Below, piece by piece: positions 1 through 64,000 of a stretch of 64,000 nt of DNA. The DNA is from Entomortierella parvispora E1425 (Eukaryota > Fungi > Mortierellomycota). The notes beneath the pieces are model-generated. The model made no database searches. It was given only the letters and a program-made list of their open reading frames with translations, and had not been told where the DNA came from. Location: the NCBI GenBank assembly GCA_020891255.1, contig BQFW01000001.1, positions 2,108,001-2,172,000 on the forward strand, given 5' to 3'. Position numbers and translations under genes: made by a program. Each line of letters opens with the position of its first letter. Within the stretch, counting starts at the first letter, position 1.

Positions 1-560
1 TACGCGACAGGCTTTGACGCAAAGTCTATAGAAGCGCGGGGAAAAAAAGTTAGGTGGATGGAAGAAAACACGATAGCAGTGCTGTTTAAGCAATTGAGCA
101 TGGCCTTCTGTGCTTACCAGCAGAGCTCTCGCACTTGCAGAACTTGCACTTCATCACCAAGTTGGCCTCGCCACGTCCAGATCCCATCTCGGCCTTGTCC
201 TGTAGTTTTTATCCACAGGGAGGTTGAAAGGAAAGAAACTCTTATTTTAGTCCGTGCAGGAGTAGTGGTCCTATAAACTCGACATTCGAAAGTACTTACA
301 ATAGCATTGAAGGTGATATGGTTTGAGTCGATCTCACGGCACTTTGTGCACTGAATCTTGAAGTGCCATGTGTGGTCAGCATCCTCAGGGATCAACTCGG
401 TAATGTTCTCGAGCTCAGCTTTGATTTGGAGGGCAAGGACAGGCTATGACAAAGAAATAGATGTTTGGTAACACGAATGATTATCACCAAGTGAAAGGTC
501 AGTCGCGCATTTGATGATTCTTATGTCCTCTCCATTGTGTCATTGCGAAGACGGTACCAT
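1..560 (-). CDS. CZIB: CXXC-motif zinc-binding protein (DUF866/C1orf123 family), 3'-partial. Exons 560-558, 443-300, 199-118, 25-<1
   Basis: Spliced translation M-PVLALQIKAELENITELIPEDADHTWHFKIQCTKCREID...DKAEMGSGRGEANLVMKCKFCKCESSA-DFASKPVAY. It has the two CxxC motifs and GRGEANLVMKC of the family. GT-AG junctions stay in frame. Confidence 0.92.
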
Positions 561-662
561 TGTGGATTATGATGTTCTGATGTGGACGTGAGATGGATGA
601 GGGCGATCAACCATCCAAAAGTTTAATATTTTATTAGGCTAACTCGAAATATTTGTTTTTAT

Positions 663-2854
663 TCAAGATTTTTTAACAAAGAATCTGGAGATCGATCCTT
701 CTTCAACCTCTTTCCTTGCTTTTTTAGAGCCACCACTCGACTCGGCAGTCGTTTTCCGTTTGGCAGCCTTGCTTGAATCCAAAAGACCACTATCCTTGCC
801 CTTTCTATATTTTTCAAGCAATTGATACGCTTTAAGGATTCCTGTAGGGATTGCAGCAGTGGCCAGCTCCTCCGCAGATAGCCACACTGTTTCTGGCGCC
901 CCTTTCTTTGGCTTTGCTTCTTTATCTCCTTTAGCGGAAGAGTCTTGATTCTTGACCAGGACCCATTCTGCATGGTATACTTTCCGAATATGAGAAAACA
1001 AATGCTGAGCATTTCCCAAATCACGGCGCTCAATGTCTTTGTTATCCCGGAGCCAGTCCAGGCCAAGGACATCTATCATGTACTTCAAACTGGAGGATGA
1101 CCGCTGCTTGTACGTAGATGGCCCGTCCAGTGAGTGATCAGCTTGAAGTTGCTCTAACTCTACAGTCGGGAACTCCCACATTCCTGCCAACAGTCCTTTT
1201 GCTGGTCTCTTTACAAGAAGAAACTCGGAATTCAGCGTTCCGTCGGCTTTCTCGCTAATAACACGCTCCAGAATCGCCACAGCGCACTCTATCAAATGAA
1301 AGGTTGTAAGAACGTTAGATTACCTCTAGCTCATTGTGGTTTTTTAAACCTCCACGAACGGTTTTTACCTTCGTCCCTCGGCGCCTTCTTGGCGGCCTTT
1401 CGTGGGTATTGCGTTACGAGGCCCTGCTCCTTTGCGTCGACTTCTGACTCTGCTAAGCACAATGTGCAACGCGAGTCATCATATTCGCTTTCAATTTCTT
1501 CCTTCAGAGTAACATTCTCTTGGCTTCTACTCCTGTCAATGACCTATTTTAACAAACAAAACATAATTTTAATACGTATCGTATAATGAAGAGCATTTTC
1601 TCTCGCAAAATAATTACCTCCGCATACGCTCTGCAGCTGGTCTGCACAGGACAGTCGTTGCACTTTGGGTTCTGCGGGGTGCAGATCGTGGCCCCAAGTT
1701 CCATTAGAGCCTGGTTAAAACATCCCGGCCGCTCCTGATGAACCAATTCTTTTGCAACCAGCCTGCGAGGAGATCAGAAATGGATAGGATCGTTAGAATA
1801 AGGAGCGGGCACGATAGATAGATCAAAAAGTGAGCTATGATGTGCTTACCAATGAAGATCAATAACTTTGGGACTCTTCACATCACCACCAATTGCCCGC
1901 AGACGAGACAAAACTCGGATTACATTCCCGTCAACCAATTCCGCTGGGACGTTGTACGCATGAGAAACAATTGCGCCGGCAGTATACCGCCCCACACCTG
2001 GAACCTCTTTTTCAAGAATAGCGGGGTCACTACAAAAACAGTGATATTTCTGTCAGAGTCATGGCATGAAGTTTCTCAAAACAATGGTGGAGTCTATGTC
2101 ACCAAATGTTCAGTTACCTGGGCAGCACTCCTCCAAACATCTGGACGACTTTCTGAGCACCAGTGTGTAGCCGACTTGCTCTGGAGTAGTAGCCTAGTCC
2201 TGTCCAGACCTTGTTGACATCCTCGATATCGGCCGCTGCTAGATCATTGATCGTGGGCCACTTTGACATCCATGTATTGTAGTAGGGAATAACGGTCGCA
2301 ACTTGAGTTTGCTGGCACATGATCTCTGACACCCAGACCTCATAGGCGCGCTGTCCAGCAGCCTTCCCAGAGATGGCGGAAGGATCATGAAAGTCTACGC
2401 GCCAAGGCAACTTTCGATGATTGACATCGTACCATGCGACGAGACTATCGCGAACTCTCTGACGAGATTCTTCTGATACAAAGCGGTGATAACTTCTGGG
2501 ATGACCACCAGAGATCCGCGCGCGGGCAGCATCCACGACCAGATCCTCGAGATCCGGCAAATCTTTAGTATCGATGTTGACGGTGCCATTGCCGCTTGCT
2601 GCAGGAGAGGACTTTGCTGAGGAGGTGGGCGCTGTTCGCTTACCACGAGCAACTGCAGCTTTAGGTTGAGGCTTTGAGGCCATTAACCGACTAAAAGCGC
2701 TTTCGCTGTTTAGTCCTAGTTTGTTCTCCTTTGAGTCGTCGTCGCTATCCTGACCAGTGCTGTCCTGAGCCTCGCTCTTGATAGCCAAGGCCGCTTTGGC
2801 GGCAGCCCGCCTCGATGGCCGTGCGACCGAGGGTGTGTCGGTGGAGAGATTCAT
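663..2854 (-). CDS. MUTYH: A/G-specific adenine DNA glycosylase MutY, 620 aa. Exons 2854-2118, 2029-1850, 1762-1618, 1543-1369, 1288-663
   Basis: [32 protein letters not shown], Hh[21 protein letters not shown], 4Fe-4S motif [18 protein letters not shown]-terminal NUDIX-like [18 protein letters not shown]. Exon sum 1863 nt is in frame. Confidence 0.96.
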
Positions 2855-3121
2855 GAGTCGCGGGTCCGAAGTAAATGAAAGAAAGAAGGAATGCTTCCTT
2901 TTCCCGAGGTTATTCTTTGCAGCAGCACAGGGCGTGGCTTTTTTCTCATTCTTTTTTTTTTACTCTTGTTGCATCAAACACCGCTCAAGACAGGTCCATG
3001 TGCCATTCAGTCTCTTCATTCTTCCTGTGTCCTTGAGCCATCTCTCCTCTGTCCATTGCATTGTCCCCCTCTTCCGTCCACTATTCTTTGCTCTCTGTAC
3101 ATCACCACATTACTGCATTCC

Positions 3122-5207
3122 ATGCTTCACAAAACAAGGCGGTCCTGGCGGCCTAGTGCTGTCCTTGCACTTGCCCTGTGCTCGTTCCTGTCGCTGGATT
3201 CCTTCACTCACCAGGCTCTAGCCCAATCCGCCTCACCTACTCCTACCTCATTGCCTGTTACCTCCTCGCCTGCTTCCTCTTCACCACCCCAACCCTCACC
3301 AATACCCATTCCACCACCAATTCCTCCAGTCCCCTATGTGCCTCTGCCTGCAGGAACGCGCGAGCTCCAGGATAGTCAGGTCGTTGAGGACACCGTCGCA
3401 ATTGGACAACTACAAACCTATCACTTCTCGATTGCGCAACAACAACAGAGTCTTCCTGTTCGCAGACAACTGGAGCGGATCCTCTTCCATCCAGGTATCC
3501 AGCAGGGAAGTCTGTTTGACAAGAGACAGGTAGTAGTAACACCCTCTGGAACGGTGGTACAAACAACTACTATTAGCGCAAGTACAACCACACAGGCCCC
3601 GGTCCCAACAAGGACCATCGTCCCAACGCTGCCTCCACCCTTCAGCAACGGCACCTATGCAGTCTTTATCTCGATCTCGACCTGCCAGAGTCCAAAGTCG
3701 GCCTCCAATGCTATCTGCCCTCCTTTGACGCTCTATGTCTCCACGTCGGACAGTCAACCCTTGCCTGGCCCTGGACAAGATCCAAAGGTCGTTCAGACGG
3801 TCACAAGTGTGGAGGGCTTGGTTCAGTTTACGGCGTATACTTCAAAGGATGTGTTTTTCAGCTTGCAGGGACCGGCCTTGAACAGTACATGGTCTGGAGA
3901 CTGGGCTGTGGAAGTGGGCGCATCTAGCCAAGGTAAAAAACCCAGGGCTGAAGCTCGATCTGGACGTAAACAAAACGGTCAGGGTGCTGAAGCAAATCTT
4001 TATTGCGCTTGCTGACAGCCACTCAAATCTCTCGGAATATATAGGCTATGTTCAAGGATACCAGACCAAGCAGGGCCTTATTCTCGATGATACTGATAGT
4101 TTAAGCGCCAGCTTTTTGACAGCAAACTTCACGGCCGTTCCGCCTTTCAGTGTGTACCTTATCAACTCGACTGCTTTACCGCAAGGATTGACGCGATCAG
4201 TCTGTGCCGTGGAGGCTGTGCAGCCCTTGCCCCTGACAAAGACGTCAATGACCATCACTCAAACCAACCGAACCAGCAATCTGGATGGATCTATGGGCAC
4301 CGAAATTATCCCCGCGGAGCCTACATTTGAGGAGTTTGGGCAGCGTCGCCAGGTCTTTTTGCAAGGACTGAACCCAGGAACCAACTACACCGCATTCTTT
4401 GTCACGGATGTTCTGAACCAAGCAGGAGCTGAAGCCATGTATTCCTTGACGACTTTCAAAACCAAGATACACGACAACTGCATGCTGATCACAGACCTCG
4501 AATTCTGTTATGAGGTTGCCTATGCTGTCCCCATAACTCCGCTCTCAACATTGCAAGCGTCAGGAACTTCTGGTAGCACCAACGGAACGATCCGCACCGA
4601 TGTCAGCAACTTTTATGATGACTTTACCAGCAATTTGATGGACAATTTCAAGCGCGTCCTTGGCCAGTACGACTGCACAAAGTCTCAATACTCTCTGATC
4701 AGGAATTGCACAGACTGCGAGAGGTCCTACCGTCGATGGCTTTGCGCTGTGAGCATTCCCAGGTGTACTGATGTTGAAGATATTACAAGCCCTAACAATG
4801 TGGGATACCAGCCACCCGCCATACCCGACCCCGATATGGTCGAGAACCCTTACCTGATCGATCGTTCTCATGGCGCCGTCGTTGTTGAGCGCAATACCAC
4901 AACATCAAGGGGGGCCATTGCCCAATTGAGACAGAATCCATTGATGAACCCTGGTGACTATGGCGAAGTCTTGCCTTGCATCGATCTTTGCTTTGATGTT
5001 GTTCAAAGTTGTCCTAATTTCTTGGGCTTCAACTGTCCAGTCAAGAACATGGTCGGCAACTATGCCCACATGAACTCATATGGATTCCAATGCAACGGAC
5101 TTGGCGTCGTACCCGTGCCGTCCAGTGCTCCTTCAGCCGTGAGCGGAAAGCTATCCAGCATACTTCTCTCCCTGTTTGTCACCGCGACATTAACCCTCAT
5201 TTTCTAG
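3122..5207 (+). CDS. MID1: Mid1-family regulatory subunit of the Cch1 calcium channel, 657 aa. Exons 3122-3932, 4045-5207
   Basis: N-terminal signal peptide (AVLALALCSFLSL...ALAQ). Cys-rich C-terminal region (FCYEVAYAVP, NCTDCERSYRRWLCAVSIPRC, YGEVLPCIDLCFDVVQSCP..GFNCP) is characteristic of Mid1. Phase-1 intron with GCTGAC branch. Confidence 0.93.
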
Positions 5208-5449
5208 AGCTTTTTAGCCAATACATACATTCCTACTTTGCATACAAGCTTTAACTTTCCACAGCAGATAACTATGATGAAAATGCTGAATGTATTTAAA
5301 GAAAACGACGAGTTTTGCGACTGTTTGTGGGGGTGGGTTGGGAAAAAAAATACAAAATAGAAGGAATGATATGATGAAGAGGTGCTTTCGACCGGGGAAT
5401 CTAATGTACGCTGCAATTTGTGGTTGGGTGTTGTTGTGTGTTCTTTGGC

Positions 5450-6289
5450 TTATTCCTCATCCTCATCCTCCTCTTCCTCCTCCTCTTCCTCGACATCGGC
5501 ACCCTTGACAAAGTGCTCACCGAAATCATAAGGAGCATCCTCGACCTCGGCCTCTTCCTCTGCGGCCTCCTGAGCCTGCTGCTTCTTTGTCTTCTTTTCC
5601 GTTGCAGTCTTTGCCTTCTTTGATGATCCAGAGGCAACAGCGGCAGCAGCGGCCTTGCGCTTCGAGGCCTTTGACAAGGCGTTTCCTTCAACAACAACCT
5701 CCTCCTTCTTCTTGGGCTGCTTCTTCTCGGGTGCAGTTCCGTTGGCGATAGCCTCGGCCATAGCCTTGGCTCTGGCCTCCTTGCGGACCTTCTCCTGTGC
5801 CTTACGACGCAACTCCTTTGCCTTGTCCTTTTCCTCCTGAGCCTTCAATTTGGCATCGGCAATCTGTTGCAAAAGCTGCTCCTTGAAGGGATAGTTGTTG
5901 GGAATACCAGGGTCCTTCTTGTTCTCTATGAAAAATGGAATTGTGATAGGCAAGGCAGGGTCAGCATGAGGGTTGGGGTTGAGTTGAGTCCATAATCCCG
6001 AGTAGGGTGAACATTTGAAAACACAAGACGTTACTGTGGTGTCCGTTGGGGTTGCCCTTGGCCTCCTTGCGAAGCTTGCGGTGATGGTCCTTGACACGCT
6101 TCTCAATCTTGTATCTGTGGTTAGCGGGGATCCTCTTTGAGGTGATCTCTGCAGACAAGGGAAAGTGAAGCAAGACAGTCAGTCAGCTGGCGTTTCCTCA
6201 CACTCTCGACTAGGGAGATATGGAGAAGCAGCAAAAGCAGCAAAAAGTAGCATGCATGCAGGCTTACTTTTACGGGGCATTCCAGGCAT
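5450..6289 (-). CDS. GNL3L/Grn1 (Nug1/nucleostemin) N-terminal-domain protein lacking the GTPase domain, 203 aa. Exons 6289-6268, 6148-6035, 5925-5450
   Basis: Spliced [38 protein letters not shown]...[20 protein letters not shown] matches the GN3L_Grn1 N-terminal motif. It is followed only by a K/A-rich coil and an acidic tail ending at TAA 5452-5450. Confidence 0.85.
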
Positions 6290-6969
6290 GGTGATGTGAT
6301 TGTGTGTTGGAGGAAAAGAGAGGGGAGAAGGGAAGGGTGAAAGCGATGAGGGGGTGATGGATGGATGGCCAAGAATGAAATGCAGACTGAGGACAAGGCA
6401 CTTTTTTTTTTTTTTCTTTTTTTTTTGTTGCTTGTGTGTCAACACAAGGAGAAATCAGTGACTGCTGCTACCGTGCACGTGATTTTCATTTCCGGGAGGG
6501 CGGTCAATTTTCTGGTTTGAGCTCCGCTCTGTGACAGACTGAGAGAGTGAGAGTGAGAGGTGGAAGACATGCATTCCAAGGAACAGCTGACAAGGAGTGA
6601 GATGCCATTTGTGAGTGCATGCAGCGAGAGCAACGTGTGAAGAGAAAGGGGTCAACAAAGAAAAACAACAACAACTGCAGAGAAGGGCTGCAGCCAAACC
6701 ACTCCCCTCACTTGAACTGCATCTCTTCTTCTCCTCGTCTCGACCCTCTTTGTGCATCCATCCATCCGACCCCTGGGAACACCCTGCTGGCACACCCAAG
6801 GAGAGAGAGCGACCCCCAATCCTTTTTACTGTATACATATTATTATTCTGACCACTCCCTTCTCCTCCTTCTCCATTCCCATCTCCCTTCAGACACTCAC
6901 CCAACAAACAATCAGTCATCCCCATCAGGACGAGAGGAACAACAGACAACGGTCGTTCCCTTCCTTGGC

Positions 6970-8750
6970 ATGATTTCCCCCGCCAGTCTGCCCTCGCCTG
7001 CTGGCTACTCCTTCGGCTCCCATGGACCCATGACCCAGCTCGAGGATGAGCATCCAGACCAGAGCTCTCCTTCCTTGACTGCCACTACCTCCACATCCTC
7101 TTCAGTCTCCCTGTCCGCCCTGGCAAACCAACTGCACCAACGGAACAGTATTCGCCTGTCACTCTCGAACGACACCTCGGCGTTGGCCTCCTCGCCTATT
7201 GTCTCCCCAACCTCCTCTTCTGGAAACACAGGCAGCCTCAACAACGGCACCACCGGCACCAACGCCTCAGCCGCAACCCCCTCGACCACCTTTCAGAAAT
7301 CAGCCCCAGCCTCGTTGTCCGTGGCCCTGTGCCGGTCCTTGGTACTCAAGTACATCTACCTCACTTACCTCTTTCTGGTCCAACTCTTGACCTATCCCTC
7401 GGCTGCCTTCCAAAAGTTTATCCGTCAACGCAGGCTTTTTGGCGGCAACGGTAGCGGTCGTATTCATCACCACTCGAGCCTCAAGGGCGATTCATCCTCG
7501 ACCCATGCAAGCGCTGCCGGATCAGGGATTGAACAGCTGGACACCATTAATAACAGCAGCAGTATCGATGGCGCAACAATAGCATCAACCACCGCAGGTG
7601 CGGGCGAAGCCGTGGTCATCGGCGCAGTCGCGGAAAAGTTTTTACAGCAGTATACCCTGGACAACCACCTTAGCCAGTACAACAACAACAATAACAATAA
7701 CAATAGCTGCAGCGACAACAACAACAGGAACAATACCAACGAACAGAGCAACAGCGGGTCCTCAGTGCTTCGTCGATCTTCGAGGTTCAAATCTCGCTCG
7801 GATCTGGAAGAGATTGCCCAGGCCTCCACCCCAACACGCTCCTCATCCTCGGCTTTAACATCCTCCTCCTCAATACGGAATAGCCAGGGCCGATCGGCCG
7901 CAGGTTATGGAACTGACTCTATGGCAGAGGACGGCTCGGGAGATAACTCGACAACGCGCGGGAACAACGTTCGTTTGCGTCAAAGGATGGGACGACCCAT
8001 GTCCGGACTAGGTGCCCCTGGATCGCAGGGCCATGGTGGCATGGGAGCGAGAAAGAAGACGCTAGTCTTGGATTTGGACGAGACTTTGATTCATTCGACT
8101 TCTAGAGGATCGCGCTCTCAAGGCTATATGGTCGAGGTCTTGGTGGATCGCCACGCTTGTCTTTACTACGTTTACAAACGGCCCCATGTCGATTACTTTC
8201 TGAAAAAGGTGCGTATCCCTTCTACTCACCCTGCAGGTACATTTGATCCCAGTTTTGTTTTAAAGTAACCTAACCCGCCCCGTACAATTTTGCATTCCCG
8301 GCTTTAGGTTGCCGAATGGTACAAACTCGTCATCTTTACGGCATCCATGGCAGAATACGCCGACCCTGTGATCGACTGGCTGGATCAGAACAAGACACTG
8401 TTTGACAAACGATACTTTCGACAAGCTTGCTTCCTTCGCAATGGAAGTTACCTCAAGGACTTGACCGTCATTGACCCTGACCTGTCCTCGGTCTGTCTGC
8501 TGGATAATTCGCCCATCTCCTATTCTTTAAACAAAGGTGAGGATAATTTGACAACCCCTGGATCCACTTGCCTAGAAGAGGAGGCACTGTTCTGACTTTT
8601 TATTACCTTTTGGACGTAGAAAACGGCATTCCTATTGACAGTTGGATCGATGACCCCAATGACGAGGCTCTATTAGACCTTTTACCATTCTTGGACGCGC
8701 TGCGGTTTACTGAGGACGTGCGATCGGTGCTGTCTCTTCGAACAGTTTAG
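6970..8750 (+). CDS. NEM1: Nem1/CTDNEP1 (Dullard)-type HAD/NIF protein phosphatase, 532 aa. Exons 6970-8208, 8308-8536, 8620-8750
   Basis: [15 protein letters not shown] catalytic motif, [79 protein letters not shown]. An N-terminal hydrophobic segment ([17 protein letters not shown]) favours Nem1 over Psr1/Scp. Confidence 0.88.
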
Positions 8751-8970
8751 AATCGATGAGCCAGCTTTTAAATGATAAAAAGACTCACATTGAAACTTTA
8801 CTACCCACGTGGTCGTGTACCTTGAACGTATTTCATTTATTGCAAACAGCTAGAAGATGAACTGAACTATGAAAATAATGGAGGCCTGCCATCATGTAGA
8901 TCACTTGGGGCGTAGCGGCCCAAGACACATGCATCGTATTGAATGTTTAATCGCGACTGGCACTACATCC

Positions 8971-9790
8971 TCAACGATTGACACCGCGTCCTCTATGGCC
9001 TCGAGGACCACGTTCGGGGCTGCGGGAGTCGGACCGTTGACGATCAAGTCGCAGTACACGATCATTTTCATTTCGGTAACGGCTCTCGAGAATGTGAGAG
9101 CGCGATCGTCTACGGTCCCAGGTTCTTTGTGTCTTACCGTTCCTCGCGTCGACACGACGGCTGGGGCTGCGCGAACGGGTGCGCGAGCGGCAACGGTAGC
9201 GCTCCTGTCGTCTATCATGATACGAATCCAAGTACCATCTGCTATGGTAAGAACTCAGGTATCGCCCAAGGTGATTGCGTTCACGAGATGGGTGATAGTG
9301 GTTGTGTTCACGAAATCTCACAAATTTTCGATACTTGTCCCAGTCCAAGTCGCGAGATGGATCCATCTAATTGTTCAGAGGAAGAATGGCAAGTTAGTTC
9401 AAACCAGTCGTCAAGTCTTTAAAAATAACAGCTGAGATACAAGCAAGTTGAAAATGAAAATGATACATGTCGGACGATTAACGCCTTGCCCCGCAAGGTC
9501 TCGCCACTCAAAGTCCTAACAGCCAAATGGGCGTCAATGGCAGTAGCGTAGTCAGCCATTCTGACCCAAAGCAATAGAAAAGGGGGAAGAAACGCGTTAG
9601 ATGATTGCGGTTATAGGGTTTTAGGATGAGATTGTACTTGTACGATGGATACTTACCCTTGGCCGTCACCGTTGACATCTGCACGGAGAACCCCGCCGGC
9701 CCTACTCATGAAGTCCTTGAGGTCCTTATGAAAACACAATTTAATTGTAGAATTAGTTACCAGTTCGAGGGAGAGACAGAGAGAGACTCG

Positions 9791-9854
<64 letters not shown>

Positions 9855-10613
9855 TGTTGAGCTGTGATGCAGGGTACATGGTTCAAACAGGACCAAAAGA
9901 GAAGCATTTTTAGTCCCAGTAACTCCAGCACATAGTACGTGGGTGGACGCGTAAATATATCCAGAGCAAGTAGAATCCCCCAAGAGAAGGAGAGGGACCA
10001 AGTTTGAGCAATCTCCTTAACAACAGCACACAGAATTCAGGGGTTTGATCCCTTACCTGCCACGATACGTCAAAGTCCAGGTTTTCAACCATAACGCGAA
10101 AGTGCTTCTCGGACTCTGCAGATCTACTTTGCCAATCAACTTTAGTTAGAATCAAAAAAAGACAAGTTCGTGCATCTCCAGCATGTTCTTGCATACTGGT
10201 TGAATTCCCTTGCTTACCCTCTGCTTCCTTGATGCTCTCGACCCCACTCGACGATCAACCTTGTGTGATAGATGGAGAGGAAAAGAAACAGTTTAGACAA
10301 CAAAATAAAATTGGTGGCGAAACCAACAAACAAACAATGTTGAAACTTTGTGGTCGTGATTGCTTGCATGAAGAAATGTATGAAACGCGAACGAACGAAT
10401 GAATGTAAATGAATGGTCATACCTGTCACCCAAGAATTTCAGTCCATTCAGCTCACGAATGGCCCTTCGAGCGTTTTTTTCACTGGAGAGTTCGATGAAG
10501 CCATAGTTTCTCTTAAGTCTGATATCGCGTGGACCTCCATAGGGCTTGAAGAGAGATTCGATGTCCTCTCTGACCACATCGTACCGAAGGTTTCCCAAGA
10601 AAAGACGTGACAT
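8971..10613 (-). CDS. SR-family splicing factor with two RRMs and an RS/RD tail (SRSF4/5/6 or Srp2-like), 285 aa. Exons 10613-10423, 10259-10218, 10123-10057, 9724-9657, 9560-9467, 9366-8971
   Basis: RRM1 SRLFLGNL...RNYGFIEL...RAIRELNG. The pseudo-RRM signature SWQDLKD is reconstituted across the 10057/9724 junction. C-terminal RSRTRSRSPSRR. Exon sum 858 nt is in frame. Confidence 0.88.
9771..9850. repeat. (GA)n/(TC)n microsatellite inside intron 3 of the SR gene
   Basis: Nearly pure GA dinucleotide run from 9771 to 9850. Confidence 0.98.
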
Positions 10614-11032
10614 TTCAAGATGTTCTTTGCGCTAGTTAGACCTGGGGGTGGGGGGTTCTTGTAAGTGCAAGTGTAGGAGTTGGGGAAGAAGTTAGTAAGC
10701 TGAAGAAGAAGAACGGCAGAAGTGAGAAGGAGAAATCTCTTTCATTGAATTCCTTTTATTCTTTTTTTTTTTTTTTTTTTTTCTTTTTTGTAGGGGGGAA
10801 GGGTGGCAAAAACAAGGGCATCCTTTTTGGGTTGACGTTGACGGTGGACGTTGTTGACTGTTGACATTGACGCGTAAAGACGAGATTTTTTTGTTCCTTT
10901 CAATTTTTTTTATTCTTGTGGCTGAAGAAAAAACATGGGAATGGGCACTACCAAGAACTGCAATGTGCGGAGGGCAATGAAGGGAGAACTCAAGTCACTA
11001 AAGCTTTGAGATCGGGGCAAAGGACTCTACAC

Positions 11033-12229
11033 CTAGGCGCAGGCATTTCCCTGGACCTGCTGATCCTGTTGACCCTGGCAAGATGAGAAGGATGCACTTC
11101 CCTGACCCTGGTAAGAAGGGAAGGAAGCATCCTGCTGCCCCTGGTAGGAAGGAGAGGAAGCATACTGCCCCTGGGAGGAAGAGAAGGAGCCGTACGAGGC
11201 AGAGGAAGAAGAGGGAGTGCCAGACATGTAGGTAACATCAGACTGGTCGCAAGGTTCTGTGTTGATAATGAATGGCAGAGACTGAATCGAGGGCTGGAAG
11301 GTGGTCAAAGGCGTAACCTGGACATTGGGGGTGATCTGCACCTGAGATCCAAGCTGGACGCTGGACTGAGGAAGAGACTGGTCCTGGCTGTCTGCAGCTT
11401 GAATGGAAGTCGCCAACTGATTGACCGTGGGCTGGTAAGTGGTCTGGGGCAAGACTTGGGTGACTGGCTGAATGGCAACGTTCGATCCCAGGTTGACATT
11501 CTGCTGTGGAAGAGAGTTCGACTGGGCAGCACTCGCCTGGATGTCAGCACTCAAGGACTGGACCTGAGGCTGGTACGTTGTCGCGGGGAACACTTGATTG
11601 CTGGGCTGGGCAATGACCTGCGAACCCATGTCAACGCTCTGGGGTGGGACAGAGGTGTTGCAGCCTTCCTCGCCTTCATTGCAGTTCGAAGACTGGAACT
11701 GGCTGAAGAGCAAGTTGCCAGAGTTTCCAGAGTTTCCAGAGCTTCCAGAGTTGTCAGAGTTGTAAGAGCTGTCCGAGCTGTCCGAGCTGTCTTGTTGGTG
11801 GCGCTTGTAGAGACCACCGCGAAGACCGGCGAAGCGTGATCCAAAGCCAGAGGAGGAAGGGTAAAGAACATTGTTCAGACCATAACCGGAACCATAGCCG
11901 GAACCGTAGATGGAGCTGCCACCGTAGCCACCGTACAATCCATAGTTGGAGCCATAACCACTTCCGAGGCCCGAATAGCCGTTGGAAAGGTCGTTCGACA
12001 GATCATCAGAGTCGCACTCGGACTGGACGATTGGGGAGAAGGCCTGGACGTAAGGCTGATAACGGGTAATGGGCGTGACATTGGTCACTGGTGCAATGTT
12101 GGTTGTTGAACCCAAGTTCACATTGCCAGAGCTGGCAGACTGACTGCAAGCATCACCTTCGCAGCGAGCGACCAAAGGGGCGGCCTGGATTGAAGCAATC
12201 AGGGCGATGACAACGGCGATCTTGTACAT
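11033..12229 (-). CDS. Secreted Gln/Ser/Val/Pro-rich repeat protein of unknown function, 398 aa, single exon
   Basis: Signal peptide MYKIAVVIALIASIQA. Four copies of a ~46-aa unit VxLGSxVxIxPxxxVxPxTxYQPxVxxL. Internal LYKR dibasic site. Short DNA tandem repeats encoding SGN/SSD runs and SYQGQ units. Confidence 0.9.
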   Translation of the reverse strand: MYKIAVVIALIASIQAAPLVARCEGDACSQSASSGNVNLGSTTNIAPVTNVTPITRYQPYVQAFSPIVQSECDSDDLSNDLSNGYSGLGSGYGSNYGLYGGYGGSSIYGSGYGSGYGLNNVLYPSSSGFGSRFAGLRGGLYKRHQQDSSDSSDSSYNSDNSGSSGNSGNSGNLLFSQFQSSNCNEGEEGCNTSVPPQSVDMGSQVIAQPSNQVFPATTYQPQVQSLSADIQASAAQSNSLPQQNVNLGSNVAIQPVTQVLPQTTYQPTVNQLATSIQAADSQDQSLPQSSVQLGSQVQITPNVQVTPLTTFQPSIQSLPFIINTEPCDQSDVTYMSGTPSSSSASYGSFSSSQGQYASSPSYQGQQDASFPSYQGQGSASFSSCQGQQDQQVQGNACA

Positions 12230-12354
12230 GGTGAACGAAGGTGGTTTTGAAAGTATCTCTTTGGGTATGAAGATGTTGCTGCTAGCGCTGCTGTTGTTGT
12301 AGGAGGTTGTTTTGGTCGTTGGATCGATGAGGATTTGGATCCTACAAGGGCCCT

Positions 12355-12361
12355 TTTTATA
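12355..12361 (-). promoter_or_regulatory. TATA box of the secreted repeat-protein gene
   Basis: TATAAAA(AGGG) on the minus strand about 125 nt upstream of ATG 12229. Confidence 0.6.
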
Positions 12362-14431
12362 AGAGTGGTTGTTTGCTCGTCCTCATGCACTTTTCCAGCT
12401 GAAGAATGGCCGTCAACTCTGGAGCTCTACACCGTCCACACTGCAATCAGAGGAGCCATATATTCCCCCGAATGCAGCGCTGAAGAAGAAGCCGGAGGAA
12501 GAACTCGCCTAATGATGCATCGATGTCGATCTATCGATGATCAGCTCCGAGCGCGATAACTGGTGCCAGAGGACCTGTCCATCGTCGAAGGCAAGGGAGC
12601 GACGCGTCCTGTGTCAAAACGAGGAGAAAGAGAGGACTGCGTGTTTTCGAGGAAGGGTGGCTGTGGACAACGCGTCCGTCAGGAGGACGGACTGTGCCGT
12701 CTGTGGAGATTCAAAGTGGCCTCTGCTCTGTGCTCTGACAAAGGCACTCTCTCATCGCACGGAAAGGAACAGCCAGAGACGCCCATCCCCCTTCCCTCTC
12801 GCCATCCCTTTGTCCTGTCTATGCTCCTCAGTGTTCATTCATTCCCGCGCGTCTCCATCTCTGTTCATCGTGATTGATTAGATAAAGGTAAGGAGCGCCG
12901 ATCTCTCTCTCTCTTTTTTTTTTGTTTCTCCTGTTTGATCAAGACGGCTCATCCGACCACACGGGATCTGATCAGTCCAGAACGCGGGTCTTGCTGCTGT
13001 TATATCTGTTTTTATGGCGAACGTTACTGGGGATGTGTTCTCCCCTTCCCCATACCCTGCCCCTTGGTGTGAAGACCATGGTCATGATGAACGATCATTG
13101 CTGACACGCAGACTATCCGACCATTGGTGGGGCAGCAATCGATGTAGTCTTCTGCTCTGTCCATTAATGGGTGTTTCTGTAACAGTGTGGTTGTCAGCTA
13201 TCAAAATGCTTCAGCCGATACCTTGAAGAGAGAAGTGGAGAGAGAGAGGGAGTAGAGGCAACAGCAGCACGCACACACACGCAGCGAAAGGCGCACCCTG
13301 GGGCTGGTGAACGCTTGCCCTTTGAGCTCGATCATAACCATCGCTCAGCGCGGTAGAAGAGCGTGGAAATATGAAGAAACAGAGAGCGAGAGCGTGCACC
13401 ACGGGGGGAGCACCAGCGTGAACGGATGCAGACAGAGACCACCATTGACCAGAAGGAGGGTAGAGCAATGGCACTGTCTGCGGCAGTGACAAACAGCAGT
13501 GGCGATGGACCCTGTGGCCCCATTGGCCCCACTGGCACCCACTCGTGGCCAACAACCGACGATGGCAGGGTGGCTAGCCCCGTAGGTGTCGTGGCACCGA
13601 CAAAAGACTGACAAAGACAGACAGGCAGACAGACCAGCAAGCAGTCAGTCAGTCAGTCAGTCCGTCAGTCTGTCGGCCGCTCTGTCTGTCCGTCGGTCAT
13701 TCAGTCCATCCCTGAACCCTCTCCACTCCTCTGTCTGCATCTGTTTGCCCAAATCTCCTTTGCGTCAACGACGAGATCGATCCCGCTCCTTGCATTTGAT
13801 CCTCTCCCGCCAAGCACGATCATCATTGCTTCCTCTTCCTTCCCTGCTGGCCTTCTCCCGATAAGTCCTGTCGATCCCCCACTCACTCGCTGATATTTGT
13901 CCCCCCACTCCCCTCGCGCAGCGTTCAACTCCAATCCAAGCCTTGCTCCTTGCCAAGCATCCCCAGGTGTTCAAGGAACCGCATCAAGATCCACGCTCTG
14001 GTGGTTGCCGTGGTTTGCCTCTCTGGGATCCATCGCTCAACATCGACAGATTCAAGATATCTGGTCTGCTTCCCAGTGCCGCCTCCATTCAGTGCATTTT
14101 TTTTATTATTTCGTCCGAGAAAACAAAACGCACCTTTTCCTTTCTCTTTCTTCTTCCCCCCTTCACTCTTTCTCTATTGTCCCCCGTGTCTCCTTCTCTG
14201 TCAGCACTCTGCTCTTCATCGTTACATCTACCGGATAGCACCACATAACCCCCCTCTTCATCAAAGATTCCGAGCTCAACATCGGACCGCTCCTTGGAGA
14301 CAACAAGGCATAGTCGTCGTCCTTTCGACAAGACCCGTGGTCAGCCTCATACAAGCCCCTCCCCAGTGTCATTACCCGAAAGGGAACCTACTTATAAACT
14401 GTCTGAGGTTCATGAAAGAGGCGCCGCGGTC

Positions 14432-17400
14432 ATGCCGCCGGTGGCCCCACCACGAGGAAGCCAGTTGGCCATCATCCAAGCCATTAATGATCGCAGAAGA
14501 GCAGAACGGTCGCAAATGATGATGTCGAAAGGCTCCGCAGGAAACACTCAGCCTTCGCCAGCTGCCGGATGGGTCAATGGACGTCCAACGTTCGGATCGA
14601 AAGGACCATTGACAATTTCACCCAGCTTTGCCGGTGGTATGCGACAGGCGATAGCGAATGGCTTGGGTGGTGAGTATCAGGATGATTGTGTTTGGCCTCG
14701 TACACTGACTGACGGATGATCTCTCCATTTTTCTTCTGTTCCCCCAGCTACTACAACCGCAATAGCCACATCATCACCGCCTTCAACAGGAACACCATCT
14801 GGGAAGGCAATATCGCCTGGGCTGGTGCATCCTCACACCAGTGAACAACTCCCTACACCTCACCGCAGCGGCGACATCACAGGGCTCAAGATTAGGATTC
14901 CCAGAGATCTCCCCAATTTGCCTGATGCCTTCCGGAGGCGTGGCGCCATTCGTTCTCAGCCAACTTCTTTGCCTCTGTCCGCTTCGCCATCGTCAATCTT
15001 GACACCATACCCTCCGGTGAAGGCTACGGCTTTGCCATATGCCAGCCCAGGCACAATTAAGAGGACATACAGCACAATGTTGCTGGAAGATCACCAATTG
15101 GACCTTGGCAATCATCCCTTGCGTGGTAAATAGAAAAGAGTGCTGCAGCAGAATACGTGAGTTGGGAGCATGTTTTGGAGGCGCAACGGCACTGACGTCT
15201 TTGGATCTCCCTATTTGTGTCCATAGATTCTGCGCAGGATAACGACAAGCGCCAAAAGGTTGCCAGTATCCCAAGTTCATTAATGCCTCTGCCACCTCAG
15301 TTGGCCAATGCAAAGAATCTCGCAATTCGCACGGCCCGCCTGCCTCCTAATGCTACCCCCAGGAGCAACCCCCTCTCAAACCTGATTTCTAGTCATTCAT
15401 CATCCAAGGTTCATTCCAGCGTCCAACGCCACCGAAGCAACTCTAGTTCAAAGTCGGCCTCTCCTAACGGAACCCCAGTCCGGATTGCCTCGCCCAGTAT
15501 TGCCCCAGACACAACTGTGGTGGTACCACCATTGCAGCAACTTTCTGCAACGGAGCAGAAGGCGACCCCATTGGCAACAGCTTCACATTCTCACGGTACG
15601 AGATCAAATGAAGGCGCGGTCCAGACGACTTCCAGTCCAGCGGATGCGGACGAAGTGATGTCTTCTGCGGTTTCTGCGAGCACAGTGGCCACCGACCAGG
15701 ATCTCCAAGGCTTGAAACCGATCGAGTTGGTTCGAGTAGGAATGAACATTCTCGACTCGCTCGTTTGCAACACATTTTGCAAGGGCTTTATCAATCCAGT
15801 TCCATCCTCAGTATCCAACTACTACGTGGTCATTAAGAAGCCAATGGACTTGACGACGATCGAAAGGAAACTTTGGAAGTCGCTGGAACTGGCTGGCGGC
15901 AGTGGCTCTGGACATTCAATAGCAGATGACGGATTGGAGGGATATACATGTTTGGAAGATCTGGAGAAGGATTTGAGAAGAATCTTTCAAAATGCCACCT
16001 ATTTCAACTCGCCCAGTCACCCCATCTATAAGGAGGCGCACTCCTATCAGAATCAGTATCTTGGGTTGCTCGCAAGCTATCGCCAAGGGTAAGTGGAGAT
16101 TTTTCTCTTGTTTTTTTTTTTGTTGAAAAATGACGGTCTTACAAACTATCCTTCACCTCCTGGTGCTCAATAGGCAAATGCAGTTGAACGCCCCTATTCC
16201 ACACGAGTCGTTCAGACCAGAGATGATCTCTTTGTCTGAGCCTGGGTAAGGAGATACAGAAATACGAAAATAACGAAAACAACTTTGCAGAATCTGGGGC
16301 AATTATTTACTAATGTTTTATTTTAATGTTTTGCTTTCCCCGCGACATTAGTCCCCTTTACCTGTTCCGTGCTCATACCCTTCGTGAAATGGAGCGCAAG
16401 ATGACAGACATTTCGACCGACCTGTTTTCAACTCTGCACCAACCCCTATTTGATGCGTCTTTCGAATTTGATGAAATCTCACCAGAGAAGCCTCGGTTTG
16501 TGAGAATGTACATCAACAAGAACCGCAGTGTGTTAGCCAAGTGTCGCGATGAACAATTCGCTAGAGTGGCTATCCTTACAGACCTCCAGATCGGAAAGTC
16601 TTATACAGCTTCGACTCAGTCCGAGTCCTCCCCAGGAGCACCAAAATCTGGAAAGGACAACGGCGCTGCATCCATTAGCATGGTGAATGTGTCCTGTCGA
16701 GTCTTGATCGGAAAGCCGATTGGTGAACGACATGACATGGTCACAGTTGGCGATCTGGACTGCCCGAACGCGTGGGTTACGGTGGCATGTGTCAAAGCGA
16801 TGGAGCTGGATGTAGAAGTACCCACCAAGTTTGAGAAGGGAACCTTGTCCAAGATGAGACACGAGCTGGTGCCGTATGCTTTGGATACAAAGATCAGTCC
16901 TGAGCACCAACGCGCGTTTGCAGATGCTCTTGGATTGCTGTTGCCGACCTCCACCCGAGCTGGTCAGGTGCATGGCTTCATAGGACAGCGGTCTGCAATT
17001 CCTATGCCTCCTCCGGCTGCTCCCGTTGCCTCAACTCCCAAGCCTAGCAGCCCCAAAGGTCTGGGAATATCCACACCCTCAAGCATGCCCTCAGCCGAAC
17101 CTTCACCTGCATCCGTCAAGTCAGATTCAAGCGAGGCAAAGGATGCAAAAGATACAAAACAGCCTTTGCTGACGGTTCACGATCAAGGAACCAAAGGACG
17201 GCTATTAGTCACGATCAGATCCTCATCTCGGAAGGCCAAAAACGCTCTCACTCATGTCTATGCAGCTTCGACACCCGCTACACCACTCCTCTCTGGAATG
17301 GCACATACCCTCTCCAGTCAAGTTCCATCTACTCCAAGTGAGGGCGAGTCTCTGTCGGCGCCGGATCGTCTGTTGCTAAACGAGCAGATCACGAAGCGAG

Positions 17401-18549
17401 GCAACAAGATGCTTGGGGACTTGAAGGTTGTGGCGCGTCAGAAAGGGGTTCCTTATACACTTTGGGATGACATCGAACCCACACTCACTGTGGATTCAGC
17501 TCATGGACTGTTCAAGCGAATCTTCCATGTCAAAGGCGACGAGGGAGTGGTGGTCCAGAATTTCAAGGAGATGGATGCCGAGTCCTTTGAGCAGCGAGTC
17601 CGGGAGGTCGCTTGTCTTTTGGAGCTGAAAGGTCTTGAGGGAGTAGGTCAGATTCAGTCCGTCATTGACAATGATGAGAAGCATCTTGTTGGACTTTCAA
17701 TGACCAAGTAAGTCCCATCCACTTTTGACGTTTTTGCTCTGCGTGATGTTGATTACCAGAGATATTAACAACTACCCAAATTCCAATTTATCATCTTCAT
17801 CTTTTAGATACAGCTACACCTTGAAACAGTACGCCACCAATGCAAGAAAACATCCGACCCCATGTCAAAAGCTCAGTCTTATCCAAGACATGGTCTCGGC
17901 CATGTGCGATATCCACGAGGCAGGATTGGCCCATCGAGATCTAAGCGAGGTCAATATCATGGTGGATGAAGATCCCAAGGAACGACTTGACGACAATTCA
18001 CCTCGCCCACACGTCAAGGTGATTGACTTTGGCAAATCTGTGTTTGTTCGCCGGCGTGAAGTGGAGCGCTGGAGCATGCAGGAGAAGGTCTCGGATGAAG
18101 AGCTTGCGCTCTTGCCGTTGGTTGTGCTTCCACCGGACCATGGCTACAAGTTGTACCGATCCATCCTGACATTGCCCAAGACCAAGCAGGATCATACCCC
18201 ATTGCCTCCTGTGGACCCTCGATCCGAGGACGTTTACTCACTCGGGGTGTTGATCTGGAGGACATTCAGTGGCAAGTCGCCCTGGAACGGCGCAATTGAA
18301 GATGATCTGAAGACGATCCGATACCTGGTCGCCTCGGACTCACAGATCCGTTTCCAGCTCGAACGTGAAGTGACAGGTCCAATGTCGCGGGCGTTACTTC
18401 TGCGCTGCTTGACAGCCCAGGCAGAGACGCGATCGACTGCAAAGCAATTGAAGGAATGGCTGGCCCAACCGCAGATTAGCTCGGAGCTCTTGAAAGAGTT
18501 TGAGGCTTTGGGCGGAGGTCGCAAGAAGGTTCGCAAGAACTTGGATTAG
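14432..18549 (+). CDS. Bromodomain + unknown domain + atypical protein kinase fusion, 1215 aa. Exons 14432-14669, 14748-15125, 15227-16088, 16174-16245, 16352-17707, 17808-18549
   Basis: Bromodomain GFINPVPSSVSNYYVVIKKPMDLTTIERKL...DLRRIFQNATYFNSPSHPIY. Kinase motifs HRDLSEVNIMV, KVIDFG, EDVYSLGVLIW. Five GT-AG introns give a continuous 3648-nt frame. The start codon is the first in-frame ATG; an extra upstream exon cannot be excluded. Confidence 0.9.
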
Positions 18550-18905
18550 AGGAGACCCTCACGAATGCGAATGACCAACGCCCACCCCCGTTGCCACCTC
18601 AGCAACATCAACTAGTACCCACACCACTTTAGTACCCGATTCTCAGTTCCTTTTTTTTTCCTTTTTTTTCAGTTCATTTTTTTTTTTTTCAACCTGTTGT
18701 TCTCATCATTACTTGTTTTTATATTCCGTTCCCCCCATCTCATATACACATCCATCGATAATAAATCCAGATAGCATGAGACAGAGGTCTTGATGCAAAA
18801 GAGATATTTATTTTCTAGTGGTATTGTACAATGAGGGCATTGAAAAAGGTATGCAGATGGCAAGAAAGAAAGCAAGCGAACGGGTAATATTGAGGTGTAC
18901 GAGAT

Positions 18906-20138
18906 TTAGCACAAAGAGGCGGTCGTCGCCAAGGCCACCACCAACAGCGGGACGATCCAGTTCACGGCCTCCAAGTGGGTCAAGGGAGTGGAAGCTGCAG
19001 AAGTCAAGCCCGAGTTCCGGCTGGTGGCGTCCTTGTCATTGAGATCGGTGGAGGTCTTGCCATTGTCCATGTGGTTATCGTCGTTCACGCTGGGGGGAGG
19101 GCGGGCCAAATGAGAGACAAAGATGGCCTTGGCAGGGTTGGGCTTTCCGCCAGGGGTGGCCTTCAACCCCTTGATACGGAACTGACGATCCTGAACCAGG
19201 ACCACATTGTGGGTGGCAGGGACAGCAGCAGCAGCAGCAGCAGCCACCTTCTTTTTGGCTGGCGCTTGTGCAAGAGAAGACTCAACTTCGTTGTTGCTTT
19301 CAAGCACGAAATCGTTGGGCGTGGACGCGTCCGCATCGGATCTCTTTTCTTTTTCTTGCCCTTTGCCTCCCTGGACGTTCTTGACGGCGACGGTCTTCAT
19401 AGTGGCCTGTGTAGAGCTCGTTTTCAAGACCACTCTGAACTTGTCTGAAAAGTCAAACTCGGACGCCAGCGTCTTTGGGATGGTCCAGCTCTTCCACAAG
19501 AAGGGTTCCTTCTTGGCGGCCAGATCCTGGGGGACAGGAGTTCCCTCAGGGACCAAAACTGCCAACCTGACCTTTCCATACTCGTCCATCAGTTCCAAAG
19601 ATGCCGTCTTGGGGGCGTTACCTGACCCTAGAGCACTCAGCATCCAAAAGTCAATCTTGGACTCTCCCGCAATATAGGTAGGGCGGTAATTGATATAGTA
19701 AAAGTCGAGGTTATTGTCTGGGTATATGCCCTGGGTGATCACCATGTTGTTCTCGGCCGTGATGGTGATGGTCATGGGGGGAGCACAAGCGGAACCAGGG
19801 ATGGCACGCGTGGGCAAATAGGCCAACTTTTGGTCATCCCCGATCTGACCTTCCAATTGCAGCTGGAGAGGAAGAGGGGAACGATCAGAGAAGGTGATAG
19901 CCATGGCATTGACCAACTTATTGGGCGCTGAAGTGTGCTTGGGCATCCTTCTCGGGGCAGCTTCAACCCCTAGATGGGTGGGGGCGGTGGTCGAGACCAA
20001 AAGGACAACGAAGGTTAGAGCAAGGATGAAATAGGGCGAAGAGGAGGTACGCAATCGTCTAGGGGTCGTAGCGGAAGTGGTGGAGCGCGAGACAGCCTGG
20101 GCTGAGGATCCGATGCCTATGACGGAGGAAAAGGGCAT
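18906..20138 (-). CDS. Uncharacterised cell-surface protein (signal/anchor, beta-rich domain, probable GPI signal), about 410 aa. Alternative start at 20198
   Basis: Long ORF with hydrophobic YFILALTFVVLLVST near the N-terminus and C-terminal small residues plus a hydrophobic tail (SGLTSAASTP...WIVPLLVVALATTASLC). No family recognised. Confidence 0.75.
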   Translation of the reverse strand: MPFSSVIGIGSSAQAVSRSTTSATTPRRLRTSSSPYFILALTFVVLLVSTTAPTHLGVEAAPRRMPKHTSAPNKLVNAMAITFSDRSPLPLQLQLEGQIGDDQKLAYLPTRAIPGSACAPPMTITITAENNMVITQGIYPDNNLDFYYINYRPTYIAGESKIDFWMLSALGSGNAPKTASLELMDEYGKVRLAVLVPEGTPVPQDLAAKKEPFLWKSWTIPKTLASEFDFSDKFRVVLKTSSTQATMKTVAVKNVQGGKGQEKEKRSDADASTPNDFVLESNNEVESSLAQAPAKKKVAAAAAAAVPATHNVVLVQDRQFRIKGLKATPGGKPNPAKAIFVSHLARPPPSVNDDNHMDNGKTSTDLNDKDATSRNSGLTSAASTPLTHLEAVNWIVPLLVVALATTASLC

Positions 20139-20999
20139 TCTGATGGCCTTGTGGAATGAAGACCTGATGAATGACTGGGTGTATGGGTGCTTGTTCATGA
20201 TGCTAATGCTAATGCTGATGATGCTGATACTGAGAAATTCAAGGTGCTGTATGCTAAAAATGATTGAGTGCAAGGGCGAGTTGCTGGCAAAAACTGACAA
20301 TAAGGGGGGACAACTCGGACGTTTAAATACTTTCTTGGACGCGTTCGTACTCTTTACAACCTGCCCTCCTTTTCCCTGTGAAGATGATCGCTACCATCCC
20401 CATTCGCTCCTTACCGGTCGGTTACGTCCGAAATTTCTATCTAGTCGAGTAAACCACCATCCAATTAACCCGATGGTTGTCCGTCCCATTGGGCCAATGT
20501 TGTTTATCCATTCCATATTCCCATTCAACGAAATTGATCAGCTTTTTTTGTTTTTTTTTTGTTTTGTTTGTGCTGTGTCCGACTTAGTAATCCTGGCGTA
20601 AGAGCATTGATCGCCACCATTACGCATGGCTGCCGCTCAATTGCAGATTGTACCCCTCATCATCGGCCCAGATTTCAATCGCAACTGAGAAAATCATCAA
20701 GGATCACTCCCCCAATGACGCGTTTCCTCTCCGTGCTGTGTGATCTACATTTGTGTAACATCATGCTGACGCGTCCTTCGTCCAGACGACGACTCCACCC
20801 TATCTTTGCCAGGAGGCCGTTGCATTCGGTCCTTAAAACAAGTTCGTTCTTTTGCTCTCTTTTATTTTTTGCTTAAAAAATGTGGCTTCCATAATATTAG
20901 TTGTACAATACAAAAGCAGGAGGAAGGAAAAACAGACTTTTGTCCTCTAAAGACCTTGGTAATCTCTATTTGATTATCGGCAACAAGGAGCAACATCAA

Positions 21000-22653
21000 T
21001 TAATCCACAGTTTCCTGCTCCAAGATGACATGGGATGAAGACTCCTCGTTCGCCTCATGCTGAAAGAAATCGGTGAGACGGAGGGGACGAATCTCCTCTC
21101 GGTCCAACACCACGTTGTCCAAGGCGCCCTTGGTGTCAGAGCCTTTGCCTCGGAGATATTCTCTCAAAGGCAACATGGATGCATTTCGGCAGGCCTCCTT
21201 CAAGTCACTTCCAGAAAATCCTGCCGTCTTTTGCACAAGCTTTTGGTAGTCGAACTTGGGGTCAATCTTGGTCGACGACAACATCTAAGTATCAGATCAT
21301 GAATTCAATTGAACAGTTAGCTTCTACATGACAACAGGTCATTTGGATTTTTTTTCACTCTTCCACTTACAAGCTTCAAAATCTTCATGCGCTGCTCCTC
21401 CGAGGGCAACTTGATGGCAAAGCGCTTGGGCATACGTCTCAAAATAGCAGAGTCGATATCGTTTGGTCGGTTGGTAGCGCCAAGGACAATGATGCGGGTA
21501 TCCTCTCCGGTGGTTAAACCATCCCACATGCTCATAAACTCGGCCTTCATCATGCTGGTGATCTCATGGTCATTGCTGCGACGCTCCCTCAAGAAAGAGT
21601 CGATCTCGTCAATGAAAATGATGGCAGGCTGCATCTTGTGGGCAAGAGAGAACAAAGCCGCGACGAGCTTGTTGGACTCTCCAAACCACTTGTCAGTCAA
21701 GGTTGAAACGTGCATGTTGATGAAGGTAGCACCAGACTCCTTGGCGAGGGCCTTGGCCAACATAGTCTTTCCGCAGCCTGGGGGTCCATACAGCAACACT
21801 CCCTTGGGTGCTCCCAACAATCCTGCAGCACTGGTGAACAAGGCGGGATGGTTCAGGGGCAAGATAACACTTTCACGCAGGGAGCGAATGATGGGATCCA
21901 GCCCTCCGATTTCTAGATGGTAAAAAAGGGGGACGAGCCTTTAAGCGTGGTGATACATTTTCCTGACTTTTCGTGGCACAACCTTTCGTTGCTTCTTACG
22001 CTCAAAATCAACCTTGATATCCTCTGGATGAATGACCTCTGAGGCAATGACCTGCTCGTATTCGTTCAGTTTGATGTCAGAGTGCTAAGGGCAGAGATAG
22101 AGGATCAAGAGAGGGGAGTTAGCAAGATAACTATTGATATCTGTAACATGGGACAACGCATCAAAATAGAGCGATCAACTTACTCCGAGCCGATCCAAAA
22201 CCTTGGCACTCTTTTCATGAGCATCCTTCTTCTTTGTCTTCAAAGGATCCATGGACGAGATGATATACTTGAATGCATAGTAGAAGGCTGCTTGCGACAG
22301 GGCAAAAAGGGCCACTACAAAGGTGCATCCGATGAGAAAGTGAGGGGACAGACGTTAGATTACGGTTGAGGCATGTCGCTTAAAGTAGACCGACCAAGAC
22401 ATGGGGCCAACAGCATCGGACTCCATGAAAGAACACCGTAATGGCAAGAGTGTGGACGTTTGAAATTATTCCTGATGGAAGTTTGAATCCTGCGTCCAGT
22501 TGCTGAAGCGACGATTGTCCTGACATTCCCTCAGAGTCCCCGGTTCCGGCAAAGGTCCTGTTGATCAGCTTTGTGAGAGACTGACAATGAGCGCGGTTGA
22601 GATGAGCTTTTCCACTTACAGTCGGCAATGTACTTTTTCGTTTGAGGCTGCAT
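21000..22653 (-). CDS. MSP1: Mitochondrial outer-membrane AAA ATPase Msp1/ATAD1, 358 aa. Exons 22653-22620, 22314-22184, 22084-22000, 21912-21371, 21284-21000
   Basis: N-terminal TM ([19 protein letters not shown]), [18 protein letters not shown], Walker [19 protein letters not shown], Walker [40 protein letters not shown]. Confidence 0.95.
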
Positions 22654-22938
22654 ATTCTTTAAGTTGGCTCCAAGAACGAAAAAGGAGAAGGGCGATCGAA
22701 GGGAGGGGAAGGGGTGGAAAGGGAGTAGAGGATGGAAGCAAAGCAGGCGAAGAGAATAAAAGGGACCACAGAAGGAAGCTCATGTCCTGGTCCACTTCAA
22801 AAAAGGAACAAAAAGACCATGCACGTGACAGTCACGGTCTGCTGGTTCGTTGTCCGCTCGAGACACGCAGGGCCGATGACTGGACGAGATTCTTTCTCGA
22901 CTCATTCATCCATCCCCTCTCCCTCTCATTCGCTCACA

Positions 22939-25107
22939 ATGAACATTCTTGTCTACTCGGGAGAAGGCGCCTCGCGCACATCCTTGGCTCATACTGTCAG
23001 GACTCTCAAGGGGTTGGTCGGACACCACTACGACGTCATGAAGATAGACTCTGCAGGACTGGCCCAGGAGCCCTGGGAAGAATCAACCGCCCTGCTGGTT
23101 ATCCCCGGTGGACGCGATCTGCCCTACACCAGAGATCTGAAAGGTGCCGCAAATGACAGAATCAAGGCCTATGTCCAGGCGGGAGGACGATTCTGGGGAA
23201 TCTGTGCCGGTGCCTACTACGCGTCCGCTCGCGTTGTCTTTGAGGTCGGGACCCCGCTTGAGGTTCAAGGCGAGAGAGATCTACAGTTCTTTGGAGGCGA
23301 AAGTCGAGGAGTCGTCTACCCTGGATTCGTCTATGACTCAGAGCTGGGTGCCAACGCCGTGGCCATCCAACTGGACCAGAAATCTTTCCCTGGCCTTGGC
23401 TTTGATGAGACCCGCGTCTACTTTAATGGCGGAGGTTTCTTCGTCAATGCGCTAAACACGCCAGGAACAAAGGTCTTGGCCTGCTACAGCAATTCAAACG
23501 GAGAAGAGAACCACCATGAGCCCAACAAAGCCGCCATGATTGTCTGCGAGGTTGGAAAGGGTCTTGCCTTGTTGACAGGAGTGCATCCAGAGTATGATGC
23601 TGCGCACTTGGATGCGGGAAATCCCGAATATGGACCGTCACCAAATATCGTCTCACGATTACTGGAGCAGGATCAAAAACGAATTCAATTGATGAGGAGT
23701 TTGCTGACGAACCTTGGACTTAAATTAACGGTCCCTGAGGTCGCTTCTTCTGCGGAGCAGCTCGACCAGACATCTCTGCCCGTGTTGCCTCCTGGTGCAA
23801 TCTTGGGCATTCCAGATTTGACACCTCTTTACTTGGCGTCAATTCACCCTCAGCTCACAGAGGGCTTGGAAAGGACCTTGAAGAGCCTGTCAAGTGCAGA
23901 AGGATTGATCAAGGAAGCAAACGACACGTTCCAGTTGATTCCATCCCCTGACGCCTCTGTTCCTGTGCACACGTCGACTCTGTCAGAGACTCCTGAGGGA
24001 GACACCGAGGAAAAGATTATCAAGAACATTGTCATTTGCAAGAACTCTGCTGGACCTTCACCGAATCTCACGCCTCAGTTCGTCATGGGCCAATTCTTTG
24101 ATCACTTGGCTAAAGTCAGAGCATCAGGCCCTCATCAAGATCTGTCTTTTGGAAACTCGTTGATGTACGGAGAAGTAGTGACATCGACTCAAACCATGCT
24201 GGACAAGAACTTTGGGCTTTGCCAACGTTTGCCTGATGGATTTGTCTGTAACGCCACTATTCAGGTCGCCGGTCGAGGACGTGGTCGTAACTCTTGGATC
24301 TCACCACCAGGATGCCTTCAGTTCTCAATGGTTTTGCGTCATCCTTTTCAAGCTCGTCATGCGTCTGCCGTTTTCATTCAGTATCTGGTCGCATTGGCTG
24401 TGGTGGAAAGTGTTTGTTCTTTGCCGGGATATGAAGACGTGCCCTTGAGACTCAAGTGGCCTAACGACATTTACGCTGAGGCTCCCTTGGAGGAAGGCGC
24501 TGTTCACGAAGATCCCTCAAAGCCCAAGATGATCAAGATTGGAGGAGTTCTTGTCAACTCGAACTTCAGCGGGTCCGAGTTTCTGTTAGTCATTGGTAAG
24601 TGTTGATCGCTAATGCCTATACACTCTTTGTATATGTTTGAAGCATTTTATTAATCTATTGACCTGAATTGACCTTGTTCGTATCCAGGATGTGGAGTCA
24701 ACACGACCAATCCAAACCCGACAACATCTATCAACCATCTTATTCGATACCACAACAAGATGACAGGAAAGGACCTGGGGCTGTTTACGCAGGAGACATT
24801 GTTGGCCCATATCGTGGTCAAGTTTGAACAAATGTACAAGACGTTTGTCGGCGGCAACTTTACAGGGTTTGGTCAATTTGAGCAGACCTATTATCGCCGT
24901 TGGCTGCATCAGGATGCGATTGTGACGCTGACAACAATGACTCCTCATCGCCGAGTCCGAGTGCAAGGTATCACTTTAGACTATGGTCTGTTGAGAACTA
25001 TTGCTTTAGATGATCAAGGTCAGGATATACCTGGAGAGGAGCTCCGATTGCAACCTGACGGCAACTCATTTGATATGCTTAAAGGACTCATCTCTACAAA
25101 AGCGTAG
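22939..25107 (+). CDS. BPL1: Biotin-protein ligase/holocarboxylase synthetase, 691 aa. Exons 22939-24595, 24689-25107
   Basis: BPL_N domain (MNILVYSGEG, LLVIPGGRDLPY, GICAGAYY). Catalytic domain (VTSTQTML, QVAGRGRGRNSWISPPGCLQFS, LKWPNDIY, KIGGVLVNS, IGCGVN). C-terminal LQPDGNSFDMLKGLI. Confidence 0.97.
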
Positions 25108-25354
25108 CAGCTATTCATTTGAATAAAAGTTTCTGATGTTGGTCTATTTGACCGATGGATTCGAAGGTGGAACGAATGGCTTTTTTTTTTTTTGGGGGGG
25201 CTGATGGGGGACTCATCGGATCAATCTTTTCATATTTTCTTCCGATGCATCTCTTTTTGTCCCTTGCCGTCTTCACCTTCTCGTGCAACCACTCTCTTTG
25301 CTCCAGTGATCCCCTCCTCTCAAAAGAAAGACCTACACAGTTTCAGACTTCAAT

Positions 25355-26116
25355 ATGCAGCAGCAACCACCCTCTCGAGGCACGGATTTCGAAAGAATGA
25401 TCATGGATGACTTTTCAAGCGCGTCCTTTACAAGTCTCTGCACCTGTCCTTGCAAATGCTGCGCCCGCCGAAACAGGAGCAAAGACTCCTTTGATATGGT
25501 TGAGGGCTCGGACGAAACCGAGAACCAGCCTTTCGTCCTCGTGATGCCTGAAGAAAAGGAAGCCTTGTCCAACCGCAATGTCAGAGACACGACCCTTTCT
25601 GCTCTGAACTACAAGAAGGAGGAGTGCGAATCTGTGGCCAAACTCAAGGCCGAGATTCATCAGCTCGAGCGAGCTTTGCACCACGCTCATATTCGACCTA
25701 GCCCTCCGCCAGACGCTCACGTTCGCATTGTGCCATCTGGTATGCATATCTTCGGATCGGATGCCCACATGACAAGCGCGGAAAGTGCTCATCGCGTTCG
25801 AGCTATCAAACCCTGGGACGCCCTCTTTGAAAGTTCCAGTGGAAGCAAAGGCGAAAAGACGCAAGGCCAAAATCAAAAGGCTGAGTCCACCCACCCTCCG
25901 TCCTACCACCAAGTCTCGGCGCGACATATCCCCGGCGCGAATACGGGAGATATCGCTCAGGATCTCAAGTCTGTGCTGTCGATCGATAGCCTTCAGTTCA
26001 GGCTCAAGGACGACGGGACCGGCACCTACGTGATCAAGATCGGCAGAGGCGTCCTGAAGCAGTACAATTCGATGGAAATCTGTCCCTCGACTTTGACTCT
26101 GACCTTGCGAAAGTAG
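25355..26116 (+). CDS. Hypothetical protein, 253 aa
   Basis: ATG-initiated intronless ORF with coding-like third-position bias, an N-terminal Cys cluster (CTCPCKCC) and a short coiled-coil. No family recognised. Confidence 0.65.
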   Translation: MQQQPPSRGTDFERMIMDDFSSASFTSLCTCPCKCCARRNRSKDSFDMVEGSDETENQPFVLVMPEEKEALSNRNVRDTTLSALNYKKEECESVAKLKAEIHQLERALHHAHIRPSPPPDAHVRIVPSGMHIFGSDAHMTSAESAHRVRAIKPWDALFESSSGSKGEKTQGQNQKAESTHPPSYHQVSARHIPGANTGDIAQDLKSVLSIDSLQFRLKDDGTGTYVIKIGRGVLKQYNSMEICPSTLTLTLRK

Positions 26117-28208
26117 ACCACACTTTGGTCCCCAATAAGCCTGTCTCTCATTGTACTGCAATATGTTTTGCTTGTATATGGGAATTGTTGTCAGCACCAC
26201 TGCCTTTGAGTGTGGTTTTCTTACTTTTGAAGGCGCAAGATGTTTAACTAGCAGATACGAGGATAATAAACACGCTCGTTGACAAGATGCAGTGGAGGGC
26301 TACGACAGTTCCTTGTGAATACATCTTTGTTTATTGTCAGAAGTGAGAATATACGAAAGAACACGCGTTCGAACATGTAACTATCGCAAAAAGACTTGGA
26401 ACGACAAGAGTACGCTATCGGAGATGCAACCACAATGAAGAGCAGAGTAAGGATGAGAGCATTCCTCCACCTTCCTAAGAAAAGACATTCCATATTAGCA
26501 AGTATGCGACATACCCGGTATTGCTTGCTTTTTGTTCTCTGTGCTGCCGGTGCCCGTTGGATCAACGTTGGCCTTACAAAGACCTTGGCTTAGTCCTGTG
26601 TCTGGAGATTCAACGTTGTTTTAAAGGACTTTGGGAAATGAAGGTAGGAACTTGAACTGAAAGGTGCAGTGTCGTGGACGGAAGGCTCTCAAGTGAGGAA
26701 CGTGGCTGTTGACCAGCTGTTGCTGTTTGATGTAGCTTTTTTTTTGCCTTTGTCGATTCTCAAAAAAAATGTGAGCTTTTTTTTTTTTTGCAGTTGCAGT
26801 TGCAGTTGCATTCGAGCAAAGGGTCAGGACCGAGGCATTCATGGACGAGAACCGAGATAAAGGTATGAGCACCCTGCCTGTATATTTCCGAGACACATTC
26901 TTGCCAATGTGGAAAGGGATACAATGGGTCGTCAGTCTTCGTAGATACAAAGTCAAGGAGCACAAGAGAAAAAGTGGCGTAAAACAAGTGAGTCGATCTT
27001 TGGAGTTGGCAACACAAAGGGCTGGGCTGGAGGGCGAAGGGTCAACAGAAGAGAAGGCGATCGACGGAGCAAGTGGGCACAAGAGTGGGCGAAGGAGAAG
27101 GAACAACGCAGCACAACACAAAAAAACAACAAAACACAACGGACTGTATCCGTGCATCAGCAGCACGAACGCCATTCCTCCAAAGTGACAATTGAGAGTC
27201 CAGAGGAAGGAGAGTCGATGGGCGCCTGTTAAGAAGAGAACGGCAGCAGGCATGGACGAAGCGGGCCAGGATGGGAAAAGCCAGCCAAGCAGAGGAACAA
27301 GCAAGACGAGCAAGGGAGAGAGGAGAGAGCCGACAGGCGGCCAAAGCTTGGAGCGGGGCGGAGAAAGAAGGCCCCGGCGGAAGGCAGAGCAGGCCGGTGG
27401 TTGGTTGGCTGGGTGTGTTGTGCCAGTTTGCCTCCATGGATGGATGGCTCTCAGTGTCGCACTCTCGGGGTGTTTCCTTCCTTCCTTGCCGCCACTTCCT
27501 GGGCAGTCTGTCTGTCTGTCAGTCTGTCTGTCTGTGGTTGTGTGAGTGCAAGGTGAGTGGAAGGTGAGTGCAAGGTGAGAGCGTGCCTGTCTCGACTCTC
27601 TCTCTCTCTCTCCTCCCTCGCTTTCTCTCTTCCGCCCGTCGTTCTTTTCCTTCTTTCTCTGTTTGTCGGTTCCTTTGCGCCATCATCGCCAATCACAATC
27701 ACTCCTCTGACATCCATCCCTCTCACACTCTCATTCTCCCTTGTCATTTATTCCATTCCACTCCCTCCCTTCTTCGTCGACCGTCCACCCGAGAAGGAGA
27801 TCCTTGCGCACACACATTCCACACATTCACCACCATTCCTTCTAGCTCGCCAATAGTCCGCACTAAAACATCTAGCATCTCCACATTCGACCTCCTCCTT
27901 TCCAAATACAGCCCCTGGCTTCCATTCCCTCGGCGCATCTTCTCTCTGACGACTGCATCTAGGAGCTGTCAACCACTCCTCACCGCAACTACCCCCAGTA
28001 TGTTCTTAGTTTTTCAACGTATCAACCTTCCACCATCCACCCAATGCCTAGACTCAGCAAACATGAGCTAGCCTCAACCAAGTGTTAATCTCAATTGTTA
28101 CCCTGTTTGCTTCATTTGCCCTTCAGGGGATCCTGTAGAGTTTCTCGACAGCCCTTGCTCGACTCATAGTCGCGTCTCACTGCCTGCACAGATCCCAATA
28201 TACCCGTC

Positions 28209-30932
28209 ATGCGTCTCCAGTCAAAGACGGCAAGGAAGGCATCATGGATGGTGGTGCCGCTGCTGCTCTGTCTCGGGTCGGTTGTGGCCTTGTCAAATCC
28301 AAGCGCAGGCTGTGGCGACAACCTGGCTGACTGTCCAACACGTTTGGTAAGCGTCTCTTCCTGCTCCTCTTCTTTGCTTCCCCTGCTCAACCCCTGCCCA
28401 ACCCCTGCCCCTACCCAAGCACCACAGACACATGCGACACAGCAACGACTGCAACGGCAATCCTTCATTGTCTGTGTGCGACGTTGTCATAACGCGTGGC
28501 ACTCTTCTGGTGAACACGTCGTAAGACCTTTTTTTTTTTTCTTGCAAATCATTATCCAAAGGCACATACCCTCTCATTCCTTGACTCTCTGCACTCGCCA
28601 CACGTTGCCCAAAGACGTACTCCTCAAAGGTTGAGTTGCTGACTGCATCCGCGTGGATGTGGTCGCGACAGTGCCCTATTGGCTTGTGAGGTCTTTGTTT
28701 GTTTGCATCTCTGTTGCTTTTCGTTTTTTTTCTTGAGAGCCTTGAGCGAGCTGCTCTTTTCAGAGGCTACTCTCCAGGAACCACAAACGGTTTGGCTTAT
28801 CAAAAAACAATGACGGAATCCTCGGCCAGCCAGTCGAGATCAAACTGATGCCCTTTCCTGTCCAGACGCGACATCTACATCTTTTGTCCAGACCATCCCT
28901 GTTTCCCTCACAGCTGCTGCATGCAGATAAGACGCGTCCTTCAATCGACTGGCTCTCATTCGCTGCTCATCCGAGACATTTTCCCTGGCACGCGTGGTAC
29001 CTGAGGATAAAATCGTGTGCCGTTCTTTACTCACAGACATTCCTCCCTTCCAAATAGGCTACCGCCGATGCCTTGTCTCCGCTTGCGGTCATGGACGGGG
29101 GTGTCCATGCTGAACTCGCTCTTTTGGGAGAGGATATTCTGCTAGGAGCCTCGGTAACCCCAGCTTCACCTACGCCGACAAAGCACATGTTAAAACCAAA
29201 GCCAAAGTCAGCGACATCACACAAGAAACCATCAAAGACCACAGAGGAGCACAAGAAGCCACCAAAGAGGACAACGGAGCCACATAAGAAACCACCAAAG
29301 ACCACAGAGCCACACAAGAAGGTACCTTCAAAGTCAAAGAGCCATCCATCTGAGGGTCATGATGATCCCACGCCGCTGACTCCCCCGCCGAAGGAATCTC
29401 ATAAACCAAAGCCAAAGCCAAAGCCAAAGCCTCATGAACCAACACACCCCCATAACACTTCACCTCACCATCCTCCACATACAAGCGCCGTAGCACCGTC
29501 ACCAAGTTCAACGGATCCTCTAGAGTCACCGGCGTCGACAATAGTGGCGTCAACGGGAACTTCAGGAGAGAGCGTGCCAACAACAACGGATGCAGGAACT
29601 ACATCAAGCCTATCGTTGGATCCCACGATTACTCCCACAACGACAGCTGATGTTGGAACCACTGTCCAATCTCCACCTGCTGTCACTGCGCCGCCCTCTT
29701 CCGCTCATAACCCTAGCCCATCTCCAACGACTGTGGTATCAGTGCCAACACCAGACCCAGCAACGACTTCTGGCATCCAAACACCTCATCGACCAACACT
29801 TCCTCCATCCCCATCCCCATCCCCGTCCCCAACGACCACCGTCACAACGACAGAACACACACCAAAGGCTACAACAGCTGCCCCTGCGCCAGTAACGACC
29901 ACGACCACGACGACGACCACGGCAGGAGCCACTGTCCCAACCACGACAGCTGCTCCTAATCCGAACTCCAGCGTTCATCACACTCGCCCAACAAAGACGA
30001 CGCCGTGGCTACCACCAACAATTGAGCCGGTTACGCCACCAAAGACCATCCACACAGCCCCTCCTGGAACTTCTCTTCCAGACGTGGTCATCCCCGACCT
30101 TCACCCGGATATCCCAGGCAACTCGATCAAAGTCCATATGCGGTTTGAGCGGGTGTCCTACTACCAGGTGATCAACAACGGCATCTTGGCAGCTCAGCTA
30201 GTATCGTTTATCCCCGCACAACTATGCCAGCTTTTAGACGTTGACTGTGAACTGATCATGGTTCTTGCGATCCGCGATGGCTCCAATGTGACCTCGATCA
30301 GCACACGGAAGCTGAAAAAGCGGAGAAACAGCTCCGAGTTGGTAGAGGCAGATGCCCCCAAGGATCAGGACTCCTCCCGGGATGGTGCCGCGCACGTGCT
30401 TCTTCGTCGGGACGGAAACAACCTTGCATTGCTGGAGAAGCGGGGTCTGGTGACAACCAACAATGCCGCGGATGCGATCTTGGTTACGGTGGCGATCCCT
30501 CAAGCTCAATACTGGAACCTGAACAGTTTGCTGACCAACCCAAAGAGCGCATTGTTTACAGTTGGCGCCACCAACTTTGGACAGTTCTTGGACTCTACTT
30601 TCCCCCTTAGCAGTCAACCACCCCCAGTCCCAGATAGTCAAGACGGAGATGACGATGGTGGGGATTCGACGGCAGATCCTTTAACAGGTGGCAACCCTGA
30701 CTCGGTGGTGACGAACCCCGGCGACACCTTATCGACCAACAGCGCGCCGGTGATCGGCTCCGTAGTGGGCCTAGCCGCGATTGCATATGTGGGAGTCGCC
30801 ATGTTTGTCGTTCGTCGGCAAAGGGAGAAGAAGCGTAGAGAGCATGAAGCTGCTGAAGCGACCAAAGCCAAGATCTCGGCTCCCGTCAACGTCCAGGATA
30901 GTACTCAAGGATGGGGATGGCATAGCTCTTAG
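28209..30932 (+). CDS. MSB2: Msb2/Hkr1-type signalling mucin, 670 aa. Exons 28209-28346, 29058-30932
   Basis: Signal peptide in exon 1 (WMVVPLLLCLGSVVALS) and a P/T/S-rich mucin region. HMH-like domain (SYYQVINNGILAAQLVSFIPAQL...LNSLLTNPKSALF). Single TM (VIGSVVGLAAIAYVGVAMFVV). Cytoplasmic ISAPV..D..GW motif resembling the Msb2 C-terminal ISxPVxxENSLGW motif. Confidence 0.82.
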
Positions 30933-31642
30933 AATGTACCTCTTTATTCTTTTTCCCTGTTTTGCTCCCCTCCCTCTTTCCCTGTTACCAATACCCATTC
31001 TCTGATGTCATCTCTTTTATGACGCGAGCTGTCGAAAGAAGATTCCATACCTAATATACCTTCACGACCCATCCCCTTTGCAAAACAGAAAGCCCCATAA
31101 AGACACGACAAAAAAGAAATCATATAAAGCCGAGATTGTCCACCAACGCCGTCGATCTTTTGACCATTGGCCCAAGCTTGTACAAAGCTACCGCAACAGT
31201 GTCATTAACCTTGTTTCTTTTTAGTCGGGAACACAAAGTGGACCGTTAGACCGTTATATATTTTTTATTTTTGGAGAGCAAAAGAGAAGAGAGGGATGTG
31301 GGGGGGGGGGCACCGAAGCGCTTAAATTACAATTTGCAGGTATTGTACATGGTCAATTGGTTTCAAAGACAAAAGTGAACTTTCGTTTTAAGGAGAAAAA
31401 TGCGGACAAAGAAAAAAAAAGAGGAAAAAAAGTACAGAAAAAAGGAGACAGAGCGAGAGAGAGAGAGGAAAGGGTCGTTGCGGTTGAGGTTCGTCATCAA
31501 TGGGTGTGGAGGAATGGGCCAGGGAAGAGGAAAAGGAAAGGAGGGGCAAAAGGGGAGGAGTCAGGGCCGGAAAGAGGATTTACAAAGGTCCTGTTCTCTC
31601 TCTCCCCTGAGTGCGGTGCGTGAATGCTGGGTGTTTTTAACC

Positions 31643-32569
31643 TCAGAGGACAACAACGGTGGTTCGAGGGGACAGATCCTCGTATGCCGGTGGAAGAGGT
31701 TCCTCAGTCGTCAGCATCTGGTTCAATCGAGAACGACCGCCCCAACCTGGAGAAGACTCGAGCGAAGAAGACGAGACAGGTCGTTGAGGTTGTTGAACAT
31801 GATAGTGGATCCTTCTTGCCGTGACACCGGATCTGGATCGGGAGTGAGTCCTGGGTGTCACAATGTAGTATCGATCGCCACGAACAGCGGCCGCAGGTGG
31901 GTTGGTGATAGATGTTGAAGGAGAGGCCGCTGAAGATCCTGCTGTTGAGGGAGCCACACCAGCATGTGTACGGGAGGAGAGAGAAGATGACCGAGGAAGA
32001 CGAGGCACCACTGGGGTGGAAGTCGTTGTGCCCTCTGTCGTTGTTGAAGTCGTTGTTGATGTTGCAGCTGTTGTTGTTGCTGTTGTTGCTGTTGCTGTTC
32101 TCGGCGAAGGGACCTCGAGTGGATGAGGGGCGGGATCGACGATAACCTGCAAGTCCTGGACATGTTGGTAATACGTTGGAGGACCAGACTCATAGTCTGT
32201 CACTGCTGTCTTTGTCGCCAACAAGCGCTGTTTCCTCCGGGCCAGGATGGCTCGACCAAAGTAAAGGAGAGCCACCATCAAGGCCATGACCAGGATCACA
32301 AAGATGAACCCTCCCGTTTCAAAGCCGAGTCCTCCTAACGCTGATGTAGAGTCGGAGGAAGAGGAGGTAATCGGTGTAGATGAGGTCGGTTCTGAGGTTA
32401 TCGTAAAGGATGGAAAGGAGGAAGATGTGGATGGAGAAGCGTCCTTGGGCGAGCCGCTTTTTGGAGTCTGGATAGAGTCGGTTATGAAGAAGGACGCTGG
32501 TTGTGATTGGGGTGATGAGAGAGGAACAGAGAGGTCAAGGTCGTCGAGGGCTCCAGAATATGAGGCCAT
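31643..32569 (-). CDS. Single-pass membrane protein with PPxY motifs (Rcr1/Rcr2-like Rsp5/Nedd4 adaptor), 308 aa
   Basis: S/T-rich N-terminus without a signal peptide, TM FIFVILVMALMVALLYF, basic stop-transfer RRKQR, PPTY (~32171-32185) and LPPAY (~31680-31699). Confidence 0.8.
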   Translation of the reverse strand: MASYSGALDDLDLSVPLSSPQSQPASFFITDSIQTPKSGSPKDASPSTSSSFPSFTITSEPTSSTPITSSSSDSTSALGGLGFETGGFIFVILVMALMVALLYFGRAILARRKQRLLATKTAVTDYESGPPTYYQHVQDLQVIVDPAPHPLEVPSPRTATATTATTTAATSTTTSTTTEGTTTSTPVVPRLPRSSSLSSRTHAGVAPSTAGSSAASPSTSITNPPAAAVRGDRYYIVTPRTHSRSRSGVTARRIHYHVQQPQRPVSSSSLESSPGWGGRSRLNQMLTTEEPLPPAYEDLSPRTTVVVL

Positions 32570-32683
32570 TGTGATGGGTATTTAGCGAACTTGTGGGCGA
32601 AGAGGATGGGGGATGGTGAGTGAATCGAGTTGGGAAGAACTGAAAGAAAACTGGTCTTTTGTTCGAGGGGATGTCCAAAAGTC

Positions 32684-32689
32684 TTTATA
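32684..32689 (-). promoter_or_regulatory. TATA box of the first PPxY gene
   Basis: TATAAA on the minus strand about 115 nt upstream of ATG 32569. Confidence 0.5.
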
Positions 32690-34011
32690 TTCAAAAAGTG
32701 CGCATGCGGTGGCTGGGACAAGCACCACAAACCCCAGCCCCGCCCCCTGTCCACAAGTAAAGTCCAGGGTGAATCGTGCAGGTGTTGCGAGAGGAGCGAC
32801 ATGACTATGGGGTCTCTCACTTCCTCGCCTTCCCTCCCCCCTTTGTTGCGTGAAGGTCATGCATTTAAGCGCAAAGTGCGCAATCAAATCAGCGCAAATA
32901 ATGATAAGCATCCCATTTAATTTCAGGGACCACCACAGGTACCGCGGATACATTGGGCGCCTGTCCGTTGGAGGTTGGTCCAACCATTGGACCTTTGACC
33001 TTTTTGGCGGACGGGGTAAAAATAATGAATACGGGTAAAATAAAGGTCGTTGCTGGATCAAATGAGCATATTCAGTCTTGTCCTGCCTCTCTCTCTCTTT
33101 ATCTCTCTCCTCTTCTTGTAGGACCGCCCCCTTCAAAAAAAAAAAAAAAAAAAAAAGAAAACGGTGCAGAGCTCCAAGGCCGATCTCGGCCTTTCTCTTT
33201 TTGTTTTTGGCACAACGTAAGTAGCGGAATACTGCAGTCAGAGCCTGTATTGCATGTGTGGCGGCGACGATTATGATGATAGTCATGACGGCGGCGGCGG
33301 CCCGTTGGATCCATGGATCCTTTGCATCGTATCTGGATCAAGAGCAGGCGTCCGTTTCCATTCTGGCACCTTTCTATTTTTGGGACAAGAAAAACAAAAG
33401 ACATCATTTGTAGGAACCAACAAGCTGAACCTGGTTGTGATCAGAATCGGCCCAAGGGGGAAGGTTCAGGGTCAGGAACGCCACGTTCTCACCAGTCCAG
33501 TATTCTGGATCATGTCCTCGGAGCAAGAAACCAGGGGTGGAAAAGGGGCAAGCACTAGGGCGTCCCTCCGGAACCATGACATGGCGCGGAGCAGCTTGGC
33601 ACCCGACACCTGACACACACATTGTAAACCAAAAAAAGGGGAGTTCGGGGAGTTTGGAGGTTTTTTTTGTATTTGCAAAGCGCCAAGTGCAGTGGTTCTG
33701 GGTCTGAGCCTGGTATGCATCCAGACCATGAGCCTTGTTGGCTCGTGTGATCACAGGACTCTCAACATCGACATGCGACGCTTGTATCCATTTTATGACT
33801 ATTTGATACACGAACGCGCCCAAGCACATTTCCTCGGAGGAACGCTCTGACCTGGTGATCTGACCCATAGAGCTCTGCCACCAAGAAGGATTAATTAATA
33901 GAGTGAGAGGATAATGAGGAAGGGGGGCAGTTGATTTATTCGATGGTCTATGGTACAAAGTAACGGACGCCTCTATATAGGTGTGTCCGTGTGTATCTTG
34001 CTTTTTTTTGT

Positions 34012-37000
34012 CTACAGGAATGGTTCCTCCAGGTTTTCCTCGATTTGGTCCAAATACTCATCGTCTTCGTCCTCCTGATCCAAATCATCCTCGTATTCTA
34101 GCTCATCCTCCTCAGCATCCTCATATTCTCCCTGGTATTCTCCATCGTCCAGCTGCTGCTCATCCTGAACTTGGTCTCGACCGCGGTTTAAAAGTCTTCG
34201 AGTTCTCAATTCATCTTCTTCGTCATCGACCTCTTCCTCCTTCACAGGCACAAGATCATCCATGAGATCGCTCTTGGCGTGGAAGCTGCTGGGTCGGCTC
34301 GACGAAGATTGTGGAGGCGATGAGGAAAAGAAATACTTGGATGCTCTTGCTACATCCTCATCCGTCTGCATCAGACTGTCCAGGGGTGGAGGGGAGGGGA
34401 TGGAGACAGGTCGAACCACATCATGATCATGTTGGGTCGTAGCAAGTTTTGGTAAAGGATGGGCAAGAGGCAATGCACCGGGAGAGCTGGCGTTCATGTC
34501 AGGCGATGATGGCGTGGATGTGGGCGAGTGAGGAACAGGCGGCGTGTGGCTGCTGGTGCTACCACTTCGCACAGCACGGATCAGGCGAGTCGGGACGAGA
34601 GCCGAGAGCATCGAAGGCGAGCTTGCCTTTGCTTTTTTGGTCTCATCCTTCAGTTGCTGCTGTTGTCTTGGTTCTGAAATTGCGCGTTGATCACCGCCTT
34701 GACCATCTGCGGATGCACGATCCTGGTTCTCGTCGTCGCTGGTCCATGTATCGTTGCGGCCAAGTAGCGCTCCAGCGTAACTTCCTCGTTCATACGACAG
34801 GCGCTTGCTCTTGGTGTCCACCGCAGGACTAGTGGGCGACGATGGCTGGAGCAAACTGGAACTCGAATTAGAGTGGGTGAGGGAGGCTACCTTCTTAGCA
34901 ACATTCGTGGTGCTTAAGAGAAGAGAGCTCGAGGAGCTTCCTGTGTTATAGTTGTTGGCTGGCAGTGGCAGCTCTGGAAGATCAATCTTGGGCAAATCAG
35001 ACTTCCAGAAGTTCCAGTCGTTGAATTCAGGAGCTGCTCTCTCTCCAGGGAAAATTTCGTTAACCAAATCATTCAATGCGAGGTACCTGAAGGAGTCGAC
35101 AAGAAAATACATAATTAGCATTTGAATAGCCGCCATTATCCCTGGACGCGCAAAAAATGAGCAGTTCCACTTACGAAGACTTGAAGGCGCTCAACAACTC
35201 GAGTTTAACCTCGCCATAAGAGTCAATGGTGAAAATGCGAGAAGGAGGCACATTCACACTGCGATAGGAAAGGGCGTCTGTGATTCTGTTTCCGAATCCT
35301 GCATAGAAGGGGTTTCGGTCTCCAAAGAGCTTCTTGACATCGCGCAGACATGCCATCTTGAACACCTCGGGCTTACGGATGATGACTTCACGATGGAAAG
35401 CGGAGAACAACCGGTCGGGACTCATGATCACAGGTCCATCAGGCAACTGGTAGCTGTTTTGCTCAACCTTTTGCAGGTATTTGCGGGTGTAGTCGGCCTG
35501 GCCAATGGCTCGGGACGTGAGGTAGAGGATGTGATAGCCGTTGCTCCTGATATCGGTAAAAAGCTTAGCGACACCCAAGTGCGTCCAATCGCGGCCGGCC
35601 ATGGCGAAGATGTGTCCCAGAGCATCAGACTTTGTGATGGTGCCATCAATGTCAGAGATCACCACCTGAGAGTCGTGGTCCCACAAAAAGATTTTAGCCA
35701 CGCAGGTGGCGGTTCCCTGGTAGGATGATGTGACAGAGAATGAGACCGTGTTGGCTCCCTTGTTCAAGCCCAACGAACGAAGTTGATCAGAGGTCAGTCG
35801 CAATGTCTTGGCATAGCGCTTTTGCTCCGGCTGATCCACAGGCATCTTCTCTGATGAGACCGGAACAGGCAAATGAGGGTGAGCATGCTCGTCGGTCACG
35901 GTCGTTTCGGGAGGAGGTAACGACTTGCTGCGAAGAGCCTTGTTGACAGGGCGGGCAAGTTCATCTTCAGGGTCGACGGCAACGGCATCAGTCTCGGCAG
36001 TTGTAGCAAGAGCGGGGTTGGCTGTAGATGTTGAATCTGTCACAGGAGCCTTTCTGAACCAACGCGAGATTGTACCAAATCGAGTCGAGCTGGGCCTATC
36101 CTCGGCCGCTAAAGATTTTTGGTCCTTGAAGTCCTGAGCAGAGGTGGCATCTGACAGAGGCTGGTGGAAAAAGAGGAGGGCGGCCAGCTGAGGGACAGCG
36201 TTCGACCACGTGTAGAATCTTCCATCGATGTAGCAGACAAGTCGCTTGTCTGCAAGGATGGTAGCAGGATCCTTTGAAAAAGCCTCAAATGTCAACTGCG
36301 CATCTCGGAAAGCCTTGTGTCCAGCAACCTAAAAAGTAGAACAAGGCAACCATGTTAGAAATATGCCACGCTGTGATACCAATCGCACACACAAATATGC
36401 TTGATCTTACAAGGTCCTTTCCAAAATCGTCCTCGCCACAAAGACTCATGGCCACAGCGCACTTTGTAGAGCCCATTTGGAACTCTCTGGTTTCGATCTC
36501 AACAGGGACCTCTGGAATAGCAGGTTTGGCTTCCTCTTCTCTGACCTCGTCATCTTCGTCTGGGTTCGTCTGCTTAACAGGGAGGGTACCCCATCCCCAG
36601 GTCCATTCCTTCCCTTGGTTGGTAGGGCGCTCGTTTGCTTCATACTAAATTAATAAACATTTCGAGTGTTAGTTGCATGTGGTCTAATGGGTGATAAAAG
36701 ACGAGTCTAGTTCAACATCTTGTTCATCCTACCTCCATCTCAGTGTCACTCATGACATTTGGTCGTTGCGACCTCTTGGGATTTGACTCGGGAGCAGTGG
36801 CATTGTTGGTTTGTGCAGCATGACGTTGGGCAGGCAAATGCTCAAATGTTGGAAGAGGGGCATCTGAAGGTGGAAAGGTCAGCCCAACATAATTTAGGTC
36901 AGTATTTTCGTCCCACCAAAACAGATCAGGTCAATGCGGTTATTTCTAGGTCGATGTTTACCTGGTTCACCAATCGCTGGCATACTGTTGGCTCGCTTTC

Positions 37001-38713
37001 TGCCTTTCCGTCCTTGCCAAGGGTTAGGAATACCAGCACGTTTCTTTCTCCTTTGGCTACGGGAGGCTGGAGTGGTGATGTCAAAGTTGTGTTAGCGATG
37101 AACAATGTAGGCATGTCTCACCATTTCATTGTTGATTGATAGTTAACTCATACCTTGACGCTCCAACTGTGAACCAATCGGTGTCTCCTCAGGCTTTGCA
37201 AAAATGCCTTGCTTGATATCCTCCAAAAGTTGTTGGCGCTGCTCTTTGGTGAGATGGGACTTTGTACGGCCAAACTTTTTGCGGAGACCACGATGGTGGC
37301 GCTCACTATCCGAAAGGATTCCCCTTGGAAGATCCTCGTCATCTGATGATTCTGAGCAAGAATCCGTCTTATAGCCAGTCATATCGAAGAGCACCTCTAG
37401 AGTATCAGCAGAGTTGTTTGTTAGCAAGGACGAGCCTGCAAAGTGACACTCAGCCTCATTTGTACAATGGGTGCTCCCACATACCACTTTTGCGACGACC
37501 AGATCTTGGGCTCTGATCAACACCGAGGTTGTCCCCATTGGTGCCATTTGGCAATTCCTCTCGCATGACTGTTGGAAAGATCGAGTTCACAGGGAACTTT
37601 GCAATGTCGTCGTTTGTAGGTCCAGCCTTGGTGTCAACTGCATTGGGTATCTGTTGGGTTTGATCCTGGGACTGTGGCAGAGAGGGCAGGGGTGATGCTG
37701 GCTCCTGGAGCAAGGATACATGTGATTGACCAAAGGAGCCAGGCATGTCCTGCATCATGTCCTGAGCGGCGCCGTCATTGATTCGTCCTGGAGGGGGTGA
37801 GCTTGCGGAAAAGATGGACTCTCGGTCGCTGTCGTCCTTTAAGCTTTCCTCAAAGGCAGAGCCATGGCCACTGGCGGCGCTCACATACCCATTATCGAGC
37901 AGAGCATCTATAGATAGCGTGTGCACATGGCTTGAGGTTAATACCGCATAAATAAGAGGACAAGGGAAGAGGGAAAAGAGGTCAACGTGTATTGAAACTC
38001 TTTCTTTCACAAGATCAGGGAAGATATCTCGATCAACAATCATATGTAAGAAAAGAGGAACAAAAAAGAAACGAACGGGCCAAGCTGGATCTGAAAAAAA
38101 ATTGAAAGTGGGAAAATCGTTCGATTCTGCTGACGACGAGTCCCGCTTTGACATATGTCAAACACAGCAGCTGGACTCGTCCAATGCCCGGGCTTTTGAT
38201 TACCGCGATATGCGTAATTGAAAATGAACGATCGAACAATAATAATATCCTTTGTCAGCGTGTACCTTCGTCCGCCTGTGTGAGGCCGTTGGCGCCCTGC
38301 AGCTGCTGTTGCTGTTTCTGTTGCTGTTGCAGCTGACCTGGACCATGGAGATGACCATTGAGATCAAAGTAGTCGACCGGGGCCAGTTCTGATTCGTCGC
38401 TGGGTCCGGCAATGGGCGAGGTCGCAAACTCATCCGGAACGTAGTCGTCCGTCTCGAGGACAAAGAAGGCCTCTCCAGCATCACCAACTTTCATAGGAAA
38501 GGCAATGACCTGGCCATTCACTCTGACTTCAACAACCTTTTCTTGCGGTCGAAGGACGCTCAACTTTCCAAAGCGGACATGGAAGGGCGAGCAAGCGAGA
38601 TCTCCATTGGCTTGCTGCACAACAATGATGTCGATGGCACCCGAGAGCGTGGCCGGGTTGATTTCATTGTAGAATTTTGTAACGGTCGAGAAGAAGTTCC
38701 CGACAGAATACAT
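34012..38713 (-). CDS. PAH1: Lipin/Mg2+-dependent phosphatidate phosphatase, 1270 aa. Exons 38713-38266, 37907-37485, 37396-37154, 37066-36962, 36863-36733, 36644-36411, 36328-35175, 35086-34012
   Basis: N-LIP (NEINPATLSGAIDIIVV, CSPFHVRFGK, MKVGDAGEAFFV), WTWGWGTLP, C-LIP with HAD motif ISDIDGTITKSD, YLTSRAIGQA, FYAGFGNRITDALSY, WNFWK. Seven introns give a 3813-nt open frame. Confidence 0.97.
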
Positions 38714-39147
38714 GATGTCGGTTCTTTAGAGGGGGAAAAGTGTGGGGTGGCACAAGAAGACCGAAAAAAAAAGAAAAGAAAAAAAGAAAAAAACAAGGAA
38801 GAGACAAAAACCAAAATTGAGAGAGGAGAAGGAGATGCACGCTTCGCAGTAATGAGAGCACCCGCGTGGAAATAGAGGGAAGGAAATGAGATGGATGGAT
38901 GAACGGATGGATGGATGGGACAAGAGAGAGGTGATGAGAGAGGTCAATAAGATGCTGCAGACAAAAATTTACAGCGGCCTTCTGGCTGCACTCTCACTCT
39001 GCGTCCCACTCTGGCGTGTCGTCCAAACGGTCTTTGCGCCACCAAAACGGGACTGCCTTGTCTTTCGGGAATGATGGCTTCAGAACGATGCGAATTATTT
39101 ATTTTTGGGTATTGTACAAGAACAGGTATTGATATATAACAGATGGT

Positions 39148-40594
39148 CTATGCAGAGACTGCCGCCTCCAGTTCAACAGATTCGGTATTGGGAACAATAG
39201 CTGCCTCCTCCGCTACTATTGAAAGAGCCTCCACGATATCAGAAACAGCTTCGTCTGCAGCTGGCATGGAGGGCTCGGCAGATGTTTCTTGTTCTGTCTC
39301 TTGCTCGGTTTCTTGCTCGGTTGTCTCTGTCTCCGCAACAGTGTTATATGAAGGTGGAAGTGGAGGAGCTTCCGCTCTCGAGAGTGGGATATAAGGAGGG
39401 GGGCCGCTACTTCGCAACCGATAGAGTCCTGGGGGATGCACTCCGAGCAATTGATTAGCGCTGCCATCGTGACCGCCATCATCACTCGTCCGAGGACTGG
39501 CAGCATTGGATCCCAAAGTCAATGTTGGGATAGCCGCCATATTCTGAGTCGCCTCTGTCGTGGTCGGGTTACGGGAAGGGGATGTCGATCGGGATGCAGT
39601 GGGCGACGTTGGTGTAGAAGACGCCGGAGTGTTAGATCGACTGGATCTTGAGGAGCGAGAGTTACGATTGCTGCGGGAACCGCGGAGGCTCAGAAGGATT
39701 GAGAAATGGCGTCCCCCAGGAAACGAGTGGGTCGCTGACTGGGTTGGGGTATGCTCTACATTCGAGACAGCAAGATCATGCACCGCGGTATGTGATTCTG
39801 GGATATCAACAATATGGGCAGCAGCGGGTTCGGTTGGTGACACCACTCCGAGAGCTCCCTGTCCTTCGGAAGGACTTGAATGAGAGAAAGTAACTGCGCT
39901 CTCATCAGGAAGGCCTTCCAGAGCGTGTCCCAGAGCTGTTGTAGTAGTTGTGGTTGTGGTTGTGGTAGTTGTGGTAGTAGTTGTGAGGAGGTGTCTAAAC
40001 GGGTCCTGAGGATCTACAAGTTCCTGGTTGAAGAGTCTCTGCTGTCGACCAAGGATGGCGAGGTGTTGGATCAAGCCCTGCTGCTGGGTGCTCAGGTGGG
40101 CCGGGTCTGGGTAGATGATTGCAACGCCAGTGTCTGCGTAGGGCTGGTCAAGCATGTAACAGCGGTACTGAGGTGGGCCGTCTATATGCAAAAGAAGCAA
40201 GGGAGAAAAGTTGTTGTTGATCAGACCTACTGTGTCACGAAAAAGCAACCTGTTCACTGCGCATGCCGAGGGACAAATTTTTGTTACCTTCATCCGTTTC
40301 TGCTCGCCAGGTCGAGTTGGCCCTTTGTTCAGTCTCGGCCATCTCTGGATCGCGGCCTCTCTGAACGTATCGGTGCCTGCGTGTGAGATAGACGGCGTAA
40401 AACGCCGCGACTAGGAGGACGAGGCAGCCGAGAAAGTAGAATACACTTCGAAGAGTCTTCACGCTTGACTCATCTTCATTGGAGCCACCCCAATACGGGT
40501 TTCCGGCAGCAGGTGGTGGTGAAGCCGTTGGACTTGAGAATGAAGAGTTGGCAGATGTCACCGTGGCAGTTGTTGTCAATATTGGGAAAGACAT
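39148..40594 (-). CDS. Second single-pass membrane protein with PPxY motifs (Rcr-like Rsp5 adaptor), 446 aa. Exons 40594-40288, 40181-39148
   Basis: S/T-rich N-terminus, TM VFYFLGCLVLLVAAFYAVYL, RRHR, then PPQY, PPPY and LPPSY. The phase-1 GT-AG intron restores the frame. Confidence 0.8.
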
Positions 40595-40776
40595 GTTTCA
40601 TAAAATACAGATCGGGGATCAGTTGGACTGTTGGTGTCAATACGGTGAGGCTCTGCGAGAGGAGCATTCGCCGGGCGATTGTGTGGTTTGGAGAGAAAGA
40701 GACGTATTAAGAGTGGGGAGGGTTAGGAGGAAAGACGAGTCAAAACAAGAAGAGGGGAGGAAGGACAGGTAGACCC

Positions 40777-40784
40777 TTTATATA
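40777..40784 (-). promoter_or_regulatory. TATA box of the second PPxY gene
   Basis: TATATAAA(GGG) on the minus strand about 185 nt upstream of ATG 40594. Confidence 0.55.
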
Positions 40785-41140
40785 ACACGCTCGAACCTAC
40801 CGCCAGCAGGTCGGTACCAATGGGTCATCTCTATCCGATGCTTTCAACATATCAGCCACAGGTACCAATCGTGGCAGAGGTAACAAGACTCAGCACAAAC
40901 AGCGCAACTCTATGTGGCCCGGACATGTCATTGCGCGGGCCAACAGGCCAGATGACGCTGTCTGAATGCAAAAAAAAAAAATGGCTGGCCTGGAAAAACC
41001 AAAATCTACCTCTAACTTTCAAATTCGGGTTTACTTGTCCCGGGGGAAACCAACCGTGCCCTGTTCCTCGCTTGATCCTGTTTCTTCCTTCCTGTTTTTT
41101 TCTGGCAACACGTTCGCCAGGGGGTATCAATCACAAAAAT

Positions 41141-41145
41141 GCAAC

Positions 41146-41178
<33 letters not shown>

Positions 41179-41212
41179 TCAACAGCAACATCAACAGCGT
41201 CAGCATCAGCAA
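41141..41212. repeat. (CAACAG)n hexamer microsatellite, intergenic
   Basis: gcaacacagcaacagcaacagcaacagcaacagcaacatcaacagcaacatcaacagc. Confidence 0.9.
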
Positions 41213-41825
41213 ATCGACAACACTTGTCGCCAGTGAGCCACATCCACGCGGGCTTCCAACACTGATTTATCTGAGAGGCAAAGCTATGAGTGTCGGAAGG
41301 AACGTTACTACGTAATGGTTCATCCTGTAGTCGGCAGGCTTGAATTGCAGAGCACCAGTGCTACGAATGTGGCATCTCTGTTCACATGGACTATTCCGGT
41401 TTGAAGAGCACAAGGTTCGGGATGAGACCGTGTAGCATGCTGCCAGAAGGGAGCACACGACCTGGAGAACGTGCTGGTCAATCGCAGAGGGCGGGCACTT
41501 TTTGTAAAAATATTGGACCCTTCAGTCCTGAGTTGAAAGGGACTCCGCGGCTGAATAGAAAAAAGGCGCACTTCTGCAAAGTAGGTAAACCGAATCGGTA
41601 GAGACCGCGTCGAGATAAGTTCCTCGCCTCTAGTATTGCACTTACTCACTACCACACACCCGAGTTCCTCTACATTGGCGTAAATAACGCGCTGCTGTAG
41701 TTGGTCATAACTGCCCATTGCTCTAAGTATTAGATACAGAGACAACAATTGGCAGCTCATATCTTTGTTGTTAAAAAATATGTTTAATGTTCTTGTTCTC
41801 GCCTCTCATAACAGCCTAGAGATAT

Positions 41826-42582
41826 TTATGCCTCCCAGGCCTTCTTGACCAACTCGGTCAAGCCAATATCCGTGGTGTTGAACTGGTAGCATCCGACCAA
41901 GACCAAGACGGTAGCACCGCGAAGAGTCCAGCTAATGGCCTTGTTTCCGAAAACACCAACCTTGCCAGGGTGAAGATAATCAGTAACCATGGCATCCCAT
42001 CCAATGTGTGCGTGGATTGGGACAACAACGCCCAAAAGACCGTCGGTGATGGGGTGAGCTCCGTTCATGGCCGAGGCAGCGAAGAGGGGAATCATGGAAA
42101 CTGACAACAGACGCTCGAAATCCCAGTGGTAAGAGCCGTGAACTTGGTTGGGGACCTGGGACTTGTAGACGGGTGCCTTGTACACATCAGTCACGTCGGC
42201 AGAGGTCTGGCCAGAGGCAGCAGCAGCATTGCGCGCTAAAACAATATAAACATGTACACTGATTAGATGCCGGAAGAAAATATCCAATTAAGACGATAGT
42301 GGTGTTTCCTGAAGTAACATGGACGCGTCGATTGCTGGGTTGTGCCTGAGAGGTCATCGAGCCTCAACCCTAGGTCAAATCAACCGATCCTTGTCATTGG
42401 CAAATGAGGCAAAATCCGGGGTAATTTGAAGATGAGCGAGTTGGGGGAACAGGGGTTTAATTACAAGCATGGAAGTAGACGCGGCCGTTAAGAGACGACG
42501 ATGAGCGCAAGGCAGCAGCCAAGCGGATGGAGGGGGAGGAGCGGCTCATGGCCAAAGGGGAAGCAGCGAGACGGAGAGCCAT
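41826..42582 (-). CDS. SDH4: Succinate dehydrogenase cytochrome b small subunit (CybS; Sdh4/Tim18 family), 175 aa. Exons 42582-42465, 42235-41826
   Basis: R/S/A-rich presequence, HGSYHWDFERLLS, IHAHIGWDAMVTDYLH, YQFNTTDIGLTELVKKAW. Confidence 0.93.
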
Positions 42583-42890
42583 TGTGATCGGCGTGATGTA
42601 AGGAAGAGGGGAGAGTGGGTGCAATGGAGATGGATGTGCCGAACGACGAACAAGGAAGGCCGAAGGATGTTGTTCCGAGCACACACACGTTTCACGTGAC
42701 AGCTCTTCCTCCGAGATCTGCAGTAATTGCGATAAGAAACATCTTCGGTGATTCTTCCTCCCCTCCGAAAGGTCGGAAATTCGGAGGGGACGGCTGCCCT
42801 TGCTCGCCCACACGGCCCTGGTTCGAGTATAACTCGCCATCTTTGTTTGATTGATTCGAATCTCTCATCCTCATCCCATCTTCCTCCCCC

Positions 42891-45018
42891 ATGGCATCTG
42901 CTCTCTTGTCCAACGCCTTCAAGGCCAGCCGCTTCAACTTGGCTCGCCAGGTAAGCACCCCTTCTCCAAGTCCCCGTCAACAGCCCTTTTCGCTCGCGGT
43001 CGCCTTCCTTTTCTCCAGATCCACCCAGGACCAACCAACACCTACGACTCGGGATTAATCGCGGAAATGTCAATGCCGAACACGGTCAAGCGTGCATTAG
43101 CCCGGACTTGATGGAAAGCGTCATCGTGCTGTCCCTGCTTTGGACTTTTTCATCCATCAACAAGAGGCAGTGTCATATGCGCCTTGACGGATCACGACAT
43201 CCGACTCTGTCAATCGTCGCCAATCGCGGACGGAGGGCCAGATCGGGCGCCTCCTTGCGTGGGCTCCGACACAATCGTCCCGATCATTACCTTGACAGCC
43301 AATGGAACTTTGATCCTTGCCATGTACTCATACTCATATTCACATCTTTCAATAGGCTATCCGCCCTCTTGCCACCGCTGCTGCGACCCATGCCTCCGGC
43401 ACCCGTATCACCAACCTCAAGAACGGTTTGACCATCGCCACCGAGTCTAACCCTTCGGCCCAGACCGCCACCGTCGGTGTCTTCATCGATGCTGGTTCCC
43501 GTGCCGAGAACGCCAAGAACAACGGCGCTGCTCACTTCTTGGAGCATATGGCTTTCAAGGTAATTGGATGGAACGACACCTTCAGGAGAGCAAAGGACAC
43601 GTCTCGCGTGGAAAGGGAGCTCAAGGATGGACAATGTTGGCAGGAATAGCCCATCAGCGCTAGCTTTTATATGGAGCGCTGCTCTTGTAGAGCGCATGTT
43701 TTTGCAGGAGGTGTGTAAGGCAGTGCACCACATGGAGAATCTAACCATCAATTGACCATTATTATTGGATAGGGTACCAACACCCGTGGCCAGCACGACC
43801 TTGAGATCCAGATTGAGAACATGGGCGCTCACTTGAACGCCTACACTTCGCGTGAGCAGACTGTCTACTACGCCAAGTCCTTCAAGTCCGACATCCCCAA
43901 GTCGGTTGAGGTTCTCTCTGATATCCTCCAGAACTCTACCTTGAACAACGAGGCTATTGAGCGCGAGCGCGATGTCATCCTCCGCGAGCAGCAGGAGGTT
44001 GACAAGCAGATGGAGGAGGTTGTCTTCGATCACTTGCACGCCACCGCCTTCCAGGGTATGTGCTGTTTTGGACTCTTTGAGGCTGAGGCGTGGGGTTCCG
44101 ATTTTGATTCTAACCCATTGTCTATGGATGATACTACTGTATTTAGGTGATGCTCTTGGTCGCACTATCTTGGGGCCCAAGGAGAACATCAAGTCTTTGA
44201 CCCGCGATGACCTTGCCAACTACATCAAGACCAACTACACCGCTGACCGTATGGTCCTCGTCGGTGCTGGTGGTGTTGACCACGATGCCTTGGTTTCCTT
44301 GGCCGAGAAGCACTTCAGCAAGCTCCCCGTCTCTGCCAACCCCACTGGATTGGGCAAGACCTACGCTTTCCCCCCCAACTTCACTGGATCTGAGATCCGT
44401 CTTCAGGACGATACCATGGCCCAGGCTCACATTGCCATCGCTGTTGAGGGATGCGGCTGGACCTCCCCCGATTACTATACCATGCTCGTGATGCAGTCCA
44501 TTATCGGCACCTGGGACCGCTCCCTCGGCGCCTCCGCCAACACCTCCTCCAGATTGTCTAGCATCGTTCACCAGAACAAGTTGGCCAACTCCTTCATGTC
44601 CTTCAACACCTCCTACACTGACACGGGTCTCTTCGGTATCTACTTCATCACCGAGAACAAGGACTGCCAGGATGATTTGGTCCACTTTGCCCAGAAGGAG
44701 TGGGCTCGCTTGACCACTTCTGTCACTTCTGCTGAGGTTGAGCGTGCCAAGCAGCAGCTCAAGTCTTCTCTCCTCTTGAGCCTCGATGGCACCACCGCCA
44801 TTGCTGAGGATATTGGTCGCCAGATGGTCACCATGGGCAAGCGCACCTCTCCCCAGGAGGTTGAGCAGTTGATCAACCAGATCACCGCCGCTGATGTCCA
44901 CCGTGTTGCCTCCCAGTACCTCTGGGACCGCGAGATTGCCATGGTCGGCATTGGCCCCATCGAGTGCTTGCCCGACTATGCCCGCGTTCGTGGCAACATG
45001 TCCTGGAACAGATTCTAA
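42891..45018 (+). CDS. MAS1: Mitochondrial processing peptidase beta subunit (M16; may also serve as complex III core 1), 472 aa. Exons 42891-42950, 43356-43559, 43773-44055, 44147-45018
   Basis: [15 protein letters not shown], zinc motif [11 protein letters not shown] (HxxEH), [57 protein letters not shown]. Strong codon bias. Confidence 0.97.
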
Positions 45019-45587
45019 GTCATTCGCCACTCGCCACCCAATCCTCCTCCCCACTTTTATTATCCCGACTCACCAACCCGTAGTAACATCTTTTAAGTCA
45101 AAAAAGCCCCGCGCATAACTCCATGCAAGCATAACGATAGCGATAGATAGAGAGCCAGCTGAGATCCTGTCAGACAAGACGCTGTTGTCTACTCTGCCAT
45201 TAAATTTCAATTTTTCCCCAGAACTCTTCCTTGAATGTCCTTGGTACTGTGTCGATGCTTCCCCCCCCCCCCTGCTGCAGTCCTTCCGTTGGATCGAACA
45301 GAGTCCTCCAGAGTGGGAGAACCCGGCGGGGATACGAATTTTTTGAAATCTGATCTCAGGCACTTCTGGGGATGAGGCGGCTAAGCCACCGCAGTCTGTT
45401 TGAAAGAGGAACGACCCGTCGCCGTTTTGCATGCACGACATCGACCTACAATCTTCATCAGTCAGGACTCCTTCTTTGACCCCATTCCCACCATCCTCAC
45501 TCTCATCCCTCAAAAGGCCAACCCTGCAGTCTCTCATTCCCATTTTTCTATCGTATCCTCTGTCTCCAAAGTAATGGAACCAAGGTC

Positions 45588-48500
45588 ATGAGTTCAAGGC
45601 TGATCTTACGAAACTGCTCGCCTTCTGCGTCACCTCGAGGTACGATCCAGCGTCGTTTTTCGTTATGTATTCTCCGTATCAATTGGACCACTCACTAACA
45701 TTATTGGCTCTATTTTACATGGACAATAGCTCGTAGAGCTACTCAGCCAAGCAAGCAGTATCCTCGGCAATGTGCCTTTCATCATGGATCAGGAAGTTCA
45801 AGGTCAGGGGACCTTTGGCGTCGTTTCTTCTCTGGATCAGGCTTCAAGAACTCCACCACAATACACCCAGTCTTTGTCAGTAAAACGAGTATAGCGCTGG
45901 TGGCATCTCAGACCTACAAGAGCAACAGATTATTGACAACTTCGACGCTAGCTGGCCTAGATCGACCCGTTTACTCCATACAACACCCTCCCACCTCATC
46001 CTACGCCAGTTACTCAATATCCAGGACACCGGCACTATCTTCTGCAGTACGACCGCCCCAAAAACCCCGTACCTCAATAAGGCAATCGTCTACATCGACG
46101 CAGTCGCCGCTTGATCCAAATGCTCAGTCGTCACAGTGGCAGTTCCCTAACCCCTCTGGCAATCGTACAAATTGGGTACCAGCCAGCGAACGCAATTTTC
46201 AAGGACCACTGCCACTTCCTATTGCGCTCAAGACCTTCAAACCAGCACCATTTATACCAAAAGCCCCCCACACTACTTCAGAGCCACCACGAGCGATTCC
46301 TCAGCTCACTTTTCCTCCACCACCCGTTGTTTTGGGATCAAGACCGCTGTATTATCTTGCGAAGCGTTTTCCAATTTTGGCAGAACAGGAGTTGCAAAGG
46401 ATGTCAAAAAGAACCGCACTGGACTACTCGAGTTTCATCATTGGTGCAATGTCAACGTCCTACCCGTCGGCGACCACTATCAGGGCGGTATTACGACAGT
46501 TCAGGATGTTCCTGAGAGAGTCTACGCAAAAGTCGGCCGGAAGCAACAAGTCAGAGTTAAGATTCCAACAGGATCCATCAATGGAGCTTCCACGTACTCG
46601 GATATGGACACAAGCTATCCGTGGAATGATCTGGCTCAAGCAATACCGTCGTGCCCGAGTCGCTATCCACACGATGCAAAGGCTTGGCCTCAAACCTACC
46701 GGATATGCATGGCGCGGGATCTGTCGAGGATGGATTGAGCAAGGGGAGCTGGATCAGGCGGAAGCACTGGCTCTCAAAGTCTTCACTAGGCCTGAGATCT
46801 CTCACGACTATCAATTAGACGAGCGACCATACTATTTTACAGATATGCAAGCTGAACGAAGAGGCGACTCCGCAGGACGCCCTTTGAATCGCTCGCCTAT
46901 GTCACCGAATTCTGCGCCATTGTTTCTTGTGGTTGAAGCGCTTGCTGAGTGTGGAGAAATGGAGCGCGCTAGGCACCTGTTCGACATGATACCAGAGCAA
47001 GAGATGACTGACTTGCTGACTAGTGATATGGTGGCAGGCTATCTCAGAGCTGGTCAACAAAACAAGGCCCAGGAGGTGATTCGTGTCATGGCCCGATGTG
47101 GAGTGAAGCCCACGGCGATCGTGTTTAACCCTATTGTTGAACACGCCACCAAGCATGTCGGGATGGCGGCAGCGGAGGATCTCGTGGAGGACATGGTCAA
47201 ACTTGGTCTTTTCCTGAACCTGTATACCTACAAAATTCTGGTGCACGGATACTTGCTGGCTGGCCGTGGTGACAAGGCTATCGGGTGTATCGATCGACTT
47301 CACGCTTCAGGCATTGAGCCAGATCGTGCACTGGGACGCATCCTGCTTCGTGGTCTATGGCACCAAGGGGAGTCTCGAAGAGGCGATTACGGACCATCCA
47401 AGATTTGTGAGATTAACCGAATGGAGTCTCAAGACGATGTACGGTTACTGGACGAGGATGTTGCAGTAGGCCCGGGCTGGAGTCAACGCTGCTTAGAATG
47501 GGTCCATGCAGGGCAGCTTGAGTTGGCAGAAGAAGCTCTTCACTTGGCCTTGAACAGACCGGACTCGAAGCTGGACTCTGAAATCGTGTCCGTTATCAAG
47601 GCCTTCACGGAAAGAAACGAAATGCGCCGAGCAAGACACTGGTTCGACGAGTTTGCTACAAGAATTTCAGATGGTCCCATCAGTCAGTCAGGGGTAGAAG
47701 TGGAGCTTATGAACCACATGGTAGAAGGGTATATTCAAGCGCATCAACCGAAGGCAGCCGAACATATCATTGGCGTGATGTCGCAGCGAGGCATTCAACC
47801 TACTGTGCAGACGATCAATATGATTTTGCGCTGGTCGACCCTGCAAGCTAATATGGAAGCTGCAGAAGCCCTTGTGCAGAGGATGGGCGACACTGGTATT
47901 GAGCCCGATACCCAGACATTTGAGATTCTCTGTGAAGGATATGCCGCTCGGGGGTCGACAGAGTCATTCCGGGCCTGCCTGGCTAGAATGAAAGAGGCTA
48001 AGGTCAGCGAACCTGTCCAAGGTTCTTTCCTAGCAGAGCTTTGCCAAGACCTGCTTGGCCTACCTCCTGTCCGCAAAGACAGCGAACAATTCCTGAAGCC
48101 CTCGGCATCATTGGCATCTACCGACCCTGTGCATTCCAATGCTTTGGCCACGTTGTGTACCCGATGGGTTGAACAAGGTCAGCTCTCGAAGGCGGAGGAT
48201 TTTGTCAATCAGCTACGAGAGAACACATTTGTGCCCAAGAGCAAAATTCCGTACAAGGCTCTTATTCAAGGCTGGATCCAGCAAAGTCAGCGGAATGATT
48301 TATCGCCCTCTCTTCTGAAAAACGCATCCTCCTCTGCCGACTCAAGCCCCGATACCACCAATGCTTCATCTGTCCCCCCCGCATCGGTCTCCGTCAAGAA
48401 CAGCAAGAGTCTTGATCGGGAGCAACAGCTTTTGAAGGGCAGCATTGACAACATGCGACGTGCCCGATCCTGGTTTAATCTCGTGCCCGAATCGGAGCGA

Positions 48501-49361
48501 ACACTGGATATGTTCAATGACATGGTCGGGGGATATATGGCCTTGGGACTTGAACATGAGTCTGATGGTATCGTCCAGTGGATGGCCGCCAGCAAAATCA
48601 AGCCGGATGTCCATACCTACAACCACATTCTGGAGCACATGACCAAGAAGCTCGACATGCCTGCAGCCGAGAGCTTGGTCCAGAAGATGCAACGAGGAGG
48701 GATCGAGCCAAATACAACCACCTGGAACTCTCTTATCAGGGGCTACGTTATTCGCGGACAGCTCAGTCAAGCCCTTGTCTGCCTTGGAAGGATGACTGGA
48801 AAGGACCTTTCGATCCATCTCCCAGTGTCAAAGGCAAAGTCTAGCCGGAAGAAGGAGGTTATTGCGACCTATGACAAGGAGATCCTGGAGGCGGTGGTGG
48901 AGGAAGACACGACTCAGGCTCAAGATGATCAAAACTACCAGCCTCGGGCATCGCGAGGATCCTCCAGAAGTGACTCCGAATCCAAGCCTGTGATGAGCCA
49001 ACTCGAGCCCGATCATATTACTGAGCAGCTGATTTTGGCTGGGTTTGGTGCAGAGGTCGAGCCTGTTCAGGGACAAGGTGATTACAGCCGAGCCCTTGAG
49101 CTGTACCGGGATCGTGTCGAGCGGCAAGATCACCAAGAGCGCCAATTGCTCCAGAGACTTGACTCCTTGATGGGCAAACGAGATGGCGAGGATCTCGGCG
49201 AAGAAGATTGGATCCTGAATCACTTGGATGTGGTGCAAGAGCTAGGAGAGTCAGTGACTGAACTGGGCATGACCGACTTGGACTGGAAGAACGCGCTGAA
49301 GTGGGAAGAGATGATGGAGGTTGAAAAGGCACGAGAGAGAGAGCTCTCGGGGCGAAGCTGA
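45588..49361 (+). CDS. Pentatricopeptide-repeat protein, probably mitochondrial, 1227 aa. Exons 45588-45639, 45730-49361
   Basis: Multiple 35-aa PPR motifs, e.g. VFNPIVEHATKHVGMAAAEDLVEDMVKLGLFLNLY, TYNHILEHMTKKLDMPAAESLVQKMQRGGIEPNTT, TWNSLIRGYVIRGQLSQALVCLGRM. The ORF-track GTG start is replaced by an upstream ATG exon (MSSRLILRNC...) joined by a phase-1 intron with a CTAAC branch. The N-terminus is Arg/Ser-rich and poor in acidic residues. Confidence 0.9.
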
Positions 49362-50469
49362 AGAAGAAAAAAAAATAGAAAGAACGAACTCTGATCGTTC
49401 CCCAGAAACAACTTTTGCTTGCCATTCTTAATCCCTAGACCGTTGTCGCGCCTTCAAAAAAAAAGACCAAGAGAACCGGGTCGACAATAAAAAATTGTAC
49501 AATATGTTTCTACCGACTCTTGTCAATGTCTGGCGTGGGAGATACATTTGAAAGACAGCCAGTTGGGGCAGAGAGAAGGCAGGGAAACCGGCCCGTCTCA
49601 CCCACGCGTGTTTTCCAGCCGTCAGGAACCTGCGTCCAGGGCGCGCGAGTCGGTATTTTTATTCTTTTTTTCTTTGTGTCGTGAAATGCATCGTTACACG
49701 ACGGACGGTGGTTGCAAGGTGTTCAGCCCAAAGGTATTGTCTGTGTGGTAGGTAGGGTGGGGAGGCAAAGCAACCGTTCGGTCGACTGTGGTTCCCTTGG
49801 CTCGTGTCAAGTCAAGGCAGGGGACAGCAACAGAGCAAAAAAAAAAACAAGGTAAAACCAAAAGGTAAAGGATGCAGGGTGGGTGGGGAAACACCAAAGG
49901 GGCAGAACAGAAGAGGACCTTGCGCCAGGTACAGTCCAAAGGTGGTGTGTGTGTGAGAGAGTGAGTGGGTTGAGCAAAAGAGGACGGACTGTCTCTTTGA
50001 CTCGTTTTGTGGCTCTGGGGAGACCAATATTCCCGAGTGTGCTCAACATGTATATACCTCTTCAGTCAGCGGAGCATTTGCTTTATTCATTGATGGGTTT
50101 TTTTACATGGGTTCCGGCGGCTGTGGCGGGAAAGAGATGAAAGAGAAGAGGAGAGAAAAGGCAAAGAAAGGGACGAGCAAGAGTATTAACGGTTGAAGGG
50201 AGCACAGAGTCTGGCTGAGCAAGTGAAGGCAGAGCAAGGCAGGGCAAGGCACAGGGACAGGCAGAGAAGGGAGGCTTTGTGCACGTTTCCGCCGTTGTTG
50301 ACATGGGTGGGCTGCAGCAGGAGCAGGAACGAGAACGAAGAAAGGGAAGGAGGCCAAGGAGCAGAGAGAGGCAGACCAGCCCGCGCTCACTTGTCTGCAC
50401 CGCCAAAGGGCCCAAGGGACAAGTAAGTACTGTGCATACATAGGGCCAAAGAGGCACGCACCCGTCCAT

Positions 50470-50734
50470 TTGGTCTCTTTTTGTCTTTTTCCCTCTTTGC
50501 TCATCTCTTTCCCTTCATCTTCCCTCTTTTCTCTTTTTTCTTTTCTCTTTTTTCTTTTCTCTTTACCCCCCATCTCCTTGTGTCCTTCCTTTCTTCCTTT
50601 CTTCCTCCTCCGTCCCTCTTCCCCCTCTTCCCTTCCTCCCCCTTCTCCTCCTCCCCTCCGCCTTCACCCATCCCTATTTATTCTTTTTCTTCTTCTTCTT
50701 CTTCTCCCTTCCCTCATCCTTCCCCTCGCCCTCC
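50470..50734 (+). repeat. Polypyrimidine (CT-rich) low-complexity tract directly upstream of the Q/N-rich gene
   Basis: About 260 nt almost entirely C/T, ending at ATG 50735. Confidence 0.85.
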
Positions 50735-52776
50735 ATGAACATCTTCAAGAAGAAGAAGCACGAAGAGCCAATCCAGCCTCCTACCTCGCCAAACCGCGCT
50801 TCCAACAGAGGCTCCTCCGTCAACGGCAGCGTCACCATCCCCCCAAGGACAAACTCGGGACCTATCGCGGCTGTCGGTCAACAGCAACAGCAACAACAGC
50901 AACAGCAGCAGCAACAGCAGCAAGTCAGTCAGGGACAAGGCCAGGGTCAGGGCAATCTCAACATGAACATGAGCAACGGAAGCAATATCAGCAACATCAG
51001 CAACATGAACCTCAGTAGCATCTCTGGCAACAGCCCGAGGAACAATCAGATGGAACAGCTCCTTCATCAACAGCAACAGCAGCAGCAGCAGCAATATTAC
51101 CAGCAGCAATACCAAGGACAACAACACTCATACCAGCAACAGCAACACCTACAGCCTCACCCACGGGATACCGATTCCGGGTCGCTGAACAATGGAATGT
51201 TGGGTCATCAGGGCCTGCAGCCAGGGTCCTACGGGAACGAGTCGCATCTCACATCCCAGCCTATCCAGTTTCCGTACCAACACCATGATGGTCACAGTGG
51301 CCATAACCAGGGCAATGGAGGCATGGATGACGGCTATAACAATGGGGGCGGCATGGGTTACTCGATGGATGATGACCAACAGATGCAACAGCAACAATAC
51401 ATGCAGCAACAGCAATATATGCAACAGCAGCAGATGCACAACGACGACATGTCGGGTGGCAACAATGGTCAGGATGGATACCCAAATGAGATGAATAACA
51501 ACTACCATCCCGGAAGCTACGAAGGCATGAACATTTTGACGAGTGCAATCCAGAGCATGTCTGGCTTGGGTAACGGAAACAATAGCCACCAGAACGGACT
51601 CGACAACAACAACGGCAATAACAACAACAACAGCAGCAGCAGCAACAACAGCAACAACAACAACAACGGCATGAACGCAAACAACATAAACGGCAACGCC
51701 AACGGCAATGGTTTCCCCAACTCTGGCTCTTTGAGTAACAACGGCTCTGGTGAGCTGGTCCTCCCCGCAGATGTTCGCAAGCTTCAGGACGAGGTCTCCA
51801 GCTGGAAGAAGTCGCAAGAGTCCTCACAAGCAAAGGTCAACCAATTGCGTATGACTCTGACACAAAAGTCGCAAGAGAACAGGGATCTGCACCAGTCCTT
51901 GGCCCAAGTGACGCAAGACCGACTAATGCTTCAGGAACTTGTTCATAAGCGTGAAAAGGAGATGGATGACCTCAGATCCAAGTACTTGAATGACGTCCGC
52001 CAAATCCGTGCTACAGACGATGATCACTCGACAATTGAGCAGCGTGTCCGTGTGCTCCAGGCGGCTATCCTTCAACTCACAAAATCATCTTCGGGCGACC
52101 GGGCCGTGAATTTGAATCTGGAGGGCGCCCAGTTATTGGTCAAGAAGAAGTACAAGTTTGGCAACACTCAACCGTACATCCTCAACATGTTTTTGGAAAA
52201 GTATATCATGGACTCGCTCTTGGAAGAGGTCTTCCATGCAAAGTTCTACGTTGGGTTCCAACTTGCACTGGAGTACGATGGCATTTACCAATGGATGCTT
52301 GATAACAACTTTCAGGAACAGGCTGTTCGCTTCCGTCAGCAGCTGTGCTACCTTTCTGCAAAGTCGCCTGCAGCACAGGCGTATGCACTCAAGGCCGCCA
52401 ATAGGATTGCAGCGTCGTTTGAGGAGAAACTTGAGAAGCTCTACAATAACTGGAACGGCCATCAGAAGGTATGTATTAAGAACGTCGAGATGATCATATA
52501 TGTGCTCATTGATCACTAATCGATATATATATGTATATTCATTTCACTCAGGTGCTGGATTTGGTGACCAAGGCTATTGAACTGAGTCTCACGATGCGGA
52601 GCCAAAACGCAGAAATCGAGGCAAAGGTAATCCCAAGTGATACGGAATTCGATCCAGAGACGATGGTACCGGCGCACAAGAGCAAGGATGGAGGATTGGT
52701 CAAGGTGTGCGTGATGCCATGCTTCGTGGATACCAACGGCGTGGTGGTAGGAAAGGCCAAGGTCTTTTGCGGATAA
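50735..52776 (+). CDS. Uncharacterised protein: Q/N/G-rich prion-like N-terminus, coiled coil and conserved C-terminal domain, 652 aa. Exons 50735-52468, 52552-52776
   Basis: Poly-Q and poly-N tracts to ~51720, heptads DVRKLQDEV...REKEMDDLRSKY, then a globular region ending TEFDPETM...VKVCVMPCFVDTNGVVVGKAKVFCG. Phase-0 intron. Confidence 0.88.
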
Positions 52777-53176
52777 GGGATAGAGCTCGTAGATGCCATT
52801 CCATCTGCAGGGCAAAGACGAAGAGCAGACGAAACGTTACAGTGTCATCCAACACATTCATTCAGCAAACACCCTGACCGCGGAGCCCTCTCCGAGGTCG
52901 ATAATACCACTCTTTTTTTTCAACCAAAGAAACAAAAACAAAAATATCTTATTCTGAGAAAATAAAAAAGTTCCTCCCCATCGTCATCCATTGGACATCC
53001 AAGGCGCGTCGCGCGCGACGTGAACAAAGAAGCCTCTGCTCATGAACCTTCAAACGCCACCAACCAGCTCTGGTCACGTGCAATGAAATCAGCCACTGTG
53101 GCCGCTTGTCCCAAATGGACGAGAGCAATGATGCTTTCCATTCGTCGTTCCTATCTCCAAAAACAACCATCCCATC

Positions 53177-54109
53177 ATGGCAGCACAACACGGCCAGATC
53201 CTCTACCTCTCTGGATCCAAAGGTCCTCAGGGCAGCCCAAGTGGATCCCTCAGTAACAGGCAAGATGACGGCACCCATTTCGACTCCGCCCAAAATAGTT
53301 TACAATTCCACCCCGCCATTTGCTTTGCCATTCACAAAACATTTTCGTTCTGTTCTGGGTTCTCATCGTTTCTCTCAATTTTGCTCTCTATTAGATTTCA
53401 AAAGTTGTCACAGTCTCGAGGAAATGGTATCACAGTCGTCAACCAACCCGCCGCCAGCGATAGGGCTTCCTCCAGTGTCGGTCGAGGTAGTCATGGCATC
53501 ACTAGAGGAGGTGGACTCGTGAGAGGCGGTCTTCATACACCAGGAGGATTGGCACGCGCCATGCAGGAACGTGGCGGAGGTGTATCAGATGAGTTCTTGT
53601 TGTCGCCCTCGATCGGCACTACAGGCGGCCCATCTCGTAGAAAGAAGGGGGTATTAATTGGAACCCCTGCTTCTACACCAATGAGCACACGATCGCACAA
53701 CGGACATAGCAGCGGCATTAATACTAGAGCCAGTCGCCACAAGTCCATGGTCATTGGATCCAGGCCGGGAAGAGCTGCTGCTGCTGCTACTCAAGTATCA
53801 CATGAACAGTCAAAAGCTCAACAACAACAACAATCACAGCGTGGTGGAAAGGTAGCAGGTCGTGGAGGTCGTGGAGGTCGTGGAGGTCTAGCAAGCACTA
53901 GTGCAGCACAAGGAAAGCAACCAGTGGCAAATGCTGGGAAGAAGGCAAAGGCAAAGGGCAAGGGAAAGCCAGTACAAAAAGCCGATGCACAGAGTCTGGA
54001 TTCGGAACTGAGTTCTTATATGATGGCAAACTCGAGCACGGCAGCCAGTCTTTTGGATCAGGATCTGGATACATATATGGCTGACATGCCCACCGATGGT
54101 ACTTTCTAG
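53177..54109 (+). CDS. CHTOP: Chromatin target of PRMT1 (CHTOP/FoP)-like RGG protein, 265 aa if the GC-AG intron 53260-53394 is spliced
   Basis: MAAQ...SLSNR|FQKL resembles the CHTOP N-terminal SLNERF motif. RGG boxes (GRGGRGGRGG). Duplicated C-terminal UAP56-binding motifs (SLDSELSSYM, LLDQDLDTYM). Confidence 0.8.
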   Translation: MAAQHGQILYLSGSKGPQGSPSGSLSNRQDDGTHFDSAQNSLQFHPAICFAIHKTFSFCSGFSSFLSILLSIRFQKLSQSRGNGITVVNQPAASDRASSSVGRGSHGITRGGGLVRGGLHTPGGLARAMQERGGGVSDEFLLSPSIGTTGGPSRRKKGVLIGTPASTPMSTRSHNGHSSGINTRASRHKSMVIGSRPGRAAAAATQVSHEQSKAQQQQQSQRGGKVAGRGGRGGRGGLASTSAAQGKQPVANAGKKAKAKGKGKPVQKADAQSLDSELSSYMMANSSTAASLLDQDLDTYMADMPTDGTF

Positions 54110-54323
54110 GCGGATTTCTGACGCTCTTTGGTTGTGACGACCAAGATTCCGTTCACATTCCAGAGACCATTGTTCTTTTTGCGCATCCATAAATTATGAA
54201 TTCATAATCCTATTCAAGCATTCAGTGAACTACGCGTCCACTTTCGCGCTTTATGCTTCATGGAATATTCAGACAAAAGACCAGTGGTATTGTAATTTTG
54301 TACAGTTTTATTTCCTTTAATAT

Positions 54324-55097
54324 TTACATGAAGTCCTCTTCAAAGGCATCAATGTCACCATCATGGTCCATGTTTCGGTAGTTGGACGCACCCTTCATAG
54401 CCTCACTGTCAAAGATGGAGGCATAGGACCGATCCGAGGCCTTCTTTTTCAACTCTTGAATCTGGTTGTACTCCTCCTGTTGACGTTCAGCCTCCTTTTG
54501 CTTTTCTTGGCGGCGGGCAATCCTTTCATGATCGGCCTTTTCCTGAGCCAGGTCTGGGAATCGCTCCACTTTCGTCTTGTTCAACCGGTTGACAGTGTCG
54601 TTTATCCGCTCGGCCACGTAGACTCTCTTCACAAGACTGTTCTTCTTAAAGCTCACTTGACCCACGTCCATGTCTCCTGTCTTTTTGAGGTTGGACCAAG
54701 GGGTGTAGATGATGGTGATGTTGTTCTTCTTGTTGCCCTCGATTGAATTGGCCTTGACAAGCTGAGCGAGATCATCCAGAAGACCAGAGGGGATGGCGTC
54801 CCAGGTTTGATCAGGTCCGAGTCGAAGGTAGACGTGAGCCGACGAAAGTTTGTCAACGTGGAACCAGACGTCCTGCTCAAAACCGTGCTTGATCAAGTCC
54901 TCGTTCTCGAACTTGTCCTTGCCCATGTAGATCACGGCAGAGGGAGAGACGACTATAGTATTTACAACCAAGTTTGTTTTTCCAGACAATCCCGAAGGGT
55001 TAGTTGTCGACACTTGTCAAATGTTGGAACGATGGAGGGGTGACTCGACTGTGGGAAAAACCCAGTCATTACCATTGGATGTAAAGTACAGAACCAT
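54324..55097 (-). CDS. CCDC25: CCDC25/Jlp2 (NFACT-R domain) protein, 217 aa. Exons 55097-55073, 54952-54324
   Basis: [32 protein letters not shown]...[17 protein letters not shown]...[12 protein letters not shown]...[21 protein letters not shown]...NRLNKTK; acidic EEDFM end. Confidence 0.95.
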
Positions 55098-57162
55098 TTC
55101 TGTAAAGGTATTATTTTTTTTTTCTCTCTGTTGTTCGAGAAGGCGAGGTCCGTATGTCGAGTCGAGTGCACGTCGCTAGGTTCCAGTCGCCGTCCTCGCG
55201 GGATTGAATGAGTGAGTTGAGAATGGGCATTCTTGCGGAGCAAATTGATCGCCTGTCTGTTCTTCATCCTGGTGGCTTGTGCAGAGATCAAAATTCCATT
55301 GGCCACACTTTTGTACTCTATTTTTTTTTTTTTTTTTTTTGGTCCCTGAATCTCAACGGTCGGAGCGCGCCCATTTTATTTTCGAATCACCGAGGGTCGA
55401 ACAGTGATTCCCTTTTCCTACCCCTGTGGCAACTGAATGAAGGTGGAGAGTCCAGCTCACGGACCTCAGAGACAAGTCGACAATGATGCAGCTGTCACCG
55501 TAAATAGTGGGGCTATTTGGGAATATGGTCTCGGATCAGAAGGATTGATAAGATTGTTCCATTGTTGTTGTGAGAGCTGGGCGTGCTTCAGCCTTGAAGG
55601 AGGTTACAAGATCTGCCCACCGCACCTGAAAAAAAGGGTCGGTCCTTCGGAAATCAAAAAAAAATAGAATAAAGATCAGGAACAAAAAAAAAAAAAACAA
55701 AAAAAAAACCCATGCTATAAATAAAGGCAGTAATGAGGGCAAGGGAACCCTGGCCATACTGAATGTTCGTGCACCATGAAGAAATGGCAGCTTGCCCTAT
55801 CTATCCTATTTTTGTCGTAAATACTCAAAGAGCTGAACAGAATGGATAGGTCAAGGATGAGACCGCCCATCCTCCCGAATTGCTCTCAATTGCTTGGGAC
55901 AGATCATCTCATTTCCCAGGGGTGGAATGAACAGAAAGAGCAGCAAACAGAGGGCACAGGACAACAGACCGAAAAAAGAGAGCGTAGCGTGCCATGTGGG
56001 ACAGCCAACCTAAATACAATAGCCGATCTTTCTGGTGAATAATCGCAAAAGGGAGAGGAGGGACAGACGGGAAAGGAAAGAGAAAGGGACAAGAGAAGGG
56101 GGAACAACAACGATAAACAACAGACAGATGGCCGGCACCTGGAAGCGGGTTTCGAGGGGGTTGGGTTGTATGACAAGGGGGACGAGGGCGGAACAAACCT
56201 TTTGCCCAAACACATCATATCAGAGATGCCTATTCTGCGTGCACGTTTTGCAGGCACGATTCTATCAGAGGCTGGCGCACCCTTTTTTATCATGACAAAC
56301 CCCAAACTCTCGCCCATTTTGAAAAGAAATGCAGGCGGCAGTGTAGCGAGTGGGCAAGAATGAACTCTGACCTACACCTGATTGTCGGTTGTGAAGAGAA
56401 GAAAGACACAAGCACAAATCGATAGAAGGCTGAAAATAAAGACGGACCCTTTTTGGACCAACTGGCTGGATCAGGAATGAATGAATGGAGAAAAGGGAAT
56501 GGCTGACTAGATGTCAACTGCTGTCATTCCATCTCTCACCGGGAAAACAACAAGGAGACAAAGATGGTCGAGAACAGGAACTCAGATAGCCAGGAGCAAT
56601 TGACGCCGCGCCAGCCCACCCAGCCCACTCAGAGTTGCGTGTTCAAGGGCTAGGAATAACAAGAGGTCGAGCGACAGGCAAGACAACCTCTCTCTGGTTT
56701 TGCTCGTGCCCCCCTTCTTTCGCCTCTCTCTTTCTCGTCCCTCTCTTTCTTTTCTTCAAAGTCCATTCATTCGTTTCCATTCATTTCTCTTTCACCCTCT
56801 TCCTCTCCGCTCATTTCTCGCTCTACCCCTCTCCCTTTCTGCGTCTCGCTCCTATTTCCCAGCGTACGCCGTACCTGAACTCCAGATCACCCATTGCCGA
56901 TCCTCCCTCCCCCCCTTTTGCATTCTCCCATCAGTGCATGTGGCCACCTCCTTTGTAAAAAAAACTCCACACCTTGCCACAGGAAACAACATTGCTGCAC
57001 AAACATATTTGATACACAAAGCACAGATACACCAATTCAAATTATCCACCCTTTGTTTTTCAGGATCAACAGACAGACGCAAACAACTCTTCTCTCTCGC
57101 GTTCTCTCTTTTCCTTCCATTCACTCTCAACTCTCTCCCGCACAATCACACACATCGTACCT

Positions 57163-60100
57163 ATGTCAGGGAGACCCATGCATAACCGCCAGTTGAGCAC
57201 TGGCGGCGGCACTATCCGTCGAGGAGGCACGCTCAGTCGCGGCAAGACCCTCTCTCGACCAGACCGTTTCCAGACACCCGAAACCATGTTCAAGAAGCGT
57301 ACAGAAGACGAGCCAGCCTCCTGCTGGGTGATTTGTTCTCGGATCACGACCTGCTGGGCCCTGCCCCCCTTCATGAGGATGTGTGGACTCGCTGATAAGC
57401 AGGTGCAACAAGCCTGGAGGGAGAAGTTCACATTGTGTTTCATCATCCTCTTGATTGGAGGCATGGTTGCTTTCTTGATAGTCGGTTTCTCATTGTTGCT
57501 CTGTCCAAAAGACCAGAGACAGGGAGCCCAGACATATGTGCGCTATGGTGACGGACAGGCCCAAGGTACCGTATAATGAGGCTGCAACTGCACTCCTGCC
57601 TTTTTTCTTTCTTGTTCTTTTTCTGTCATCTCTCTATATCTATCTCTTGCAGTGTTTGAATCGTACCAACAATAGGAGGGGGTGGATCTGCCACCGTGTT
57701 TTGTTTTCCCCTTTGGTTCACTATCTTTCTTGTTTCCACCTTGTTGTTTCCCCCTGGGTTTGAGTGAATAAGAGAGGGCTGAGGGTTGTTGTTGACGTTA
57801 TTGCTGGTGTTTGGATGACCCTTCGCAACCGGGAAGAAAAGTGGACAGCGGGCCATTTTAATTTCAGGCTTGGTGCCACAGAATCGACGCTACAAAACAA
57901 CAAGCATGGACAAAAATATCTTGTATCCTAAGGCTGGCTGGGGGCACAAATCACAAGGAAGGAAGAGGGAGAGAGAGAGGCAAGCACTGTCCTCTCTGTC
58001 GTGGGCTTGGGGTGAAAAAATGGGCACATTCCCGAGCAAAGCCAGCAAAGCCAGCAAAGCCAACACAGCCTCACCAATCCACCGCGGGGAAAAGACTCTT
58101 TTTCATCTGAGTGTCCAGAAACACGGGTCGCGCGACTTTCAAAGAGAGAAGATGGGTCCTTCGGCATTAACGACCTTGGGCTGGCTAAGATCTCAGTCAA
58201 GTGTGGCGCGGGGACATCACCATCGCATACATCCGCATTCGGATCCAAAGTCCGAAATTAGCTTCAACACCGCCAGCACTGCATTCGCCCGATGCCTATC
58301 TGTCTTGGGCCTCACGATGACGAGGGTGGAAATGACGGATATGAGCGGTGGTTTGAGGAGGGGAGTGTGCGCGCAACGCTATGCAAAGAAGCGATATGGG
58401 GCTCTACATACTCTACTACCAGAGAGCATCCATCACTGCACCCTTCATTTTACTAATCAATTCTCGACAATGTACCTGCATCCGCATTTAGGTCAATATG
58501 GTATCGAGGGCAATATTTATGACTTTACAAACGGCGCCCTGTATCCTCCTGGCTTTCATATGGACGATCTTACGCCCGCTCAGGACATCAGTAACCTGTT
58601 CATCCATGGAAGAAACGCCCCTAATTGCGCCAACCTCAACAATGCAGCTGCAACGTTCGACAACTGTCTCGCACCGGGTGGTTGCCCCGCTAATATTACC
58701 CCTACTGCAGACAACCTTCGCAACAAATATAACCTCACGCCCCTTGGTCAGAAGGCAGGATATGATTGGAACCAGTTGGCAATGCCTGAGCTTCTCAACT
58801 ACATCGTCATTGACGGCAATGTTCTCAACCTCGACAAGTATTTCGCTGTGCACAAGAACCCGGTTCCAGGAGACGAGGTCGATGCAGTGCTCCGTCAGGT
58901 CCGGGATTCGGGCATGCCCGAGGGAGGTCGTGACGCCACAAAAATGTTCTTTAGACGCGAGTCTCTGAAGAACTCTGCATCCTGTCTGGTCCAAAAGTTC
59001 GGTGCGGGATTCATTGACAAGGCAACCCCAGGATGTTTCGCCTCGGACCTCTTTATGTTTGTGTCGCTGACGGTCGTCCTTGGAATTGTCATGTCGCGCT
59101 TTGCGATGGCCATCATCTTTGACTGGTTCTTGTCTGCCAGGCTCGCAAAACCTCCACCAAAGTCCAAGGTCCACAACATGGCCTCTGCAAACTCTTCGGG
59201 AACAACTATCGTGGCGCCTACCTCTGGAAAGGCAATGGGTCGCGTGGCTTCTGGAGCAAGCGTCAGTGGAGCGAACGTGCAAGAGTTGCATGCGGTTTTA
59301 TTGGTGACATGTTACTCTGAAGGAGAGTCCTCTCTCCGGACGACAATCGAGTCTTTGGCGGCTACAGAATACCCAGACAACAAGAAGCTTCTGTTTATTA
59401 TTTGCGATGGTATCATCACTGGATCTGGAAACGACCGTTCGACCCCCGAGATTTGCTCAAGTCTGATGGAGCTCGATCCCGCGTTCGATTCGGACCCGAC
59501 CCCTCAGTCTTACATTGCTGTCGCCGCAGGATCCAAACAGCACAACCGCGCCAAAGTCTATGCAGGATACTTCCGCTGGAAGAACCGCAGAGTGCCCACG
59601 GTTTTGATTGTCAAGTGCGGAAACGAAGAAGAACACGACAAGCCCAAGGCAGGAAACCGTGGCAAGCGCGACTCACAGCTGATCCTAATGAACTTTTTCT
59701 CGAGAGTGACCTACAACGACAGAATGACGCCTCTGGACTATGAGCTGTTCCGAAAGATCCAACATCTGATGCAAGTGACCCCGGATAAATTTGAGATTGT
59801 GCTCATGGTGGATGCCGATACAAAGGTGTACCCAAGCTCTGTACGCCTGTTGATGAACTGCATGAACAACGATCCTCTCATCATGGGACTCTGTGGTGAA
59901 ACCAAGATTGCAAACAAGCGCCAGTCCTGGGTCACGGCCATCCAAGTCTTTGAGTACTATATCTCCCATCATCTCGGAAAGGGATTCGAGTCGGTCTTTG
60001 GAGGTGTTACCTGTTTGCCCGGATGCTTCTGCATGTACCGCCTCAAGGCCCGCAAGGGCGATGACTGGGTCCCCATTATCACCAAGCCCGAAATTGTCCA

Positions 60101-61349
60101 GGAATATTCGCAAAATATTGTCGAGACCTTGCATCAAAAGAACCTGTTGCTTTTGGGTGAGGATCGATTCTTGACCACACTCATGCTCCGCAACTTCCCC
60201 AACCGCAAGATGATGTTCATGCCCCAGGCGATCTGCAAGACTGTGGTTCCAGATGAGTTTAGTGTGTTGCTCTCTCAGAGACGTCGTTGGATCAATTCGA
60301 CCATCCACAACTTGCTCGAGTTGGTCTTGGTCCGTAACCTCTGCGGTACTTTCTGCTTTTCGATGCAGTTTGTCATTTTGATGGAGTTGATCGGTACCGT
60401 GGTTCTGCCCATTGCTATGATCTTGTCTGTGGTCCTTATCGTGAACATCTCCCTCCTGCCATCGATTTCCACTTTGGCTCAAGCGGCGCCTCTGATCCTC
60501 TTGGTCTTTGTGCTGACTATGCCCGCCATCCTGATCCTGCTCACGACGCGAAAGCTGATCTACGTGGCTTGGATGGTCGTATACCTGTGCGCTCTGCCAG
60601 TCTGGAACTTTATCTTGCCCCTGTATGCTTACTGGCATTTCGATGACTTTTCCTGGGGAGAGACCCGTAAGGTCGCGGGAGAAGCCAAGGGAGATGCACA
60701 CGGCAATGCTGATGGCATGTTTGAATCCTCCAAGGTTCCATTGAAGCGCTGGGACGATTACGAGAAGGCGCGCGTGCGTCAGGCCAAGCGAATTGAACGT
60801 GCGGAGCGACAGAGGATTCATGGATCGCCTTATCTACGAGGCTCCCCCAGCATCTACACCGATGCTGGCGATTCGAAATCGGAATTGACCTTGGGTGAAT
60901 TGGGACCTCAGCAATACCATTACGACTACCATGGTCGTCAGGTGTTGAGTCCTCCTTTGGCTGGCAACTCGCCACGAGCCATGATGCAAGGGCCTCCTGG
61001 ATCTGGAGGTCCTCTTCCCCAACGCCAGCCCTCGCAGAACCAGATGAACCACCACATGAGCCAGCAGTGGAGTGGACCAATTCCAGGCAACATGCGTTCA
61101 CCCATGCCTTCTCCTGGGTGGATGCCCCATCAGCAACAGCAGCAACATCCATCTCAGTTCCAGCAGCAAGGACCCCCTCCTCCCCCTTCGACTACAGGCC
61201 AGCCCGGATTCTCAGGACCTATTGGATCTATGGCGCAAGGGCCTCTTTCTCCCACAATGTCTCACGCCTCCCAACCCCCTGTCAACGCTGGAGGCATGCG
61301 AAGAAACCGACCTGATGAAGAAGATCCATTGAACAGCGGATTCCCTTAA
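57163..61349 (+). CDS. Class IV (division 2, no myosin motor) chitin synthase, 1086 aa. Exons 57163-57565, 58492-61349
   Basis: QAWREKFTLC N-terminal TM block, LLVTCYSEG, GNRGKRDSQ, MVDADT, QVFEYYISHH, GGVTCLPGCFCMYR, LLLGEDRFLTTLML, SQRRRWINST, WHFDDFSWGETR. Confidence 0.96.
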
Positions 61350-63294
61350 TTATTTTCCCCCCACTCCGTATATCTTCATCTGTCTAGATATTTAGATCCC
61401 TTATCTCTTGTTCATGTACATTATCTATCCATCCTATCCACTCTTTAATCATCATAAAAAAAATAACCTGTTCTTTCAAAAGAAAAACTCAACTCAGAGA
61501 TGAGAAAGCAGTTGGTTCAAAGCAGAGCAAATTGGCGCAAGCTCATGCAATATGGAACACCTTTTTGACCGAAAAAAGCTTTGCAGGCTCAAAGAAATAC
61601 AAAAGGGATAAAAATACGCGGCCTTTGGTGGGACGCGAGGGGATTGGTTCGGTCCTCCACACGGGCGAAAGGGAAGAAGAGGGTTGAAAATCAATAGGCA
61701 CTCTGGGTATCATCCGATCGCTGCAGAAATGATCCGACTCTCTTTTTTTTTTCTTGCTTTGATGATCCAAAACATCTCCAGGCTTGCTGGGCCAAAATAA
61801 TAAAAGGACGAAGCATGCACGCAAAAGAAAAAAAAAAGCAGCCGAAAGATGTCGTATTGGAGACGCGACTTTTTGACACCATATTTCTTAGATCGTTTTC
61901 ATGTTTAAAGAGAGCGAGAGCGACTCGTTTCTTTTCTTTTTTTTTTTTGCCAGGGAGACCGCATTTCTCTATTTTTCCTGCTAGTGTGGATCGTTGGGTG
62001 CGGCTATTGTGGTGTATAGTATAGTTCACATGGAAATAGGCCCTGGAGAGGGGGGAGCGAGAGGAGAGAGGGAGATCAAAGTGCCAACTGGGCACTAATC
62101 CTGGACCACGGACGGAGCAAAAGCAAAGTCAAAAAAGAGCATGGACGAGAGCAATGCAGGTTGAGAGCTTGCGGACGATAATAATAAGATGAAATTGAAT
62201 CTTGGACGACATATCGTTCTGAACAGAAAGAAGAGAGCATTGACAAACCCATCGGTTTGCAGAGGCGATCAGTACGTGAAGCAATCAGGGGGGGAGAGCC
62301 AGGCAGGGGAGAAGGAGGTGAGGTCTGCCGTTCTCGAGGCACCGACGGACGGACAGACAGACAGACAGACAGAGAAGTACACCGGCAGAATGAGAACAAA
62401 AAGGACGGCACCCACGGCGATCGTGTGCCCAGGGGCAAACAACCTTGTGTGCTGTGTGCGGATCAGCAGTGGTAGTGAGTAACAAGAACGGACGCCTCTT
62501 TTATGTTGTTCCTGAATCTGCCTGCCTTCTTCTGCCTTCATCATCTCATCCTTCATCCCTCATCCCTTCTTCCGACCCCACATTCCTCATTCGCCCTTCC
62601 CTTCCCGCCCCTCTCTCCCTCCTCTCCTTCTTCTTCTTCTTCTTCGTCTTCGTCTTTGTCTCCATCACTGCTCATTGCCCATTCTGCATTCCTCACGACA
62701 GACAGACAGACACGCTTCTCCGTTCTCCTTGCTCTTTCTTTTTTCCTTTTAATTCCTGGTTTTACCCTTCTTGCGCTGGACGTTTGAACTAGACCAAGGC
62801 AGAGGACGACTGTAGGTGAATTGGCAATAGTTTATATGCTTTAACCAAGGCACGCGGGAGTGTCTGCAGATAAAGTAAAAGGACAGGGCAGACGCCTGTC
62901 CCATTTCCCACATACCTCGTCCCCCCTCCCCCAAAGCAGACCTGCAATAGCCAACAAAAGACTGAAACCATGCCCGTCGATGAAGACAAAAGGACAAGGA
63001 ATGAGCGCGCGCGCGAGATGATGTGCAAAGTCCAGGGACAGGAATCGCCTCTTTTTCCTGGCTGAACTCGATGAACTCAACAGAGAACTCTCTTCTCTCT
63101 TTCTCACTCTCTTTCTTACTCTCTTCCTCTCTCTCTCTTTTCTCTCCTCTCTCTCTCTTTTCTCTCCTCTCCCTCTCTGATCAACCCTGTTCATCATTCT
63201 TTTCTCCCATTCTGTTGTCTAGACTCCATTCTCCACACGTTACACACAACCCCTCTTTCGCCCACACCCACACCGGCTGAGTGTCACCAAACAA

Positions 63295-64000
63295 ATGGCC
63301 AGCGCACAATACCAGCAGCAGCGCCAGCAGGACCGGTACAACGCCAGCTCGCAGCAGCAACAATCCTACACGCTCTACCCGGATCCACCTCCTCAATCCC
63401 ACCCGCCTCGGTCTAATCATCACCATCAGCAGCAGCAGCAATCGTCGTCGTCGCAGCAAAGGTCGTACGCCGATCTGACTCCTCAGACCTCGTTCTCGTC
63501 CTCTTCCTCGAAGCAGCAGCAGCAGCAACATAATAACCACCACCCTGTTCACTCGCCAGCACCCTCTCGCGGGAACAGTGGCAGTAATGGCATCCACCAC
63601 AGCGGCAGCAATGGCAGCAGTGGCAGTGGCGCATCTGCCCGGCCAAAGGTCAGTCAGCTTAGCTACCTGACTGGCTCAAATAGCGGCGGTCCACCTTCAC
63701 CTATCTCACCCTCGAGTCCTCGCCCGATCGATGCCATAACTTCGCATTTGAACTTGACCCATTTGGACGAGCCACTTCAAGACCGCATTGTCATAGGATC
63801 TGCAGCAGCTATCGGAGCCAACGACGGCTACGATCAAAAACAGTACCAGCAGCCCCGACGAAAGACCCCAACCCCTGGTCACCAGCAGCAGCGTCACCAG
63901 CAATTGCAGGAGAACGAGAGCTACGGTTCGGGCGTGATGAAGCACACGGGCTCGACGGGTTCGACCCGGTCCAATGGCTCCCAGGGCTCCCAGGGCTATC
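63295..64000 (+). CDS. 5' part of a gene with a Q/S/H/P-rich disordered N-terminus (runs off the window)
   Basis: ACAAATG start after a CT-rich leader. The frame is open for 235 codons to the window end (MASAQYQQQRQQDRYNASSQQQQSYTLYPDPPPQSHPP...). It is absent from the ORF track because it has no stop codon. Confidence 0.8.
   Translation, partial: MASAQYQQQRQQDRYNASSQQQQSYTLYPDPPPQSHPPRSNHHHQQQQQSSSSQQRSYADLTPQTSFSSSSSKQQQQQHNNHHPVHSPAPSRGNSGSNGIHHSGSNGSSGSGASARPKVSQLSYLTGSNSGGPPSPISPSSPRPIDAITSHLNLTHLDEPLQDRIVIGSAAAIGANDGYDQKQYQQPRRKTPTPGHQQQRHQQLQENESYGSGVMKHTGSTGSTRSNGSQGSQGY

Follow-up and report, generated by a model that had tools for sequence, protein, structure and literature searches.

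A bromodomain-kinase fusion family of zygomycete fungi with an invariant glycine-loop lysine and a non-lysine β3 position

The gene at positions 14432-18549 of the window, which is the whole 64,000-nucleotide stretch of DNA analysed, represents, in Entomortierella parvispora, an uncharacterised family common to zygomycete fungi. Its product is built of four parts: a probably disordered N-terminus, a bromodomain, a domain of about 230 residues and a divergent domain of the eukaryotic protein kinase (ePK) type. In the kinase, Gln replaces the β3 lysine, and an invariant lysine where β2 begins occupies the third glycine position of the Gly-rich loop. On balance, we lean towards an active but atypical kinase, in which Lys905 would replace the β3 lysine, with the enzyme brought to acetylated chromatin by its bromodomain and to the nucleus by its basic tail, a reading drawn from the sequence and its alignments.

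The family comprises about 130 proteins from the Mortierellomycotina, Glomeromycotina, Mucoromycotina and Entomophthoromycotina. No characterised member was found among them, and our search of the literature for this bromodomain-kinase family or architecture returned no paper, in agreement with the sequence-only reading, which knew of no characterised fungal protein built in this way. To our knowledge, no characterised protein fuses an ePK-fold kinase to a bromodomain.

Gene structure and domain architecture

The coding region and its domains, all on the forward strand, are as follows.

14432-18549, + strand: coding region with six exons, 1215 aa, equal to EMPS_00608 of Entomortierella parvispora except for the intron-1 donor
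14432-14669, 14748-15125, 15227-16088, 16174-16245, 16352-17707 and 17808-18549, + strand: the six exons, from splicing of the sequence
14453-14512, + strand: N-terminal motif RGSQxAIIxAINxRRRAERS, from alignment with orthologues and an mRNA contig
15697-16088, + strand: bromodomain, residues ~363-493, with its last codons in exon 4 (Pfam ID PF00439)
15820-15822, + strand: ZA-loop Tyr404, at an acetyl-lysine-anchoring position
16006-16008, + strand: BC-loop Asn466, at an acetyl-lysine-anchoring position
16075-16979, + strand: conserved middle domain of ~230 aa, residues 489-726, across introns 3 and 4 (alignment A2)
17367-18546, + strand: kinase module, residues 856-1215, with intron 5 at 17708-17807 (Pfam, AF2, VIA)
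18508-18546, + strand: basic C-terminal tail LGGGRKKVRKNLD, NLS-like, conserved in Mortierellaceae

All introns are of the GT..AG type, and splicing leaves a single terminal stop. Compared at the protein level, the product is identical to the hypothetical protein EMPS_00608 (P0054, 1204 aa) except for 11 residues, a difference which is due to an alternative intron-1 donor (14636/14637 or 14669/14670). The N-terminal third is Ser/Pro-rich, opens with the conserved motif and is probably disordered.

The bromodomain matches PF00439 with an E value of 2.4e-16 and 59.9 bits (curated cut-off 21.7), and both the ZA-loop Tyr and the BC-loop Asn are in place, in agreement with the intact look it had at first reading. 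Across the family, the ZA-loop Tyr is found in 92 of 92 sequences, while the acetyl-lysine-anchoring Asn is found in 67 of 92 and is a His in the other 25. The C-terminal tail, claimed to be basic, does read GGGRKKVRKNLD, and the tails of distant members are likewise basic.

The middle domain has no Pfam family among the 54 members scanned. Its AF2 model (pLDDT 85) has a predicted α/β fold, for which Foldseek gave matches to THYN1/YTH at an E value of about 0.1 and TM scores of 0.3 to 0.4. Of the 14 best PDB matches in a wide VIA search, 13 were YTH, EVE or EVE-like domains, with Z scores up to 7.0, and the match at rank 10 was the modification-dependent nuclease VcaM4I. The predicted fold thus bears a weak resemblance to YTH and EVE, PUA-like domains that are modified-base readers. 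These matches (YTH, EVE, THYN1) are the best found and are mutually consistent, whereas their scores lie in the grey zone and the middle domain has no sequence-family match to them. A BAH identity was also considered and rejected, the sole pointer to it being a similarity of 0.71, in ESM-Atlas features, with Bromo+BAH clusters; BAH is absent from the Pfam scans and from the top 50 fold matches of the domain.

The kinase domain and the register of its N-lobe

The kinase module comprises a bilobal ePK fold, a helix extension on its N-terminal side and the basic tail. It matches the Pkinase family (Pfam ID PF00069) with 59.8 bits (cut-off 31.7; residues 845-1204 of P0054), its AF2 model has a pLDDT of 91 and a pTM of 0.90, and in the VIA search FGFR, EGFR and RET match it with Z scores of 25 to 26 across about 270 residues. 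The domain is a divergent ePK. The kinase-domain alignment A1 (79 sequences) has a mean column identity of 56%, and equivalents of the regulatory and catalytic spines are conserved in it, as is the equivalent of the critical Gly52 (role described in PMC4718504). The motifs of the domain are located as follows.

17505-17516, + strand: Gly-rich loop remnant G902-L-F-K905, with Lys905 (AAG) at 17514-17516, at the start of β2
17550-17567, + strand: β3, V917-V-Q919-N-F-K922, with Gln919 (CAG) at 17556-17558 in the canonical catalytic-Lys column
17595-17606, + strand: αC residues R932 and E935, both 130/130, in helix 71-87 of the model
17932-17955, + strand: catalytic loop HRDLSEVN, with Asp1013 and Asn1018 kept (family alignment)
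18025-18036, + strand: DFGK, with Asp1042 and a near-invariant Lys1045 at DFG+1 (family alignment)
18133-18162, + strand: PDHGYKLYRS block at the APE position, P-D-H-G-Y in 79/79 sequences of A1

HRDLSEVN, DFG and the αC Glu (Glu935) are all found where the sequence-only reading had placed them, and GYKLYRSIL does stand in place of APE. In the family, the HRD Asp is kept in 118 of 119 sequences, the catalytic-loop Asn in 119 of 120, the DFG Asp in 117 of 118 and the DFG+1 Lys in 117 of 119, where the exceptions at the last two positions are probably alignment artefacts. The usual catalytic-loop lysine (HRDxK) is replaced by Ser1015, and Ser is found there in 118 of 120 sequences. Within A1, DFG is found in 76 of the 79 sequences and DYG in the other 3 (F188 to Tyr in domain numbering).

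In the protein, the Gly-rich loop reads SAHGLFKRIFHV, which contains Lys905, and β3 reads VVVQNFKE. Of the three loop glycines, one survives. The loop lysine, in the motif G-x-F-K, is present in 130 of 130 members, as is its Gly, with the Phe in 129. The β3 position is Gln in 126 of 130 and otherwise Ser, Ala or Leu, never Lys or Arg, and this extends to Entomophthora, Massospora and the 29%-identical P0129. The loop lysine, whose poor conservation would have spoken against the first reading, is conserved throughout the family.

The N-lobe alone matches no Pfam kinase family, and a single-sequence PDB search with it returned only chance matches to cytochrome c. The register of Gln919 was established by two routes. 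The Pfam register was calibrated on the canonical kinase P0130, whose VALK Lys falls on profile position 30. The Pkinase match begins at domain residue 60, on profile position 26, and therefore Gln64 (Gln919) falls on the lysine column. Searched as a profile, the N-lobe gave one PDB match, the kinase 9av6, which is marginal (E 0.053), and in which K50 (Lys905) aligns to the third Gly-loop position (the Ser of GRGKYS), while the VVK lysine lines up with Q64 and the αC Glu with E80. An alignment to TTK that starts at Gln64 and shifts the register by two was set aside as an artefact at the edge of a local alignment, given that two Pfam models and 9av6 all place the Gln on the lysine column. The A1 profile gave no N-lobe alignment against P0130. 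The two proposals that Gln stands in place of the VAxK lysine, and that the layout is WNK-like, with a lysine at the third Gly-loop position and a non-lysine β3, both hold in this alignment-based register.

In the kinase model, DSSP assigns β2 to residues 50-55 and β3 to residues 58-66 of the domain. The Gly-loop block is the part of the model with the lowest confidence (pLDDT 73), and a crude DSSP reading of the hairpin pairs K50 with V63, not Q64, leaving the pairing ambiguous. In A1, K50 and I52 on β2 and V62, Q64 and F66 on β3 are conserved while the intervening residues vary, and this alternation indicates that the conserved residues share one face. The third Gly position would neighbour the β3 site across the strands, which is the arrangement of WNK.

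Proposed kinase activity and rival explanations

In the reading we favour, Lys905 would bind the phosphates and link to the αC Glu or the DFG Asp, and the domain would bind ATP and be catalytically active. A second relocation may accompany the first, as the HRDxK lysine is a Ser and the invariant DFG+1 Lys might substitute for it. The near-always-Gln β3 position and the DFG+1 Lys offer testable hypotheses on compensation. The bromodomain would read acetyl-lysine and recruit the kinase to acetylated chromatin, with nuclear targeting left to the basic tail. A bolder extension, which we consider a long shot, is a chromatin-bound kinase family, confined to non-Dikarya lineages among the fungi covered, in which both phosphate-contacting lysines have moved (from β3 to β2 and from the catalytic loop to DFG+1) and which is aimed by tandem readers, the bromodomain for acetyl-lysine and, for a modified base, the PUA-like domain of YTH/EVE type. 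DNA 6mA is reported to be plentiful in early-diverging fungi.

The best-surviving alternative, to which we give a real but minority weight, is a pseudokinase that acts as a scaffold or conformational switch, with or without nucleotide, and whose β2 lysine has a structural role, for example as the DFG Asp's partner in a salt bridge, as in GCN2. The domain lacks the β3 lysine, the catalytic-loop lysine, APE and all but one of the three loop glycines, its N-lobe as a single sequence is matched by neither Pfam kinase families nor PDB kinases, and some members deviate further, with HRN in P0024 and DYG in two of the 20 members aligned first (counted over A1, in the three sequences mentioned above). 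The pseudokinase domain of human GCN2 has the same layout, with Lys294 on β2 and Tyr311 on β3, where the β2 lysine pairs with the DFG-equivalent Asp; this domain is inactive and the role of its β2 lysine is purely structural (PMC12867742). A β2 lysine alone is therefore no proof of catalysis. However, the GCN2 domain has a degraded P-loop, DYS for DFG and a β2 lysine that is not conserved among orthologues (PMC12867742), whereas in the fungal family the loop lysine is invariant and DFG is intact, as are the catalytic Asp, Asn and Asp. Retention of the HRD Asp, the catalytic Asn, the DFG Asp and the αC Glu in 117-130 of 118-130 sequences over a very deep divergence would not be expected had phosphotransfer been lost.

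It is unlikely that the kinase is active through another basic residue, namely Lys922, Lys1045 or Arg932, serving as the β3 lysine while the loop lysine serves, for example, in substrate or regulator binding. Position 922 is always basic (97 Lys and 33 Arg among 130), Lys1045 and Arg932 are invariant or nearly so, and the Gly-rich loop has the lowest confidence in the model. The downstream FKE lysine (Lys922) had itself been named as a residue that might occupy the normal β3 position. It is a poor candidate because an Arg in 33 of 130 members is not what is seen for a catalytic lysine and because the model places it beyond β3, aligning to the post-β3 lysine of the CK2-like VVKVLKPV and not to the catalytic one. 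The DFG+1 position is close to the phospho-acceptor and not to the α/β phosphates, which argues against Lys1045.

A gene-model artefact, with adjacent bromodomain and kinase genes falsely fused by predicted introns, is highly improbable and already close to refuted: four runs of unknown kind gave one contig, of a ~90% relative, which crosses the exon 1-exon 2 junction alone, but a single open frame in exon 5 holds both the middle domain and the kinase N-lobe, over 100 gene models spread across four subphyla show the bromodomain, the middle domain and the kinase collinear, and spliced mRNA contigs of a relative (five runs) carry residues 6-1215, bromodomain and kinase together, in one frame, with the same five intron sites removed in comparison with genomic DNA. 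The fusion first proposed from the sequence is real and conserved across the family, and in the relative it is carried by a single mRNA, not by the separate bromodomain and kinase transcripts that would have spoken against it.

Comparison with known systems

The CK2α type, represented by the Trichomonas CMGC kinase 9av6/9av7 and CK2α, is the best Foldseek match, and it provided the sole PDB match of the N-lobe profile. It shares Val-Val-x in place of Val-Ala-x on β3 and a third loop position that is not Gly, but it keeps the β3 lysine, the catalytic-loop lysine and a normal activation segment, and the identity is only about 15%.

TAF1, BRD4 and BAZ1B/WSTF are bromodomain proteins credited with kinase activity, and they resemble the fungal family in joining an acetyl-lysine reader and a phosphotransferase in one chromatin protein. 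We know of none among them with an ePK-fold domain, whereas the fungal kinase has a genuine ePK fold with two lobes. BAZ1B has been termed a tyrosine kinase (PMC9290241). If our reading is true, the family would provide a direct route from histone acetylation to phosphorylation in Mucoromycota, which include mucormycosis agents, arbuscular mycorrhizal fungi and the oil-producing Mortierella. It would also be a possible selective target, because of its unusual active site and because the family was found only in these fungal lineages.

The WNK kinases are the textbook example of a catalytic residue that has migrated within the kinase fold. We take their loop motif to be GRGSFK and, on this assumption, equate the site of Lys905 with that of WNK1 Lys233. 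The equivalence also rests on the descriptions of the WNK lysine in PMC4718504 and PMC12867742 (“β2 strand”). WNK is active through this lysine on β2 (PMC4718504, PMC7586955) and has DLG in place of DFG (PMC12867742). Both WNK1 (Lys233/Cys250) and the fungal family have a β3 strand without lysine and a β2 lysine at the third Gly position in the motif G-x-F-K, and both keep the αC Glu, the HRD Asp and the catalytic Asn. They differ in that the β3 residue is Cys in WNK and nearly always Gln in the fungal family, which moreover has DFG rather than DLG, a catalytic loop HRDLSEVN without the loop lysine, PDHGY instead of APE, an Ala or Ser at the first loop Gly and a fused bromodomain. WNK is absent from the best 60 PDB sequence matches, the best 50 fold matches and the best 30 Swiss-Prot fold matches, and the relocated-lysine arrangement would therefore have arisen independently, in line with the sequence-only reading. 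If true, this would be a second, independent and far more deeply conserved relocation, suggesting β2 as a general alternative solution, and the inactive GCN2 pseudokinase would offer the natural comparison for what else activity needs.

The kinase domain and its lysine positions

The whole kinase domain of the window protein scores 59.8 bits against a Pfam cut-off of 31.7, and exon 6 by itself matches the kinase C-lobe. The AlphaFold2 kinase model, built on 79 family sequences, reaches a pLDDT of 91 and a pTM of 0.90, with the Gly-rich loop block being its lowest-confidence part (pLDDT 73). In domain numbering, which starts at residue 845 of the database protein P0054 and in which K50 is Lys905 of the window protein, β1 spans residues 40-46, β2 50-55, β3 58-66, and αC 71-87. 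The model superposes on solved kinases with Z-scores of 25-26, and its best fold matches are generic (FGFR, EGFR, RET, CK2, DAPK, STK33, and Dictyostelium TKLs), with no WNK among them. The motifs described in the sequence-only reading are all present where it had placed them:

17514-17516, + strand: AAG, Lys905 of the Gly-rich loop
17556-17558, + strand: CAG, Gln919 of β3
17932-17955, + strand: HRDLSEVN, catalytic loop
18025-18036, + strand: DFGK, DFG motif
Glu935, + strand: αC Glu
GYKLYRSIL, + strand: stands where APE is expected
GGGRKKVRKNLD, + strand: C-terminal tail

The PDHGYKLYRS block (18133-18162), located at the expected APE site, is invariant in the 79 sequences, and an insertion of about 20 residues comes between it and helix αF. 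Both conserved tyrosines of the block could be phospho-acceptors.

Three independent lines of sequence comparison agree in placing Gln919 on the canonical β3 lysine column, as had been proposed. First, Pfam aligns domain residues 60-198 to Pkinase profile positions 26-152 and residues 57-201 to PK_Tyr_Ser-Thr positions 27-159; since the lysine of VALK in a canonical bacterial kinase (P0130) falls on Pkinase position 30, V61-V62-V63-Q64 is the counterpart of V-A-x-K. Second, an N-lobe-only profile gave a single, marginal kinase match in the PDB (E 0.053), a CK2-like Trichomonas kinase (PDB ID 9av6/9av7), which is also the top Foldseek match of the kinase model. Here, G-l-F-K aligns to G-K-Y-S of GRGKYS, at the third loop position, V-v-q to V-V-K, and the αC Glu to the αC Glu. 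Third, K50 and I52 (β2) and V62, Q64, and F66 (β3) are kept, with R51, V61 (Lys in seven sequences), and N65 varying between them, and this alternation places the conserved residues on one face of the sheet. Their PKA equivalents, V57/G55 and A70/K72/L74, share one sheet face, and the β3 Lys of canonical kinases has the third loop Gly as its cross-strand neighbor.

Conservation of kinase residues in 130 aligned N-lobes and about 119 C-lobes (domain numbering in brackets)
G902 (G47), loop Gly: 130/130
F904 (F49), loop Phe: 129/130
K905 (K50), loop Lys: 130/130
V917 (V62), β3 Val: 129/130
Q919 (Q64), β3 Gln: 126/130
K922 (K67), Lys after β3: K97 / R33
R932 (R77), αC Arg: 130/130
E935 (E80), αC Glu: 130/130
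D1013 (D158), HRD Asp: 118/119
S1015 (S160), catalytic-loop Ser: 118/120
N1018 (N163), catalytic Asn: 119/120
D1042 (D187), DFG Asp: 117/118
K1045 (K190), DFG+1 Lys: 117/119
1078-1082, PDHGY: 79/79 in the 79-sequence alignment
R1177 (R322), subdomain XI Arg: 117/117

Homologues, which had been named as a check on both residues, never carry Lys or Arg at the β3 position (0/130); the four exceptions to Gln are Ser in Entomophthora and Massospora, Ala in the distant member P0129, and Leu in a fragment. Being kept in every member, even those of 29% identity, the loop lysine appears to be the most constrained single basic residue of the N-lobe.

Active kinase or pseudokinase

The conservation pattern tips us slightly toward an active kinase using Lys905. 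Apart from the two lysines, the residues for Mg-ATP binding and transfer are essentially invariant across very anciently diverged lineages. The equivalent of PKA Gly52, the most critical loop glycine (PMC4718504), is invariant, and the spine positions I52, V62, L84, H156, F188, and D255 are conserved, hydrophobic or polar as expected. The Val replacing Ala on β3 is found in the CK2-like kinase as well.

These same residues speak against a pseudokinase, a reading we regard as rather unlikely though well worth weighing, since the catalytic-loop Lys is replaced by Ser and the APE motif is gone. In the human GCN2 pseudokinase domain, a β2 Lys combined with a non-Lys β3 is purely structural (PMC12867742); however, GCN2 orthologues do not conserve that lysine, and the domain has a degraded DFG and P-loop, unlike the fungal family. 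Where HRDxK has its Lys, an invariant Ser stands at 17944-17946 (HRDLSEVN, a loop resembling the RIO type), and DFG+1 at 18034-18036 is a near-invariant Lys; this pairing suggests, by inference only, a second compensating lysine relocation.

Quite improbable is an active kinase in which some other basic residue replaces the β3 Lys. Lys922 (the FKE Lys), raised in the sequence-only reading as an alternative to the loop lysine, is unlikely to be catalytic because it lies beyond the last β3 residue of the model, pairs with a Lys that follows β3 in the CK2-like kinase, and is replaced by Arg in one family member out of four.

Gene structure and accessory domains

The + strand of the gene region shows long open frames with short GT..AG gaps between them, and splicing of the window DNA gives six exons:

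14432-14669, + strand: exon 1
14748-15125, + strand: exon 2
15227-16088, + strand: exon 3
16174-16245, + strand: exon 4
16352-17707, + strand: exon 5
17808-18549, + strand: exon 6

The joined exons (3648 nt, 1215 codons, with a single stop at the end) reproduce the 1215-aa protein proposed earlier. It is 100% identical to the hypothetical protein EMPS_00608 (P0054, 1204 aa) of Entomortierella parvispora, a soil fungus of the Mortierellomycotina, bar 11 residues (GMRQAIANGLG), which depend on the choice between two candidate intron-1 donors within 14636-14670; the EMPS_00608 annotation takes the upstream GT and loses them. The contig of a ~90%-identical relative continues exon 1 to 14665 and then passes directly into exon-2-like sequence, which favors the downstream donor (14669/14670) of the sequence-only model. 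On the 5' side of the ATG at 14432 the frame remains open (region 14294-14512), and orthologues have an N-terminal extension (…NLTDIQQDG…) ahead of the conserved motif RGSQxAIIxAINxRRRAERS; translation may therefore begin in an exon farther upstream.

Five Logan contigs of a relative (L001-L005; five runs, SRR6256850-55; 4.2-4.7 kb each) contain one unbroken frame each, aligning to window-protein residues 6-1215. Compared with the Mortierella hygrophila genomic locus (about 90% nucleotide identity), they lack GT..AG-ended segments of 146, 91, 287, and 99 nt, the 287-nt segment being two introns flanking a ~70-nt exon, and the introns removed occupy the same five sites as in the window model. 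Bromodomain and kinase are therefore on one spliced mRNA in this relative. Counted independently, more than 100 gene models have the bromodomain, middle domain, and kinase in collinear order, and a gene-model artefact is accordingly very hard to credit. In run X4, short contigs with a very high word depth, about 1,400, align to just the final ~100 nt of the coding sequence (18445-18551), at about 92% identity, and diverge beyond; a highly expressed relative or paralogue with the C-terminal motif in common may be their source. The adjoining convergent ORF (18906-20300, - strand) encodes 464 Ser-, Ala-, and Thr-rich residues with hydrophobic N- and C-termini, features like those of a secreted or GPI-anchored wall protein.

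The bromodomain lies in exon 3 (Pfam, E 2.4e-16). All 92 family bromodomains compared keep its ZA-loop Tyr (Y404), and the acetyl-lysine-anchoring Asn (N466, 16006-16008) is present in the window protein and all Mortierellomycotina members. In 25 of the 92, from Mucoromycotina and some Glomeromycotina, this Asn is His, suggesting that the ligand may differ between lineages.

Between bromodomain and kinase lies a strongly conserved domain of ~230 aa (residues 489-726, 16075-16979), with invariant Trp (domain position 170), Arg80, and Pro151; Pfam scans of 54 members matched no family there. The fold matches of its model (pLDDT 85) are weak yet agree with one another in pointing to PUA-like readers: YTH, EVE, or EVE-like structures make up 13 of the 14 top PDB matches in an index-free search (Z ≤ 7.0; the modification-dependent nuclease VcaM4I ranks 10th), and the best Foldseek matches are THYN1 and YTH (E about 0.1). 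A PUA-like reader of the YTH/EVE type is a lead from modeling, not a finding. A language-model pointer to Bromo+BAH proteins (feature similarity 0.71) had no structural or profile support.

Family distribution and comparison with known kinases

Exon 5, run by HMMER against all 1.84 billion representatives, returned only 33 proteins, and word-indexed searches with two members enlarged the set to about 130. Members occur in Mortierellomycotina (where several species have two or three paralogues), Glomeromycotina (Paraglomus, Geosiphon, Ambispora, Gigaspora, Funneliformis, Entrophospora), Mucoromycotina (Umbelopsis, Rhizopus, Mucor, Phycomyces, and others), and Entomophthoromycotina (Basidiobolus, Entomophthora, Massospora); none was found in Dikarya within the sensitivity of these searches. 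Database names are automatic, such as "Receptor-interacting serine/threonine-protein kinase 1" or "hypothetical protein". In line with the earlier remark that no characterized fungal protein is known to have this architecture, the literature searched held no published study of the family or of bromodomain-kinase proteins of this kind. The sequences were already public under hypothetical-protein entries; the novelty lies in recognizing them as a family with this architecture and this arrangement of the active site.

The bromodomain proteins TAF1, BRD4, and BAZ1B have reported kinase activity but are not known to have an ePK fold, whereas the fungal family carries an ePK domain. BAZ1B has been named a tyrosine kinase (PMC9290241).

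The observation made from the sequence is confirmed, and its interpretation is borne out in part: the lysine placement of the family is WNK-like and conserved, and it arose independently of WNK, as had been put forward. No kinship signal between the two appears among the best sequence and fold matches; the family has DFG where WNK has DLG, a β3 Gln where WNK has Cys, and a catalytic loop unlike that of WNK. The family is an orphan ePK family, not a WNK.
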